Positions 1-64,000 of a stretch of DNA of 64,000 nucleotides are shown here, piece by piece. Within the stretch, counting starts at the first letter, position 1. Every line of letters begins with the position of its first letter. Position numbers and translations under genes: made by a program. Where the stretch lies: the NCBI GenBank assembly GCA_964106645.2, contig OZ067047.1; one strand, written 5' to 3'. Source of the DNA: Podarcis pityusensis (taxonomy: Eukaryota). The notes beneath the pieces are model-generated. The model saw only the letters and a list, made by a program, of their open reading frames with translations, did not search any database and was not told the DNA's origin.

Positions 1-514
1 TTATAAACCTCCGTTTATAACCAACTGAACCTATTTATAATTGTTTTACAGATTGGTGTAAGCATTTCCACATGTTCCAGCAGCTGCCCACCATGCTTCC
101 TCCCCAAGATTTGTTTATTTGTGTAAAAAAAGGCTATACTACTCTTCTGTAAAAATTCCCATGGTGGCACACATTAAAATAATAAAAACAGTAAATATAT
201 ATGCCATGCTACAGGAATCAAATGGCACAAGAAGCAATTAAGGTATAGTTGCAAATAAATTCACAACTTACGTTTCATGCTGAGATGCTCTGGTAGGCTT
301 TCTGGGTGATGGCGGTACCAAGTAACACCAAGATGAATTTTTAGGGGGAACGTCTTTCTTAATTCCCCAAATGACCATGATATAGCATCACTCCAGGGTT
401 AAACATGGCACCTCCCCCAGGCCCAGAAGGGTACTCATTACATTGGAGCACCTGGTTTTTTAATTTTTGATTTTTAATTAAAAAGGGGAGCTTAGGGCAT
501 GCAGGTCGGTAATG

Positions 515-1156
515 ACAACAACAACAACTTATTTATTATTTGTACCCCGCCCATCTGGCTGGGTTTCCTCAGCCACTCTGGGCAGCTTCCAACAAAACAC
601 TAAAATACAATAACCTATTAAACATTAAAAGCTCCCTTAAACAGGGCTGCCTTCAGATGTCTTCTAAAAGTTTGGTAGTTGTTTTTCTCTTTGACATCTG
701 GTGGGAGGGCGTTCCACAGGGTGGGTGCCACTACTGAGAAGGCCCTCTGCCTGGTACATTAAAATACATTAAAATGTCATACATTAAAAACTTCTCTAAA
801 CAGGGCTGCCTTCAGATGTCTTCTGAATGTCAGGTAGTGGTTTATCTCTTTGACATCTGGTGGGAGGACATTCCATAGGGTGGGCGCCACTACTGAGAAG
901 GCCCTCTGCCTGGTTCCCTGTAACCTCACTTCTTGTAGTGAGGGAACCGCCAGAAGGCCCTTGGCGCTGGTCCTCAGTGTCTGGGCTGAACGATGGGGGT
1001 GGAGATGCTTCTTCAAGTATACTGGGCCCAAGACCTTTTAGGGCTTTAAAGGTCAGCACCAACACTTTGAATTGTGCTCGAAAACATACTGGGAGCCAAT
1101 GTAGGTCTTGCAGGAGCGGTGTTATGTGGTCTCGGCGGCTGCTCCCAGTCACCAGT
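515..1156 (-). mobile_element. L2-clade LINE 3' fragment(s) with (GTT)n/TAAA tail
   Basis: Minus-strand peptides HITPLLQDLHWLPV..FKVLVLTFKAL and RAFSVVAPTLWNVLP..FRRHLK are typical of the L2 ORF2 C-terminus; frameshifted; 134-bp internal duplication. Confidence 0.85.
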
Positions 1157-2159
1157 GTTAGTGGTAGGCTGTGCAGGGGCCTTGAGGGTATCTGGTGCTG
1201 ATGCCAGACCTGCTAAAGCATATGTGGAAGCTGACCAGGGACTGATTGAGATACTTCAGTAACCTAGTGTCAGTGTTGGTGACGGAGGCAAATGAAACTT
1301 GATCTACTCACCTGTTCCCATTTGTATCAATTTTCTTTGCGCAGCAGGTTGCTATATGGCCTGGTATTTATTGGTGTAGCAGTTAAGGGGTTTACAATTT
1401 TGCAGTAAGTGCAGTAACTTTAGAAAGTCTTTGCAACAGATCAGTTCAATGGAAGAACATTGTAAGGAGGTGGAGAAAGGGAGTTGTTTACAGCTGCTTA
1501 CTTCTTATCAACCAAAAAGCACCATAGATGTTTATACTTTCCAGAAGGGAAGCTGCATTAGTCTGTTTCTGCTGCTGCTGCTTAGATTTTTTAAAAGTGT
1601 GTTCTTGCTTGGATTTTCATTTTAGTACAGGCAGTTCCCTTTCTCAGTGAAATAGTTTCATTGGCATACACATAACTTGAATAAAGAGATTAATACAAAC
1701 TTCTGCACAATTACTTTTTGTGTTCCTTTACTGTCCAGAATTCCCCAAATCAGTATTTTGTTATTAAGTCCCAACGGGCGTTCCCTGACAAGTCCATCTT
1801 AATGTGTTTTTAGAAATTCTCTTCTCATTCGAAATGTGGAGGTGTGTGTTGAAAACTTTTAATAACTAGAAGTTTGTCTCCTTGTAGGTATGTGTAGCAT
1901 AACTAGTTTATTAATAGAGTTCTTTACAGCTCCCTGGTAGGAAAGGGGGAAAGGTAGAGTCTAGAGGCTAAATTGTGCTTAAATGGACAATGCATGGTCC
2001 ATTCTCAGAGATTTTACTGTTCATTCATTTCATTGCAAGTGATCAATACAGCAGGCCTGATTCCCGAGAGGGCATTTGCTCAGGCTGAAAAACAGAGGTG
2101 AACTTCAAATGGTGCTAAAGAGTTGTCAGTTTCTGGTTATGGCTAATGTTTTCAAGTTT

Positions 2160-2372
2160 GCTATTGTTGGCATCCACCTGACTCGAGAGGCAATGGAGTG
2201 CACCTCCAAGGGTGAAGTCAAACTGCTGCGTTAGCAGCACTAAAGTGGGGCACAAGCCCGGGGAGTGTGTGTTGGGGTCCTGGACTGCCCAGACAATGAC
2301 CCCACTTTCGGCCTTGCTGATGTGATCCAAAGGAAAGCAGAGCAGTATGATTGACACCAGCTTGCTTTCAGG
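2160..2372 (-). mobile_element. RTE-related SINE-like fragment (second copy at ~12600-12770)
   Basis: Both sites share the core tggagtgcacctcc..ggtgaagtcaaactgct; family assignment from memory. Confidence 0.45.
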
Positions 2373-3619
2373 TGATCTTTTAATATTTGTTGGTATAAGA
2401 TCAGTAACATCTATATGCTTCAATTCTGTTTCTGTTGTATAATCAACTCTGTTTCTATTGTTATTAAAAGGCACATTACATAGATTGCTTTTACTTATCT
2501 TTTTAAAAAAGGAATGGCACCTCCTCCCTATTTGATTACTTGTGAAGATCAGTTGTAAAGATGATGGGAGCAAGTGCTTGAAACAATGGAACAAAATATA
2601 CCCAGCCTTTATTGGTCTTGTAATGTTCCTATTTATAAAGCACTCACAATCTATTAGGTACAGAAATAAATTAGAGTGCTTCTGCAAATAAATAAAACAA
2701 GACTTGCCTCTTTGACTTTGGATCTGAAACTTGGTGCTTCCCTTTTGCCAACCCCCCCCCCCTCCGGCCCCTGCCGTCGCACATTAACCAAGACCCCAAG
2801 AGCAGCTGAGGTGTTACTGCCCCTTTGTGCTCCACCACTTTGCACGGATCAGCCAAGGTGGTAAGAAATAACATGATGGAATTCATCATTAGCATGCCCC
2901 CCCCCACTTAATGGGGCGAAAGGGGTCTTGCCATGAGTGCATTGCCAAAGAACTGACATTAGGTAGTGGTTCCATGAACGACTTGCAGCCTAGTATACAT
3001 TTGGGAGAGAGGAATTGCCTATTTTCTTGAATCCCTCCTTTCTTTTTGTTCAGGCCTCTACATAATCAGTCATCAGCCGTACAACATGCAGGGAACTCGG
3101 TGTACAGATGAAACATTTCACTTCTGTGTTATACTGCACACAGCATAACAAACCTTTGCCCTTGGGTATGTTTCACACTAACAAGTAGGGAATTGCACTA
3201 CAGCACAATCTGGTTTTGAACTATTTAAAGCACTGAAGTGTTTTGGTTTTTTTGCCTGATTGCTGAATTACTGTTTGCTCTGGTTCTTCTACCAGGAACT
3301 GCTTTCTAAATTATGGGTGGACTCCCTGTTATGGCTGCTGATTCTTTTGCTGTTGTGGCTAGTAACAACCCCTTCAGTCTAATGGTCTGGAAGGTTACTT
3401 GAGTGCAGCAAGTCACATCTCTTACACAGACTCATTCCATGCTTAATTTCTCATTCTTAGTGATAGCCTGTGCTTGGTGATAGGGTGTGTTTTGCATTCC
3501 TGGCATGACTAGGTAAAACAGGGCTTGGGAACCTGTGGCCCTGTTGTTGGACTCCCAACGAGGGCCTCAAGGTTTCCCACCCTTGAGTTAAAAAGATCAG
3601 GCAGCAGATGATGGGGAAG

Positions 3620-3836
3620 ATTAGGAAAACGTTAGGAAGAAATTTTCAATGGCAAGAGCTTTTCGACAGTGGAGCAGTCCACCTCGGAAGGCGGTGTGGA
3701 CTCTTCTTCATTGGTGGTTTTCAGGCAGAGGTTGGATGGTCATCAGTTAAGGATGCTCTGTGATTTCTGCATCACAGGGACCTGGACTAGACAATCCTTT
3801 GGTTCCTTTTCAAATCTACAATACTGATTCTATGAC
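3620..3836 (+). mobile_element. CR1 LINE 3' end
   Basis: aggaagaaattttcaatgg..cagaggttggatggtcat..ggactagacaatcc and terminal ATTCTATG motif; short CR1 tail also at ~24066-24137. Confidence 0.75.
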
Positions 3837-6701
3837 TTCTTGAGAGAAAAAGGAGCTTCTTGTGTTCCATATCGTGTGTGTTTGTGTGTTGCACTTTGGA
3901 AGGGAGGCATGTAGAAAAACATGAAACTTGCCATAAAATGGGGAAGGCCTCATGCTGTCTGGACATACATTCTAGGCACTGGACTGCTTCAGTGGAGATA
4001 TAACAGAGCAGAACTTGTAGCATAAGGGGTCCTCTTGGTTCCTGCTAGTAATATTTATTTATATATTTACTTTATTTATTACATTTCTACAGTTCTCTTC
4101 ATCCAAGGATCACAGAAATGCTTATAGTACAAAAACACAAAAATGCATAACATAGTAACAAACAACACACACATACACACTCCAGTTTAGAAGGGCATAC
4201 TGTCTTTGCCTGGCACCTAAAAATATGTAACAAAGGTGCCAGGCGAGTTTCCTTGAGGAGAGCACTTGACAAGCAGGAAGTTGCCACAAAGAAGGCCCAC
4301 ACTTGTGTTGCTATGCTCTGGACGTCTCATGGAGGTTGCCTTTATGTTTTGCTGCCACTGCCCAAGCAACTCTGCTCAAAAGCAGAATTTCCTGATTTGT
4401 GATCATTTGAACCCACATTATACCAAAACAGACTACTGGCCTATCTGACTTAATTTTTTCTGCTCTAATTAGCAACATCTTGTCATGGTCTCAGGAAGAG
4501 TTTTTTCCCATATACTTGAGATCCTTTAGTTGGAATTGCCAGGATTGAACCTGGAATCTCTTGTATGCAAAACAGTAACTCTCTTACCGTGCTGTGGGTT
4601 TTCCTCGGCTTGAGTAGGGTTGTTTGCAATGTAGACAGCCACAAAAGACCTCTGTATAGAAGGGAGTTCCAAAGAGCGGAAAAGAACGAAAGTCTCCTTT
4701 GTCTTCTGTGTCTTCTTACATGTATTTTTACACACAAACGGTTAGTAGTACATATTTCAGCTTTACAGCATGTTTACATTTTTTAAAGGAATGACAGTGT
4801 TCTAAGTTTGTTTACTGGTACCTGTCTTTCCTTGATACCCAAGAGCTATAGCATATAAGCTTGTTAATAGTCTTGAATTGCTTTTTCACGAACCTGCCGA
4901 CTCAAATCTTTTTAGAGTTCACTGTAGCCGGTTGCTTTTTCTTCTTAGTCTTCCATGGGCATTTGGGCAGGCAGGTTAGTCACTTGAAAAATGTGACATG
5001 AACCAGTCTCTAACAGATGTCACCCTAAGCTTAAAGAACTAGCCGGCACACTGAAGCACAGGCATCTTGAGCCAAATGCGGTGCTGATTAGACAACAGAG
5101 TAATCCCCTACAAAATGATTGCACAGCCAGCGAATAAAATCTTGTGGTTTTACATCCACTTTTCTTCTTAAACTGCTCTTAATCACATCTTTTGAATTTG
5201 TGGCCCTGGAAACGTGTATATCTGCTGTGTTCAATCCCTTACGCTGGCTTTGCCTATGTGGACCAGATATTCTTCAGCTTCTCCAGGCGCTGTCGTGTGG
5301 GAGCACTAGTCCTGGTTCCTTACGCTGAACTTCGCTTACCTCTGATGTAATATGCCTCTTTTAGGATGTGTTTGACTTCCCAATATTTAATCCAGAGGAC
5401 TTAAGACCAGCCCTCAGATTTTCCTATTTGCACTAACTACCAAAGCATGTTGGCGTGGCATGCTGCCAGTTCATGCCGGCCTTTTGCTGCTCCAACTGAC
5501 GTGTTGCTGAGCTGTGGCCCAACCTGGAGACAGGCTAGCGGTGGGTGTTAATGAATTACATTCGCTTTTTCTTTTTTGACTTTCAAGAAGGAACTAAAGA
5601 TAGGGGGGTACATGGTGTAAGCTGGAAGCTGCCTCTCTGTGCTACATACTTTGTTCTAGCTGCCGTGAGGCATTTTGAGAGGTGGAGGGGTTTGTGTTTT
5701 GTCCATGTCAATTCATGGATCATCAGCTCGTCTGCAAGAATGACTGGTACTTTTGGCATAATGCAGCTGTGGAAGCTTATTTACTTTGGCTTTGAAAATG
5801 GTTTGGCGCAGCCTTCCTTATGCGAAACCTGCTTTGCTCAGAACAGAATCCAGTACAGCAGTTTGCTTTCATTTCCCCCTCACCATTTATTTTTTAGCAA
5901 TTCCTAACTCTCGTGGTTATCAAGAAATGTTTAAAATGTGCTGGGAATGTGTATAAAGGGGAGGCTTTGGGATAAGGGTTGTTTGCCCAAGAATTCTGCT
6001 TTGTCTCCCTAGGGTTCCTCAGTTATCCTTGCTCTGTTCTAAACGGACTTCTTATCTCCTTCCATCAACTCATGCAGTTTCTCTCCATTGTCAATTTCAC
6101 ATAAAGGTGCTAAATATTGCAACTTGAACAGAGTACGTTCGTTTTAAGGCAGGGCTGAGGAACCAGATGCCCTCCAGGTATCAGCTCTCAAGGTATTGTT
6201 GGGCTCCCAACTCCCATCAGCCCCAGCCAAAATGTCTAACGTCAGAGGCCATGGAAGTTGTAGTTCAGCTACACCTGCAGGACCACAGTTGCCTACCCCT
6301 AGTTTAAGCCAAATTAACTGGTATTTCCCTTGGTATAGAGCTAGGTTTTGTATTCTGAAAGCACATGGATCTTAAAAGGGCATTTTGAAGCTCCACTGAA
6401 GAGAAGATTCATGGCGTGACAGTGTAAGTCTGACAGGCCCATGGTGCCCTCCCTCCGCCATCTTAGCCCTCCAAAGCTCAAGGCAAGTGTACCCAGCTGC
6501 GCCCCACATCCTCTGCACAGGCCTGAAGAGGGACAAGGGTGATTGGTCATCTGGAAACTGAACTGGGCAGCAACCAGAGGGAAGTTGCAAAGCTCTATCA
6601 TATTTTACATTGGATTCTTACTAGGAAGCAGATGTTGTTTTAAAACTCTTAGTCCACAGCACTCAGATCACTTCCACCAATTCCTTTCACAGCCTCTGGA
6701 G

Positions 6702-6824
6702 CAACCTTCTTCAGCTTTGAGTCCCCAGATGTCGTTAGACTACAACTCCCATCATACCTGACCACTGGGGCCGCTAGCTAGGGTGATGGGAGATGTAGTC
6801 CAACATTTGGGTTGAGAAAGGCTG
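6702..6824. mobile_element. hAT-type MITE (gactacaactcccatca family)
   Basis: Imperfect TIRs; 8-bp TSD ctctggag/ctgtggag; related copies at ~3519-3585, 6150-6301, 10405-10520, 14960-15030, 32418-32530, 43085-43220. Confidence 0.75.
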
Positions 6825-9800
6825 CTGTGGAGTGTGGCAGAACCTTGAGCACATGACTGCTGATGCCTCTGGAAGTGGTGGGTGAGGCATTCCTTGAGAG
6901 GCTACATTGCCTTGGAGGACACCGTCAATCGCATCCACATGCCACCAATGTCACTGCATTTTGATAAAACAGATTTCTTAGGAGGACTTTACTTGATCCA
7001 TGTACTGAACTTGGTATTCTCTTTGTCTTGAGACATTTCCACATACTTGGTGTCTTCAGGCAAATTGCTTTACTAAATGCTAGTTCCAGCCTCAAGTGGG
7101 AGTCAGGTGTCCAACCAGAGAGGGGAGCGTGCTGCCCAGTTGCTATTTTTAAGTGCTTGAACAGTGCACAAACACTGTTCGCTTGAAAGATGGAAGCTCA
7201 CCCCTGAAGGCAGAAGCTCCGGTTCTAATCAGCTGTTAGTGCTGCAGAATCCAGGTCATTGGTCCTGTAGAGAGCTGCTTGCTTGAGACTCTTTGCCCAG
7301 GAAACAGAAATTGCTCAGTCCCTGCCATCCTTCATGGGAAAGCAATTTGTTTAGCTTAGCTGTGCTAACAAAAGTTTTATAATCTCCTTCTGAATGGGGA
7401 ATGTTGGTACAGCATCCACCTAACAGGAGCAGGCTTTGTTTTCTGGAGCTGGTGGTTTCTCCCATCACTAAGGAGATACGGTAAGGTGTGGTTGGTTAGG
7501 GTGTGAAGCTTCTAATGGGACAGTGTGGGAAGTCTAGCTAATTTGTTTCTAATTGCTTTGCTGCATCTTCTGGTTTAAATTATGTGGTATGGCATGTTAG
7601 TTTTCAAAGAGTAATGGAAACTGGGATCGGTTGAAGTTTAGAGAACTGGTCTGGTGTAGCTTGTATTTAGGAATTCAAAACTGGAGTGAAAGGGTGTTAT
7701 TTCTTCACAGAGTATGGAAATGAACAAACAAAATAACCACAGTGCCTTCAGGATCCATTTTCCAAGATCACTTAATGTAGGTTGCAGTATGAATTCTAAT
7801 CCATAAGAAGTTCTTTTTTTTAAAAAAATAAGGAATGAAGAAATGGTAGTTTTCCAGATCAGTGCAGAATGCAAGGGTGTGATCCTTGTTGCATGTGCAG
7901 CTGGGGATGCACATTTTGGCAGATGTGCTGTACTTGTTTTCCATAGATCTTGCCTCTCCGTAATTAGACTAATCAGCTGGCTTCAGGCAAATCGGTATCT
8001 GTTGACCTCAGCCCCCACCAGTTGCAGTATTGGATTAAAACAGACCAGTTGGACAGGGTTGTTGCTTTTGTTGTTAGGATTAAATATATGCTCTGAGCAC
8101 TCTGAAATGTTCTCTGTATGCCATCTTCAGTGAATGTAGCCACCCCATTTCAATCATGCAGTTCTAGATCCCTTGACAACGCAAGAACCAGCCGTGTCCT
8201 GTCCTTAGAACCTTTCTGCCCAAATTAAAAGATGTGCCCTAATTTCTGACCTGTTAGTTATGAGCACAGTTGTCTAGTTCACAGTGTGCTGGATGCAGCT
8301 GGGCTGTCTTCATCCTTCATACTCTGATGTTGCTGTTATGCTGGCAAAATCAACAACTTGCAGATTTGGGTATGTATGTGCTGCCGCCCTCTACTGGATG
8401 GAATCACATTCATTAAAGCATTTGGTGCCTTCCTTTCAACTCTTGACATATACGGTATATAATTTTTTTAAGTAGCATCCAGGAGTTACACTAGAATAAT
8501 GTATCTTTGAGGAGTGGGCATAAAGAAGCGACAGAATAACTTGTTGCAAGAGCAAAAGGTTGTAATACATAGGCAATATAAGAAAATGTCAGAATCAGTC
8601 CAAGGTGACAGCAGAAAAGTTAGGCTTCTTGTGGATGTAGTAGAAAAGTTCTCAGACGAGAACACCAGACCCTTGCTTCCTAATTTTCATCCCCATTAGA
8701 ACATGATTCCTGTCTAGCTTGGGTGTCGTCATGCTATTTCTTTTAAAAAGCTCCATTGTTTGGCTTATGTTGCTCTGCATTTCTGCAGTGGGTAAGCTGT
8801 GTGATAACCAGGTTTATGGGCAAAGATAAGAAAAGTGGCTTTTGGAAGCTGGTTATGTGAGTTTGCAGCATTTGACTGTAATGCTGATTTGCAGTGGAAC
8901 TGAATTCAACAGTTATTTCTGCTTTGGGAATTCAGAGAGGTGGTTCTTGGGGAAGAGCCATAACTCAGTGGTAGAGCTCATTCATGTTTTGCATTCAGAA
9001 GATCCTGGGTTTGGTCCCCATGTCTTATGTCTGGGATTTTTTTATTTTTTGCCAATAATCAGATCTCTCTGAGATTGAAAGGAAATGAAACAGTCTATTT
9101 CCAGGATGAGGATTTGTTGAATGAGCACTTGCCTGCAGTACTGTATATCAGAAAAAACACATTTAAATGGCATGCATTTCACTGTGTTTACATCTGTTGC
9201 TGCTTTGCCCTGTGCCAAAATACAGTGGGGAAATGTACAAAGTTCGAAATACGTAGAACAATATCATCCGTCGTGTTCAGACAGCACCTTTGATCCAGGT
9301 GAGGATGACTTCAGCCTTGTCTGGACCACGTCATATTATAGTTAGTGGTCTCTGCCAAGATGAGAATGTGAGAGAGACAGGGTCGTGCTAGGGAGTAATT
9401 GGAACAGTACTTAGCTTTTACTCTGTCGTGGTTGAGAGCTATGATTTTAAAATACCCATTGTGATTGATACACATACGGACTTCTGACTCCAGTCTAGTT
9501 TATCTATGGCGTCTAAGCCAAAGCTGTGCTGAAGCAGATTATTGGCAAGTCTTATAGGACTAGTCTGCCAGACATACCTCTGAGAATTTTCTTGTTCTCT
9601 GGTGTTGATTCTTCAGGTTTTTTAATTTCTGCTGCCCTACCTGTAAGAGAGCATTTCTCTTATGTATCGATTTCTACAGACACAGCAGGCACTGCAACTC
9701 TCCAGCGGTTTGACTTGACTCTCAAAGGCACACTCTTTCATTGTCTCTTAAGACAGACAAGTGCCAACCACAGGTGGCTACAACAGCCGGGTAAATAACC

Positions 9801-12779
9801 CCCCACATTTACTAGTCTTCCAAAATAATTACTAGCCTGCTGAGGGCTGGCAGAGGAGGAACTAGCAGCTTGTTTGGTTTCTATATTGGCCTCAGGGGAG
9901 GGACTGTGTGTTCCATCCCTCTATCACCAGCCTGCTCACTCGTGTGTGTGATGTTCCGTCTGCCTGCAGCTCTTGGTTCCTGTGGTCACCAGGCTCGTGC
10001 TTAAATACAAGTCTATAAGTTCCTTATAGACACCCCCTGATAAGCTTCTTCCCCATGGGACTCGGGAAGAAGCTCCCCTTCCCCCAAGTTTGCAATTCTA
10101 ATTACATAATTCTGTAATGGCATTATGCTTGAGACATTTCCCTCCCCCCTCCATTAGCAGCAGAGGGTATGTTTGCTCGAGAGGCAGCAAAATGGAAAAT
10201 CGTTTCTTGAATTGTGTTTACCATATGGTGATATATATTATTTTTGCTGAGACAGCAAACCTATCTGGGCTGTACCATTGCAAACTTCAGACGAGGGCTT
10301 GCATTTTGGAATTTTTCTGATAGGCCAGCATGGGTACTTATACTTCTTGTAGAATCTGAATACTTCTCTGTTTGAAAAAATAAAATAAAATCCCTGCATG
10401 TAGATCAAGTGGTGGACAACATGGTGGTCCCAGGCATTGTTGGGCTGCAACTTCCATAGTCTCTGACCATTTGCCATGGTTCCTGGGGTGGACGAGGTTA
10501 TACATTTCCCATATTTGGCATAAGGCACCCAGATGACAGATGAGATTCAATTAAAACATTCGTAGTTTACAGCCTAGTTCTTTGCCTACTCCACTGTTAA
10601 GAGTTTCAGACTCAGGGCCAAACCTGGCATTTGGTATACTGTTGGGTGCTGACTTTTTTTCTGTATTTATTTTTGGTTTCCTAACTGATTCCCATCTGTT
10701 CTTATAAGGCAACGTCCAGCAGCAAGAGATGTCCTAACCCTCAGGCAGCTTTTTCCATTCTTTTTGGATGGATCAGTGCACTCTTTGAGCATGCTGTGGT
10801 TATGACTACTTAATACGTGACTCACTCGAGCCGCCAGTGAAAGTGAGCCCTAAAGCACAAAATACACAGGAGGGTTGGTCAAGTTCACCTGCTGTCCCCA
10901 GTACTTGACACACAGCCCAGGTTTTGATGTTCCTTCTGCATAAATGGAACAAGCATAAGCCGGCCACACCTGTGTTGTCAGCCTGTTTTTAACTGGACAT
11001 AAACTACAGGAACTTCACATATCTTTGCCATCCAAGAGCTCGGAAAAGCTGCCAAATTGGCATCTTGGTTGTATCTGTGGAGGTAATGAGTTGCTGAGGA
11101 AAGACGCTCACTTTTCACTTCATTCCTCAGATTCCCTGCTTTTTTTTCCCCAATGATGCTGGCTGGCCAAGTCACACATGCTGAAAACCACATGGGATAT
11201 TGGCTTAGAATGGAGCGATGAACCTTTCTCTCTTGTCAAGGGCCATATTCCCATAATCTGCAGGAGGGTTGCATGCCAGTGGTCTGTGGGGCTGAAGTAA
11301 AAATGGGGCAGTGAGAGCTAAAAGTAAGTGGGGCACCCCTTCTCTCCCATCTTTCTCCAATTTCTCTGCTTTCCCCCTTTTCCCTTCTTGTTACCAACAT
11401 GGAATTAAGATGTGGGATACAGGCATAGAATAACACAAACCTTTCGGTTTAGGACACTGAATTTAGGCCAGCTCCTGTGTCCTCTTAAAGTAGGAGGTGG
11501 GGGTCCTTTTGAGGAATTCTAAGTCCATAGTGAGCAATTACCAAGTCGTTAACAACCGCTTTATCTGATATTTTTAAAATTTATTTATTTATTTATTTAT
11601 TTAGCTGCAGGTCACATTTTCAGCTAAACAGTTGGGTATGCTCAGACATTGCTTTTCTCCTATGGGTGTTCCCTGTTGGGAGGTGCCCCACTTTCCCCCC
11701 AAGTTCAGATACAGAACACTGGTACCATCAGTTCTCCATGATTCTTAGATTAGATTAAATTGAGACCCAGGATCTTTGCAAAAACAGGGCTCTAGAGAGA
11801 TTTCTCACCTTTAAGATTCTTAAAACATATTGACTCTGAATGCTGGCAAACTTCATGAGCTGAGTGTGTGCATGCAAATAAGCTTTCTCTGCCAGGCTGC
11901 TACATTTTGCCACCCATGACTATGTGTGTGTATGTTTTAAACTGTGTGTTCCTTTTTCTACCCTGGTAATTATAGGTGGTGCATCTACCGTATTTGCTTT
12001 GTGTAATTCACAAAGCTGTCATAGAGATGGCATTGGATGTGGAAAAATATAGCCCTTCTCTTATTGGTAACCCTGGGGCCTTGCCCTGTGCAAGTAGACA
12101 CCAACTGGAAAATTTGTGTAGCTTGGCACCTACTAACACACACCACTGGATGTAAAATGACATTTCAGCAGCTATCCAAGGCAAGATGAATGATGTGGGT
12201 TAGATCTGTAGAAGGTTGATGGTGTGGATGTTTTTGCCTTGCTATGGAGCAAATGGATGGGAGCCATCCTTTTGATCCCTGCCAGCTTCTGTTAAATTAC
12301 CTCACTTGAATACTATGGGCCTGTTAGGCTGCTGCTATGCCCTGGGATAGAAAGAGTCCAGCCCACACTGCTAAGACCTGAGTGTTGATCCTGTGGCCTT
12401 TTAGTGGGGTTTTCACACCTTATGCAGCAGCAATCTAAGCCTGCTATGAAGTCTACACTAAACGGGGAACCACAACCAACCTCAACTCCCTAAGAAGAAT
12501 GCCTGCATGATCTCTGTATTTGTGTTTCACATGTTTGTATTCATGCTTCACATGCTTAGGTGTGTAAGCATGTTAGGTCTGCATCTGTGGACATAATGGG
12601 TGAAGAGACCCTCTATTCTTGAGTTGGAGTTGGGGGGGGAAGCAGCACTCTGCAGTTTTGTTACAGTTGTTGGCATTTGTCTTTCTCAGGAGAGAACGGG
12701 GTGCTCCTCTGGCGGTGAAGTCAAACTGCTAGAGAACCACAGTGCCTTCCACAGCTGCAGAGACCGGGAACTCTTAACT

Positions 12780-13400
12780 GCTGCCTCCCATTTTGTTTTT
12801 GCTGAAGTCCCCAGTGGAAGCCCCAATATCTTTCTCATGAGTTTGTTTGGTTGGGCTCCTAGTTCTGATTTGATACCACTTCCCCATATCTCGGCCCCAT
12901 AAAGCATTTGTGCAATGATCTTTTACACGTAGATCTTGATGGCTGGGTTGATTAACTGCCTCGCCTTCGAGTGGAAGAACCTGTATAGCTGTCCAGTAGA
13001 GCGGGCAGATAATAGCTTGATTGCATCCAGGTGGGCTTTCCATGATACAGTTTTGTAGCTAGCTGTTCGGTGTGCATGCCCTGTGCCTGGGGGTGGGGCA
13101 AGCCGAGGCAGGGTGTGCTGCACGAAGCCTCCAAGAAGTCTGCCCACCACTTCCCCCTTGGCTGTAGGGTGGCTGAGGGGGAGGCAGCGGGCAGATGCAA
13201 GCCCCACACTGCCATTTCCCCACGCTGCAGGCCCCATGGTAAGTGCCGCCCCCCCCCCGCGGTGTGGCGCCCAATGAGCCCCTCCCCAGCTATGCCTCTG
13301 CCATGAAAGCTTTTCATTAATAAGTAATCCTAGGTATTTAAATCCATGTATTTGCTTGAGTGTATGACCATCTAATGTCCACTTGGACTGAGTCAGCATT
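12780..13400 (-). mobile_element. Degraded RTE/RTE-X-like LINE RT C-terminal region, interrupted by a hAT MITE
   Basis: Peptides LKQIHGFKYLG..LSW|KAHL..MLYGAEIWG..RKILGLP. Confidence 0.65.
13048..13300. mobile_element. GC-rich hAT MITE nested in the LINE
   Basis: Termini cagttttgtagct / agctatgcctctg; 8-bp TSD ccatgata/ccatgaaa. Confidence 0.7.
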
Positions 13401-13779
13401 GACTGCCTCAAGACAAAAACATGCAAGGTCCTGCTGGCTGAAAGGCACAGGCAGGGAAACCAATACCTTGGAAACCTGGCAGGCACCTCTGCCTTTCCTT
13501 GTATTTCTCTGGCTTGCTGCCTCCAGAATTCAAGAGCTTTAGGGGTCCAAATATTCCCGGCAGGAGTTAGTGGATGGAAATCACTGAAGCTCCACGCAGA
13601 AGGATGTTTTGAATGCTGTTAATGCGGCTGTGCCTCTGCCCCCTTTTCCCTCTGTCAGGAAGAGGATTGCACCCACCTACTTTTTAATGTTGCACCCCTG
13701 CTGTTAAGAGGCATCCTAAGATTGAGGCAGCGCATGTAAACGATTGCATCACACAAAGACTGAAAGCTCTACAATACAA

Positions 13780-14000
13780 GCAAGGGTTTCTTATGGCACC
13801 TCACAGGCTAGCAGATTTATTTATGGCAGGAGCTTTGTAGACTACATCCCACTTCAACAAATGCCTGAATTGTTATGCTTGGGTGAGCAGATAAATCTGC
13901 AGACCCACAAGTTCATTGTAAATGGTTGTAAACGGTGGGGTCAAAAGGCCGTGCACTCGATTCCTGGAGATGACATGGCTCTTGGATTTTCTTTGTTTTA
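13780..14000 (-). mobile_element. Penelope-like element 3' fragment with decayed hammerhead
   Basis: Reverse strand reads ..ttgttgaagtgggatgtagtctacaaagctcctgccataaataaatctgctagcctgtgaggtgcca.., homologous to the 25.7-kb copy but with the core mutated. Confidence 0.55.
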
Positions 14001-14630
14001 AACTCCCTTCCCCTAGTTCCCCAGACACTACATAAGATTCTCTTGCGGCATTCCTGTGTCTGGCAAAGTGGAAAAACAAGAGGAGGACATTCGATGAGCT
14101 AAGTTTAGCTTCAGCCTTGCTCCGTGGACCTCTGCTGGCACTAAACCGTAGTGTGTTCTTTGCTTTATGCTCTCTGTTGCTATAAAAAGCATTTTGTCAG
14201 CAACTGAGGGGGGCGCAAGTGTAACTTGATACATTGAAGTGATTTGGGGATATGTACAGAGAGTCTCTCTGGGGAGGACACAAGGTCTGTGTGCAGGTAG
14301 GATGTCTTCAGAGGGTGCTGTCTTTATCCTAGAGTGGTTGATCAGTGAAGACTGACTGGTCACTCACTACTTACGTTCTTCAGTCATTTCTCCTGAAAGA
14401 GTAATGTTGCCTTTAGCCCAGATCAGCAGCATGAGTGGGGAAAATGACTCTCACACTTGTGATGGTGCTAATGTTGCTCACATTGTGTCACTTTTACCAT
14501 CGTTGTATATGTTGTGATGCAGAATAATATACAAAAGAGACAGGTCATTTTTCTCAAAAATGCATTGACATCTGCCCAAAGTAGTACTTCAGACCATAAT
14601 GAATAAAGAAGCCACCCATTAAAAAACGTG

Positions 14631-14745
14631 GGAGGTGTTCAACACCAGTCCTGCTCAGAGTAGACCCACTGAAATTAATGAACCTAAGTTATGCCCATTA
14701 ATTTCAATAGGTCTGCTTTGAGCAGGACCAGTGTTGAATACCACC
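14631..14745. mobile_element. Short palindromic (fold-back) MITE; related copies at ~28590-28688 and ~57876-58006
   Basis: ~50-bp arms ggtgttcaacaccagtcctgctcagagtagacc..gaaattaatg / cattaatttc..ggtctgctttgagcagg..gtgttgaatacc. Confidence 0.7.
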
Positions 14746-16421
14746 ACTTGAGTTAATGGCCCTTCACAACCTTTATTTGCATCTGTTTTTGAGACTAGAT
14801 TTACCGTGGTCATTCAGACTACTCTTAATTCTTTTATCAATGGTTCATACATGATAGCAGCCACCATACGGTAACCGTGGAGCGTGCACAGGGCTGCCTC
14901 TGGGCTTCTGGTTAGGTCCATGGAAGTGCTATTTGTGTTGATTGTTTCTCTGTGCCAGCCTTTCTCAAGGTAGTGCCCTCCAGCTGTGCTGGCTGGGGCT
15001 GATGGGAGTTGTAGTCCAAAACACTGGGAGGTCATCATGTCTGCTGTATGCAGATAGTGTCCATAAGGCAACAGGTTTCTGTGATGATGGTAACCCTGTT
15101 TTGATCCACCACTGTGTAAATTGCAGCATGGAATGGTGGTATTTCACACAAATAGGGCTTCCTTCTGAGTCAGCCTGTCTGTTCCCCCTACGCCTTGGGT
15201 AGAGATTTTATGGCGCCTGTCATCCTGTGTGAATGTGCCCTTATCGTGTAAGTAAGCCCCAGGGGGAGATGCCTGCTTATTGCTTCAACTCCTAAATAAT
15301 GTCACTTGACATAGTGTTGGCAAATGCGCAACAAGCAAAACACTCCAGAGAGAACTGACACATTGGAATGGCAAGAAGCATAATTTGTGAAGATTTGCCT
15401 TGGCTTACTCACTGCCAGGGGGTGAGAAAACAAGAATATGAAGTTGAATTTGAGTTAAAGCCATATCTCCATTCCAGCAAAAATGCATTTTATTTTTTAA
15501 AATCATATTAGCTTGTAGGAGCTGTGCCACTTACAGATTCTGTGTTCTGATAGAAGCATACTTTCTACCTATCTTCCTTTTTATCTTGAGATTGGATGTG
15601 TTGCCTGGTGTGGATCTCAGCTATGGTAGCAAAGACAAGGCCTGCTAATGGAGGTAGATGGTCCCATTTATGGTGTTGTAATATGATAAGTGTGACATCC
15701 AGATTTCAGCGTTTTACTTATTTAAATAAGTCTTTTAAGTCCAAACCATCACACTTGGGGAGGAAACCTCCATTCTCATTTGGGCAAATTGTGCATGAAA
15801 CTCCTCCTGGTAAGAAGATTGTGACCCTTTATATCGGATACAACCCTCTCTGCAAAACCTAAGGGTAGGCAACCAGTTCCATGAGGTTTAACAATTGGAG
15901 CAGAATGCAGTGGCCAGGGTGCTGGCTGGGAACATATTACACCACATCTTACAGACCAACACTGGTTGCCGGTGTGCCCCAAATATCTCAAGGGCCCCAA
16001 ATTTGGGCCCCAAATATCCCAAGGACTTCTGCCTCGCACGTAGTTTTGCCTGAGTGTTGACAGGGGAGGCCCTGCTGCCAAGTTCAGGAGAGGATCTTTT
16101 CTGTGGTGGCTTTCAGATGGTAGAATGCCTAGGTGCAGCTGGCATTGTCACTGTTCAAAGTTGGGTGAAGATTTACCTTTTTTGCACAGGCTTTTCGGGA
16201 TGAAATGTATTACATGGCTATTGTACTCAGCAGTATATAACCTACCTTGGGACCATATGGTGAAGGGTGGCCTATAATTTCCTTTGAATATGTAATCCTG
16301 CTACTATCTATGAAGGGCATTAAATCATTCTCTCCCCTGATTATTGCAAGTTCTACTCTCAGTTTCTGATTTCTGAGACTTACATTCACTTTCAGTTGTA
16401 TCTTTGCAGCCTTCAGGACTT

Positions 16422-16736
16422 TGGAACATAAGAAGACCCTGCCAGCTCAGGCCAGTGGTCCCTCTAATCCAGCATCCTCTTCCCGCAGTGGCCAACCAGA
16501 TGCCTGTGGGAAGCCCTCTAGGAGGACCCAAATGCAAGAGCTCTTTCCTGTCTTGCAGTTTTTAGCACCTGGTATTCAGAAGCATTACTGCCTCTTGATT
16601 GTGGAGGTAGAACATAGCCAATCATGGCTAGTAGCCATTGACCTTTATCTCTGTGAATTTGCCTAATCCTCTTCTTAAGCTGTTGCAAGTTGGTGGACAT
16701 CGCTGTCTTTTGTGGGAGGAAATTCCATAGTTTAAC
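16422..16736 (-). mobile_element. CR1-type LINE 3' fragment (second copy at ~33390-33585)
   Basis: gaacataagaaga..tccagcatcc..ggccaaccagatgc..catagcc..atggctagtagccattga block shared by both copies. Confidence 0.65.
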
Positions 16737-17342
16737 TGCAATTCTTACATTTTAAAAATATAAGTACAAATAATTCTCTTGGGTCATGATGTACATGGTA
16801 TATTCATACCCCTGCACATTGTGAGTAGCCGCCTTTGTAGTTGGGTCACTAGGCCATGGCGTATTAGTTTTGGCAACATACCTGAAGAGTTCTCTCTTCA
16901 GTAGTTCTCTTCTTATGTGTATTCTTTGTCCTTCTCCAGGTGCTGTAGCTTGTGTTGAATGAGTGTTAAATCAGTGGTGTGCCAACATTCCCGTCTTATT
17001 AAATCTGAGCACTACTGCGTTCCTGGGGCATTGTGCTTGTTGGTTTCACATTACAATTATGAGATTTATTTATTTTTAATCTCTGCTTTAAGGCCTACTA
17101 GTCTTCTCCGTTCCATAGAAAACTGAAAGGGCGTAGGGATGTATCATGTCTTGTGATACACTGGGAATTAACTGGGTCTTAAACACTTGGAAACAAATAA
17201 AATTAATTGTTTATCAGCTTTCTTAGCATAAACGATCCCTTTTTTTTGCTGGGGGAGGGGAGGTGCTTAAAGAATACTATATGTTTTGAATGTTTTCGTG
17301 GGCTTGGAGTTCAGAGTGGGAATGGGATTGCTTTAAGGACTT

Positions 17343-17408
17343 GCGCCACAACCCCAGAGTCGTCTGCAACTGGACTTAACTGTCAGGGGTTCTTTACCTT
17401 TACCTTTT
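17343..17408 (+). mobile_element. 5'-truncated Sauria SINE tail
   Basis: gcgccacaaccccagagtcg..(ACCTTT)n tail matches the full copies at 24935 and 51391. Confidence 0.75.
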
Positions 17409-17857
17409 TATCGTGTAACTATTATTGCACATTGTTTTATTTCAGAGCCATTTTGCAGGGTAGACCTCAATGGCAAACTTGCCCACATCAGAGCCATTTG
17501 GGGCCTTGGATAGGACAAAGCCGACCCCATGGGCTCTGTCCTCCAGCATTTCCTTTATAGATTCTGATGATTCTTAACCAGATGTTCCCTTGATAGGGAA
17601 ATTAACTATGAGTTCACTTATAGATCCTTATAGGAAAACTGTTCAATTTTCACTCCTAAGCTGAATTTGCATGATAAAATCTTGGCTTATTAAAACAGAA
17701 TATGAGCAAGCTTTCTTCTGTACTCGGTTCATTTGCCCCTGCTTTGTTTCTCTCTTCACGTGAGTGGAGAAACAAGCCAGGAAGCCAGAGTTAATTATAC
17801 CCTCCCATTGTATGGAAATTAGGTTTATGTTTTGGGGCTCTATAACAAATAATTATA

Positions 17858-18000
17858 ATGATGATGATGATGATAATGATGATGATGATGATGTTATTTA
17901 TACCCTGCCCACCTGGCTGGATTTCCCCAGCCACTCTGGGTGGCTTCTGGCACATATAAAAACATCATAAAACCTCACAGATTAAAAACTTCCTGATACT
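17858..18000 (-). mobile_element. L2 3' tail with (GAT)n microsatellite
   Basis: taccctgcccacctggctggatttccccagccactctgggtggcttc matches the element at 540-600. Confidence 0.7.
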
Positions 18001-18609
18001 GGGGAGCCTCCATGGATACAAAAGGCTTCTTGATTCAGACAGACTCCTTCCATGAGTTGGAGGGCAACAGAAATAGCAACAAGGGACAGTGGAGCTTGGG
18101 CACTTGACCCCCAAGACCCCTTTTGCTTTTCACCCTTGTTACATAGAAAGTGTTAAACCTTTCCACCCTTTCAGAGTAATTGAGAGGGTGGGGGAATGCT
18201 GTTTGACTGTGGGCACAGAGGATTATAGCTAACCCTTTATGGTTTCGAAGATAGGCTTGAAAAGTTGTATGGATAATGGATCGTGAAACCCAGGATGGGG
18301 CAGCACATTGAGCAGAATTTCTAACCATCAGGAATGGGGCCTCGGTGGTTGTTCAGTTCCATGAAGCTCTCTGCATCGGACAGAGTTAAGCAGATCTATG
18401 TGAACTGGCATAAGTTGCACCACTTTTTACATGCCAGTGACATGTGTTTGTGTGGATTCACTGACCTGTCTTTTGCTTTTCTAGGTTAATGATGTATGTG
18501 GATTAAAACAAGCGACTGTTGATGAGTGAAATAGCTGACAAGAAGGCAGGCAGACTGGAAGGGGGCAGCTGCCAATGCGCCAAGGAGGGCCAGCGGCTCA
18601 GCTGGAAGC

Positions 18610-18873
18610 ATGGAAGAAAGGAGTAATGAGAAGATGAACCAGGCCCATGTCCTCTTTGACCGATTTGTCCAGGCCTCGACCTGCAAAGGGACTCTCAAAG
18701 CCTTCCAGGAGCTCTGTGATTTTCTAGAGCTGAAGCCCAAAGACTATCGTACTTTCTACCACAAGCTCAAGTCCAAGCTTAATTACTGGAAAGCCAAAGC
18801 CCTTTGGGCCAAGTTGGATAAGAGAGGCTGCCACAAGGACTACAAGAAGGGGAAAGTATGCGCCAACACGAAG
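18610..18873 (+). CDS. MICAL3: MICAL3 coding exon 1 (ATG to ...CANTK), 264 nt
   Basis: ATG in strong Kozak context (agcATGG); donor aag|gtgggc; acceptor ttttctag at 18484 gives a 125-nt UTR portion. Confidence 0.95.
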
Positions 18874-20336
18874 GTGGGCATTGACAAGCAGGGTTGCATT
18901 AGGCTTACCTGTACAGTATATATGAAAATGGCCTTTAGCTGTATGCAGTTACATGTAGATGAGCCTGTGATGTTGGCTAGTATTTTCCATGTGGCTCTTG
19001 CTGTTTATCCCTGCTAAGCTGAACAATAATCTCAATGCAATGTGCAGCTGGGCTACACAGAGTGCTGCAGCTGGTACGATTATACTACATGTTTAAGCAA
19101 GATTACTTGTTGCTTTGTGTGGAAGCCTTAGTAATCTCCTCCTAAAACGTTGTCACTCAAAAATTACAACTATAATTTAAAACCTGCAGAAAATTAAAAC
19201 TGCAGTACAATAGACTAAAGCAAATTAGAACTCATACAGACTTTTAAAACACCTGGGTAGGCTTTTCTAAATAAGATTGCCTTTAGCAGGTGCTGCAGAG
19301 AGTATAGTGAAGGAACCTGCTTGATATAAAAAAATGATTCTGATCCTCATGAAAAACTCTTCAAGTTCAAATGACCAGATTTTATTTATGAAAAGTATAA
19401 ACTTCAGTTACAATCTATTTAAATTTCCAGTTTGTTTCTTAAAATTGCTGATCACCTTGTTCTAAAAGTCCCTATTTTGTCAGCTAATCGCCTGCTAACC
19501 CTTGGTGTTTTTTCAAAACAAACAGATACCACCAATAAATAATCTACTTAAAACTTGTATTTAGCAGTATGATGTAAGGCTGGGAAGCTGCTGGCAGCTG
19601 TGTTTAGTTGGGCTGTTTCATCTGCAGAAACGGCATGTTCCCAAAGATCAGCACTGTTCACAGTGTGCTTTGCAGCCTCCATCTCTTGTTAACACTGCCT
19701 GTGCTTCATCTTTGTTACCCTGGCTTTGACCTTATCTTTTCTGTCCTGGCTGTTTGGTGGCTTAGTGATATCGCTTCCTAATATAATTCTTGGAATAGGC
19801 AAGAATTCCCATTGCAGCTTCTGAGTGATTTCCCCATTTGCTATGCCAGTGACAGGGTTCCAAAAGTCACCAGCACTCAGTTTTTACTTGTGTGAATGTT
19901 CATTTGTATTCTGCTCTTCCTCCAAAGGTCTTGGGGATGAGCATGTGGGTGTTCCGGTTTTGCTGGTTTGTTTGTTCTGTTTTGTATCATTTTTGCAACA
20001 CTGTGAGCAAGGTGAGGACAGAGGGACTTACAGTGGGCAACCCACTTAGTCTGCATATGCAGCTGAAAGAGGAGGTAGACCTCTGAGGCAGTTGTACCAT
20101 TTCAGATTGCATGCACAGATCACATTTCTTAATACTACCCTATATGAAAATTTGCTGTAAATAGAAACTGGCACAGTAGGGAATGAAGTTGGCATAGAAT
20201 CTCTGCAGGGGCAGCAACATGACTATCTTCCCCTCCCAAACACAGCTCAGAATGTGGGCATGGATTCCAGAGTGGCTGTTCATGGAAGTTACTGTGGCTT
20301 CTTGATGGTGTCAGGAACTATAGCAGCAGCTTAGTG

Positions 20337-20471
20337 CAGGCATCCCCACCTTCAGCCCTCCAGATGTTTTGGACTACAATTCCCATCATCCCAGACCACT
20401 GGTCCTGTTAGCTAGGGATCATGGGAGTTGTAGGCCAAAACATTCGGAGGGCCACAGGTTGGGGATGCCTG
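20337..20471. mobile_element. hAT MITE inserted at the head of an old tRNA-derived SINE (20472-20655)
   Basis: TIR caggcatcccc/ggggatgcctg; 8-bp TSD gcttagtg/gcttggtg. Confidence 0.8.
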
Positions 20472-21320
20472 GCTTGGTGTTTGTCTGCAACTGGGAAACC
20501 CAGTTTCGAATCCCCACTCGGCCATTAAGCTCACAAAGTGCGCTTCCCCTACTTCGCAGGGTTGTTTTGAGGATAAAGTGAAGGGACTGTGTACACACCA
20601 GCTTGAGCACCTAGAGGAAAAGTGGGGTGTACATGTAATGGCATTTTAATAAATCTGATTTGGGAATGGAGGGGAATTAGAAAGTGAACTTGTTCTGAGA
20701 TTTGAGCAGAACTTTGGTAGAGGTCTTACTCAGAACATGAGATAGTTTTAATTGGAGGTGGCAGCGATTGAATTTGTGGCCTTCTGCACGCAGAGTACAT
20801 GCTCCACCCCTGAGTCATGCCCCTGTCCAAATATTATGATAGTGGAGTCAAACGCTGAAGTGGAGGAACTATTATGCGTAGGGAATCCAAGCACTGCTTT
20901 TGCTGAATCCTGTGTAGACAAAAGCTGCTTTGGAAAACTGTAAGCTGGTTTGTGTGTATTTTCTAAGGCATACCGCCATGCAGGTAACCTGATTTGATTC
21001 TGCGGAACCATTTCATATTAGGAAAAGACTACGGTTATTCTGAAAACTTGACGTTGCCTGACACAAATCTGAAGTGATTCCTGATGAAGAAGACTGGCTT
21101 TTTGTCACTGCTGTGTATTTCCACTGAAATTGTGGTGATCGTCCTATAGCCAGAACTGTAGAAAGTGCACTTGAGTATCTTTCAATGTCTTCCTGGATTT
21201 TGTTGCATTTCAGTGAACAAAGGCCATATAAACCTCCCCGCCCCCCCGTCCAGACTTGGAAGTTTGAATTTTGGAATCGTCTTTATACAATGACGTATAA
21301 AACTGTTGCCTCTCTTGCAG

Positions 21321-21528
21321 TGTCTCATCATTGGGGCTGGACCCTGCGGCCTTCGAACAGCCATTGACCTATCCTTTCTAGGAGCAAAGGTGGTGGTGAT
21401 AGAAAAGCGTGATGCCTTCTCCCGCAACAATGTTCTGCATCTGTGGCCATTTACCATACATGACTTGCGGGGCCTTGGCGCCAAAAAATTCTATGGCAAA
21501 TTCTGTGCAGGAGCCATTGACCATATCA
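21321..21528 (+). CDS. MICAL3: MICAL3 coding exon 2 ([13 protein letters not shown]-binding motif), 208 nt
   Basis: ttgcag|TGT...ATCA|gtaagt; Rossmann GxGxxG. Confidence 0.96.
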
Positions 21529-22478
21529 GTAAGTGGTACCATTCTTGGTTATCACAAATTATATATATCCTTAGATGGGGCTGAGGAGGGTGGTGTGTGT
21601 GTCTGAGATTGTTGTGATGCGGATAATTTTGACATAGAAAATTACTTGCCTGCCACAATAATATTTATTAGCTTTCTCATATTTAGGCTTGGGTTGGAGG
21701 AAGGAAGGGGGCTAGAGTTGCGGTTGGTGGGTATGGGAGCAGCAAGTCTCCTGCCAGATAGTGAGTTCTCCTTCTACAGCCCTTCAAATCCTTTCACGCA
21801 CTTGTATTCTCAGAAATTCCATTCAGGCGTACTTCCAAGAAAATCTGCATAGGATTTCTGTCCTTGAATTTTTTAATGTATTGATATAGCAGCAACTAAT
21901 GTATGTAGCTGTACACAGATAACACATGTAAGTTCATTAAGAGCAGCAGCCTGTCTTTGTTGACAGATAATAATCACAGGTGTCTACCAAAGAGATGTGG
22001 GTAGTTACTTGCATGGCTGTATAAATTGCCACAAGGTGAGTTTTTTTTTCAATTGCTCCTTGTGGGGAGAGGTACACATGAGAGAGGAAATGTTTTAATG
22101 AGTCTCCCTGGTAAAATAGCAGATCATACTAGATCAAGTACATTCAGGAAAGAAATTCACCATAGCAAAATAATAGTTCTTCACCTCTGATTTCCTATCC
22201 ACTTTCTTTTGTACAGTCTCATTTGATCGCAATCCAGACGCTTTAAATCCAGACGCTTTAATCTTTAAAGTTCTGCTGCTGATAGTCATCCGGGAAGCAT
22301 CAAGGGTTGCTTTCAGTCACTTCATTGACTATTGGATTATATTTTTAGGTTACAAAGCTCTTTTGAGGGGATTGATGGTAACATTAGTGGCAGGCCTTGG
22401 TAATGCGTTAGTGCCAGTCAGCAGGTTTCATGTTAAGCACTTCTTGTCATTTTCATTGTCTGCCCCTCTGTCTTGCAG

Positions 22479-22595
22479 GTATTCGTCAGCTCCAGCTGAT
22501 ACTCTTGAAAGTCTCCTTAATCCTGGGGGTTGAGATCCATGTCAATGTGGAATTCCAGGGGCTGCTCTACCCTCCTGAGGACCAGGAGAATGAGA
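22479..22595 (+). CDS. MICAL3: MICAL3 coding exon 3 ([11 protein letters not shown]...EDQENE), 117 nt
   Basis: ttgcag|GT...GAGA|gtaagt; frame continuous. Confidence 0.95.
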
Positions 22596-22859
22596 GTAAG
22601 TAGAGTTGGGATGAGCGGCAGGATCTGGAAGAGTAAAGATGAAGGCGTGTATTGTTCTCCTGGTGGCGTCTGAGAGCTGGTTCTTGCATTGTCATAGTGT
22701 CTGTCACGGGCTGTTTCAGTAATGCATGTAGTGGGGAAACCCCCGGGGGAGGCAAGTTAAGGCGCAATTAACTTTCCACACCAGTTTTGCTAGACTCTGT
22801 GAAATGTTATCTGGTATCGTTGTGCTAAAATGTTATTAACATGCAGAATTTATTCATAG

Positions 22860-22961
22860 GAATAGGTTGGCGTGCACAAGTTCACCCGAAAACGCATCCT
22901 GTGTCGGAATACGAGTTTGATGTGATCATTGGAGGAGATGGAAGGAGGAACACATTGGAAG
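22860..22961 (+). CDS. MICAL3: MICAL3 coding exon 4 (IGWRAQVHP...[10 protein letters not shown]), 102 nt
   Basis: catag|G...GAAG|gtagct; DG motif. Confidence 0.95.
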
Positions 22962-23137
22962 GTAGCTGCTACTGGTGTTTATAGCAGCGTGGAGTCAGCA
23001 CCTCTAGTTTCTGCTCAGCTATGCACCCCCAACCACTGTCTTGCAAGTCTTCCAGGGGGACACATTATTGAAATAAATTATGTTGGATGTGGGGACCATG
23101 GTTGAGTGATGGAACGTGCACTTTTTTTATGCAGAAG

Positions 23138-23381
23138 CAGAGGTGGTCCAAAACCTTTTGCTGCCTGAGGCAGAGCAGCTAATGCTGCCCCTCGCCAAGA
23201 CAAGGTGCATAATACCCAAGAGTAGTCAAGTTGCTTGGCCACCTGAGGCAGGAAATATACTACAAATATGCTACAATACTGACACGTTAAGTGACGAACA
23301 ATTTGCTGCCCTTTCACATCCCCCCAAAATCATCTGCCTTCGGTGGCTGCCTCACCCTGCCTAATGAGAGGGCCGGCCCTA
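23138..23381. mobile_element. hAT-type non-autonomous DNA transposon
   Basis: Perfect 8-bp TSD tgcagaag on both sides; termini cagaggtggtcc / gggccggcccta. Confidence 0.75.
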
Positions 23382-24470
23382 TGCAGAAGATGCCAGATTG
23401 TGTTTAGGTAGCAGGACTGGAAAATATCTCTTCTCTTGAGAGCTGTTTTCAGTCTGGGTAGATGGCACTGGCTACATGGTCTACTGGTTTGATTCAGTAT
23501 AAGGAAGTGTTGTGTGTTCATGTGTGCTAAGTTGCTAGACCTGGATCATCCGGCTTGCCTTGTTTATGCTCTGGTGGAACATTTTCATACTCAGCAGCTC
23601 CTAACCAGTTGAACTGCAGAAAAATACGCTTTCACTCCCCTTGATAAGATTATTTTTTATTTTATTTGACCTAAGGAAGCTCCTGCCAACCAATGCTCAT
23701 GCCACCGTAAATTTGTTAATCTCTAAGGCCTCTATGATTTTCGCCTGTTGCAGCAGAAGCACAGCTTGGCTACTTTGATCAAGTTACCGCTTAATCACAC
23801 TGGTCATGCAACAAGGTGTATCATACATTGTTTTAAGCTACGAGAAGAGAGTTTTATTTCACATTTGCACCCAGTCAGAGATAGAGGGAAGATGGGGAGT
23901 GGAAACATCCTGCTCCTCATGCAGGCAGATGATCCCCATGCTTGTTCACGGTATTCCCACTGTACTAAGTTACTACTTGGTACATTGTCTGCAACTACAG
24001 TGGGGGGAAGTAACATAGGAAGCAACTTTGAGGACATACATTACATAATTAGTAGGTGCTTTAGTTGAGATTCCTGCATTGCAGGGGGCTGATGATCCTC
24101 AGGCCTCCCTTCCAACTCTACATTTTTATGGTTCTATACCCAGAATGGACTGTGAAAGGCCCATATACAAGTTTTATTGCACACTTAGTGAAATGAATGT
24201 ATCTGCCCCTAATTATAAGAAATACGTTAGATATACTACTGTAGGTGCTGACTCTGGTGAATGAAACAACTCAGTCTTTGGGCAGCTGAGTAAAAGTCCA
24301 GGTCTCTTGTTTTAATCCAGTTTTTTCTACTACTCCATGCGGCCGCTGCTTCCATTTTCAACACTTTCATTATCAAAACACCCCTGAGCCTATTTAATTG
24401 GCACTTTTGTTGTTGCAGTGAAACCTTTGAACCGCGTGCCTTTTTCTGTTGTCCCTTATCTCTTCTTTAG

Positions 24471-24626
24471 GGTTTCGACGAAAAGAATTTCGTGGCAAGC
24501 TGGCAATTGCCATTACGGCAAACTTCATCAACCGCAATACAACAGCGGAAGCCAAAGTTGAAGAGATCAGTGGTGTGGCCTTTATATTCAACCAGAAATT
24601 CTTCCAGGATCTACGAGAAGCTACAG
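24471..24626 (+). CDS. MICAL3: MICAL3 coding exon 5 ([18 protein letters not shown]...), 156 nt
   Basis: ctttag|GG...ACAG|gtttgt. Confidence 0.95.
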
Positions 24627-24934
24627 GTTTGTAGAAGTAGTCCAAAGACGAAAAAGGGGCATTTTCAATATGCATATTTGATCTCTTCAGTTTTCACGAT
24701 TTCTTTGTACTACTTGGAGGATGGCTGCTCTCCATTTGTGGTGCCACAAGGAAGACTTGTGGGATTGTTTCAGTTGCCCAGTTTATAGAGCAGATAGCGT
24801 GGTTTCTGAGTCTTGGCTTATGTTCTCTGCCTGTTAAAGGGTGAAACAACAGTGGATTCCTATGGTATGTTTTCATTATGCTTGATTCTCATGACAATCT
24901 CGTTTCTATTTTGATACACTCTATGCAGGGCCAT

Positions 24935-25274
24935 GGGACGCGGGTGGCGCTGTGGGTTAAACCACAGAGCCTAGGGCTTGCCGATCAGAAGGTCGGCGGT
25001 TCGAATCCCCACGACGGGGTGAGCTCCCATTGCTCGGTCCCTGCTCCTGCCAACCTAGCAGTTCGAAAGCACATCAAAGTGCAAGTAGATAAATAGGTAC
25101 CGCTCTGGCGGGTAGGTAAACGGTGTTTCCATGCACTGCTCTGGTTTGCCAGAAGTGGCATAGTCATGCTGGCCACATGACCCGGAAGCTGTATGCCGGC
25201 TCCCTCGGCCAGTAAAGCGAGATGAGCGCCGCAACCCCAGAGTCGGCCATGACTGGACCTTTACCCTTTACCTT
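24935..25274 (+). mobile_element. Full-length Sauria SINE
   Basis: tRNA-like head (A box ggtggcgctgtgg, B box ggttcgaatcc), (ACCTTT)n tail, 13-bp TSD. Confidence 0.9.
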
Positions 25275-25564
25275 TATGTGGGGCCATAATGGTTAAGTAA
25301 CTACAGCGGTGATGTGCAGCCACTTGGGAGCTATGTTACCTGCATGTTTCCTAACTGTAGCATCGCAGCAACCCACTTGATGGAACACTTCAGATGTTCT
25401 CTCCCAGTATGGAAACTTGCTCAATTACAAATTATTAAAACTTATTACTAAACTGAAAACTATGGAAAGACCTGGTCTGAATAGAGATAGTGGATTTTTG
25501 TCTCATTACACATGCTAAAGCTATTTTTGGTCATCTGCATACTATCCCTTGCTTTTTTCCTGTA

Positions 25565-25790
25565 GGACTAATTGCAGTTGTTAACAGTCATCAACGGGTT
25601 TACCATACCCATTGAGCCAATCACCCATCTTCTACTACCCTTCTGAGAAAAACCCCACCCCACCCTCCCACTATATAAGGGTCTGGTGACTTCTGTTTTA
25701 GTGTATCTGAAGAAGTGTACATGCACACGAAAGCTTATACCCAGAACAAACTTAGTTGGTCTCTAAGGTGCGACTGGACTATTTTTTTAT
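25565..25790 (+). mobile_element. Penelope-like element terminal (pLTR) fragment
   Basis: TATATAA, hammerhead motif and ttagttggtctctaaggtgc end typical of vertebrate PLEs. Confidence 0.7.
25703..25740 (+). ncRNA. Minimal type-I hammerhead ribozyme motif (Penelope-type)
   Basis: gtat-CTGAAGA-a-gtgtacatgcacac-GAAA-gc-TT-atac: stem I, catalytic core, stem II and vestigial palindromic stem III. Confidence 0.65.
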
Positions 25791-26004
25791 TTTTTAGTAT
25801 GGAAACAGCTGTGACAACTGCAGCCACCCCCACAGTGCTGTATGTACATTTAAAGTGGGTCTTTGCTTCGTGTTGTCTTGTGGGACCCTTTTCACTGTTT
25901 GGTTCCATGTTGCCGAGGCTTCTGAAAAGGCCATTCATCCGGGACTACTTCTTCACTTAACAACTTGCAAGTTATGGGCTACATCTGTTCACAGTGGGGT
26001 TTAG

Positions 26005-26018
26005 ACTGCTGCTGCTAC

Positions 26019-26055
<37 letters not shown>
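26005..26055. repeat. (CTG)n/(GTT)n microsatellite
   Basis: Direct inspection. Confidence 0.9.
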
Positions 26056-26541
26056 AAGTGTGGCACTTACTGTAACAACTTCATGGTGAGTACCGGCACC
26101 TATTTTTCTAGAAGAAAAACCCTGTCTGTTTGGATCAAAAGCATCATATGCCTTGCAGTCTGCTTGGCAGAAGTTTGCATCTTGGGCCTTTAGAGTTTTG
26201 AAAATGAGGCGTTCAGGGGTCCATATCAACTAGATATGAGTAATGGCATCACTCCCCTTCCCTTTTTCAGGCATCGTGCTGTTCCTATACCCCAGTTTTG
26301 GCTCCAGCTCCAGGAAGAAGCCTTTTTCTTTTTCTTATTGGGCACCTTCTTGTAGCATTGGGAGCATCTTGTAGTCTGGGGCTGGTTTTTCCCTATAGGT
26401 GTCTTCCTTAGACCATCTTACAAGGACATGTAAGGTGAGATCACCGGGAGGGCCCCTTGCAATACATTCTGCATTCTGTCACGTGCTCTTGTATTTACCC
26501 CTCCACTGCTTGACTCTGTGTCTGTTTTTCTTCCAACTTAG

Positions 26542-26642
26542 GTATTGATCTAGAGAACATTGTCTACTACAAAGATGACACCCACTACTTTGTTATGACT
26601 GCCAAAAAGCAGAGCTTACTGGAAAAAGGAGTGATATTGCAT
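26542..26642 (+). CDS. MICAL3: MICAL3 coding exon 6 ([22 protein letters not shown]...), 101 nt
   Basis: acttag|GT...CAT|gtgagt. Confidence 0.95.
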
Positions 26643-27860
26643 GTGAGTGTGCTGTTAAGTCTCTTTGAAACCTTTGTACCCTGTGTGGAGTGTAGCACCA
26701 TCATTCAAGCACTTTAAAGTTTGCTAACTATTCTGCTGACTTGCTGTTGGCTGTCACATCAATCTTCTAGGACACGGTTTGACTCAGATTATTGATAGCG
26801 TCAATTTAAAGCAAAGAGGCCATTAGATTATTAAATGGGAAACTGACAAATAATGCAGTGGTCCAGGTGCCCCCAGAAGCAGTCACCAAAATTCAAGAGC
26901 TAATTGCACCTTATATAACCATGACCTTGAGTAATCTTGAAAGACAAGCATGATCGGTATCTTTAATTCTCAGTAGTGGCAGAGTTTGCTCTTGTGTTCT
27001 GACATATTTGTTTCACCACTGTGTAACTGAACTGACTCAGTAAATGAGCTGCTGTTTTGTGCATAAACATCTATCCAGGAAAAATACATCTGTGCTATTT
27101 GATATAAAGTGTGGCAGCAAAGGGCTGTTTTTTAACCACCAGAGTATGGATTGAGTCTTAGTACATATTGTTGTGTGAATAAGATGCTATGGAGCTGAAA
27201 ATAAACATTCCTTCCTGTTATTTTATTTAAAGTATTTTTTATCCTGATTTTCAGCTGACAGCTTCCCAGAGTGGCTTACAATAAGATGGTCCCAGTTCTC
27301 AGGCTTACAGTCTAAAGCACATAACACAATATTATGGGGGAAGGGGGGGGGGAATACAAACTTGGGCACTACTCCTTGTTGAGTTATGAAGCTCTTACAA
27401 GTGTTGTTTTTGGCAGGGACGGGTAGAGCAAGTTCCCTTCTGGTCCTTGGTCAACCGAAGTGGCCAGGTTGATCTCTGCCTTGCCATGATGTTCTTCCTA
27501 GAAGGCCAGGGGAGCATCTTCCCTGTGATCTTTATTCTCCTGGCTGATGGCAGAGGCCCAGGACATCTGCAATGGAAAAGTTCATCCATTTCACTGATGT
27601 ACCAAAGTTCACCTTGAATATTGGCACACTGTGCTGCAAACTTGTCCACCTGCACAATTCTTGAACAAAGTCTGATTGTTATGCTTGGCTCTCCTGCTGA
27701 GGAAGTTAGAACAACTCAGAAGAGGTTCCTAGGGGGCTTGCTGTCTAGGCAGCTAGCTGGTGATGCCAGGTCTGGTTGGTTTCAGTGCTAGGGTTGCCTT
27801 ATATGCCCTCAGAGCATTGCACAATCCCTGATCCTTTCTCTCTCTTTTTTGGTCTTGCAG

Positions 27861-28118
27861 GACTATGCAGATACAGAGCTCCTTCTTTCGCGGGAGAATG
27901 TGGATCAGGAAGCTTTGCTCAATTACGCCAGGGAAGCAGCTGACTTCTCAACCAATCAGCAATTGCCATCGCTGGACTTCGCTATCAACCACTATGGGCA
28001 GCCCGATGTGGCCATGTTTGACTTCACATGCATGTATGCCTCAGAGAACGCAGCCATGGTTCGAGAAGTAAATGGCCACCAGTTGCTAGTGGCATTGGTT
28101 GGGGACAGTCTGTTAGAG
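27861..28118 (+). CDS. MICAL3: MICAL3 coding exon 7 (DYADTELLL...LVGDSLLE), 258 nt
   Basis: ttgcag|GAC...GAG|gtttgt; GD motif. Confidence 0.95.
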
Positions 28119-29439
28119 GTTTGTTCTTTTACATGGGTTGTTTCTTGTTTCAAACAGCTTTGTTTTTATGTCCTTTCCCATCACAGATGCTCAGGGCTGT
28201 CAACAACGTTTAGTATTCTTAATGTAATATCACTGATGCGCACAGCACTTTGCAACAGAAAGAGAAGTCCTTGCCCTCAAGACCTCACAATCAAATATGT
28301 AGTTGTTTCCGTGTTTGTTGAGGGGATTAGCACTGAACAGAGCAGAAAAAAAAATCTGGAGGAAAAAATAAATGGGTGGAGAAAAACAGAATTTGAAAAC
28401 AATGGGTTATTTCAAACACTGTTGCTTAGCTGATGCTCTGTATCTGCTTCAGAGAGTTTGGGGACCCTCCAAAGCAACTTTGGGATGCAGAGGCTGTAGG
28501 CAGGAGGGGAAATCACAGAAAGTTGCTCGCCTCCTTTACACTGACAGAGGGAGGCATCACCATCAGCTGTGTGACACCACTGGAGAAAATCCAACTCAGA
28601 GCAGACCCATTGAAATTAATGATGCTGACTTAGACACGTCCATTAACTTCAGTGGGTCTACTGTGTAGGACTAGTGTTGAATACCACCCCGTGATCTTGT
28701 GGGGCAGGGGACTGTGCATAAAGAATAATTCCTTTTTTTCCTGTAAATGTGTGGAGGAATATCAAAAGGCAACTTCCATCACTATCTAGTTCATTTGAAT
28801 AGGGGTGGACTATTAATTGCTCTCTATCAACACACTGCTTTTTCTCCAGAATCCACATCAATTAAACAAACCTATACTGAATAAATTTTAAAAATAACTT
28901 GCATGATAAAAGGAGGCGAGCCTTCTCACAGTTTGGAACATTTTGATGCATGCTAGTGTTGCTTCTTATGCAGCTCTCTTGCCTCTGGCTTCACATGGAA
29001 GTAGTGGAGTGTTGTTGTAGGTCTTACATATATATGCACATCCAGACATGGGTGTGACTTGCAGGAGTGTCCTTGTGACTTGAAAAACGCAACATGCAAA
29101 AGAGACCAGATGAGAAACTGCTGGAAGTGCTCCCATCCCCCAATTGCTCTGCTATGACTTGAAAAGAAGCATGGTTTATAGAGCCTGTAATTGGGTAGCA
29201 AACAGCAATTAGCAGTCTGTAATTGACTTAAATGGCATATCTGGCTTTGGAAAGCTACTGTGGCAGCTCAGGGGATAAGGGTGCATTGAAATTATTAGAT
29301 GTTGCTCCTACAGGGGCTTGGAGGGAGTCCGGGTCTTAAGGCAGCATTGCAATATGTCAGCTTCCCCAGTTTTCTTAGGGAACTTATTCTCTTCTTCTTC
29401 CTCCCCCCTCCCCCATTGCTTCTTGGTGGTTGCTTCTAG

Positions 29440-29555
29440 CCATTCTGGCCAATGGGAACTGGAATTGCCAGGGGCTTCCTTGCCGCCATGGATTCTGCCT
29501 GGATGGTACGAAGCTGGTCTCTGGGAACAAGTCCTTTGGAGGTTCTGGCAGAGAG
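29440..29555 (+). CDS. MICAL3: MICAL3 coding exon 8 ([18 protein letters not shown]...), 116 nt
   Basis: ttctag|CCA...GAG|gtaaag. Confidence 0.95.
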
Positions 29556-29626
29556 GTAAAGAAATTTCTGTGTGTTTGGTGGTGGTGGGTAGAGAATAAA
29601 CGTGAATTCTCTCCAGATGAGAGAGT

Positions 29627-29987
29627 GGCCTGGTTCACATGTCAGCTTAAACTGTAATTCCCTGCATCTACTGTACTGCAAATGAAATAAGCCAGAGTGT
29701 GGCTTGTTGTGTATCCCAAACACGGGCTTGTTTTCCCCAAAACAGGCCACAAGCAGTAGTCAAGTTTAGTTCTTGGTTTACGACTCATGGCTTGTTTCCA
29801 GCAAGCAAACTTTGAGCCCTCATTCGGATGACATGGCAAGCTGGACTCTGGTTTGTTTCACCTGTTAGGAGTTAGTAGAGGGGAAGCATTCAGGGAACTT
29901 TTGATATTGCAAACTAGCATGCTGCTTGTTCACATTAAACCACAGTTCGTTTTAAACTAGGGTTTAATGTGACGTGCAAACTGGGCC
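29627..29987. mobile_element. MITE with GGCC-start TIRs (PIF/Harbinger-like)
   Basis: ggcctggttcacatgtcagcttaaac vs reverse complement of right end ggcccagtttgcacgtcacattaaac. Confidence 0.5.
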
Positions 29988-31732
29988 ATAATATGGAAGT
30001 GTTTGTGGCTCCTTGATATACCTGCAGAAATCATGTGATTTTTATGCAAGCACAAACCAACCTTAATTCTGCACCTTTTTTGTCCGATTGCATTTCAGTT
30101 TCCCCACTCTTTTTTGCTGTGCTTTTCTTTGTGTGTTTATCTGCTGAATTTGTATAATTCCACCCAGACACATTAGGAAGTTTTTCTTTGTGTGCAGAAT
30201 CAGATTTAATGCTCATGTGGAGCAGTTTTCATACCATTGTCTTCCTGCAAGCAACACAGGGTTTTTTAAGTGGGATTACTTTATGTACACTTGCAATGGT
30301 TTTACAAGAGAGATTAGATGGAGAAAGAGAGAGAGACACCTGTCCAGTTGGACTCTCACTGCAGTCCTGTGCGTGTCTGTTCAGAAATAATCCCCGGTGA
30401 GTACTGTGACACTTGCCCTGGGGTTAAGTGTGTTTAGAATTGCAGTCTTGGAGAATATAGGGATTTCATCCCATGTCTGATATTGGTGCTCTAATCACTA
30501 GTCCTCATTTCCTGAGTGAATAACGCATGAGGAGCCATGAACAGGGACATTGTAAAAATTTATGCAAGCAACTTGCAGGAAGGATGTCCTTAATGAGATG
30601 CATTCACGTGGGGATAGTGGGAAGAACTAGGAAGGAGAACACTAATTCAAGTGTAATTAGTAAATACAAGATTGAGGTCCAGACTCATCTTCTGCCAGCT
30701 TCTCCCAGTATTCTAAGGACAGATCAGTTGACAAATGAGCACTTCTGGGCCTACCTACCTTAAAAGGCTTTGAAGCCAAGCAGCAATGTAATTAAGATGA
30801 AAATTGTTCTTCTGAGTTCAAAATTGTTCTTTTCTGAGTCACATTTCATTCCTTATCCCATTGCATAACAGCATTGTTAACCTCTGGTGTCATGCCCTGG
30901 CACAGGCAAAGGTTGTGGTAGAAGTTTACTTCATACACACGGGAGAGACAAGAGAAATTGTAACAAATTAAACAGATGTTATCGTGCTAATCGCTAATTC
31001 CTTTATTCTCTGTCTAACCTTCTCATAAGCTGTCCCCCCTCACTCTTAATTCTCTCAACTCACTCTCCTAACTGATTTTTCCAACTGCCTTTGAATGTAG
31101 CCATTACTCATCAGTCGTCGGCTCCTAGCATTCCAAAAATGCTCAGGCATTACACAGGCCCCAAATATTGCATGGCAGGGTGAAGTTCATCAGGTAGTTG
31201 GGTTTTGCTTTGTTTGGTTTGTTACTGCATGGCAAGGCTCCAGCGAATAGGTGCATCTGTTGAAGGCTTTCCACATACTTGTGGCCAGGCAAACACAGCT
31301 TAGGTGAATCAGAAACGCCGGCTGCTTTTGTACTATCCTACTTAAAACGAGGTAAATATTTCTGGTTCTTTTAATTGAATGGAAAAAGTGAGTCTTGAGT
31401 TTCTGGGCTCAGGCCAACCGTGTCATAAGGGATTGCTTGAAACCTAAATATAATCAGTTAAATGACAGAGTGCCTTGAAATATTTACAGAAAGGACATCG
31501 CATTTACACTTTTAGCTTTTCACATGCGCATGGGACAGTTAGATATTGTCCTAAGCAGCAACAAAGGATAACTGTTTGCCATAGATGGCAAAGACAAACA
31601 ATTGCTAAGTGGGGTGAAATAATTTCACTCAGTGATGGCTGCTGGAAAAGGCGTTGACTGGGCAACGTTTTATGTCATTGAAGGCACTCTTTTACGTCAC
31701 CGGTACTAATGCCATTGTCTTCTTTCTCCTAG

Positions 31733-31859
31733 GGAGAGCATCTATAGATTATTGCCTCAGACCACCCCTGAGAATGTGAGCAAAAACTTTAGCCAGTACT
31801 GCATTGACCCTGTCACACGGTATCCAAACATCAATGTCAACTTCCTGCGACCAGCCCAG
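31733..31859 (+). CDS. MICAL3: MICAL3 coding exon 9 ([14 protein letters not shown]...RPAQ), 127 nt
   Basis: tcctag|G...CAG|gtaatt. Confidence 0.95.
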
Positions 31860-32029
31860 GTAATTGCTTTAATCCTGGGCTCTTCCAGTGTGCTTGAATG
31901 CACTTTGAGTCCCGTGTCTCATTGATGTGGCTGTCTTTATCTCTTCTTGTCTGTGTACTGTACCTTGAGTCAGATGTAAGAGGAATTGTTGGGAAGAGCA
32001 GGGATAGCCACGCAAAGCTTTGTGTTGCT

Positions 32030-32107
32030 TTCTTGTTTCTTGTTTTCCTCCTTTAAAAACTAGGTGTGTCTTACGGTCAGGTGCATCTTATAAAGCGAAA
32101 AATATGG
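32030..32107 (+). mobile_element. Isolated right end of the same Tc2-like family as 52785-53783
   Basis: aggtgtgtcttacggtcaggtgcatcttataaagcgaaaaatatgg+TA aligns with that element's right terminus. Confidence 0.65.
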
Positions 32108-32665
32108 TAGATTTTATCTATCTATCTGTATATCATTAATCAACAGACAGGACGAGTGGAGCAGGCAGAAATCCATTGTCCAAAGTTACCCTAACTTTGT
32201 AACTTAGTATTCATTTATTTCACATATTTATATTTATTTATTGCTTTTTTGGATTGCGGAGAAGAACAAAATACAAAGCTAGTATAAAACAAAATCAATT
32301 TACAACATGCAAGCATAGAAGTCATACAGACTTTGAATCCCATCAAGGATGTTGATTTCTTTTGTTCGTGTTCTCTAAGGATGTTGATTTCTGCATTTTG
32401 TTGGGTATGTTTTAAAATTAGGGTGGTGAGCTGTGGCCCTTCAGATGTTTTTAGTCTGCATCTCTTGATTTTCTGGCTGGGGCTGAAGTTGGAATCCAGC
32501 ATTTGGAAGGCCACAGGGTACTCATCCCTGTTGTCATCAGAGCGACTATTCTGCAGATACTTACATAGTTCACTCGCACCTGTGTCATTCAACGAATGCT
32601 TAACTTTTTTGCATTCTTCTTTGAAGCTTGAGATAATAATCAAATCTTTTTGAACTGGTATACAG

Positions 32666-32759
32666 GTACGTCATTTGTATGATACAGGAGACTTGAAAGA
32701 CATTCACCTGGAAATAGAGAATTTGGTAAACTCCAGGACACCAAAGTTGTCGCGGAATG
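32666..32759 (+). CDS. MICAL3: MICAL3 coding exon 10 (VRHLYDTG...PKLSRN), 94 nt
   Basis: atacag|GTA...AATG|gtaagc. Confidence 0.93.
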
Positions 32760-33167
32760 GTAAGCTCCCATTCTTCCCCATTCCTTCTGTAGCACTTTCT
32801 TCTCTCCCTTCTCGTGAGTTTCAAAACCACAGTCTATGTCAGTGGCAATCAGAAGTCAGGTTCTCAGATGATAAATTTTAGAAGAGTATTGCCTGGATAT
32901 TTTCTTAAAAGCCACGTTCAGTGTCCCTTAGTGACTTCAAAGTCCCTTTGACAACTCGCAGTCTTTGATAAACACAAGCTGTATTATTTAACTTTTGTGT
33001 ACAGGCATGAGAATGGAAAATGTTACCGTATTTGAAGTTGCGTGTGTGTGTATGGTAGAAGCATATATTCTTTTTTACTTTTATCAGTACTCTTTTTATC
33101 TATTTATTCTGGACAACAGTGCTGAGCACCTGGAACAACAGTTGCATATCTGTGTGTTTGTATTTAG

Positions 33168-33315
33168 AGTCGGTGGCTCGCTCTAGCAAACTCCTGGGCT
33201 GGTGTCAGAGGCAGACGGACGGATATGCCGGTGTAAACGTAACAGATCTTACAATGTCTTGGAAGAGCGGCCTAGCGCTGTGTGCCATTATCCACCGATA
33301 TCGCCCTGACCTCAT
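33168..33315 (+). CDS. MICAL3: MICAL3 coding exon 11 (CH domain N-half: [11 protein letters not shown]...YRPDL), 148 nt
   Basis: atttag|AG...CAT|gtaaga; type-2 CH motif [13 protein letters not shown]. Confidence 0.95.
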
Positions 33316-33706
33316 GTAAGAAACTGAATGTTAAGTTGAGGAGGGCATCCTGACGCTAGATGGTCCGAATGGTGTGGGGGTTGGGAGAGGAGTAAGAATT
33401 GCTGGATGAGGCCAATGACCCATCTAGTCAGCAGTCTCTTGTCATAATGGCCAACCAGATGCACAGGGGAAGCCTGCAAGCAGGTTCACTCCCCTCCTGT
33501 AGTATTCAGAAGGAAACTGCTTCCAGCCATGGAGGCAAAGCATAGCCCTCATGGCCAGTAGCTGTCGATAGTCTTGTCCTCCATAGAAATGAGAGGGGAT
33601 AATGAGATAAGATCTGGTGGCTGCTAGTGGGAGGATTTTGTAGTTTCCTATTGATTAGTGGGTATAGAGAAATTAACCTTTAGGCAACACATTTTCTTCC
33701 CTCCAG

Positions 33707-33903
33707 AGACTTTGACTCTCTAGATGAACACAATGTAGAGAAGAATAACCAGCTGGCATTTGATGTTGCTGAGAAAGAGTTTGGGATCTCTCCCATCATG
33801 ACTGGCAAAGATATGGCATCAGTTGGTGAACCAGACAAGCTGTCCATGGTCATGTATCTCACCCAGTTCTACGAAATGTTCAAGGACTCCCTTCCTTCTG
33901 GTG
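33707..33903 (+). CDS. MICAL3: MICAL3 coding exon 12 (CH domain C-half: DFDSLDE...[10 protein letters not shown]), 197 nt
   Basis: ctccag|A...GTG|gtaaga. Confidence 0.95.
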
Positions 33904-34549
33904 GTAAGAAAACTAGGATGTATCTGCTAGAAATAGTTCTTGAACGCTGTATGCCAAGCTGGGGATTTTTTCTTTCTTTCAGGGGCCACTGACTCATTGG
34001 TGGTGGTGGTGGGCAATCTACAACTACACACAGTTATTAATTAATTTATTGATTCATTGTGCATTTTTAATTGTATTACAAATGCCACAAATATTTTAAA
34101 ATTGTAATGCCTAGGAAGGCATTTGGGGTGTTTGCTGCTTCCTGAAGCTCCAGCTTCACAGGTAAGGATCCAGCAGCAATGTTGTAATCTATCCCTGAAG
34201 TGGAGATGAAGACACATACCTTCTCCTCCTATTGGGAATATTTCTGATGGAACAGAGAAAGCAGACAGGGAAAGGTTGTATGTCTCTCCTAAAAGGAGTT
34301 CTGAACAACTTTAAGCAAAAATATCTTAAATGGTCAGTCCTTTTCTAGAATGGAAAAGAGATTGAATAGAATATTGATTTGGGTGTTTTGCAGCATAAAG
34401 TGTAGGCAAACGAAAAGTGAGAGGGCAGAGAGAAAAAGAAGGATATAGAATACTAAAGCTCATATATGAGAAGAAATGGAACTCTCTTTAGAGTGTTTAG
34501 TCTCAGATTTTGCTATGTCTCAACTAATCGTATTTGTTTCTTCTCACAG

Positions 34550-34662
34550 ATAACCTGGAACTGAATGCAGAAGAAAAAGCTGCATTAATTGCTACCGCTA
34601 AATCTCCAATCTCCTTCTTCAGCAAATTGGGGCAGAGCATCTCTCGGAAACGGACACCAAAG
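34550..34662 (+). CDS. MICAL3: MICAL3 coding exon 13 (NLELNAEEK...SRKRTPK), 113 nt
   Basis: tcacag|AT...AAG|gtaacc. Confidence 0.93.
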
Positions 34663-34986
34663 GTAACCACAGTTGTTTTGGGAATAAATTTGTAGAAAGA
34701 GTGCTTATGTTTATGCCCAGTTCAGGGACACCCTGATCCACCTTGAGATGCTTTGTTGATGGTGTCATCTAACTTGGAAACATGGGAACCTTCCCCAAAT
34801 CACTTGTAATTCAGGTTACACAGAGCTAATGCGTACCCCTAGGACATCAGCTATTCAGGCACCTGCTTATTTTAGATGAGAAGGTTAGGTATGACTTTTA
34901 CTTAACATGCAAAGTAGATTTATTATAGGCATTATTATAGGCTGAGAAAATATGGGCTCAATGTTTTTTCCCCTTTCTGTGCCCAG

Positions 34987-35049
34987 GATAAAAAGGAGAA
35001 GGACCTGGATGGTGCAGGAAAGAGGAGGAAGACAAGCCAGTCAGAAGAT
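34987..35049 (+). CDS. MICAL3: MICAL3 coding exon 14 (DKKEKDLDGAGKRRKTSQSED), 63 nt; completes a bipartite NLS-like segment with exon 13
   Basis: gcccag|GAT...GAT|gtaagt; RKR...KRRK basic clusters. Confidence 0.92.
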
Positions 35050-35872
35050 GTAAGTAAGAGAGTAATCTGTTTTGTTTTGTTTTCCATTTTGCCTTCCTCT
35101 TCACAGGAGGTTCCTCCCAAAAGCAACTGTTCAATTTTCTGTGTGCAAGGGAGGGGATTCAGTCATGTGACCCCGCCTCCTACTTTAGCTCAGAAACATG
35201 CACCACCAGGTATTTGTAAAACCAAATCATCCACCCAAACTGTCAGAGAGGTGTAATTGTTTTGAATACAAAAGACTCCGATTATGGTCACTGTTTTGCT
35301 TACTGCAAGATGTTTCCAGCTAAACCTGAGCAGTGTTGCTTTGATATGTTTGGAGGTGAGCTTTCAGGAATATATGAAGATATGCAGTGCATCCTGATAG
35401 AGAGATGTACAGTACGTTAGCATTTGTGATCTTGATCAATGGGATTTTCCTCTTTGAATTCCTCTTAATACTATGGCATGTGGGGGAGGGAGTCAATTAG
35501 CTCAGATGGGCAAGTTCAGGTTAGCTTTACTGAACTTTTGGAACTCTTGGGACCTCAGGCAAATGTCTTTCCCATCAGCTGCTCTCTGATCCTTTCAGCT
35601 TGAAGATGGAGATTGAATCTGGGGACCTCCTGCATGCAAAGATTGTGCTGTATCACTGAGCTATGGCCCCTTCGTTCTGTTTATCTAAATTTCATTGCAC
35701 ATTCTCATAGCAGGAGCAGTTTAGAAGGTAGATGGGCATATAGTGAGCAGGATAAACTGGCAAGAAGGAAGGTGTGTTTTGAAAATTAGGAGTGATGCAC
35801 AAAATTGGAGATATGCAGAAAGTGGCTCTGGAAAGGGAATCCATTAGTGTATAATCCATTTCAATTTGCCAG

Positions 35873-36046
35873 GAGGACTCTTCCCGAAGCTACCGAGAAG
35901 AGAGGCCCACTCTGGTGAGCGCCCTGACAGAGAGGAGAATTGATGCCGCCATTGGGAATCAGAATAAAGTGAAGTCCATGGCAACACAGCTGCTGGCCAA
36001 ATTTGAGGAGAATGCCCCTGCACAGTCCACAGGCATCCGGAGACAG
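35873..36046 (+). CDS. MICAL3: MICAL3 coding exon 15 (EDSSRS...NKVKSMATQLLAKFEE...IRRQ), 174 nt
   Basis: tgccag|GAG...CAG|gtagga. Confidence 0.94.
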
Positions 36047-37549
36047 GTAGGAAGAGGCTTTTCAGCTTGAATGTCATTTGCACCTCAGCTAATGGCTTAG
36101 CTAGTAGGATGTTTTGGGTTTTTCTGGCAGGGAGAATCTGGAGGCTTGTTGGCTTTGACCAGGGTACCTCCTTGTTCTCAAATAGGTCATATAGGTGAAA
36201 CATCTTAAGGATAGAGGGGAAACTCCATCCTTGGTAACTACTGTTCTTGCACTTACAGGTTTTGTATTATTTTGATAGAGGGCAGCTTTTCTAATGCAAA
36301 GAGCTGCTTGCATGTTGCTCCATCTTTGCCCCAAGGATTAGAACGGTTCTTCAGTTCTGGAGGTTTAATCAGGCTTTCGATTCATGCAGTTTTCTGTGTG
36401 ACGATACTGTTGGCTTCCGCCACCCCCATTGGTTCATATGCATGTTTTATGCCCCATCCTGGGAGATGCAGCTACATGAGTTGTGTGTGTCAAGTGAGTC
36501 ATCTATGAGCTAATCTTTGGTGCATTGCCAACAGTTGAACATATGAGAGAACGCTCCCCATCGTTTGCCCTGTGAATCACTCCATACATAACCAGATTTC
36601 CTGTTTAGAAAAGCAGATCCTCCTAGCTGGAGTGCTGCATTCATCACCTTGGCACCCTGTGTAATTTTAACCTGCTTGAGCATAGTTGGGGAAGTTAAAT
36701 AATAAAATAAATCTGCCAGCATAGAAAATCCGTTTTATAATATACTGCAAGTGGAATCATGTTTTCACTTGCAATTCTGTCATAGGAATGTCTTCAGGGC
36801 AAGAGAGTACACATGGACTAAAACAAATTCATATGGCTGAAGCAAGCATGCTGTCCTGCATATCCCAGGAGAAGATCCAAAACACCAAATGGGCCATAGG
36901 AAAACATTTTTCTGTCCCTTTAATATGGCGTTTTCTGAATGTGAAAGTAAAAGAAAGCGAAGAGGCTTTCAAAAAGAATGCTTTAGCCCTCTAGCAAAGT
37001 GCCTGTTCTTTTACCCCTCCTTAAATTGTATCCATTTCGGTTCTTCAGAAAGGTGGGTAGAAAAAGCCATAAAAGCCTAGCAGTAGAAAATCCTTCCTGA
37101 AGCCAATAATCTTGGTTAAGATGCAAGATTTTGGAGCCTTATCCATCACGGTTTGAGAATGAATGTGCAGCTGCTTCATTCTCAATTCTTGAGAGAATTC
37201 CAGGAATTTTTGGTTCTCTAATAGTTTAAACCCCTTTCAGCTGCAACCTAACATTATTAAAATAAACCATTCCAAAATAAATAAAATGCGGCCCTCTATA
37301 TCTTAAGTTCGCATCTTCCTTTTTTCTTTACTTTTCTCCATTTTCATACGATTTTATTTGCCGACTAATTTTTCCTTACTCCGTTTTTTTTCTTCTTTTC
37401 CTAAATGTCTGTCTGCTGACCACCCTGTCCCAACATTTACCTCATCCCCTTGTGGGTTTCTTTGTGAGTTTCGTTTTGCGTTTGGTGTTAATGCCCTCTG
37501 TGGCCTCCATCCTGCTTATTCTATGACCTGCATGCAACCGTCTGCCCAG

Positions 37550-37633
37550 CCTTATCAAGACCGTGCTCTCACCCAGCCAGCCTACCGACAGCGAGAGCAG
37601 GGCCGCTTTGCCCCCATGCCTCAGTGGAAACAG
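37550..37633 (+). CDS. MICAL3: MICAL3 cassette exon A (PYQDRALTQPAYRQREQGRFAPMPQWKQ), 84 nt, phase 0-0
   Basis: gcccag|CCT...CAG|gtaaaa; open in frame; resembles a 28-aa mammalian MICAL3 insert ending in WKQ (from memory). Confidence 0.8.
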
Positions 37634-40600
37634 GTAAAACGAAACCGAATGAATGATTGTGATGCTCAATCCATCTAAGCTACCACCCCATTGGCTGCTG
37701 CTTTTCCATACCAAATTTCCAGGTTATTCCTGTGGACTCGCACTGTTTTAAAATGGAAAGCCTGCATGTAATTTGACAGTAGGTGTGGCTCACATTAAAG
37801 GGCTATGTTATCTTTTCACTTTCTCCCTGTTCTTGACCATTGGTGAATATTTGAGGAGAAGTTGTGCTCACTTGTCCAGCTAGGGGCTTACTCTTGTAAA
37901 TGAGCCTTAGGAAACTCAGTCTATGTTTGATTACCTGTTAATTTGTGTAATCCAGATCTGATTTCTAGAGGGTTCAAGAGCGGGTTGGGTAAGCAGTTAA
38001 TGTGTCTTGACAACATGTTCTGGTATCCATGAGGATCACTCAAAGGGGAAATCCTAAACATTGGAAAATAGAATGGGAGAATCAGCCCTTTGTCTGAAGT
38101 AAGAGATAGAGAAGAGAGATGTTCCTTGTTATTATACTGTACGTCCTCTGCTTGTGATTTCTCAGTGGCTCATATTAGTAGGTTGAGGTCATTGTGTACT
38201 GATCACATTTCTTACTGACTATGATAGAACCCTGAACTATCCATTTTCATTGAAACTGGTAAGGCTTTTGTCATACTTGCCATGGACTTTGATGTTCATC
38301 TTCAGAGGCATTGCTTTCTTTGAAATAACTATTCCACTTGTAACAGACAAGATATTGACAGCTGTTTTCATATTTAATTTTTTAAAGCTCTAATATTCTC
38401 CATCACTCTCAACTGAGGGATTTTATTTTACTTTTTAAATTGGAATTGAATGGTAGTGTCAGTAAAAAAACCCACACCAATCCAACCCAAGTTTGCCTGA
38501 TTGGAATAAATAATTTAGGAACCAGATTTTATCACCTTCTGCTCTGGCTTGTGGTTGCTATACTAGCATTATTTAAAACATATTTTGTATATAGATTCTT
38601 CGTAATGTAATGATGGCAGGGCTTTCTCATCCTATGATGCATTCGCATGAGCAAATAGAAATCATTTCAGAAAATAAATGCAGGAATAGCTTGTGCATCA
38701 ATACGCTTTTTGTAAATACTGTTTCTATATTCAAGAGATCCGAAAAAGGGATGAGTGACAGTGATACAGCTTCTGATATTATTTCCTCCCTTCAGATGTG
38801 CTTAACACATAGATGGTAGCGGGGGTAGAAATGAATTAAGGTCCTCAGCCTGCAACGCAGCTGATCAAGTGAATTTGATCCCAGTAAGCTCATGTTGCTG
38901 ATGATTTTCTTTTCATCCATCATCTGCTATTCATCGCACTCCATTCCATGGAGTGTCCACAAATATGCTTTTACTTTGGCTAGCCACCATTGGGCCAGAA
39001 GGCACAGGCCTCCACCCTTTTCTGGCCAAAGTTGTGCATGCCTTTTGAAGGCAATGGAGGTGAGGGCACTTCATCCAAGCCAGTTAGATACTTTTGAATG
39101 TAGCCAGTTAGATACTTTTGAATGTAGCAGATTTTTCAAAAGGGCAGGATGACCTTCTATTTAGCATGTCATTAAAATCTAAGAATCTTGCAACAGTCCC
39201 ATGCATGTTTAATTGGTTGTATTGAACTGAATTGTTCTTACTGCCATGTAGGTACACCTAAGATCACAAACCTAGATCCACATAACCCATACACATGTGA
39301 CTTGCTACTTTCTGTTTGTCTAGACTGGTATTTTCCAGATTTGTCTTTTTCGCCTAAATTCATAGCCACAGCCTAGATTCAGATTTTCATAGCTTCACTG
39401 GGTTATTGTTATCCACATAAATCCCATGGTTATTACTATTGGTTTTGATGAGAGAGTGCTGTTGGCCTTGCCAGAGATTTTAGGCTGTAGGCAAACCTGC
39501 TTTGGCTGGGCATGTCCTTGAGGCATTTCACTCTTGCCTGATTTTCAAGTAGTTTACAGAATAATTTTGGTACTTTCTGTTAACATTCTTCAGGCTTTTT
39601 TGAAGGCAGATAGACAGGTTTTTCCAAACTTCAGTTTAGACACTTAGATATGGTGAATCAAATTCAACAATTCAGATGGAAAGCACCTGTCTCTCTTGCC
39701 TAGGAGGTTCCAGCATGTCAGATGTAGCATCTTGTGTTTTCTTTCTTGAGAAGACATGGCAGAACTGGTATTTAAGAATTCTAGGAGACACTTGAATGAA
39801 AACGTGGCCCGGGTCGTAGGGAAAGATGTGGCCAGCAAACCCTGTGCTCTCTTGCTTTCCACCTGACCTTGATTTTTGCACCTGATGAACTGGCCCCTCA
39901 GTTTGCTACTGTTTATACAGGTTACCAACTTGATTCATGAGTCCTGTTTACCCCCATTGATTTAAGAAATGCAGTCAAGTGTGTTCACTGCCTCTGTGCT
40001 AGTTCTCGTTGCCTAATTTTTCTTTTAGTGCTACAGAGAAAGTATACAGTACAATGAGAAGTACCTGCACAATGCAAGTCATGGGTATGTGAATTAAGGA
40101 AGGAACTCTTAAAATAATTCCTGAGTCAATGTGTTTTTTGTTTTTACTGCTCCACCAACACTTAGGTCAACTCATTCACCTTTTTTTGCAAGAAAATATC
40201 CATGATCATGCTACGAGTTGTTAAGCTCTTAAAGAAATGGGACTCAATTACCTGCAGGAGTTATATGCATAATTATAAAATATCCTTGCCTCTGTTGGTT
40301 ACTCTTTGAGGATTTCTTGATTGGTCTCTTATTAAAAAGAGCTGAATCTGCTGTGCTGCTAGGGGAGGTGGAAACCCAAGCTATTACGTGTCATAGGAAT
40401 AATTGTGTCATTTTGGTAATTCCAATGAACTTCATCTCATTCTCTTAACTTCATCATTCATTTGCATACTTACATCACTTGAGAGAGGTGTGTGGTGTGT
40501 GTGTGTAAAACAAAGGAAGCCTGTGAAACTGGAAGTTGCTTGTTTGAAGTCTGGGGTCAGAGGGTGGTAAGATCAAGGTGGTGTTGTCAAGGAATAGATC

Positions 40601-41213
40601 TGTCTCGGGTTCTTCTTGGAAGGATATATGGATATGCAGTAAACACACTCTTTTTGGTAATGATAACACCCAAAGATCCATTTGAGTTAAGCCAGCCATT
40701 GAGATGGAATAGAACTATGCCAGTCAACTTGTTTCTGTCAAGTGGAATCTTCCTCCATTTTGTACTTATTAATGTGAGCATCATTTACTACTGGCCTTTT
40801 CTGAACTCAGAAATGCATCCTATTTGAAGATGGAAAACAATGTTATAATTATAGGAAGGCCAGCAAGGGCTCCGGCCTGCTTTACGTTTGTGTGACTGCC
40901 ACCTTAACAAAAAAACAACAAACATTATTCTCTTAGCTAATTTTTTTTAGAAGGCTATATGAGTAGGACATGATCTGGCTAAACTTGGTGGGAGACAGTC
41001 AATGAGGTCCTGGATTTTATTAAGGGTCCCCATTAGCTTTCTCCTTTCCCCCCAATTTGAGCAGTGATGGGAAACATTCCTATTGTGCCTTATGGATGTT
41101 GACAACTCTTGACCTGCAGGAACAATACACAAATCTTTCCCTTTAGGCTTTAGATTGCCCAGAGTTAAAAATGCTTAAGATTCATCTTTTAAGAAGGACT
41201 TTTGGATTTGCAT

Positions 41214-41215
<2 letters not shown>

Positions 41216-41243
<28 letters not shown>
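41216..41243. repeat. Poly(A) tract, ~28 nt
   Basis: Direct inspection. Confidence 0.9.
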
Positions 41244-41247
<4 letters not shown>

Positions 41248-42301
41248 AAAGTGGACCAATATTTTCAAAATAAGCAACATTAGTGGTGTTGGTGTTTATG
41301 TACTGCTTTTTGAAATAGAGCCCCCCCGGGGGGGCATTTTATACAACAAAATACACAGTCAAGTGCAATTTTAAAAATCACTGCACTTTGGCTTTTGGCT
41401 GGACTAGAAGGGGCTACCAACCCCCAACCCCCAGTACACATAAATATGAGCACCAGGAATGAACGAAGATTTGCACATTTTTGTTATGTTAACATTCAGC
41501 TTCCAGCATTTAATTTGCAGCAAATAAAAGTTTGGTACAATGCCTTTATTTTATTCCCCGCACCTTTTGGTGTGTGTTACGTTTGAAAGGAATAGGATAT
41601 TCTGTAGCTCAACAGCAGCTGCATAAAAATGTCCTTTTTAAACATGGGCCAATTTGATGCCTTTGAGATTCCAAACAGAACTACTTATATTTGAATCCCT
41701 GTTACCTGAATTTCATTTATATATCCCTCATGTCACCTGTTGGTTGAACCATTCAGATAAATGAGGCATCATATAATGGCCAGCTATGCTTGTAGTGACA
41801 CAGGGACTTCAAATGACATTGGCCACCTCATGAGGAAATACAGCTCACTTGCATTGATGCGCAACAATGCTGGTTCCTACTTGTCAACTGAGAAAGAGAA
41901 GCAAGATCAACATCCTCCGCACGATGCATTTCTGAGGCCTTGCTCACATACGGACACAATGGTGGCGGTAAAATTATTCCTGGACAACTTTAGATAGGCA
42001 ATTACATGGTTGAATGAAAAATTCCCTGCCCCTATGCCAGCTTTCTGTTAGGCAAAGGCTGTGCTACTTGGTAGTACTTAGTTTTTGTGTGTGCTGAGGG
42101 ACCATTCAGAGCCCTTCCACTTCTGGGTAACCTGAACTGGTGTAATCCAGAAAGAATTTTAATATTTCATCCGCTGTTTGGGGAAACTTTAGTCTGTGGC
42201 CTTGCCACAACTAATAACCATCATCATTGACCATGTTTCTTCTTGTTCTATTATTATTATTATTATTATTCTTTTTTTTTCTCCCTTGTTTGTAAACAAA
42301 G

Positions 42302-42400
42302 ATGAGGAAAAAGGAGCGTTCTCGGACCTGCCCCAAAAAAGTGATCATGCTCTCTTCTTCCTCCATTTGCACTTCCTCTCCATCGTACCCCAGTCAGCAG
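42302..42400 (+). CDS. MICAL3: MICAL3 cassette exon B (MRKKERSRTCPKKVIMLSSSSICTSSPSYPSQQ), 99 nt, phase 0-0
   Basis: Pyrimidine tract then acaaag|ATG...CAG|gtgatt; stop-free; RTCPKKVI motif recalled from MICAL3 isoforms. Confidence 0.75.
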
Positions 42401-44130
42401 GTGATTTCATTCTGCATGCTCTGTCCTCCTTTCCCTCTCTTCCTGCTTCCACAACTAGGCCACATACCCCTTCTGTTTTGAGTTTTCTCCTAAAACTGAA
42501 TAGTGTCAGCAGACCTCTTGATCTTCCCCTCCCCAAAACCAGTAACACAAGCAAACCCAGAATTCATTTTATCATTGTTTGATTTAAGGTAATGTACACA
42601 TATAACTTCCTTACATTCTGTTGTTATGGTGACGTTGTGTAGTAGGTTGGTGTACCAAACAAAAACCTGAGATATTAGTAAAGGTTGCTGTTGATAGTGC
42701 CCAGTTGTTATATTGGATGCTGTAAGAGCAGTGACACACTGGTTTCTGGATCTAAAATGAGCAGTCTAGGTGGCCTTCAGCTTGGTTTTGCATTGTAATG
42801 AGAAGAGAAGCATAATGTAATGCCTCTGTAGGCTTCCCATTCATTGCTGAGATTACAGGCACATCCTTTATCCATCTGTTTATTTGAAGTACTTGCATGT
42901 TACCTTTCAGAGAAAAGCCACTCACTCCCAAGGTGGCTTACAAAAGATATTTCAGGACAATTTAGCGGTTTAGGATATTTTCTCTCCCCTGCCCCCATTA
43001 AATACCACTGAAAGGGGTGTCCTATCTCAGGATCAGAGCTTATCCTGGATCTTACTTTCACTCTAATGAAACTAAGATAGATAATGTGCCTAAACCCGCT
43101 TCCTCTGGGCTGGTCTAGTACAACTCTCATTACCCCAGACCATTAGCCATGTTGGGTAGGGTTGATGGAAGTTGGGGGTCCAACAACATCCTCAGGGCAC
43201 CAGATTGGGGAATGTTAGCCTTGAAGCAGATTCTTATATTTGGCCTGTGATGTGGGAACTGCTGCAGCGCTTCTCCCACAGCACCAGGATGACTTTGTTT
43301 AATAAAGGGGTCGTGCAGACATCCTACAGTTTGCTAGAATGTAAACCCATTGTTGTACCTACATTACTTAGAAGTTGGGGGAGGCCAGGATGCTCCCCGC
43401 TTCATGAGAATGACAAGGAATTCCAAAACATAGCCCCCAAAAGTCTTCCAGGTTTTACCAATTCTAGCCTGCTGCGGTTTCCCTTACTTTCCTAGTGTGT
43501 TGTGCTGCTCTTACTTACCTCCACCAACTGACCCATAGTACCACTAATCAGCATGGCAGTCGTCTAGAATGCCTGGGCCCAGCTGTGTTACCTGGCTTTG
43601 GGACCTTGGGAAGCCTGCCCCATTTCCTGGTCACCCTCCCTCACTGATGTTGTTAAAACATTCCTCCAAAGTAGTTTATTGTTGAATACTTTGTTCAAAT
43701 TAGGCACCCCAGTTACATGATTGTGTCAAAAATGTGGGGGCCTTGAGTCAATTTATAATAAATGGTTTTATTTGAGTTTTTATTATAAAATTAGATAACA
43801 GTGCAAAATACACTGATACAATACGGGGCAGTCGTACAATTCATCTCAACATCAGTTACATATTTTATTGGTATCACTCCATGTTGAACGTTCCGTTTGT
43901 GCAAGCATTGCAACTTGCCGGAAAGAATAATTCCTTCTCTCTTCTCCTCCCCAGCGTGCTGCTGTCGGGGTTCTCCTGACCCCCACTCCCTAGCCAATTT
44001 CAAGGGGAGTAGGGGGTGGAGAGGAGGGGAAACCCATTGCACAAGGGGAAGTCCTTGTGCAGGACATTCACTAGCTGTGTTTGTTTTGTTAGGTGAATCA
44101 TGGTACATAGTTTACCGCAGAAGTTCCCTC

Positions 44131-44364
44131 CAGTGTGGTGTAGTGGTTAAGAGCGGTAGTCTCGTAATCTGGGGAACCGGGTTCGCGTCTCCGCTCCTCC
44201 ACATGCAGCTGCTGGGTGACCTTGGGCCAGTCACACTTCTTTGAAGTCTCTCAGCCCCACTCACCTCACAGAGTGTTTGTTGTGGGGGAGGAAGGGAAAG
44301 GAGAATGTTAGCCGCTTTGAGACTCCTGAAGGGGAGTGAAAGGTGGGATCTCAAATCCAAATCC
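44131..44364 (+). mobile_element. tRNA-derived SINE with L2-type tail (Squam3-like)
   Basis: A box tggtgtagtggtt, B box ggttcgcgtct, gggtgaccttgggccagtcac core, agccgctttgag 3' region. Confidence 0.8.
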
Positions 44365-45333
44365 ATAATGTCAGGGCCAAAATAGAATTATTGATAAATG
44401 CACACTTATTCTGATGTCTGCAACGTAGAATATGGTTTACTTACAGTTGGAAAAACTGGGTCAGCTTCTCTTGCTTGATCTGCAAGAAGAGTTAGCTTCT
44501 AAATGGGAAACTTACCACTCAGTCTTGTAAACTATTTGTTTTTAAGGTGTTTTATATTTCATATATAGTTGCATTGACTCACAAAACTGGAAAGTTGAAG
44601 GAAACAGTACTATTTAAACAGCACGTAAAATTATAAAGATCCATTTGGAAGGGGGGGGGTGTGCGCGCGCGTGCGCGCACACACACACACACACACATTT
44701 TGTCTTATGAAGTATGACCAGGTTTGTGAGTTTCTGGGAGCTACATTTTTATAAAACTATACCTGTGTGTATAGAGGATAATCAAAGCTGCCTCCAGGTG
44801 CCTGCATTCTTGGGGCAGGGAAGATTACGGTCTGTCTTATCGTAGGATACCACTGTGGATTTCCCAGGCCAGGGAGCCTTGTTTCTTGTTCACGTTGAGG
44901 GGACCCCAGGCTCTTCAAAATAACCTTTGAATTAAAAACAGACTTGGTGATCACTTAAGCTCAGTGGACATATCTCACTTTGCCTCTAAAGTTTATTCCT
45001 CATATTACTTTTAAAACTAGGATTTTCCAAGGAACAATTTACGGTTTCTTGGGAGCAGTTCCTCCTTCTGCCGCCACCACCACGTGTATCACTGTGTGGA
45101 TATTTATTGCTGTTGTCACCATTTACTAACACAGTTTGTATAAAGTATCCTTTTTAAATGCTCTGCACAAAACCTCTTTCTTCACAGCAGCCACATGATC
45201 TTTGCAAACCTCCTATGGCTTTTCCAGGACTGTGGTTTTAATGTTTCTCTTGTAGGGTGACTCCTAACTGAACGATGCTATCTTTCTGTGAGTGTGTATG
45301 TGGGATTTGTCAAGGTCATTATTTTGCCTGCAG

Positions 45334-45390
45334 GCAAACAGGGAACCTCATGGAGAACCAGCTGGAGAGCAGAGTCCCAGACAGCAGCGG
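45334..45390 (+). CDS. MICAL3: MICAL3 cassette exon C (ANREPHGEPAGEQSPRQQR), 57 nt, phase 0-0
   Basis: cctgcag|GCA...CGG|gtaaaa; stop-free, multiple of 3; two GCATG motifs just downstream. Confidence 0.65.
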
Positions 45391-45959
45391 GTAAAATAGC
45401 ATGAGCAAAAGCAGCATGAAGAGGGTGTGTGCACTCTTGGGAGAATGTTGTGCAAGCTGGGGGTGGGTAAGAGAAGGCTGGAGAGCTATTCATATGCCAG
45501 CATAATACTAATAGCCAAGCTCTACTGAAAATGCTTCGTAAAAATAGTGGTTTTGTGTCTGTATGGCCTTTGCAGAATTACTTGCTTGACAGACTTTTGA
45601 TCACTTTGAGCATCATGCAGTATGTTTTTTTTCCGTCGGGCACATATTAGCACTTTGAATTTGGCATTCCCCATTTTTCTCTATAATAGGAGATACTATA
45701 GTGGAGTAGAAAGGGCCTGCTGATGTGTCGGAAAATATCTATCCATCTCTCTGAATCATTATTACCTCGTTCTTCAGCCAAAAAAGCTCCCAGAGCAGCT
45801 TACAGATCAATAAAAAGCTAGACAAGCCTAGCCCTCAGGCTCACACTTTAAAAGGAATGACACAAAATGAAAAAGGGATGGGGCAGAAAGAGGAAAACAA
45901 GACAATGCAGGAACCAGTTCTTTGTTAGTTCTTTTTGTAAATAATAAAACTATTGTTAC

Positions 45960-46141
45960 TCCCTGTGGAACACCCTCCCGTCTGATGTCAAGGAGATAAA
46001 GAACTATACAACTTTTAGAAGACATCTGAAGGCAGCCCTGTATTGGGAAGTTGTTGTTTGGCGTTTTATCGTGGTTTTCTGTGGGCTGGAAACTGCCCAG
46101 AGTGGCAGGGGAAACCCAGCCCGATGGGTAGAGTATTGAAA

Positions 46142-46172
<31 letters not shown>
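45960..46172 (+). mobile_element. L2 3' end with (AAAT)n tail, inserted into an older L2-type element (45750-46210)
   Basis: Reverse complement of the 540-750 element; older host resembles 27220-27420. Confidence 0.75.
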
Positions 46173-47171
46173 ATAGCTGGGATAGAAACAGTTCACGTAG
46201 CCTGATGGAATAAATCTTCATGACAGTAGGGAAAAAGGGACATTTTTAAGCATCCCCCCACAAAAGCATAGAAAACTAAATTAACTGGAATAAGCTTGGA
46301 CCAAAGTAGAATATACAAGGAAAGAGAATGAATTGACTTAATAAAGGCATGGATCGATGCTGCAGTCTGCCTGCTCAATATATTTCTAAAAGCTGCTCAT
46401 CACAGTAAATAATTTTGAAAAGGAACCCTACACGATACAGTTTTGAGGATACTGAGGATTTTGTGTTAAACATCACTAGCCCCTCACAGAGAACTATGCC
46501 TTTGCCATTGTTTCCCTTCCATGACCCTTCTCTTCACCACTAGCTTGGTATTGCATCCAGTCTCCAAAACAACCAGGTTAAAAAGTTGGAGCGAGGGAAG
46601 TGAGGAAGAAAACCCCAGAGGTTTTGTCCCTGTGTCGATATTGCATCTGCCTGGCTTCCCTGCCTCTATTCACTCCCTACCTCTCAGTAGTTTTCGTCAC
46701 TACAGACAGCAAGTGCCCTTCTCCAGATCCCTGTGACACACCTGTATTTCACAGCAGCTAACCTATGATGCTGCTTTGGCGGCACAATCTTGGCTCCTTT
46801 TCCTGCTGCTGTAGGATTCATAAACCACAGCTTCCAAAGGTCACAGCCCTCTGCATGCTTCCTGAGCAGTAAACTTATTTAAATCAGTGACTTCCAGAGT
46901 AGACCTAATTTGGATTTGGCTACTGTAAATGGTTTGTGTTATATGTATGTCACATCTGCAGGGTGTGTGTGTGCAACCTTCATCCAGAGGATTTTGAGCT
47001 CTTGTTCCCCTCCTTGCCCGTGTCCCACTTTTTTTTTTATGCACAAGCATTTAATTAACTGCCTCTGACCTTATTTTCAGCTTTGTTTCTTTTCCTACTG
47101 CCATGCTTTTTCCATGAATATTTTTTCCCCTGTGCTCTCTTGTTCATTTTCCCTCACTCATTATTCTGCAG

Positions 47172-47285
47172 AGACCTCACCAGTTCTTTTCAGATGACCG
47201 TGTGCCAGAGCGCACGCTTACCATTGAGCAGAGGGCAAGCCAGCTGGCTGCCCTCCTGGAGCAAAGGCCAGCAACCAGGCATCAG
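47172..47285 (+). CDS. MICAL3: MICAL3 cassette exon D (RPHQFFSDDRVPERTLTIEQRASQLAALLEQRPATRHQ), 114 nt, phase 0-0
   Basis: ~90-nt pyrimidine tract, ctgcag|AGA...CAG|gtgact; stop-free; helical motif resembles exon 15. Confidence 0.7.
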
Positions 47286-48544
47286 GTGACTGCCTTCCTG
47301 TCTGTCTGGCGCTTTGTGTCTGCTTGCCGTTCCGTAGAATGGGAAATGAAAGGTTGCTTGGGCTGTAACATGGCTGGCATCAGATGTCCTGTTTTAATGG
47401 CTGATGAGTACATTATCACATTGTAGCAGAACATTTTCAAGCACTCTGGGTAAACAACAATATCCAAACTCATTATTCCGTCTTTCCTGTTAACTTACTG
47501 TTCCTGCTTGCTGAATCAACACTTAATCTTGCATAGATGCGTCTAGCACTAATAAAAAGTTGTGTGGCATATGTGGGGAAGAAGCTCCTAACTTAAAGGG
47601 GCTTTTTAGAGTTTGCACTTCCATAAGAGTAGGGTAGAATGTGTATTGAAAGACTCAGCTAGATTCAAGAAGTGTTGGTGGAGCATTGCTTAGCCAGTCT
47701 GGAGAGGAAGAGGGTCTGCGGTATGTAACTAGGTTTTGGAAGCAAGGTTCTATAAAATTAGCTTGCTAAAGAGTAACCCAAAACAAATGAAACCAGGAAG
47801 TTAACTAACCCCAGAACAGCCTTTATATATAAACCAAATGGGCTTTGAAAACTTGTTTATTTCTTTAAGCAATATACACATTCTTGCTATATGTGCTCTA
47901 ATTTTTAAACATGTATGTCAGTGCCAATATTCAATCATATATCATCAGTTGCTGATCAGAATTTATTTTCTGACCCTGAGTGGGCTGTTATAATGTATTT
48001 CATCTCGTTAAACTCTGGAAGGTCTAATATCAATTGCTTTTAGTCATTTTGCCAAACAAAATACTGATGGGGTAAAAGAGGCTATTGAATGCAAGCACAT
48101 GCATTTTGACATGTGTCTTGCTTAACAGTCTTGCAGTCTCTCTTACCATGCAGAAATTTTAGAAAGTTGTTTCTTTTCAACCTTCTTACTAGGAATTTTT
48201 GGTATTGCTTCATGATTGGAATAGAATTCCTCGTATTTTATTCAGGATACATCTAGCCCACAGTTCTTTATAAATCCACTCATTTCTAAAACTTGAAAGA
48301 CAAGCATCAGGAAGGTCATTCACAGCTGAAATTAGTACATGGATTTGGTGTTCCACCATTCCCTCCCCCCCAAATATCAATGTTCTGAACTTTGGCTGGG
48401 GAGTTTAAAAGTAGTAGGGCATGCCCACAGTTTTCCTACGTCACTTGCAAGCTACAAGATCTCTGCTGCCTGTCTCACCCGCCCCTTCCCAAAAGCTCCT
48501 ATTTTGAAATGCCGTCTTCTGACTTTCTCATCTTTATTTTGTAG

Positions 48545-48652
48545 CCAGAGATTGAGCGATCTCGTCGATCTGTTGTTGAGCAGTGGGAGCTCTCCCGCAA
48601 CCTCCGCTCTTCCAGTCGCCCTTCTTCTCCCTCCTCTGACTCCCTCAGACAG
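48545..48652 (+). CDS. MICAL3: MICAL3 cassette exon E (PEIERSRRSVVEQWELSRNLRSSSRPSSPSSDSLRQ), 108 nt, phase 0-0
   Basis: ttgtag|CCA...CAG|gtagca; stop-free; QWELS..LRSS.RP.SPSSDSLRQ recalled from MICAL3 isoforms. Confidence 0.82.
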
Positions 48653-50099
48653 GTAGCATGGTGTGGGGCTTGAGGCTGCACCCGGTTGCACATCTTTGGC
48701 CTATTCCATCTCCTGCCACTTGAGAATGCCGCACTGGATAAAGCTAGGCTAATAAGTTCTCTTTGCCTTGGGTGTGGCTGAGCTTAGCCTGTGTGCCTGC
48801 AGAAAGGCTTGGGATTCCTCTGTACCCTGGTTATTCCAAGGCTTGTGAATTTGGAAATGCTCCATATCCTTTACACCTCGGAGTTACTGATTGTCTGGTA
48901 GGAGAGAGAGCAATGGCTAGCAAATGTTTCACAAAGAATATTGTATGTCTCATCCAGAACTGGCTTGTTCTGCCTCCAGATAAGTAAAGGCATACCCTGG
49001 AATGCACTCACCCAGTTGGGAGATGTGTTGGGTCCGAATCACCAAGCCATAGTTTGATCATCAGAAGTCCTTTGTGGGCTGAAATGCTTCTTCCTCTGCT
49101 TTCTCCTGCATCTTCCTTGGGCTTCTTCACTTCACTTTCATTTCCTCCGTAGCTATATCTTGGTTTTATTATAATGTTTTGAACAGGTGCTGCCATAATC
49201 ACTTCTCACTATAATTCATTCTCAAGTTGGCAATTAAAGCCAAGTTCAAATTGTGGTTTGAGTCACTCAAATGAAAACAAAATTAGGCTAGCAGTAATTA
49301 TGACCTGCTAGTTTAACCACGGCTTCCCAGTATATCTTTTGCTATGCGGGGAAGGGAAGTGGAATAATGCAGACTGCTACTGACCACCAAACCATGGTGA
49401 TGTTGGAACTGGACCATTGTGTAAACGGCCATTTCTGACTACTAAGGATCCCCCAATAAGGCTTCATTGTTGCCAAGAGTGGGATTCACTGTGTTGTCTG
49501 TCTCTTAACAGCTGTTTCTAGCACTGGATTTTCTGTGACCATTGAACATCTACATGATGAATAACTGCTTGTTTGCTGCTTCACTTTGAGGATGTGATTC
49601 AAACCACTATATTGCTTTGTGTGTCTTATAATATAACAGATTAGTTGTGGTTTGATTTTTGAACAGCATAGTGAATACTGAAATGCTTGCTGCTTGTCTC
49701 ATCTAGATTAAGGTTTAAGGGATTTCTGATTGTTCTATAGGAAGAGCTATACTGTATTGGTCATTGTGTCACTGAATGTTGTCTAATTCTTCAAGATGGG
49801 CATGGAGAATGTGGACACCTGTCTGTTGTAGAACTAATATTTGCTTTTAAACAATGTAGTCTTGCTCTGAGAATTCTGTAGAGTTTTTATGGGAGAGGTG
49901 GATTAGATTCAAATTGATATTAGGGAAATGTAATAATCTTTAGCATGGGCAAGAAGCACCATCCTTTAGAGCACATAGTCCCCTCTGTCTGCTTGTAGAG
50001 TGGGGAAGAGAAGGACTCACCAACCAAGGCCTTCCCTTCAAAAGAAAACTTGTGGATGACAATAGACCTGTTTCTGACAAAATTCTCACAATTGTTGGA

Positions 50100-51180
50100 A
50101 ATAGGTCAGGGAATCCCCCAAAGATCTGTATTGGGACAGTCTATGAGGAAGTCCGTAGCTGAAGAGATTTGTTTTGCACACAGTCCACACACAAAAGAAA
50201 AAATAGAAGAGGCTGTCTTAGAGACAATAAGACTGTGTAACTTGCCCACAAATGATCTGGAAGTGATCAGTGAAAGCCAACTTTGCAGATGGCACCAATT
50301 TATAGAGCATGATGAAAACCTGAGCAGACTGTGAAGAGTTCCAAAAGAACATCTCCAAATGAGGTGAAGGGGCAAAAAATGTGCTAATAAGTGTAAAGTG
50401 ATATATATTGGAACAAAACATTCCAATGCTGATTGAGTCTAAACTGGCTGAGACTGTCCAAGAATGACAACTTGGAGCTGCGGTGGAGAGCTCAGTCAAA
50501 ACTTGGTGCAGCAGCTGTGGAAAGACAAATTCCAATATTGCAGAGGTGGATAAGTGGTGCAGATGAGGCACCAAAATACCAGTCAAGAAGTTGGGAGGGC
50601 ATTCCTGGCAAGGCTTGTATGTTTGGGGCCTTTTAATTTAGAAAAGAAATACTAAAGGAGACACAATATAGGGTTATAAGATGATTATATACTTTTCAAT
50701 GTTTACATGGCATCGAAGTGGTTTATGAAACATTAAAACCAGTTGCACAACCTTGTTGAAATACAGAATAATGAAGAACGTACCATAATTGAAATACACA
50801 ATAAATCCATCCCATTAAAATGTTAAAATAGAAACATGTGATTAAAATATGGAATAAAACTATCGCATTAAAATCCCCCAGCAATTAAAACAGGAGACTT
50901 GGGTCAAGAGATGAAAGGAATGCCTGTATAAACAGGCGTGCCTTCAGAAGCTGGTAGAATACCAATACAGATGTGGAATGCACTACCCCAACACCTGTGC
51001 CATCAATAATACATGATGCGGGGGAAATGAGGGAATGTTTTTCCCTCTCACAAAACTAGAACTCACTTAATGAAATTGTCAGTAACAGATGAAATAAAGC
51101 ATTTTTTTCACACAATATGTAATAAACTTATGGAATTCACTGGTGTCATAAGATGTGGTAGTCAATGGCTCAGATTGGTT
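50100..51180 (+). mobile_element. Degraded CR1 RT fragments interleaved with L2 tail fragments
   Basis: GIPQRSVLG (cf. GVPQGSVLG), tttgcagatggcacc (FADD-like), aagtgtaaagtgatatatattgg. Confidence 0.6.
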
Positions 51181-51390
51181 TTTTTAGTGACTTGTTCATT
51201 TTTTAATTAAATTTATATATCACACATCATACGAAGATCACAGGACAGTTTACAACATAAAAACACAAAATGCATAACACAATCATAATAAAAACAACAC
51301 ACACACACACCACCTTTAAAAGGCCATAGGTTGTTTAACAGAAGGCCTGGTTGAAGAGAAATGTTTTTGCCTAGGTCTAAAAGCAGTCAT

Positions 51391-51726
51391 GGACGCGGGT
51401 GGTGCTGTGGGTTAAACCACAGAGCCTAGGACTTGCCGATCAGAAGGTCGGCGGTTCGAATCCCTGCGACGGGGTGAGCTCCCATTGCTCGGTCCCTGCT
51501 CCTGCCCACCTAGCAGTTCGAAAGCACGTCAGAGTGCAAGGAGATAAATAGGTACTGCTCCGGCGGGAAGGTAAACGGCGTTTCCGTGCGCTGAAGTGAC
51601 ATAGTCATGCTTGCCACATGACCTGGAAACCGTACGTCGGCTCCCTCAGCCAATAAAGCGAGATGAGCACCGCAACCCCAGAGTCGGCCACGACTGGACC
51701 TAATGGTCAGGGGTCCCTTTACCTTT
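51391..51726 (+). mobile_element. Full-length Sauria SINE inserted in an L2 fragment (51200-51390)
   Basis: Near-identical to the 24935 copy; ACCTTT tail; TSD-like taaaagcagtcat/taaacacagtcat. Confidence 0.9.
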
Positions 51727-52784
51727 AAACACAGTCATGAGAATTTACACAGATTCATGGGGGTTATGGATCTTTCAAAATGTGTAGATCGGCAATTAGC
51801 TGCAGTTTGAAATACCATATCAGTTGAGAGTCCTGTTGACTTCAGGCCCTCCGCCTGACCAGTCTTCTGATCCCTCAGGTCTATTCTTCCAACAGAAAGG
51901 CCCATTAGTTGTTAATAATGTATCTACTTAGGTAAATAGAAGGACTTGCTGATTTTACTCTCTGTTCTTCAGTACAAAGTACACTGGCTTATAATAAGTG
52001 GAATATCTGTTGTTTTTGAAAAGGGCAAACTGTCAAAGGTTCTTGAGCTGAATTTGATATTCTGCTTCCTTGCTTGAGAGGCCAGGCAACCCTCATCCAT
52101 CTTCCTCTCCCCATAAACCTAAGGGAGAATTGGCAGGATGCAGTTATATGACTTGCTAGGTGGGACTGTGTGTGAAGAATCTCAGTACCTAAGGTTCTGT
52201 AAACTTAATGGCTTGTGCTCCCCCCCCCCCAAATATATTTCTGAAACACAATCCTATCTAGTTATCTTTTTGTGTTATATGGTTTGCTGCTTAAATAACA
52301 GTTGAAACCAATCATGTTGTTTAAATAAAAATAAGCAAAGGCAGCCATGTTGGTCCATAAGACACTCCCCTCGCAACTTCCATAGTAAAGAAATACCTTT
52401 TTAAGACCAACCAAAATGTAACAAAATAATGGGCAAGCTTTTGGGTTCTCCAGCATTCTTCATAAGCTGGATGTGGGCGAGAAAAAGGCTTGCTTGGTGC
52501 TGAAACTACAGTGTCTGCACATTGGCCTCCGACCTGAGATGGGGTATGAAAAGAGATAGTGGGCTTCATATCCAACTGGGGAGACGGGGATGAAGAAACA
52601 CACAGTGGCTAAAAACACTAGTATTTTTGCAGCCCTGCAAGAAAGAACATATATCTGAGCATGCAAATTTATTACACCCCTCTTTCCCTTTTAACTTCTC
52701 CTCCAGATATCCTTTCCCCAGACTATGTAATTCCCCAGTCTGATTTGGGATATCATAAATAGCCATGATATCCCAATATGGGTA

Positions 52785-53783
52785 CCGTATTTTTCGCTCC
52801 ATAGGACGCACTTTTTCCCCTCCAAAAATGAAGGGGAAATGTGTGTGCGTCCTATGGAGCGAATGCAGGCTTTCGCTGAAGCCTGGAGAGCGAGAGGCAT
52901 CAGTGCACACCGACCCCTCTCGCTCTCCAGGCTTCACGAAGCTGGGAGTTCCCGCGGGCTCACAAGGCTTGCAGGCAGCAGCCTGCAACCCCGGCGAGTG
53001 TCCGCAAGCCTTGCGCGCCCGGCAGGAGGTCCCGCCAAGCGCGCAAGGCTTGGGGCAGCAGCCTGTCGCCCGAAGCATGGGGAGCCCTCCGGAGGGCTCC
53101 CCGTGCTTCGGGCGAGTGTCTGCAAGCCTTGCGCGCCCGGCAGGAGGTCCCGCTGAGCGCGCAAGGCTTGGGGCGGCAGCCTGTCGCCCGAAGCACGGGG
53201 AGCCCTCCGGAGGGCTCCCCGTGCTTCGGGCGAGTGTCTGCAAGCCTTGCGCGCCCGGCAGGAGGTCCCGCCGAGCGTGGGAGGCTTCGGGCGGCAGCTT
53301 GTCGCCCGAAGCACGGGGAGCCCTCCGGAGGGCTCCCCGTGCTTCGGGCGAGTGTCTGCAAGCCTTGCGTGCCCGGCAGGAGGTCCCGCTGAGCGCGCAA
53401 GGCTTGGGGCGGCAGCCTGTCGCCCGAAGCACGGGGAGCCCTCCGGAGGGCTCCCCGTGCTTCGGGCGAGTGTCTGCAAGCCTTGCGCGCCCGGCAGGAG
53501 GTCCCGCCGAGCGCGCGAGGCTTGGGGCTGCAGCTTGTCGCCCGAAGCACGGGGAGCCCTCCGGAGGGCTCCCCGTGCTTCGGGCGAGTGTCTGCAAGCC
53601 TCGCGCTCCCGGTGGGAGGTCCCGCCGAGCGCGCGAGGCTTGGGGCGGTAGCCTGCAGCCCGAAGCACGCGAGGCTTGGGGCGGCAGCCGCGGGGGGGGG
53701 AATAATTTTTTTTATTCATTTCCCCCCCCAAAAAACGAGGTGCGTCCTATGGGCCGGTGCGTCCTATAGAACGAAAAATACGG
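52785..53783. mobile_element. Non-autonomous Tc1/mariner (Tc2/pogo-like) DNA transposon
   Basis: TA target duplication on both sides; 27-bp TIR ccgtatttttcg(c/t)tc(c/t)ataggacgcac with 2 mismatches; no transposase. Confidence 0.88.
52993..53669. repeat. CpG-rich 118-bp minisatellite, ~5.7 copies, built around a 50-bp palindrome
   Basis: Units start at 52993, 53111, 53229, 53347, 53465 and 53583. Confidence 0.95.
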
Positions 53784-54300
53784 TAATCCATGCTACCTCA
53801 TCCCTGAACCCATAGCACTCTTAGTCCCCTGGGGTTTCTGTTTGGGGGAGGGGGGTCAACAACCAGCAGCTCATGGACTAGATCTGACCCTATGGCAGGA
53901 CTATGTTCAGCTGCCAATCTAGAGATAAGCATGGTGTTTGGAAAGAACATGGCAGCTGTTATGGGAAACCTTTGTGGGAGATGGGGTTAGAAACACCTTT
54001 CATCTCCAACGACTATCTGGCAAAAGAAAGTCTCTGACCAGGGTCTTAGAGTGGCTGATTACAAACTGCTAATAATTTTATTTAGTGCTGCCCACACCAG
54101 TGGTTTCTGAGATCACTTGTTTTGCTGGTGCCACACACGCTTGTGTTGTCCACTGTCTTGGCATGGTTTCACCCCTTTCTGCACCTTTTTTGCCATTTTT
54201 TTCTTTCGTAGTTTTCATCCTGAATTTATACTGTTTCTCTTTTCCCTCATTTTCCCCATCCATCTTACCTCCCCCCACCCTCATTACCTTCATCTGGTAG

Positions 54301-54408
54301 AAGTATATAAAGATGTATACAGGTGGCGTGAGCTCATTGGCTGAGCAAATAGCCAATCAGCTTCAAAGGAAAGACCAACCCAAAACCCTTCTAGACAAGA
54401 AGGAACTG
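54301..54408 (+). CDS. MICAL3: MICAL3 cassette exon F (KYIKMYTGGVSSLAEQIANQLQRKDQPKTLLDKKEL), 108 nt, phase 0-0
   Basis: Long pyrimidine tract, tggtag|AAG...CTG|gtaaga; stop-free. Confidence 0.85.
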
Positions 54409-55143
54409 GTAAGAGAATGATGTTCAGAAGGTGATGAGTATTTGTGATTAGAAGTTAGACAGCTCTTCCTTAGATCCTCAGTAATATGGAGCCTTTAGTT
54501 TTCCCTCAGTGTTTAGTTAAAGGTAGCTGATGTAAGCACTTCCTTGCCTGTTCCTCCACTTCCCTTTGTGGGTTCTTGAATTCTTGCTATAAAGAAAATG
54601 GATAGTACACAAAAGATCTGTTGCTGAAAGCTTTGGTGTCTTTGGAGTAAATGTGTGGAGATATCATTTGACAGTGGTTGTTTGGAGCTTAACTTCAGTG
54701 GTAATGTGGGAGGAGGATTATTACTATCATAATTGTGTGACCATTTCCACAATTCGTTAGTTGTGTACACTTGGTGTCTCTAATCAACTTTGTGAGGTAT
54801 GTCATCATTATACCCATTTTAGAGGCAGGATGTGTGGGAAAGCTAAAGCTGAGACAATTAAAGAATTTTTAGATCCTCCAGTTCTCCCATATTCCCCCAG
54901 ACTCTTTATTTTCAGGTGGTTGGATGCTACACCTTACGGAGTGAGTTCCTTGGCTGACCTTTTCTTCCTCATGTTGGGGCCTTGGAATTATCCATAGGTG
55001 CCTGCTTAGTGTTTTTGCTGAAACGTCCTCCATTTCCCATTGAAGGATTCCAAAACAATCTAATGAATACATATGGCACGACAGTGGAAGTAAAAGTAAG
55101 CTTGTGACTCAGTCTAGACCTTTCCTTGTTCTTGCTGCTTTAG

Positions 55144-55330
55144 GGTTCCTTGAAAAAAGAATTCCCTCCAAATGTGGGAGGCAGTGATGTCTGCTACTTC
55201 TGCCACAAGCGTGTCTACGTGATGGAAAGACTGAGTGCTGAAGGCAAATTCTTCCACCGCAGCTGCTTCAAATGCGAATACTGTGCTACAACCCTGCGCT
55301 TGTCCTCTTATGCCTACGACCTGGTGGATG
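55144..55330 (+). CDS. MICAL3: MICAL3 coding exon 16 (LIM domain: [14 protein letters not shown]), 187 nt
   Basis: ctttag|GGT...GATG|gtaagt; LIM Cys/His spacing. Confidence 0.96.
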
Positions 55331-55385
55331 GTAAGTGAAGTTTACCTTTTGCCTTAGGAGGGGATGGGCAAGAGCTTCAACTGAT

Positions 55386-55612
55386 GGGTTGCATTCAGCA
55401 AAATTGTTGTGCAGGTGACTTCTACTTGCATAACATAACTTCCCTTCCTCCTCCTCCTCCCTCCTCCCACTTGGGTCCCCATACCCAAATCTTCTCTGGG
55501 GGTTCCCACAGGCTTCTGGGCGGGAACTCAGGGAGTAGAAGAAGGAGAGGGAGTTCCATTGTGCAAGCAGAAGTCATTGAGATCACAACATGACTTTTAT
55601 TGGATTCAGCCC
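55386..55612. mobile_element. MITE with ~70-bp imperfect TIRs (related copy at ~43880-44075)
   Basis: gggttgcattcagcaaaa..gacttctacttgca vs right end tgcaagcagaagtc..ttttattggattcagccc. Confidence 0.55.
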
Positions 55613-56475
55613 TTTGACTTAGATATAACCTTCAGGATTCCATATATCTTTAGTATGCTCAGGAAATTATTACATCACTGTTTGGCCCACTTCAGATACA
55701 CCATCCAAAATTATTATTGTGCAAGAGGTATTTGTAGAAACTTAAATGCACATTGTAAATACTGCAGTCTGAAGCTGGTTGAACTAGGAGTTGAACTCCT
55801 CTCCATGCTCAGGATTTTGTGTGCTGCCAGAGATTATGGAAAACTCAGAGTGGGAAGCCATTACTCTTGTATTTGCAATCATGGCTAGACAACTGCAGCA
55901 TCATGTAAACAGGGCTCTCCTTGAATACTGTTTTGAAGGTTCAGCAACACATTGGAAGTTCCTGCAACACCATACCACAGGCTGTTTGCATCTGTGAAAT
56001 GATAACTTTTGAATATTTGTAGTTAGAAATCACCTGGGTGACCATGGTACATAGATTTCTGTTTGGATTGGTCAATTCTTGGTAAGCAGTGGTCTGTTTG
56101 GAGTTAATGCCCAGCCCTTTCCTCTTTGCATTCATTCTTGCCTTTTCCACAGCACTTCTGCCAGATTTCCATGTGATGCAGCCTTTGTTCCTCACACAGT
56201 GCTGCTTTGTGTGCGATACCACGCAAGTTCCCCTGGGATGTTCTGGCTATTGGTTGGGTGCTGGGTAAATGGCTATCAGGCACCCTATGGAAAATCCATT
56301 TGTTTTCAGGAAAGGAGGAAATTAACGTGAATTAAATCTTTGAGGCATAATTGTCTCCATGTATTTTGTATGTGACAGGGCAGAGGAGATACAGAGGAAC
56401 TGTGGCATTGCACAGCATTGCCAAACTGTAGCTTTTGTCTTTCTCATTACCATTTCCCCCTTGCTCTATTTGCAG

Positions 56476-56564
56476 GAAAATTCTACTGCAAGCCTCACTA
56501 CTGTTACAGACTTTCAGGTTATGCACAGAGGAAGAGACCGGCAGTGGGCCCTCTGTCAGGAAAG
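56476..56564 (+). CDS. MICAL3: MICAL3 coding exon 17 (KFYCKPHYCYRLSG...SGK), 89 nt
   Basis: ttgcag|GA...AAG|gtaggc; completes LIM (CxxH). Confidence 0.95.
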
Positions 56565-57391
56565 GTAGGCTGTTTCCTTGCATTTCCCAGATGAGACTGC
56601 TTTGCCATTTTATGTTGGGAAGTGGCTTTGGGTTGTTTGGAAGGGGGAGAGCAGTGTTGCAGAATCTTTCTGAATCCTATGTGCATTGATCTTGCCTGCC
56701 TTTATTAGCTGTAAACTTTTTATCAGTTGTTGTTTTTATAAATTTGTTGGCTTACCAAAACCAAGGACAGCAGTGTGTCTGGAGAGAGAAGATGAAAAGC
56801 TGTGTCAGTGGTGTGCAAATAGGCACGTCGCCATTCATATTTACTTCTGTCTATCCAAAATCCAATTTATGGTGTTGGATAATAAAAATAAGTTCTTTTT
56901 ATCAGGGGACCATTGAAAAGTACTCATACCCAAAGAGTGGGAATTTAATAATTAAAACATCGATATGCATTAAAGTAAATTCTGCCTTGAGAATATATGT
57001 AATAGCTGATCGACTGGATAACGATTACATTTACAAAGTAACATGAATTAATTTTACTTATGCAGTTAATTTTTTGGCAGTTGGTTTTATGGCAAGTAGT
57101 TTTTCAAGGCAATACTATGGAAAAATGATATATGTGATACTATTATTTTTTGTTAAAATCAGCTAACCCCAGGCATGCCCTCCATATGGCTTTACTTGAA
57201 GAAGCAGTTAGATAAATAACAAAGATATACTGAGAATGTGTGTCCAGATCTGGAATATGCCTGAATAAACTAGGATTATTGTTTCTCCTGGATCTAAAAC
57301 CATAAAACCACCTTTTGTCTGTTTGCATTTGCTCACTTTTAAATTACATAAATTTAATAACTGCATCCTCCCTTGCCTGTTTCCCCCCCAG

Positions 57392-57479
57392 GACAGCAAA
57401 GGGACCCAGCAGGACAACATGGCGGCTGACGGTGCAGGACGTGCAAACTCCATCTCAACTTCGTCAGAGAGGACTCCAG
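57392..57479 (+). CDS. MICAL3: MICAL3 coding exon 18 (DSKGTQQD...ERTP), 88 nt, donor used by the long isoform
   Basis: ccccag|GAC...CCAG|gtagct. Confidence 0.9.
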
Positions 57480-57721
57480 GTAGCTCTGCTTCCTTGTTTG
57501 GCAGGGTGATGCAGTACTCGCTCCACCTCTTTGACAGAGTTAGGGTGGCAAGCCAGCTCCTGCAAAACACAGTTTCCTCAGTTGGGCACCACGTAGCCCA
57601 AAATCCTTTGGACTCCTTTTTCATGTGCCAGCTGATGGCTTTTGGAGTCCCCTTTATCTATGTCCAGTCGGAGGTTCTTGTGCAGATAATGGGGGAGTTT
57701 TTATCAGCACTAGGATATTAA
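57480..57721 (+). CDS. MICAL3: Read-through terminal extension of exon 18, short-isoform C-tail (GSSASLFGRV...NPLDSFFMCQLMAFGVPFIYV...ALGY*)
   Basis: Frame stays open ~80 codons past the donor to TAA at 57719-57721 with protein-like composition; NPLDSFFMCQL..FGVPF resembles a mammalian short-isoform tail (from memory). Confidence 0.75.
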
Positions 57722-60700
57722 TACAGTAATAACAACTTTTGTAACACTGTGTAACATGTGTGCAGGAGGAAATTAGGGGTTATGTGGTGGTGGGGTTACA
57801 TTATGGTTTGTAAGACAAAGCTGCTGTTCTGAATGCTGTCCAGGTAAACACAGACACCCAGTTCAAGATTTCTTGGGTAGGTTCAAATAAATTAAAAATT
57901 GCTAGTCATACTCAGAACAGACCAATTGAAATTAATGGACACGACTAACTTAGCTTAATTAATTTCATCAGGTCTACTCTGAGTAGAACGTGGCTGGATG
58001 CAACCCTTAGTCTGCAAAATCTACATTGCTGAGTGAATTAAATATAGCATTAGCATGGTATGAAGAAGTCCATTGACTGGATTTCTGTGTTCACCTGCAA
58101 AACTATCTTCTAGTTCTCACCGACATGGTGTCTGAATAGCAAAACATCAAAACCTTGTTGATACGTTTTGAACCATGCCTGCTATACATTCCTTGTTGTC
58201 TTTCACAGCCTTTAACTCTGGGTGATCTTGGTGTTGGCAGGTTGTGGAAATTTCTCCCAAAATATATGCTTTGCTGTTCTGGACTGGGGCTGACAGACCA
58301 AGCTGTATGGTGTTAAGGGCATTCTGGTTAATCTTAAACTTGGTTCCTGTCTCTGTGTGAGAGAGAGCGATAGACTCAATTTGTGCCACAAACTCTAGTT
58401 TGGACGGACTTTTTACTTTGACCTTTGGGTGATTAAATTTGAATCGCACTTGATAAGAGGCCAGACTGGATTCTAGTTGTGGAATCTTCCAAGCCAAATA
58501 GGTTTAGATTTTATTTTTTTATGTAGAATTAAATTATATAGCCGTAGTTGTGCGTAGGAACTAAACCGTTGCCCTTCCATTGGCTAAACGTTTCTAAATA
58601 GTATAAAAAAATCCAATTGAAGGATCATTCAAGATATGTTTTTTCATTTGTTTATTTTTAGTTGTGTGCACTCAATAGCATTGTACAGTTTCTGTATTTG
58701 TGTGGCATTTCCCACCCAGAAGCAAAATGAAAGAGATTTAATATTTAAGTAAGCTCTGAAAAACATTTTGTATTAAGCAAGTCTTTCAAATGTGAAAACA
58801 CAGCTTCTTGTAACTATTGGATAGGAGTCATTTGGCTGTGGAAACAGAGTTCTGGAATTTTGCACTGATTAAATTGCTTGATCAGAGATTGGATGTGGTT
58901 GTTCAGATAACTTTTAAGAGTTCAGACTCTGAATACTGCTTGTGCTGAGCTTCTGCCTCTGTTGTCATGAGACTGACAATCTTGCAGAAGTTGATTGCAG
59001 TTGGAGTTGCCAACTTGGTCTGGCATATTTCACCAGCTCTTTACCTTGTTAATTTCAGTTTAGCAATAATTATTCTTGGCCTAATGTAGTGAAACCTGTA
59101 GTGAAACCTGTCCTACATTCCCTGTAAGCCATCTAACTTTTAGTTCTAGTTCCCTGCTGGTCAGGGCAAAAAGCAGACAATTTTTGGCTCTCTGCTGAGT
59201 TCAAAATTAACTTGAATGTATAAGTTTGCTAATCACTCAAAGAGTATGGGAAATTAATGTGTATTTTCATAGGAGGCTGCTAGAGGAATCTCTATATGTT
59301 TAAAGTTTAAGATCAGGACTCTTTCATGTGTCTTTGTTTACATATACCTATTTATGTGTCTATAGATATTGTAATCTCTACAAAGTAGAATCCAGCAATA
59401 ATGAATTGAATAATTAATTCTGGCCTTTGTGTTATATAAGCACCATGAACTATTATAATAGTTAAAGACAGTGCTGGGGGGAAATATTTCAGATAATCAG
59501 AAGCCAGCATTTTATGTGTTCAGAGCTGATAAAAACGTTTCAGTCCCTAGATTCCAGCTGAAGTATCCTAATCAGAGAAGTTTCAGACTTTGGCAGTCCT
59601 CTGCGAGGCTGGTCTGTCCTCATGCAAACTCTGAATTGCCATTGAGGTAGAGATATAATTCTATTAACTGCAATTTTCGGACACTGGAATTCATGCAGAG
59701 ATTGGCATTTCATAATGTGGAAAATGATGGTGATTTGAAAAGGGGAAAAAATGTGATTTTAATAGAATGTAATTGGATGGTAGTGGGGGAAGCGGAGAAG
59801 TGCAGTCTTGGAATGAATAGAAATCTGCACCTCCCATTGGCCTGTGTTCATGGTCAGCTGCCCATTCTAAGCTGACCCTTGGTTCCCGTGGAATAGGTAA
59901 ATGCATGCTAGTGGAGCCGTGCTTACTCTATTTGCATGTTTCAAACAAATCTGCAATCAGTATTTGCTTGGTTACTATGAAATTTTATGTCGCCTCCCTT
60001 CCCTACTTGTTGGCGAACTTGAATAGTAGAGAAGAGAGCTCTTCTGTACTGAGGCATTAGAATAATGGTCAGGAAACAATAAGCACTTTTTATTGTGAGA
60101 TAATTTCGCTCTCTGGCATGTGTGGCTCTTGCATTATAGGTGTTTTGTGACTTCCCCTATTCTGTTACAAAGGGGGAAATTAACTGATCTCAAAGCTCAG
60201 TATTTAGCCATTAGGATAGGCCAAATCTTCTCTTGATGTCCACCTCCTGGTCTGCCCAGGAGTGTGTGTGGCACATGTGAGTGCTTCAAGTGAGTTAGCT
60301 TTTGATGTTTGCTGCTATCCGGTTACACTTCTTGCACACTGTCTCCCAAGCGTGCAACCCTTTCTGCTGGTGCAGGGGTGGTGAAAGCTGTGGCAGGCGC
60401 TTTCTTGTGCTGAACTCTGGCATGCTTCTGGCAAACTCTGTATTACGCCTTTTTCTTGTACTGTCTTCCTGGGATTTTGTGTCAAGCACTCTCTGCATTT
60501 GCCTTTGTGACACAATTGCTGCTGGTGCCAATAAAAGGAGTGGGGGTGGGAAAATCCCTTGCTTTTCAATGGTTGTATTCTGTAATAGTTGTATGTCTCT
60601 TGTATTTTGGAATGTTTTACAGTGAGTGTCATTTTTTATACATGTCTTTTTTTTTTTAACACGGAAGTATTGTTCTTTCTGCACTTCCTTGTAAATGTCT

Positions 60701-63657
60701 GTAAAATACTTTTGAATGTATTAATCCTCCTGTGGGTCCAGTGGGCTTGGAACAGTCTCTTTGCATTTTGCCCTTACAATTTTATATAAAGGCGGTTGGT
60801 TTTCACTCAATAACTTTTAGGGGTAATGAAATTAAGGTAATTCACCATGAGCTAGGTCACTGGAATGTTACACACATAGTCAAAAGCATTCTAATTAAAA
60901 AGAAAGAAAGAAAAGAAATATAGGAAATTGAGAGAATTTGTACTAATCTCCTCCTTTGAAAGAGAGGAAGTAAATAGTATTATCAGTGGAGTATATCTGT
61001 CCTTAACGGTATATTCCAGTGAAGTAAGCTAATTGCACTATAGTGAGGTGGCAAGTAATCATGAAATACTAGGACTTAAACATGACCTTTTTTCAGACTA
61101 ACAGTCAAATCTTGGAACACATAGTTGCTGTTTTTAGTGGAGGCCAGCACTCCACTATGGAATTTGCAGCGTTTCACATGGACAGAAAGTTGGGTTGTAG
61201 GACTTCAGTTGCTCTTTCATATACTTGAAGGAGCTTTTGATGGGTTTCTAGTAGCATACACCCATATCTGCAGAATGCAAGCTGAATTTGCTTGTGTATT
61301 TGTTTTTAAAACACGGGAAGAGGGAGAGAGAGTGTAATCTTTGATCAGTGATTAGAGGAGCTCTATGCTCTTCTTTTATCAGTGATTAGAGGAGCTGCAT
61401 CTTCTATTCCCTTTGATGCCATTTTGGCAGACTCTTCTTTCCTACATAAAAAGGTGTATCAGTAAATTTGTCCCTTTTCGCTACAGAGCACTGAATAATT
61501 GTGTTTAAAAAAACAACAGAAGTTATATTGTTGGTTGTAACAAACTTATTGTTGAATCCTGAAACTGCATTGGTTCATCCAATGTATCCCAATGAGAAGC
61601 AGGAATTGCCATGGAATTGCACAGAGAGAAGTTAAGACCTATTTCTATGGGCCATGATTCAGTATAAGGGGTAAGCATGGTTAAGCTCTGTGTTAAATTG
61701 TGCTAATGGTAGTGTTACAACAACATACCTGCAGTATAGAATCAGTGAAGAATGTCCATATATATGTAATTTAATAAGATTATATAATGTCTCCTGGACA
61801 CAAATTTTAAAATCTTAGCATACTACCTTTAGTCTCAAAAAACCATGATCTGAATGAATATAATTCTTTGTTTTTTGACATGATAACTAGCGTATAGATT
61901 TTTTTTGATTCAGCATATGCTTTAAAACTATAAATTGTGCTAAACTTGATCTCAGTTAATATAGTTCCTTAAATTATTATTAGCTGTCACCCTGGTTTAA
62001 AATGCACTTGATAGGTAATGTAAAATTCACTTGCCCCAAATTTGGCATGAACTCTGCCAGTACTAAAGCAGTACCAATTTCTGTTTTAACAGAACATGTT
62101 CTTTACAGAATTAATCGTAGGGTAGCAAACAATTTGGACTGATGTGATACAGTTTTCCACCTGTGACAGAATACTTTTTGGGAAGTCTAGAGATGGTCTT
62201 GGTAACCTTGCACAATGAAGGCAGCATTTGAGAAGTTTGATCCTTTTTTGAAATGTTGCTTGGTTTTTACTGTGTCCACTGCAACAAGATAGCAACCATT
62301 CAAAACTGTGCCAATCAAAACTGTGTGCAGTGGATTCTGAACAAGTAGAAATGAGGCTACAGTTCTTTTCCTAAATGTTACTGTGGACCTGAAGCTGGGT
62401 GGAAAATTGGGACTCCAGGATTTATGCCACATTGTGTGCAGAGAGACCCAAGCAAGGTCTGTCTCTTCAAAGAGGTTAGGATTATTTTATATATTAAAGC
62501 AGCCACCTGGAGTTTGATGGCTGCTCCACAAGAGGCCCTAATCAGCATTAATTGCACAATAATAGATTGGCTCTATTGTGTAGTCTGTAAACAGTGTTTC
62601 CGTGCACTCTGGCTTCCGACACAGTGTTCCACTGTGCCAGAAGTGGTTTAGTCATCTCCTGTACAGAATACCAGTGTATGGTTGCATTTCTTGTGGCCTG
62701 CACTGAACTACCATAATGTATGGAATCACTTTTAGTATGAAATCAAAGGTCCTGTGTAGCTGGAAGTTTACTGTTAAGCATGCATGTTGAATGGCTGAAG
62801 ATAGTGTCCCTACCCTGTGAAAAGTAGCTTTCCAGAGCTTAGCTTGGAAGCTTTCTTGAGAGACTGTTCCTAGACCCCGTTGCATTCCCCTTCAGTGTTC
62901 TTACTAGGTTTTTATGGTGGGATTGATGTGGAGGGAAGAATGTGTCCAACCACAGGGCACATGAGTAGGCAGCAAAATGAGGAGTCTGGACACGGTGCAT
63001 CAAGGGAAAATGATGCACATAGGAAAATGCAGTGTTATGTGCTTTCAAAGTGAACCTCACTTTTGAATAGCTACAGGGAAGAAATGAAATGTAAAATTTA
63101 TACAATTGTTGGGGATCCACCATAAAATCCTGTTGAGAACACTTTTTTCCTGGGAGAGATGAAATTCCTTTCTCTTGTCCTTTCATCCCTTCTCAAACCT
63201 TGTAGATCATAGTGACTTGTATTGTTATTTGTATATATATATATATGCATTTCTTGAGGGATGATGTGAGTTATTCTGAGTATTTTCTTAAACAGAATGC
63301 AATATTACTTGTGTGTCAGCGAAAAATACCTTAAATCTCGTAAGAAACGGATTTTGGTTTTTTCCCTCCAAACTGGGGTGTGCTTAAATGCCCCCTATTT
63401 TGAAATGCAAAATCTGAGGGGAAAAAGTCCCCTGCTTGAGATTTAAGCTGTGGCTCAGGGAAGAATGGGAAATGTGCTCTGAAAAGCCTCACATCTCAAA
63501 CTTGAGATGTTGTACCCTTTTTTCATTTTGGTTTTCTTGCACTTACTGTGGTGGTGCAGAGTGTGCATTTGTGTTCAAATTCTGTAACTTTGGAACTCTT
63601 GTTGCTGTGAAAACAATACGTTTTTGTGCAAATGTTACCTCTTCACGTTAAAAAGGG

Positions 63658-63663
63658 AATAAA
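63658..63663 (+). terminator. Candidate polyadenylation signal (AATAAA) of the short isoform
   Basis: AATAAA with U/GU-rich sequence on both sides, at the end of a ~5.5-kb TE-poor AT-rich tract; alternatives at 57886 and 60530. Confidence 0.4.
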
Positions 63664-64000
63664 TTCCAAACAATCTTTCTGAGGTTTCAAAAGTTTCTGA
63701 GTTTTTCTTTTCTACTCCATTGTTTATCTCCTTTGATTCAAGCCTAAAGAGGTGGGAAATGAAGACTTCCTGGAGATGGAGTTTCTGCAGTTGGTCCATT
63801 AGATTGAAATTAAGTGTTGGCTAGTGCTAAGAAAAATATACTTTAGAGTAAGATTTGGCAGGACAAGGATTTGCTTAACATAATTCAGAGCTTGCATTTC
63901 CAGTTTATGGTTCTATAGTATGCATGGAGTCCCGAGGCAATAAGATGCCTTAAAGTAATACATTGGTTCTTCTTAGAGGAAAAATGAGAACTTTGACCAG

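What the first reader, a model, noticed from the sequence alone, without database searches (positions are those of the whole stretch)
35958..54366. One amphipathic helix motif repeated in three exons, so its copy number may be set by splicing
Seen: exon 15 KVKSMATQLLAKFE, cassette D TIEQRASQLAALLE and cassette F GVSSLAEQIANQLQ align as [VI]-x3-A-x-Q-[LI]-x3-[FL]-[EQ]. Inference: ancient exon duplication of a short binding helix, resembling VxxLxxxFE-type motifs of actin-associated proteins. Splicing could then give 1-3 copies and tune F-actin or partner avidity. I do not know of this repeat having been described.
Basis: inference. Interest (0 to 1): 0.7.

Follow-up and report, generated by a model that had tools for sequence, protein, structure and literature searches.

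The report
MICAL's spliced, triplicated binding helix
The actin-dismantling enzyme MICAL3 carries a short conserved helix, present once in invertebrates, that vertebrates copied into one optional exon and probably into a second, so splicing would set how many copies the protein has; its partner is untested, with actin filaments the likeliest guess.

Summary
The window is a lizard MICAL3 gene. [quoted passage not shown] Outgroups settle most of it. Invertebrate Micals carry one copy about 31 residues before the LIM domain. A profile from those copies scores F above all 156,208 control windows (exon 15 too, partly by construction); D is weaker. MICAL2 has D and F counterparts, so the copies predate the MICAL2/MICAL3 split; MICAL1 lacks the helix. 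Gene models give 1, 2 or 3 copies (69, 24, 10 of 103), and flies have an isoform that lacks it. It resembles the actin-binding SFM motif but fits neither register fully, and the SFM screen rejected a human MICAL2 hit that maps to this helix. No read-level splicing data or binding prediction was obtained. My searches found no description; the scan noted a similar design in another gene.

The parts
18610..57721 (+). MICAL3 coding region seen in the window (monooxygenase, CH, linker, LIM, and the end of a short isoform)
   Evidence: tblastn of named reptile MICAL3 proteins; names; Pfam domains; stop codon
35873..36046 (+). coding exon 15, phase 0, upstream of the cassette block; carries helix copy 1
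35969..36007 (+). helix copy 1 (13 columns), orthologous to the single invertebrate pre-LIM copy
   Evidence: helix in AlphaFold models at low pLDDT
37550..37633 (+). cassette A, 84 nt, phase 0, no helix copy
42302..42400 (+). cassette B, 99 nt, phase 0, no helix copy
45334..45390 (+). cassette C, 57 nt, phase 0, no helix copy
47172..47285 (+). cassette D, 114 nt, phase 0; helix copy 2 at 47223-47261 (the most divergent copy; Arg/Lys at column 4)
   Evidence: MICAL2 counterpart in own genome
48545..48652 (+). cassette E, 108 nt, phase 0, no helix copy
54301..54408 (+). cassette F, 108 nt, phase 0; helix copy 3, the copy closest to the invertebrate profile
   Evidence: MICAL2 counterpart also 108 nt and in register
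55144..55330 (+). first LIM-domain exon, the common acceptor downstream of the cassette block

Best explanation
The CH-LIM linker of MICAL3 holds a conserved 13-residue amphipathic helix, single in invertebrate Micals, that was copied into cassette exon F and probably D before MICAL2 and MICAL3 split; it likely folds on binding a partner groove, most likely the actin-filament cleft used by SFM/Lifeact-type helices, so that exon choice would set how strongly the enzyme is tethered to its substrate. Shown: the exons, their phases, the homology of exon 15 and F to the invertebrate copy, the MICAL2 counterparts, and the absence from MICAL1. Inferred: the homology of D (about 70%), in-vivo use of 1-3 copies (gene models only), folding on binding, actin as partner, and any effect on activity.
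For: Repeat: an exon-15 query ranks D 2nd and F 3rd among the windows of a 1,937-residue MICAL3. A 13-column profile from 30 non-vertebrate copies scores F 23.3 and exon 15 20.2 bits, above all 156,208 control windows (max 17.6); D scores 5-8 bits (p 2e-4 to 1e-3). A D-only profile ranks exon 15 second in 4 of 4 vertebrate proteins (p<=2e-5) and the amphioxus copy first. Range: amphioxus, hemichordates, starfish, sea urchin, Ciona, scallop, crayfish, copepod, sawfly and Drosophila (names). D and F counterparts occur in shark and bichir MICAL2 and in teleost MICAL3. Purifying selection: columns 1, 5, 8 and 12 are kept in 25/25 MICAL2-D and 35/35 MICAL2-F variants defined by their flanks. In a low-confidence model the three copies are the only helices in the 320-residue linker. 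Splicing: 69/24/10 of 103 models have 1/2/3 copies. A Drosophila virilis isoform pair is identical over residues 1-782 and 1053-1320 but lacks 783-1052, which holds the helix; four more representatives lack the same block. Actin: columns 1-9 of F share 6 of 9 residues with the validated USP54 SFM (compared by eye). Val/Ile at 1, Met/Ile/Leu at 4 and a large hydrophobic at 8 are kept in 30/30 invertebrate copies. The SFM screen's model of human MICAL2 position 719 passed its ipTM cut-off (0.63) with the right polarity, and a four-residue register shift alone gives 6.2 A against the 6.9 A reported.
Against: No binding was tested or predicted here; the complex predictor was not available. The SFM screen put the MICAL2 hit in cluster 2, not the accepted cluster 3, and MICAL is absent from its final table; cluster 2 also holds many unrelated helices with ipTM above 0.6. 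Neither register is a full SFM: starting at column 1, vertebrate copies have Leu/Ile instead of the essential P8 Phe; starting at column 5 they have Ala at P1. The MO domain alone depolymerises actin in cells (PMC8366454 passages), and MICAL1 works without the helix. D is only slightly above control helices in profile-profile scores (13-19 against the exon-15, MICAL3 F and invertebrate profiles for MICAL3 D, 7-13 for MICAL2 D; non-overlapping controls up to 14). MICAL2 F scores near background in some species. The 30 outgroup copies were picked with an exon-15 profile, so the exon-15 score and the column counts are partly circular (MAFFT placed the same segments).
Confidence: 0.42

Rival explanations
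1. The helix docks inside MICAL itself, on the CH-LIM-bMERB autoinhibitory assembly, as the L2alpha1 helix does in MICAL1; the copy nearest the LIM domain would take the site and cassette choice would tune autoinhibition.
For: The spacing to the first LIM cysteine is conserved although the sequence between is not: median 31.5 residues in 30 invertebrate copies (range 20-55), about 31 for exon 15 when all cassettes are skipped and 32 for F. L2alpha1 is a precedent (PMC11557892 passages), and PMC11315924 suggests that MICAL3's long L2 loop affects the assembly (passages).
Against: MICAL1 is autoinhibited without it. Short isoforms with no bMERB domain keep all copies. A model of the one-copy short isoform folds MO and CH well but leaves the helix at pLDDT about 50; that model lacks bMERB, so docking there is untested. 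I imposed an 18-60 residue window when picking outgroup copies, although most were the top hit in their whole protein.
Confidence: 0.23
2. The helix binds a non-actin partner, for example an EF-hand lobe of the alpha-actinin/calmodulin type through its Ala5-Leu8-x9-Phe12 (1-4-5-8) spacing, and anchors MICAL2/3 to a cytoskeletal scaffold.
For: Ala at column 5 is nearly invariant in all six vertebrate copies, which the SFM does not require. The 1-4-5-8 EF-hand ligand pattern is recalled, not checked by a call.
Against: No paper linking MICAL2/3 linkers to actinin turned up (2 reviews, listing only). Column 12 is lost in insects. The known MICAL3 partners ELKS, Rab8A and MKLP1 were mapped, where the passages say, to C-terminal regions (PMC5647383 passages).
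Confidence: 0.2
3. The copies have diverged in function: exon 15 keeps the ancestral role while D and F bind other partners (or D is an unrelated, convergent helix), so splicing swaps specificity and does not count identical modules.
For: Each copy keeps its own invariant residues from fish to birds: Arg/Lys at column 4 in D; Leu-Tyr-x-x-Asp-His after the MICAL2 F core; an N-terminal extension in F. The D profile also scores an unrelated exon-13 helix at 9.4 bits against 14.6 for exon 15.
Against: F is closer to the invertebrate profile than exon 15 is. Lys/Arg at P4 is tolerated in SFMs such as SHROOM3.
Confidence: 0.15

Closest known systems
[quoted passage not shown]
   Same: Short amphipathic helix in a disordered region with hydrophobic 1-4-8 spacing; F matches the USP54 core at 6 of 9 positions; SFM repeats occur in neurabins, SORBS, PLEKHG3 and Xin proteins.
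   Different: The MICAL helix is a turn longer (13 columns), has a near-invariant Ala at column 5, and lacks either the P8 Phe or the P1 Val depending on register. The screen rejected the MICAL2 hit. SFMs are described as arising de novo, whereas these copies appear to come from duplication.
MICAL1 L2alpha1 helix (PMC11557892)
   Same: Amphipathic helix in the same CH-LIM linker.
   Different: A different segment: L2alpha1 corresponds to exon 13 here and does not match the repeat (hhalign 4-8, off register). MICAL1 has no copy of the repeated helix.
Alternatively spliced repeat units (ASPRING, bioRxiv 10.1101/2023.04.29.538821; ThorAxe, PMC8327911; Abascal 2015, PMC4465641)
   Same: Homologous exons whose inclusion changes the number of binding repeats.
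   Different: MICAL is not named in the ASPRING main text (supplement closed) or in 5 of 6 ThorAxe supplements; Abascal names MICAL3 only for non-overlapping isoforms. Similarity here is confined to about 13 residues and needs outgroups to show.
Known MICAL2/3 splice variants (MICAL2-PV; the RBPMS-regulated 51-nt Mical3 exon; PTBP2-dependent Mical3 exons)
   Same: Regulated splicing of these genes is documented.
   Different: The 51-nt exon lies next to the coiled coil, not in this linker; the PTBP2 passages do not identify their exons; none of the passages read mentions a repeated helix.

Membership tests
MICAL3 (F-actin monooxygenase) | MO-CH-LIM domain order and orthology to named MICAL3 | tested here: met
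   exons 87-100% identical to reptile MICAL3; Pfam PF25413, PF00307, PF00412; separate MICAL2 locus in the genome
SFM | Val (or Ile/Leu) at P1 | tested here: inconclusive
   met when P1 = column 1 (6/6 vertebrate, 30/30 invertebrate copies); not met when P1 = column 5 (0/36)
SFM | Phe (aromatic) at P8 in the same register as P1 | tested here: not met
   with P1 = column 1, P8 is Leu/Ile in all 6 vertebrate copies and Phe in 4 of 30 invertebrate copies; P8 Phe is critical in F-tractin
SFM | Glu/Gln/Asp at P9 (affinity modulator) | tested here: not met
   with P1 = column 1: 0/6 vertebrate and 2/30 invertebrate copies
SFM | helix in a disordered region | tested here: met
   (low-confidence models); published helix score 0.99 for MICAL2 position 719
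SFM | predicted ITPKA-like pose on actin | not testable with these tools
SFM | binds F-actin (co-sedimentation or co-localisation) | not testable with these tools
   bench test
Alternatively spliced homologous exons | homology between the exons | tested here: met
   exon 15 and F: (scores 26-39 against the invertebrate profile)
Alternatively spliced homologous exons | homology of cassette D | tested here: inconclusive
   significant one way (D profile to exon 15), marginal the other way
Alternatively spliced homologous exons | inclusion and skipping seen in transcripts | tested here: inconclusive
   skipping seen in 9 of 9 Logan-assembled proteins; inclusion only in annotated models; no reads from this species were examined
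EF-hand 1-4-5-8 ligands (alpha-actinin type) | binding to an EF-hand lobe | not tested
   pattern recalled only

The most novel reading that the evidence does not exclude
Mical enzymes have carried a dedicated filament-tethering helix since early bilaterians. MICAL1, the paralogue whose full-length structure is known, lost it; flies switch it on and off by skipping a cassette; jawed vertebrates multiplied it into optional exons in both MICAL2 and MICAL3. Splicing would then act as a dial for how tightly an actin-destroying enzyme holds its substrate, and the helix would be a longer SFM variant that the published screen missed through a register error.
Probability: 0.3. Interest if true: 0.72.

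Novelty: new variant of a known kind. Interest (0 to 1): 0.52.

Why it matters
MICAL regulation is understood mainly from MICAL1, which lacks this element. A helix kept from insects to reptiles at a fixed distance from the LIM domain, and made optional by splicing in two separate lineages, points to a control layer specific to MICAL2, MICAL3 and invertebrate Mical. It gives three short peptides and defined isoform pairs, including a fly pair, with which to test why these paralogues and their splice variants differ in activity and location. If the partner is actin it also widens the SFM definition.

Tried and rejected
Shuffle tests on the window's exons alone: pairwise tests weak or off register; DNA similarity saturated. 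Read-level splicing: 24 runs were listed, none on record as RNA; no reads were laid, so there is no evidence either way. Actin-peptide complex prediction: tool not available; no verdict. AlphaFold single-chain models: all-cassette model mean pLDDT 48, one-copy model 69 with the helix near 50; no sign of docking, weak as a negative. Pfam has no family over the linker at a meaningful E-value. PDB search with exon 15 gave one chance hit, E 0.4; a profile search of the PDB with the motif was not run. ESM Atlas gave no usable hit. A genome search with D found only itself. The idea that arthropod upstream linker repeats are D homologues: D-profile scores at most 6 bits, rejected as unsupported. L2alpha1, CH helix, MO helix, two bMERB helices and other cassettes as further copies: scores up to 14, mostly off register; the cassette A control in that call was partly mis-anchored. 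Two papers were not held (PMC5034054, PMC3367829). Literature searches without a description of the repeat.

Full report
Locus. The window holds the 5' part of a MICAL3 gene of a lizard; the closest proteins are Podarcis and Varanus MICAL3. tblastn maps 15 coding exons from 18610 to 36046, six cassettes A-F, and the LIM exons from 55144. All six cassettes have AG/GT ends, phase 0 and lengths divisible by three (84, 99, 57, 114, 108, 108 nt), so any combination keeps the frame. The three peptides are at the stated places. A second locus in the genome is MICAL2.

Chance, window alone. With whole exons shuffled and all offsets searched, 15/F gave p=0.17; for 15/D and D/F the best 13-mer was not the motif in register. 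The three-way score gave p=0.0004, and p=0.05 when the best of 20 triples is allowed; cassette B was left out. DNA similarity is saturated. Scanning a 1,937-residue turtle MICAL3 with the exon-15 13-mer ranked D second and F third; scanning with D or F as query ranked the others 3rd to 8th.

Outgroups. A search of 1.84 billion representatives returned 150 best hits. An exon-15 profile found a single best segment shortly before the LIM domain in many non-vertebrate Micals. I took 30 of these, leaving out representatives with no LIM match or no clear copy; MAFFT placed the same segments under exon 15 for the 29 it included. Named members are amphioxus, two hemichordates, starfish, sea urchin, Ciona, scallop, crayfish, a copepod, a sawfly and Drosophila virilis. 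The spacing from column 12 to the first LIM cysteine has a median of 31.5 (range 20-55, within a window I set at 18-60). A 13-column profile from these 30 scored F 23.3 and exon 15 20.2 bits, above all 156,208 windows outside the linkers (max 17.6). MICAL3 D scored 5.1-7.7 (p 2e-4 to 1e-3), MICAL2 F 12.8, 5.9 and -0.6 in three species, and MICAL2 D 2-5. The F result is independent of how the set was picked; the exon-15 result is not. A D-only profile ranked exon 15 second in 4 of 4 vertebrate proteins (12-16 bits) and the pre-LIM copy first in amphioxus, crayfish and three others of the 30, but also gave 9.4 bits to an unrelated exon-13 helix. Profile-profile scores agree: invertebrate/exon 15 36-39, invertebrate/F 26-27, MICAL3 D/MICAL2 D 25, MICAL3 D against exon 15, MICAL3 F and the invertebrate profile 13-19, non-overlapping controls up to 14. 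F is therefore a clear duplicate and D a probable one.

History. MICAL2 in this genome has a D-like exon (102 nt) and an F-like exon of the same 108 nt and register. Both occur in shark and bichir MICAL2 and in teleost MICAL3, so the copies predate the MICAL2/MICAL3 split. The one lamprey and five hagfish models seen have one copy; other lamprey isoforms were not seen. Named MICAL1 proteins of lizard, bowfin, bat and lamprey have none. Columns 1, 5, 8 and 12 are invariant in 25 MICAL2-D and 35 MICAL2-F variants picked by their flanks, and kept in 9-10 of 10 MICAL3-D variants.

Splicing. Of 120 MICAL3 proteins, 103 reach the LIM exon: 69 have one copy, 24 two (22 with F, 2 with D) and 10 three. 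Most are gene models; the 9 Logan-assembled ones all have one copy, and the search excluded proteins over 2,000 residues. MICAL2 models show D with or without F (the query was D, so D skipping could not show). In D. virilis, P0295 equals P0297 over residues 1-782 and 1053-1320 but lacks 783-1052, which holds the helix at 1016-1028; four more representatives lack the same block. No reads from this species were examined. Regulated Mical3 exons are in print: a 51-nt exon by the coiled coil (PMC12721327, passages) and unnamed exons in mouse cortex (PMC3896118, passages).

Structure. In a low-confidence model of the all-cassette form (mean pLDDT 48) the only linker helices are 723-730, 844-854 and 911-920, the three copies. 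In the one-copy short form, MO and CH fold well and the helix (720-734) stays near pLDDT 50. This fits a helix that folds on a partner and gives no sign of docking on MO, CH or LIM; the bMERB domain was absent.

Partner. The SFM paper (PMC13364712; sections 6, 7, 9, 12, first part of 13, Supplementary Table 3 and one part of the source data read) defines P1 Val, P4 Leu, P8 Phe, P9 Glu, with P1 and/or P8 essential. The MICAL helix offers two registers four residues apart. From column 1, P1 is met in all 36 copies and P4 in 35, P8 is Leu/Ile in vertebrates and Phe in 4 of 30 invertebrates, and F shares 6 of 9 residues with the USP54 motif. From column 5, exon 15 has Leu, Phe and Glu but Ala at P1, which no row of the table has (read by eye). 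The screen modelled human MICAL2 position 719: ipTM 0.63, RMSD 6.9 A, same polarity, cluster 2, rejected. By reptile and bird numbering that position falls in the exon-15 helix; I had no human sequence to fix the register. An ideal helix slid by four residues gives 6.2 A, so the rejection could be a register effect; this is inference, and cluster 2 also holds unrelated helices. It works like an SFM at best; it is not a member by the tested features. Rivals are docking on the autoinhibitory assembly (precedent L2alpha1, PMC11557892 passages; PMC11315924 passages), an EF-hand-type partner (recalled pattern), and divergence of function among copies.

Novelty. Nine paper searches and passage searches in eleven papers found no account of this helix or its repeat. 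MICAL is not in the ASPRING main text (supplement closed) or in five of six ThorAxe supplements. Most subscription papers are not held. The scan earlier noted three optional helix exons in a titin-like gene of another genome, an unchecked parallel.

Verdict. The feature is real, conserved across bilaterians and apparently undescribed. The duplication is shown for F and probable for D, copy-number variation rests on gene models, and the partner is open, with actin at about 0.4. Interest 0.52; a new variant of a known kind.

Noticed in passing
window 57392-57721: An exon after the LIM exons runs on through an internal donor into a terminal extension ending in a hydrophobic stretch and a stop; it is conserved in Varanus and Phrynosoma models and gives a short MICAL3 without the bMERB domain.
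   Followed up: partly
P0264-P0266, P0275, P0278, P0282, P0290, P0297, P0301 (CH-LIM linkers): Arthropod Micals carry two or three upstream helical repeats with Val/Ile at P1, Leu/Ile/Met at P4 and Phe/Leu/Ile/Met at P8, some closer to a canonical SFM than the helix studied; in flies they lie in the same skipped block.
   Followed up: partly
P0268 (Glandiceps), P0242 (Muraenolepis), P0367 and P0249 (cartilaginous fish MICAL2): Further lineage-specific copies: two pre-LIM helices in a hemichordate, two D-like helices in a teleost MICAL3, and an extra D-like helix in shark and ray MICAL2.
   Followed up: partly
P0254 (anchovy mical2b): The exon-15 helix is one residue shorter and reads as a canonical SFM with Met at P1, Leu P4, Phe P8, Glu P9; could be a model error.
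   Followed up: no
window 52993-53669: GC-rich tandem repeat, period 118, 5.7 copies, 94% matches, in the intron between cassettes E and F.
   Followed up: no
L009-L012 (G000:C9, 6.25-6.29 Mb): Four clustered intronless actin-like open frames; L009 encodes a full 376-residue actin about 95% identical to cytoplasmic actin.
   Followed up: no
L003:5375-5584 (- strand): MICAL2 has another conserved amphipathic helix at the end of the cassette before D; it does not match the repeat.
   Followed up: partly

Follow-up and report, generated by a model that had tools for sequence, protein, structure and literature searches.

Six annotated, frame-preserving cassette exons between the CH and LIM domains of lizard MICAL3, the last of which may duplicate the pre-LIM helix

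The window analyzed in this work is a stretch of 64,000 nucleotides of Podarcis pityusensis (assembly GCA_964106645.2, contig OZ067047.1). Where an aligned block is a single exon, its exons match MICAL3 models of Podarcis muralis at 98-100% identity, and the gene is the MICAL3 orthologue, with monooxygenase, CH and LIM domains and its top identity to MICAL3. The exons for bMERB fall beyond the window and are known only through the proteins of relatives. The linker between the CH and LIM domains consists of exons 13 to 15, followed by six cassettes (A to F):

34549..34662, + strand: exon 13, 114 nt, phase 0-0; upstream of the array; spliced in 4/4 runs
34987..35049, + strand: exon 14, 63 nt, phase 0-0; contains a basic stretch, a putative NLS after the MICAL2 literature
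35873..36046, + strand: exon 15, 174 nt, phase 0-0; present in 4/4 runs
37538..37549, + strand: two acceptors of exon A in tandem; the upstream one reads CCG in the window, the downstream CAG is intact
37550-37633, + strand: cassette A, 84 nt, 28 aa; mammals and a shark have a comparable segment
42302-42400, + strand: cassette B, 99 nt, 33 aa; a basic part followed by one rich in Ser and Pro
45334-45390, + strand: cassette C, 57 nt, 19 aa; lowest conservation of the six
47172-47285, + strand: cassette D, 114 nt, 38 aa; found in gene models of squamates, turtle and birds
48545-48652, + strand: cassette E, 108 nt, 36 aa; has an aromatic motif and a Ser-rich tail; traceable to teleosts
54301-54408, + strand: cassette F, 108 nt, 36 aa; highest conservation of the six; apparent duplicate of the pre-LIM helix
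55144..55330, + strand: first LIM-domain exon, phase 0 acceptor; joined by exon 15 and by exon A

All six segments of the preliminary description, bounded by AG..GT, open in frame 0 and divisible by three, were recovered between exon 15 and the LIM exon (6/6). Each is phase 0-0, and together they make up 570 nt or 190 aa. Exons 13-15 are likewise phase 0-0; thus, symmetry is a trait of the whole linker. Sequence criteria alone were ruled out as proof of exons, since AG..GT-bounded, stop-free segments of 54-120 nt with lengths divisible by three number 430 on the + strand of the interval versus 400 on the - strand. A crude splice-site filter leaves five on the + strand (C-F and one further segment) and one on the - strand, and the acceptors of A and B are weak by this score; the choice of the six is confirmed by homology and RNA. 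A seventh candidate at 36869-36946 passes the crude filter, and no insert matching it was found in the MICAL3 proteins of relatives inspected. Pfam searches with the five cassettes other than C (19 aa) returned just one sub-threshold match, TFC3_eWH on F, which was taken as chance. Within 250-nt flanks, TGCATG occurs both before and after A and in the downstream flank of B, with an expectation of 0.12 per flank; the sites are too few for a conclusion.

The preliminary description regarded the array as hidden, which proved wrong. All six exons are present in public annotations of Podarcis raffonei, other squamates, turtle and birds; they are neither hidden nor new, and nothing is added to the annotation here. 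RefSeq MICAL3 proteins (XP_053261183.1 of P. raffonei, XP_034982838.1 of Zootoca vivipara, XP_039222245.1 of Crotalus tigris) carry them in the same interval, order and phase. The complete set is found in 5/6 listed models of P. raffonei, 7/9 of Zootoca and 10/14 of Crotalus tigris, and five of the six peptides are letter-identical in P. raffonei RefSeq isoform X1, with B at 32/33. The window differs from these relatives in exon A, which is 84 rather than 93 nt long because the upstream acceptor is absent: most relatives begin the exon 9 nt upstream (start 37541), where the window has CG, not AG. The upstream joint is used in related-lizard run X7, and one contig of run X10 (depth 4.5) has C>A at 37539, the upstream acceptor.

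Instead of acquiring frameshifts or stops, the orthologous segments keep an open frame, length and order from lizards to mammals. The likeness to mammalian MICAL3 isoform inserts, noted in the preliminary description, is also borne out: B, C, E and F sum to 372 nt, the 124-aa insert of primates and pika. The degree of conservation varies among the cassettes. F is identical in Zootoca and Crotalus (36/36), has 35/36 residues in gecko, turtle, gull, deer mouse and camel, and 27/36 in eel; it is conserved beyond the adjacent LIM exon (54/62 in deer mouse and camel). C retains 6-12/19 outside lacertids. D was found in lizard, turtle and bird models and in none of 28 mammalian proteins checked. Exon A shows no difference in 95 nt from a related lizard, against about 4% in nine intron pieces (p about 0.02).

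Splicing was examined in four related-lizard runs, presumed to be RNA, whose contigs splice on GT..AG at three introns. Exon 15 is joined straight to the LIM exon in runs X1, X2 and X10 (three studies), so that all six cassettes are skipped in 3/4 runs; in run X7 (1/4) the joint runs from exon 15 through A to the LIM exon. Skipping of all six is therefore the main form in the lizard runs examined, and A can enter alone. Among nine long Logan proteins, four are without insert and five contain A alone, in a search limited to 2000 residues, which shuts out full-length isoforms with B-F. Cassette A is also included alone in bird transcripts. None of the 120 matches listed of 1044 was a Logan-derived protein, and all 21 Logan matches to F run on into the intron. 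Inclusion of B-F in lizards rests on gene models and on the match in length and order to human exons, and that of D is known from gene models.

In humans, four exons of one MICAL3 interval, 99, 57, 108 and 108 nt long, are listed as SwitchAS in VastDB Table S4 (PMC5630039). By length and order, not DNA alignment, HsaEX0039220 corresponds to B, HsaEX0039221 to C, HsaEX0039222 to E and HsaEX0039223 to F, with equal lengths in both species. Their mean PSI is 6.2-7.0, the minimum 0 and the maximum 85.6-90.5 over 95 samples (PMC5630039); the human counterparts are thus off in most samples and up to about 90% on in a few. MICAL rows are absent from Tables S2 and S3 of the same source. In the available part of PMC3896118, several Mical3 exons are reported as repressed in P1 cortex, without specification of which. 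The 51-nt Mical3 exon whose regulation is described in PMC12721327 is a separate event, located beside the coiled coil. Studies of MICAL3 appear to have dealt with the form without the six exons.

The 3' end of exon 15 encodes the ancestral pre-LIM amphipathic helix, which lies 43 residues before the first LIM cysteine (Cys1) if all six cassettes are skipped; when F is included, the F helix lies at 44. With a profile of 25 distinct outgroup helices, the exon-15 helix ranks first and F second of 2302 windows, and the score of F was reached by none of 1000 shuffled proteins. Of 32 outgroup matches, six were dropped (outside 32-54 residues or vertebrate-like), and 20 of the remaining 26 begin 37-46 residues before LIM Cys1 (invertebrate Mical median 42.5), the set having been selected by a profile of the exon-15 helix and by distance limits that were fixed after inspection. 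By these sequence statistics, F appears as a duplicate of the single helix kept by invertebrate Micals about 43 residues before LIM. In a structure model, the linker has pLDDT mostly <50 and helices at exon 13, exon 15 and F only; those of exon 15 and F have pLDDT of about 45-50. Prediction of a complex of F with MO-CH-L2alpha1, LIM and bMERB, run with no alignments, gave 0.05 and 0.00 (mark 0.34) and speaks neither for nor against such a complex. The two helices are not mutually exclusive homologous exons of the tropomyosin or Dscam type: exon 15 is present in 4/4 runs, and 80 ABCDEF models contain it alongside D and F. F is therefore added to exon 15 and does not replace it.

D is possibly a third, more diverged copy of the helix; at the protein level the likeness is not significant, with 55% of shuffles matching its score, and D is not helical in the structure model. 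One teleost model contains two D-like copies, one with an FE end. D was also considered as a decoy of MICAL3 bMERB helix 3, and this was rejected as likely chance among helices rich in E, Q, R and L. Against a shuffled C-terminus, p was 0.0002 for lizard D, 0.014 for bird and 0.70 for teleost D-like; the likeness is most likely fortuitous because it is weaker in bird and absent in the teleost.

MICAL2 (human HsaEX0039208-213; lizard G000:C1 at about 68.03-68.04 Mb, - strand) also has switch-like phase-0 exons in the same interval, with a higher mean inclusion of 19-24%. The best of 11368 windows for the F profile falls in a 108-nt phase 0-0 exon of MICAL2, the last before LIM; its ungapped match to F has p=0.0016, its helix spacing is 44, and it is paralogous to F. 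The 102-nt exon of MICAL2 has a D-like helix, with p=0.15 in the whole-exon comparison with D. The remaining MICAL2 exons are of other lengths, with no clear match to A, B, C or E. In MICAL1, L2alpha1/HelixCHL is likewise an amphipathic helix of the CH-LIM linker, described as regulatory in the available parts of PMC11557892, PMC11315924 and bioRxiv 2024.06.17.599268, which give no role to the exon-15/F helix. The MICAL3 counterpart of L2alpha1/HelixCHL, matched by eye (MICAL1 homologue residues 630-647), is the helix of exon 13, which lies upstream of the array and is no cassette. For the exon-15/F helix, the MICAL1-like proteins examined give scores no higher than background.

The six are genuine, annotated, frame-preserving exons, and these observations make it likely that they act as a rare, tissue-dependent switch by which binding motifs are added, and not as a dial that sets linker length freely. 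B-F would mostly be included as a group, in a few tissues, with individual exons dropping out. The insert would fall within a disordered loop downstream of the exon 13 helix, so that the CH-L2alpha1-LIM-bMERB clamp, which keeps MICALs shut, would be left uncut. With F included, its helix would occupy the LIM-proximal position, and the exon-15 helix, displaced by about 190 residues, would become a second element free to dock. Such a swap may affect tethering or make the closed form more or less stable, with the helix docking on a putative partner. It is conceivable, at rather less than even odds, that MICAL2 and MICAL3 inherited an exon duplicate, made before their split, of a pan-bilaterian regulatory helix needed about 43 residues before LIM, and that tissue-switched F exchanges the docked copy and thereby changes autoinhibition or actin tethering. 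A literature search, largely outside subscription papers, found no study on the function of these exons or on the helix duplication.

The repeated helix might instead be a grip on F-actin of the Lifeact/SFM kind, inclusion of F (and D) adding actin anchors and avidity. The SFM consensus is VxxLxxxFE, and Ala at P1 abolished binding (bioRxiv 2025.04.16.649135). The SFM and the repeated helix are both short amphipathic helices in disordered regions, the latter in the linker of an actin enzyme; the exon-15 helix shares the LxxxFE part, with L, F and E at P4, P8 and P9, and the FE end of one teleost D-like copy is in keeping with this. However, exon 15 has Ala at P1 together with its Phe at P8, F has Val at P1 and Leu at P4 but Ile at P8, and lizard D has neither Val at P1 nor Phe at P8; the word "MICAL" is absent from the text of that preprint. 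An actin grip is an unlikely reading.

A combinatorial length dial, in which exons are picked independently and linker length tunes the autoinhibited CH-LIM-bMERB clamp, is somewhat more doubtful still. The preliminary description had proposed up to 64 combinations. The part of this that stands is that all six preserve the frame; the freely tunable linker is not supported, since lizard contigs show just two forms over the stretch examined. Among gene models, 22 inclusion patterns occur in 295 classified of 349 proteins, including AEF, ACDEF, AF and ADEF as well as ABCDEF (80 models), and the B-F block is accordingly not strict. The shared phase, the predicted disorder of the linker, and the suggestion in the available part of PMC11315924 that the compact assembly may be sterically affected by MICAL3's long loops L2 and L3 would also suit a dial. 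On the other side, the phase extends to exons 13-15, the statistics of the human exons are switch-like and nearly identical, although matched summary statistics are no proof of co-inclusion in one molecule, and the near-identity of F (35/36), with its conserved helix and spacing, indicates constraint above the needs of a spacer. The forms appear to be three: no cassette at all, A alone or, rarely, nearly the whole block. That most segments are weakly spliced or annotation projections without a meaningful lizard protein is very improbable: lizard B-F rest on gene models, the acceptors of A and B are weak, human mean inclusion is just 6-7% and C diverges outside lacertids, but frame, length and order persist to mammals, F is nearly invariant, human maxima reach 86-90%, and exon A is unchanged where introns differ.

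The probable tissue-dependent switch also has parallels in other genes. The variable exons of CD44 are likewise adjacent, in-frame and optional, and their inclusion, which depends on the tissue, inserts a disordered stretch rich in Ser. The same is described for exons 12-14 of RAPGEF1 in the available part of bioRxiv 2024.04.07.588436. Unlike these clusters, the last cassette of MICAL3 appears to copy a constitutive helix and to restore its spacing to the next domain.

The array is thus ordinary, known splicing plus one modest structural lead, and F as a helix duplicate is what is new here. If F is a second copy of the conserved pre-LIM helix, MICAL2 and MICAL3 would possess a regulatory element that is invisible in MICAL1 structures, and the contrast between forms with and without F would show how a few tissues retune actin oxidation.

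The six segments between exon 15 (35873-36046) and the LIM exon (from 55144) of MICAL3 are present in the window with AG and GT ends and an open frame 0, and total 570 nt:

37550-37633, + strand, cassette A, 84 nt
42302-42400, + strand, cassette B, 99 nt
45334-45390, + strand, cassette C, 57 nt
47172-47285, + strand, cassette D, 114 nt
48545-48652, + strand, cassette E, 108 nt
54301-54408, + strand, cassette F, 108 nt

Such properties alone carry no weight, because the 19-kb interval holds 430 AG..GT-bounded, stop-free segments of 54-120 nt and length 3n on the plus strand and 400 on the minus strand. A crude splice-site score leaves five candidates versus one, and four of the five are C, D, E and F. 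Exons 13, 14 and 15 (34549-36046), upstream of the array, are likewise symmetric and phase 0-0 (114, 63 and 174 nt). Among 1099 protein matches to the LIM exon, the best are named MICAL3 and come from squamates; the window exons are near-identical to Podarcis muralis MICAL3 models, which places their source among Podarcis-like lizards, and exon F has one match in its own genome.

The preliminary description considered the array hidden; however, all six exons, in order, already appear in RefSeq isoforms of squamates, turtle and birds. Models with all six in order were found in Podarcis raffonei (5 of 6 listed), Zootoca (7/9), Hemicordylus (10/11), Rhineura (8/8) and Crotalus tigris (10/14), as well as in geckos, one turtle and birds. 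Among 349 proteins, 295 could be classified into 22 inclusion patterns, most commonly ABCDEF (80), none (40), ACDEF (35), AEF (30), A (28), BCEF (22) and ABCEF (22); these counts are not frequencies, because they represent gene models, the queries were biased towards E and F, and a number of the rare patterns are clear mis-predictions. In other species, F stays closest to the window sequence (35/36 in turtle and gull and also in two mammals), followed by E (26-28/36) and then, with decreasing identity, B, A, D and C. Cassette D was absent from all 28 mammalian proteins checked.

The six exons are thus already known, from RefSeq and from human counterparts in VastDB. In Supplemental Table S4 of PMC5630039, four MICAL3 exons within a single interval (99, 57, 108 and 108 nt) are classed as switch-like; over 95 samples, their mean PSI is 6.2-7.0, with a minimum of 0 and a maximum of 85.6-90.5. 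Together they make 372 nt, the length of the 124-residue insert (B-C-E-F) in primate and pika models, a match that bears out the suggested resemblance to mammalian MICAL3 inserts; the human exons were paired with B, C, E and F by length and order only. Their near-equal statistics suggest co-inclusion in a few human samples. A 63-nt mouse Mical3 switch event (MmuEX0028978, mean PSI 98.9, VastDB) may be exon 14.

Contigs from four runs of one related lizard (X1, X2, X7 and X10; presumed RNA, drawn from three studies and at most three samples) were mapped to 33650-42290. Exons 12-15 are spliced on GT..AG in all four runs, and exon 15 joins the LIM exon directly, skipping the whole array, in X1, X2 and X10. 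The X7 run has a 149-nt contig (depth 11.1) that joins exon 15 to A and A to the LIM exon, alongside a main contig (depth 25.6), which stops at the exon-15 donor. The listed contigs have no loose ends into B-F, which is no evidence of absence, as B-F lie outside the mapped interval and contigs drop rare forms. The exon-A joint of X7 uses an acceptor that precedes the window's start of A by 9 nt. Position 37539 is A in the related lizard (one contig, depth 4.5) and C in the window, so that only the 84-nt form of A is open to the latter. The 93-nt form occurs in P. raffonei, Zootoca and Rhineura models, and the 84-nt form in snake models and one P. muralis model. Among nine long bird-like Logan proteins (search stopped at 2000 residues), four lack an insert and five have A alone. 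In the P. muralis model P0008, exon 15 is 18 nt longer (36047-36064), probably a modelling artefact because the related-lizard contigs all take donor 36046.

In MICAL1 structures, the amphipathic CH-LIM-linker helix L2alpha1 (residues 630-647) is part of the autoinhibitory clamp (PMC11557892, with the same placement in PMC11315924 and bioRxiv 2024.06.17.599268, all in the parts available); judged by eye, its MICAL3 counterpart is exon 13, upstream of the array. A Varanus D-E-F isoform model (48-row alignment) gives a low-confidence linker whose only helices are those of exon 13, exon 15 and F. Among 150 representatives at 50% identity, the LIM domain was located in 69, of which 32 carry a moderately scoring exon-15-like helix upstream of it. 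Six were dropped (outside 32-54 residues from LIM, or vertebrate-like), leaving 26 helices; the four proteins looked up are from amphioxus, acorn worm, sea star and scallop. The helices lie a median of 42.5 residues from the first LIM cysteine, 20/26 of them within 37-46. With the array skipped altogether, 43 residues separate the start of the exon-15 helix from LIM; with F included, the F helix begins 44 residues ahead of LIM. When the 2302 windows of the P. raffonei protein were scored with a profile of the 25 distinct outgroup helices, the exon-15 helix came first and F next, at a score that none of 1000 shuffled proteins reached. D ranks fourth, not significantly, as 55% of shuffled proteins match its score; against shuffles of its own exon, p=0.005. 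In a single Muraenolepis gene model (P0351, residues about 807-862), a tandem pair of D-like helices lies nearer to the exon-15 helix than lizard D does, which suggests that further duplication may have occurred in teleosts.

The paralog MICAL2 bears on the age of these exons:

G000:C1:68029790-68038747, - strand, lizard MICAL2 linker, candidate phase-0 exons of 111, 204/210, 102 and 108 nt

Of 11368 six-frame windows scored with the F profile, the top one lies inside the 108-nt phase 0-0 exon, the last before LIM. This exon shares its last six acceptor bases with F, aligns to it ungapped (6 identities, p=0.0016) and keeps the 44-residue spacing. Since an F-like exon is found in both lizard and bichir MICAL2, F probably predates the MICAL2/MICAL3 split. 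The case for D is weaker: its best window lies in the 102-nt exon by a narrow margin, and whole-exon comparison was not significant (p=0.15). No insert was seen in lamprey and hagfish representatives (single isoforms each). The 102- and 108-nt candidates have the lengths of human switch-like MICAL2 exons, of which the accessible Table S4 (PMC5630039) lists five (123, 219, 102, 126 and 108 nt).

Other features of the locus are as follows:

57392-57721, + strand, exon 18 read-through, AATAAA at 57886
52783-53785, inverted-end element, TA-bounded ends of about 29 nt (by eye)
about 44130-44350 and 51390-51730, two SINE-like insertions in array introns, presumably resembling squamate SINEs

Read-through past the exon 18 donor (after 57481) adds about 80 codons, whose end is hydrophobic and followed by a stop. 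It is conserved in models (Varanus 89.5% of 105 aa, turtle 78%, pika 60%), produces a shortened MICAL3 lacking the bMERB brake, and may be the alternative last exon described in the available part of bioRxiv 10.1101/373704. The inverted-end element looks like a non-autonomous Tc1/mariner-type insertion and encloses a GC-rich 118-bp tandem repeat (5.7 copies, 94% matches), which accounts for long spurious ORFs on both strands.

Several splice forms per MICAL are reported in reviews (PMC9982024, PMC3645671, PMC3221843), and MICAL2 cassette splicing has RT-PCR validation (PMC2875023), as far as the accessible texts go. The literature searched, covering few subscription papers, yielded nothing on the function of these exons or on helix duplication. 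The array may possibly act purely through linker length, an effect on which PMC11315924, in its available part, speculates for long MICAL3 loops; this would leave the conservation of F unexplained. For the duplicated helix, the conserved spacing points to a possible partner site on or beside LIM. Actin is another candidate, given some resemblance to the F-actin motif VxxLxxxFE, but neither the exon-15 nor the F copy has both defining residues of that motif.

On the most likely reading, the array works as a tissue switch that is used only on occasion. The default MICAL3 would carry a single pre-LIM helix, to which A by itself would add about 30 residues, and the B-F group a stretch that is disordered and Ser-rich together with a second helix, that of F, which would restore the ancestral LIM spacing and leave the exon-15 helix as a further docking element. 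That the helix duplication has a functional role in this form is a tentative and rather doubtful proposal.

Follow-up and report, generated by a model that had tools for sequence, protein, structure and literature searches.

The miDNA4-Xt element of Xenopus tropicalis is a Tc1/mariner-type MITE that carries one or a variable number of tandem units, according to the covered sections of reviews (PMC12628747, PMC12054243, PMC9659126). In the sections covered for Xmix and Xstir, also from Xenopus, the tandem unit derives from internal MITE sequence and a stem-loop replication model is given (PMC12628747, PMC9659126). DTC84 of the clam Donax trunculus is described, in the part of the paper covered, as a MITE cassette with one to five core repeats, ordered variants and a palindrome in each unit, every element being unique (PMC3879986). 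These are the respects in which the lizard element described here resembles them. As for its ends, the closest described group is Passer, of the pogo superfamily, whose ends begin with CCGTA and whose insertion produces a TA duplication in the accounts covered (PMC7386202, PMC9976928). The lizard Passer ends in the covered part of Table S1 (PMC9976928) show the same CCGTA/TA arrangement, are near-identical and match those of our element; the 5' part shown there for the P. muralis element also holds repeats, as judged by eye. Moreover, template switching in hairpins has been described as giving multi-base compensatory changes, two-step repair of pairs and loop inversions (PMC8794818, in part).

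Here, we analyzed a 64,000-nucleotide stretch of Podarcis pityusensis DNA (the window) in which a tandem array of hairpins had been placed inside a DNA transposon by a first-pass annotation. This placement was confirmed, as the array lies in an element spanning 52785-53783 that has terminal inverted repeats (TIRs) and TA on both sides. The TIRs start with CCGTA and are 27 bp long, 25 of the 27 bases matching. Since exons for a MICAL monooxygenase domain (21.3-28.4 kb), a CH domain (33.1-34.0 kb) and a LIM domain were found by Pfam, all on the + strand, the element lies in an intron of a MICAL-family gene, presumably the paralogue MICAL3. A stop-free frame of 336 codons (52759-53766) runs through the element; no Pfam match was found for it, and it is probably a by-product of GC richness. 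The same intron holds, at about 51500-51730, a SINE-like insertion that we liken to the Sauria SINE, and a right end at about 32070-32109 of the window belongs to an older element from the wider family of the transposon described here. The features are as follows.

52783..52784, no strand: TA target-site duplication, left copy; a single TA stands at the empty site in run X5
52785..53783, + strand: non-autonomous DNA transposon of 999 bp without transposase, assigned to Passer (pogo superfamily) from its ends, TA flanks and autonomous relatives
52785..52865, + strand: left TIR (27 bp) and the adjoining subterminal block, in which the end motif recurs in inverted orientation at 52845-52863; 81-91% identity to nine autonomous left ends
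52877..52936, no strand: hairpin H1, a 60-bp near-palindrome with 4 mismatches; also present in the autonomous copy L213; in 14 relatives the centre is inverted
52937..52992, + strand: degenerate first unit, from alignment to the unit (head of 211 versus 235 bp)
52993..53669, + strand: tandem array with 5.7 copies of a 118-bp unit made up of one B hairpin and one A palindrome (57- and 61-bp sub-periods; TRF)
53066..53115, no strand: palindrome A1, whose single mismatch is a C-to-T change at a CpG, from the palindrome check
53123..53170, no strand: hairpin B of unit 2; the other B hairpins start at 53005, 53241, 53359, 53477 and 53595
53184..53233, no strand: palindrome A2, perfect over 50 bp, from the palindrome check
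53302..53351, 53420..53469 and 53538..53587: palindromes A3, A4 and A5, identical to A2
53740..53783, - strand: right end, with the end motif twice in tandem, including the right TIR (53757-53783); autonomous copies have the same two-copy layout
53784..53785, no strand: TA target-site duplication, right copy, on the same evidence as the left one
55144..55329, + strand: LIM-domain exon of the host gene, downstream of the element (Pfam)

The array was reported by TRF with 94% matches, and its sub-periods suggest that the 118-bp unit is a pair of related hairpin halves. It comprises five whole A palindromes and six B hairpins, the sixth palindrome being truncated, and its units differ pairwise by 1-9 bases. 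The loop-less 50-bp palindrome had been recognized in the first pass, and we find it perfect at 53184, 53302, 53420 and 53538 and with one mismatch at 53066. The second hairpin, credited there with 14-bp arms, is perfect in units 1 and 2, but units 3 to 6 carry 4, 1, 1 and 1 mismatches, respectively. A third near-palindrome, H1, had been missed. Elsewhere in the 64-kb window, the longest perfect palindrome has arms of 8 bp. The array is indeed GC- and CpG-rich (74% GC and a CpG observed/expected ratio of 0.88, versus 43% and 0.27 for the window), but the surroundings, which had been called AT-rich, are ordinary for the window, with flanks of 42-44% GC. The fold of unit 2 gave z = -7.7 and that of the palindrome with its flanks z = -9.9, and 0 of 200 shuffles folded as well. 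For the whole array, the predicted RNA fold is very stable, with inter-unit stems of about 50 bp. In the window copy, 24 bp are missing from the first B-type hairpin, leaving the 211-bp head in place of 235 bp; the centre of the first palindrome is absent throughout the subfamily and whole in older relatives.

To place the element, a decayed transposase reached through the BrkDBD domain (one of two weak matches) led to 38 matches, and open frames of 424-425 aa were present in 13 of the 22 examined. From 10 regions with intact-looking autonomous copies (L205-L214), we obtained nine elements with both ends, of 2.4-4.2 kb; L210 was excluded because its protein start was not located. Both ends of the window element align to these nine at 79-91%. 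The two transposases that were scanned matched BrkDBD, HTH_Tnp_Tc5 and DDE_1, the BrkDBD score of L213 (G000:C1:128373700-128379700) being 21.2 against a cut-off of 23.4. The autonomous transposases have a DD35D arrangement, with the second and third aspartates 35 residues apart, and L212 lacks the first catalytic aspartate. By eye, the left end of L205 closely matches the Podarcis muralis Passer element in the covered part of the published list (PMC9976928, Table S1), a likeness indicative of a lacertid host. Judging from ends, length, domains and DD35D spacing, on which the assignment rests, the window element is almost certainly a non-autonomous derivative of Passer, and the intact Passer transposases of this genome are the likely source of its mobility. 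Two pairs of autonomous copies encode identical proteins, which shows recent activity of the family; it may still be active.

Several further observations concern these relatives and their neighbors. The 5' regions of L207, L208 and L211 contain a second array, of 223-230 bp in 3-4 copies, that adjoins the transposase start and seems to contain part of another small repeat. A second, large family of pogo type (L101-L130) has many open frames of about 575 codons among 150 scored DDE_1 matches, and its ends are unrelated. When this abundant DDE_1-positive family, which we take to be Tigger from its end motifs, was considered as the partner of the window element, CCGTA terminal pairs were found in 0 of the 30 best of the 150 scored loci. 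The family of the window element may already be catalogued in Repbase or Dfam, where such ends are, we believe, labelled TcMar-Tc2. Our literature search, which covered papers, found no description of this lizard family. One candidate description, PMC10058329, concerns another element, judging by the part of it covered.

Next, the subfamily to which the window element belongs was characterized. The exact 41-base left end occurs in 256 genomic copies and the exact palindrome 723 times genome-wide; the exact 14-base family ends number 17,467, versus 34 in the control, which corresponds to about 8,700 elements. Of the sampled elements, 85 of 86 were complete, and TA stood on both sides of all 85. 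They carry 0-19 palindromes (n = 86), the two without any belonging to sister subfamilies. Because loci L001-L060 were chosen by similarity and are therefore biased, we also used the set from contigs 1 and 2, which was not chosen by array; it has 0-14 palindromes, with a median of 4 (57 distinct of 58 exact left ends, L076 having been removed from the counts as a duplicate of L077). Element length is 482-2086 bp on contigs 1 and 2 and reaches 2674 bp in the whole sample. A symmetric target preference beyond TA was also observed: the fifth base ahead of the element is A in 60 of 85 cases, and the fifth base behind it is T in 66 of 85. In L099 (G000:C19:9880000-9887000), about 3.4 kb of inserted sequence containing a long T run, probably a retroelement, splits the left end.

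The subfamily is young, as the first-pass annotation had proposed for this non-autonomous element. Besides the 256 exact left ends, the mean divergence of standard-length heads from the majority is 0.44%, 29 of 70 being identical to it, and the insertion site is empty in a related organism. Here, a 727-base contig in run X5 (organism C) joins both flanks across a single TA, and this reading of an empty site comes from X5 alone of four runs, the flanks being poorly covered in X1, X2 and X4. Like a MITE, the subfamily is non-coding with many homogeneous copies, as seen in its left ends, its low head divergence and the lack of a Pfam match in the window copy. However, it departs from the short uniform length of a few hundred base pairs, since the array makes its length variable; the element works like a MITE yet exceeds the usual size. 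Finally, transitions at CpG sites reached 4.7 per site, versus 1.0 at other C/G sites, in per-element counts that include inherited changes. This excess suggests germline methylation of the elements.

Array length proved far less stable than the sequence around it. All 82 arrays analyzed were distinct (L070 and L096, from sister subfamilies, L099, with its large insertion, and L093, whose right end was not called, were left out). Length polymorphism had been anticipated, and between loci it holds, since unit number differs strongly, from 1 to 19 palindromes. The subfamily thus combines constant flanks with variable core units, the arrangement of tandem-repeat-carrying non-autonomous transposons. 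Even copies with identical 235-bp heads (n = 29) have 1-12 palindromes, and variant units are shared within sublineages, the first unit usually being of its own type. As variants are shared by sublineages while identical heads carry different arrays, the arrays move with the element and afterwards are remodelled faster than by point mutation. The same behavior was seen in autonomous copies. In one pair with identical transposases, unrelated arrays at the same subterminal place have a 91-bp unit repeated 6.7 versus 4.7 times, and in a second such pair a 112/113-bp unit is repeated 8.1 versus 3.2 times. The 91-bp unit is weakly folded (DNA fold of about -14 kcal/mol), five of 20 further family members, taken as paired ends at the beginning of contig 1, have tandem units of 79-154 bp, and L070 has an imperfect 117-bp homologue of the unit in 10 copies. 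Perfect palindromes are therefore unnecessary for array growth, because weakly folded, unrelated and imperfect units also expand or vary. As a separate observation, L076 and L077 (G000:C1, about 136.79-136.80 Mb) lie about 17.7 kb apart in an inverted duplication that includes one family member; no mismatch was found over the compared stretch, array included, so the pair is uninformative on allele change.

Sequence comparison relates the unit to hairpins that lie in the 5' region of an autonomous copy, L213. Over the first 157 bp, the head of this copy is 91% identical to that of the window element, and its 5' region has a 108-bp repeat in 2.7 copies with looped versions of both hairpins. Among the short relatives, some carry a single loop-less palindrome with arms of 18-25 bp and others two or three units. 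When the window palindrome was compared with the second hairpin of L213, there were 9 differences in the left arm and 8 in the right, and all 8 on the right lay opposite one on the left (hypergeometric P = 1.2e-5, for a post hoc comparison with a cousin rather than an ancestor, and a P that ignores CpG mutability). In this comparison, 6 of 24 pairs were swapped for other Watson-Crick pairs, 3 mismatches were closed and none was opened; 3 of the 9 changed pairs are at the outer edge of the arm. At one arm pair, a non-standard left base was present at 25 sites: 10 had C:G, 6 a change of CpG type, 7 a mismatch, 1 T:T and 1 G:T, the mismatch being A:G in all four that were fetched. The same arm pair has the mirror form C:T in one relative and A:T in the subfamily of the window element. 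In older relatives, and also in L213, H1 has complete or almost complete symmetry; its centre is inverted in 14 copies, probably by one event, as all share one extra base. In other family members (L131-L150), interiors were seen to be mosaics of recurring GC-rich hairpin modules whose order and orientation shift, and L137 has a 99-bp unit with another perfect, loop-less palindrome of 46 bp.

Such changes are nevertheless rare among young copies. No new two-sided change was found in 183 variant palindromes, five two-sided cases being the older terminal form, none of 524 B loops was inverted and no symmetrised H1 was found in the genome. Taken with the single H1 flip event, these counts indicate that arm correction is rare. 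The symmetry of the hairpins would have come from template switching, which we consider probable on the pattern of the paired changes.

Overall, we propose that the element is a recent, gene-less Passer derivative whose array slips in length while it is recopied, and whose palindrome was perfected by occasional template switches; we give this reading a probability of about 0.65. Cut-and-paste excision would leave a gap that is refilled by copying a sister or homologous element. During this copying, single-stranded GC-rich hairpins with direct repeats on either side might cause the polymerase to slip, so that whole units, or sometimes one hairpin, would be gained or lost. On rare occasions the opposite arm or strand could be copied, and a mismatch would be repaired, a loop removed or the centre of a hairpin flipped. 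An altered hairpin would spread if that copy founded a subfamily, and the copy in the MICAL intron would be a methylated, neutral passenger. A broader version, that Passer interiors are rewritten at each copying, slippage and template switching building, perfecting, flipping and multiplying hairpins without RNA selection, is speculative and in our estimate rather unlikely to hold.

That the array is an ordinary unstable minisatellite, changing length in place after insertion by slippage, unequal exchange or cruciform breakage while transposition merely disperses it, is an alternative that we take seriously, although we would not bet on it. GC-rich minisatellites and perfect palindromes are unstable, and arrays are shorter in older-looking copies, those with more substitutions in head and tail (rho = -0.40, p = 0.006, n = 46); per-unit divergence is unrelated to array length (rho = -0.03). 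Private variants were present in several units of one copy in 8 of 55 cases, which, like the shorter diverged arrays, fits change in place, and the 57-bp palindrome half was cleanly lost in three units. However, array variants follow the sublineages of transposition, and deletion of palindrome centres is uncommon, as 424 of 439 units retain all 118 bp and 258 of 441 palindromes match exactly. Moreover, since the weak 91-bp unit and the imperfect unit of L070 vary or expand as well, cruciforms are unnecessary. We put the odds that length changes mainly during copying slightly above even. Selection at the level of the element could instead keep the hairpins symmetrical, for example if a GC-rich or folded interior aided excision, synapsis or gap repair. 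The compensated pairs between subfamilies would agree with this, as would the perfect arms of at least 9 bp in 18 of 20 other family members (a count without shuffle control) and the arrays of 1-5 in the sublineage with the older terminal hairpin (n = 8), versus a median of 5 in the rest (n = 46; p = 0.016). We nevertheless find it improbable, as the interiors are unrelated mosaics, mismatched forms founded sublineages, 83 of 86 sampled copies have the mismatch in H1, and selection on pairing does not predict inversions or loop loss.

A host function for the array as double-stranded RNA, edited by ADAR or cut to small RNAs, is very unlikely. The array does lie within a transcribed intron, its predicted RNA folds with their long inter-unit stems are very stable, and microRNAs derived from MITEs reportedly exist (Made1/mir-548). 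Against this, the insertion is one of hundreds, and its recent origin and absence from a related organism make a host role unlikely; the 23-bp stem, closed by a 4-nt loop, is shorter than expected of a Microprocessor substrate, and all 27 Rfam matches fell below the gathering score and were judged to be generic hairpin scores. Incidental editing is plausible and would not amount to function, and the effect of the array on the host is probably neutral. Still less weight is due to two ideas about satellites, namely that the element took one up from the host, or that it has by now given rise to a free one, the latter having been suggested in the first pass. Capture has been proposed for miDNA4 in the covered part of one review (PMC12628747), one array reaches 19 palindromes, the longest found, and 256 ends with 2.6 exact palindromes per element predict about 665 palindromes, compared with the 723 found. 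The difference is slight, and the ends of some elements are inexact, so there is little room for free arrays in the assembly. The suggestion of a satellite was not borne out, as 50 of 50 listed exact palindromes (contig 1 to 73.4 Mb) lie inside 12 listed elements and no free array without transposon ends was seen in the assembly. Capture, in turn, is argued against by the kinship of the unit with single and doubled hairpin modules of the family itself. In the assembly, the array is thus a dispersed minisatellite and not a free satellite. Finally, GC-rich palindromic repeats pose difficulties in sequencing, and the locus with its array is not spanned by any short-read contig, but an assembly artefact is hardly credible: the units differ from one another, 82 other arrays show lineage-specific variant orders, and contigs from four of four independent runs cover the unit. 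The doubt on this point raised with the first annotation is thereby answered.

For the host gene, the insertion is probably of little consequence. Its interest is that expanded arrays occur in one genome together with mismatched intermediates, single-unit forms and the autonomous relative. The origin of a palindromic minisatellite within a transposon can therefore be traced stepwise, and the hundreds of loci make it possible to test by genotyping whether change occurs during or after transposition. The more than 700 perfect, GC-rich 50-bp palindromes are also candidate fragile sites and markers of insertion or length. As a warning, paired changes in stems can arise in sequence without sign of RNA function. 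If interiors were indeed rewritten at copying, the roughly 8,700 copies would amount to a natural replicate experiment on neutrally arising compensatory changes, and would keep supplying a vertebrate genome with new perfect palindromes and minisatellites.

Compared with the systems described above, the window element shares with Passer (PMC7386202, PMC9976928) the CCGTA ends, the TIRs of about 27 bp and the TA duplication, and its genome holds 425-aa DD35D relatives. It differs in lacking a transposase, whereas the published accounts, as far as covered, concern autonomous elements (PMC7386202, PMC9976928); the Passer literature, with the covered part of its supplement, yielded neither non-autonomous derivatives nor hairpin arrays. 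In the covered sections on miDNA4, the element is AT-rich (63%), has one unit in 61% of copies and carries a unit thought to have been captured (PMC12628747, PMC12054243, PMC9659126), whereas our subfamily has an array of 74% GC, a median of 4 palindromes and a unit traceable to hairpins of its own family. DTC84 is described in the part covered as Pearl-like, with an AA duplication, a 156-bp unit and a 12-nt palindrome (PMC3879986); the window element has Passer ends, a perfect 50-bp palindrome and a unit that is almost all hairpin. Xstir also forms free tandem arrays, as reported in the covered sections (PMC12628747, PMC9659126), and none was seen for the family of the window element. The compensatory multi-base changes, two-step pair repair and loop inversions recall the template-switch hairpins, which the covered part of that report describes in RNA genes under selection and in human variation (PMC8794818); here they are found in the interior of a multi-copy transposon with no known RNA role. 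Non-autonomous transposons that carry tandem repeats are thus already known, and this one stands apart in that it is Passer-derived, GC-rich and almost entirely hairpin, that its origin can be traced and that arrays are also present in its autonomous copies.
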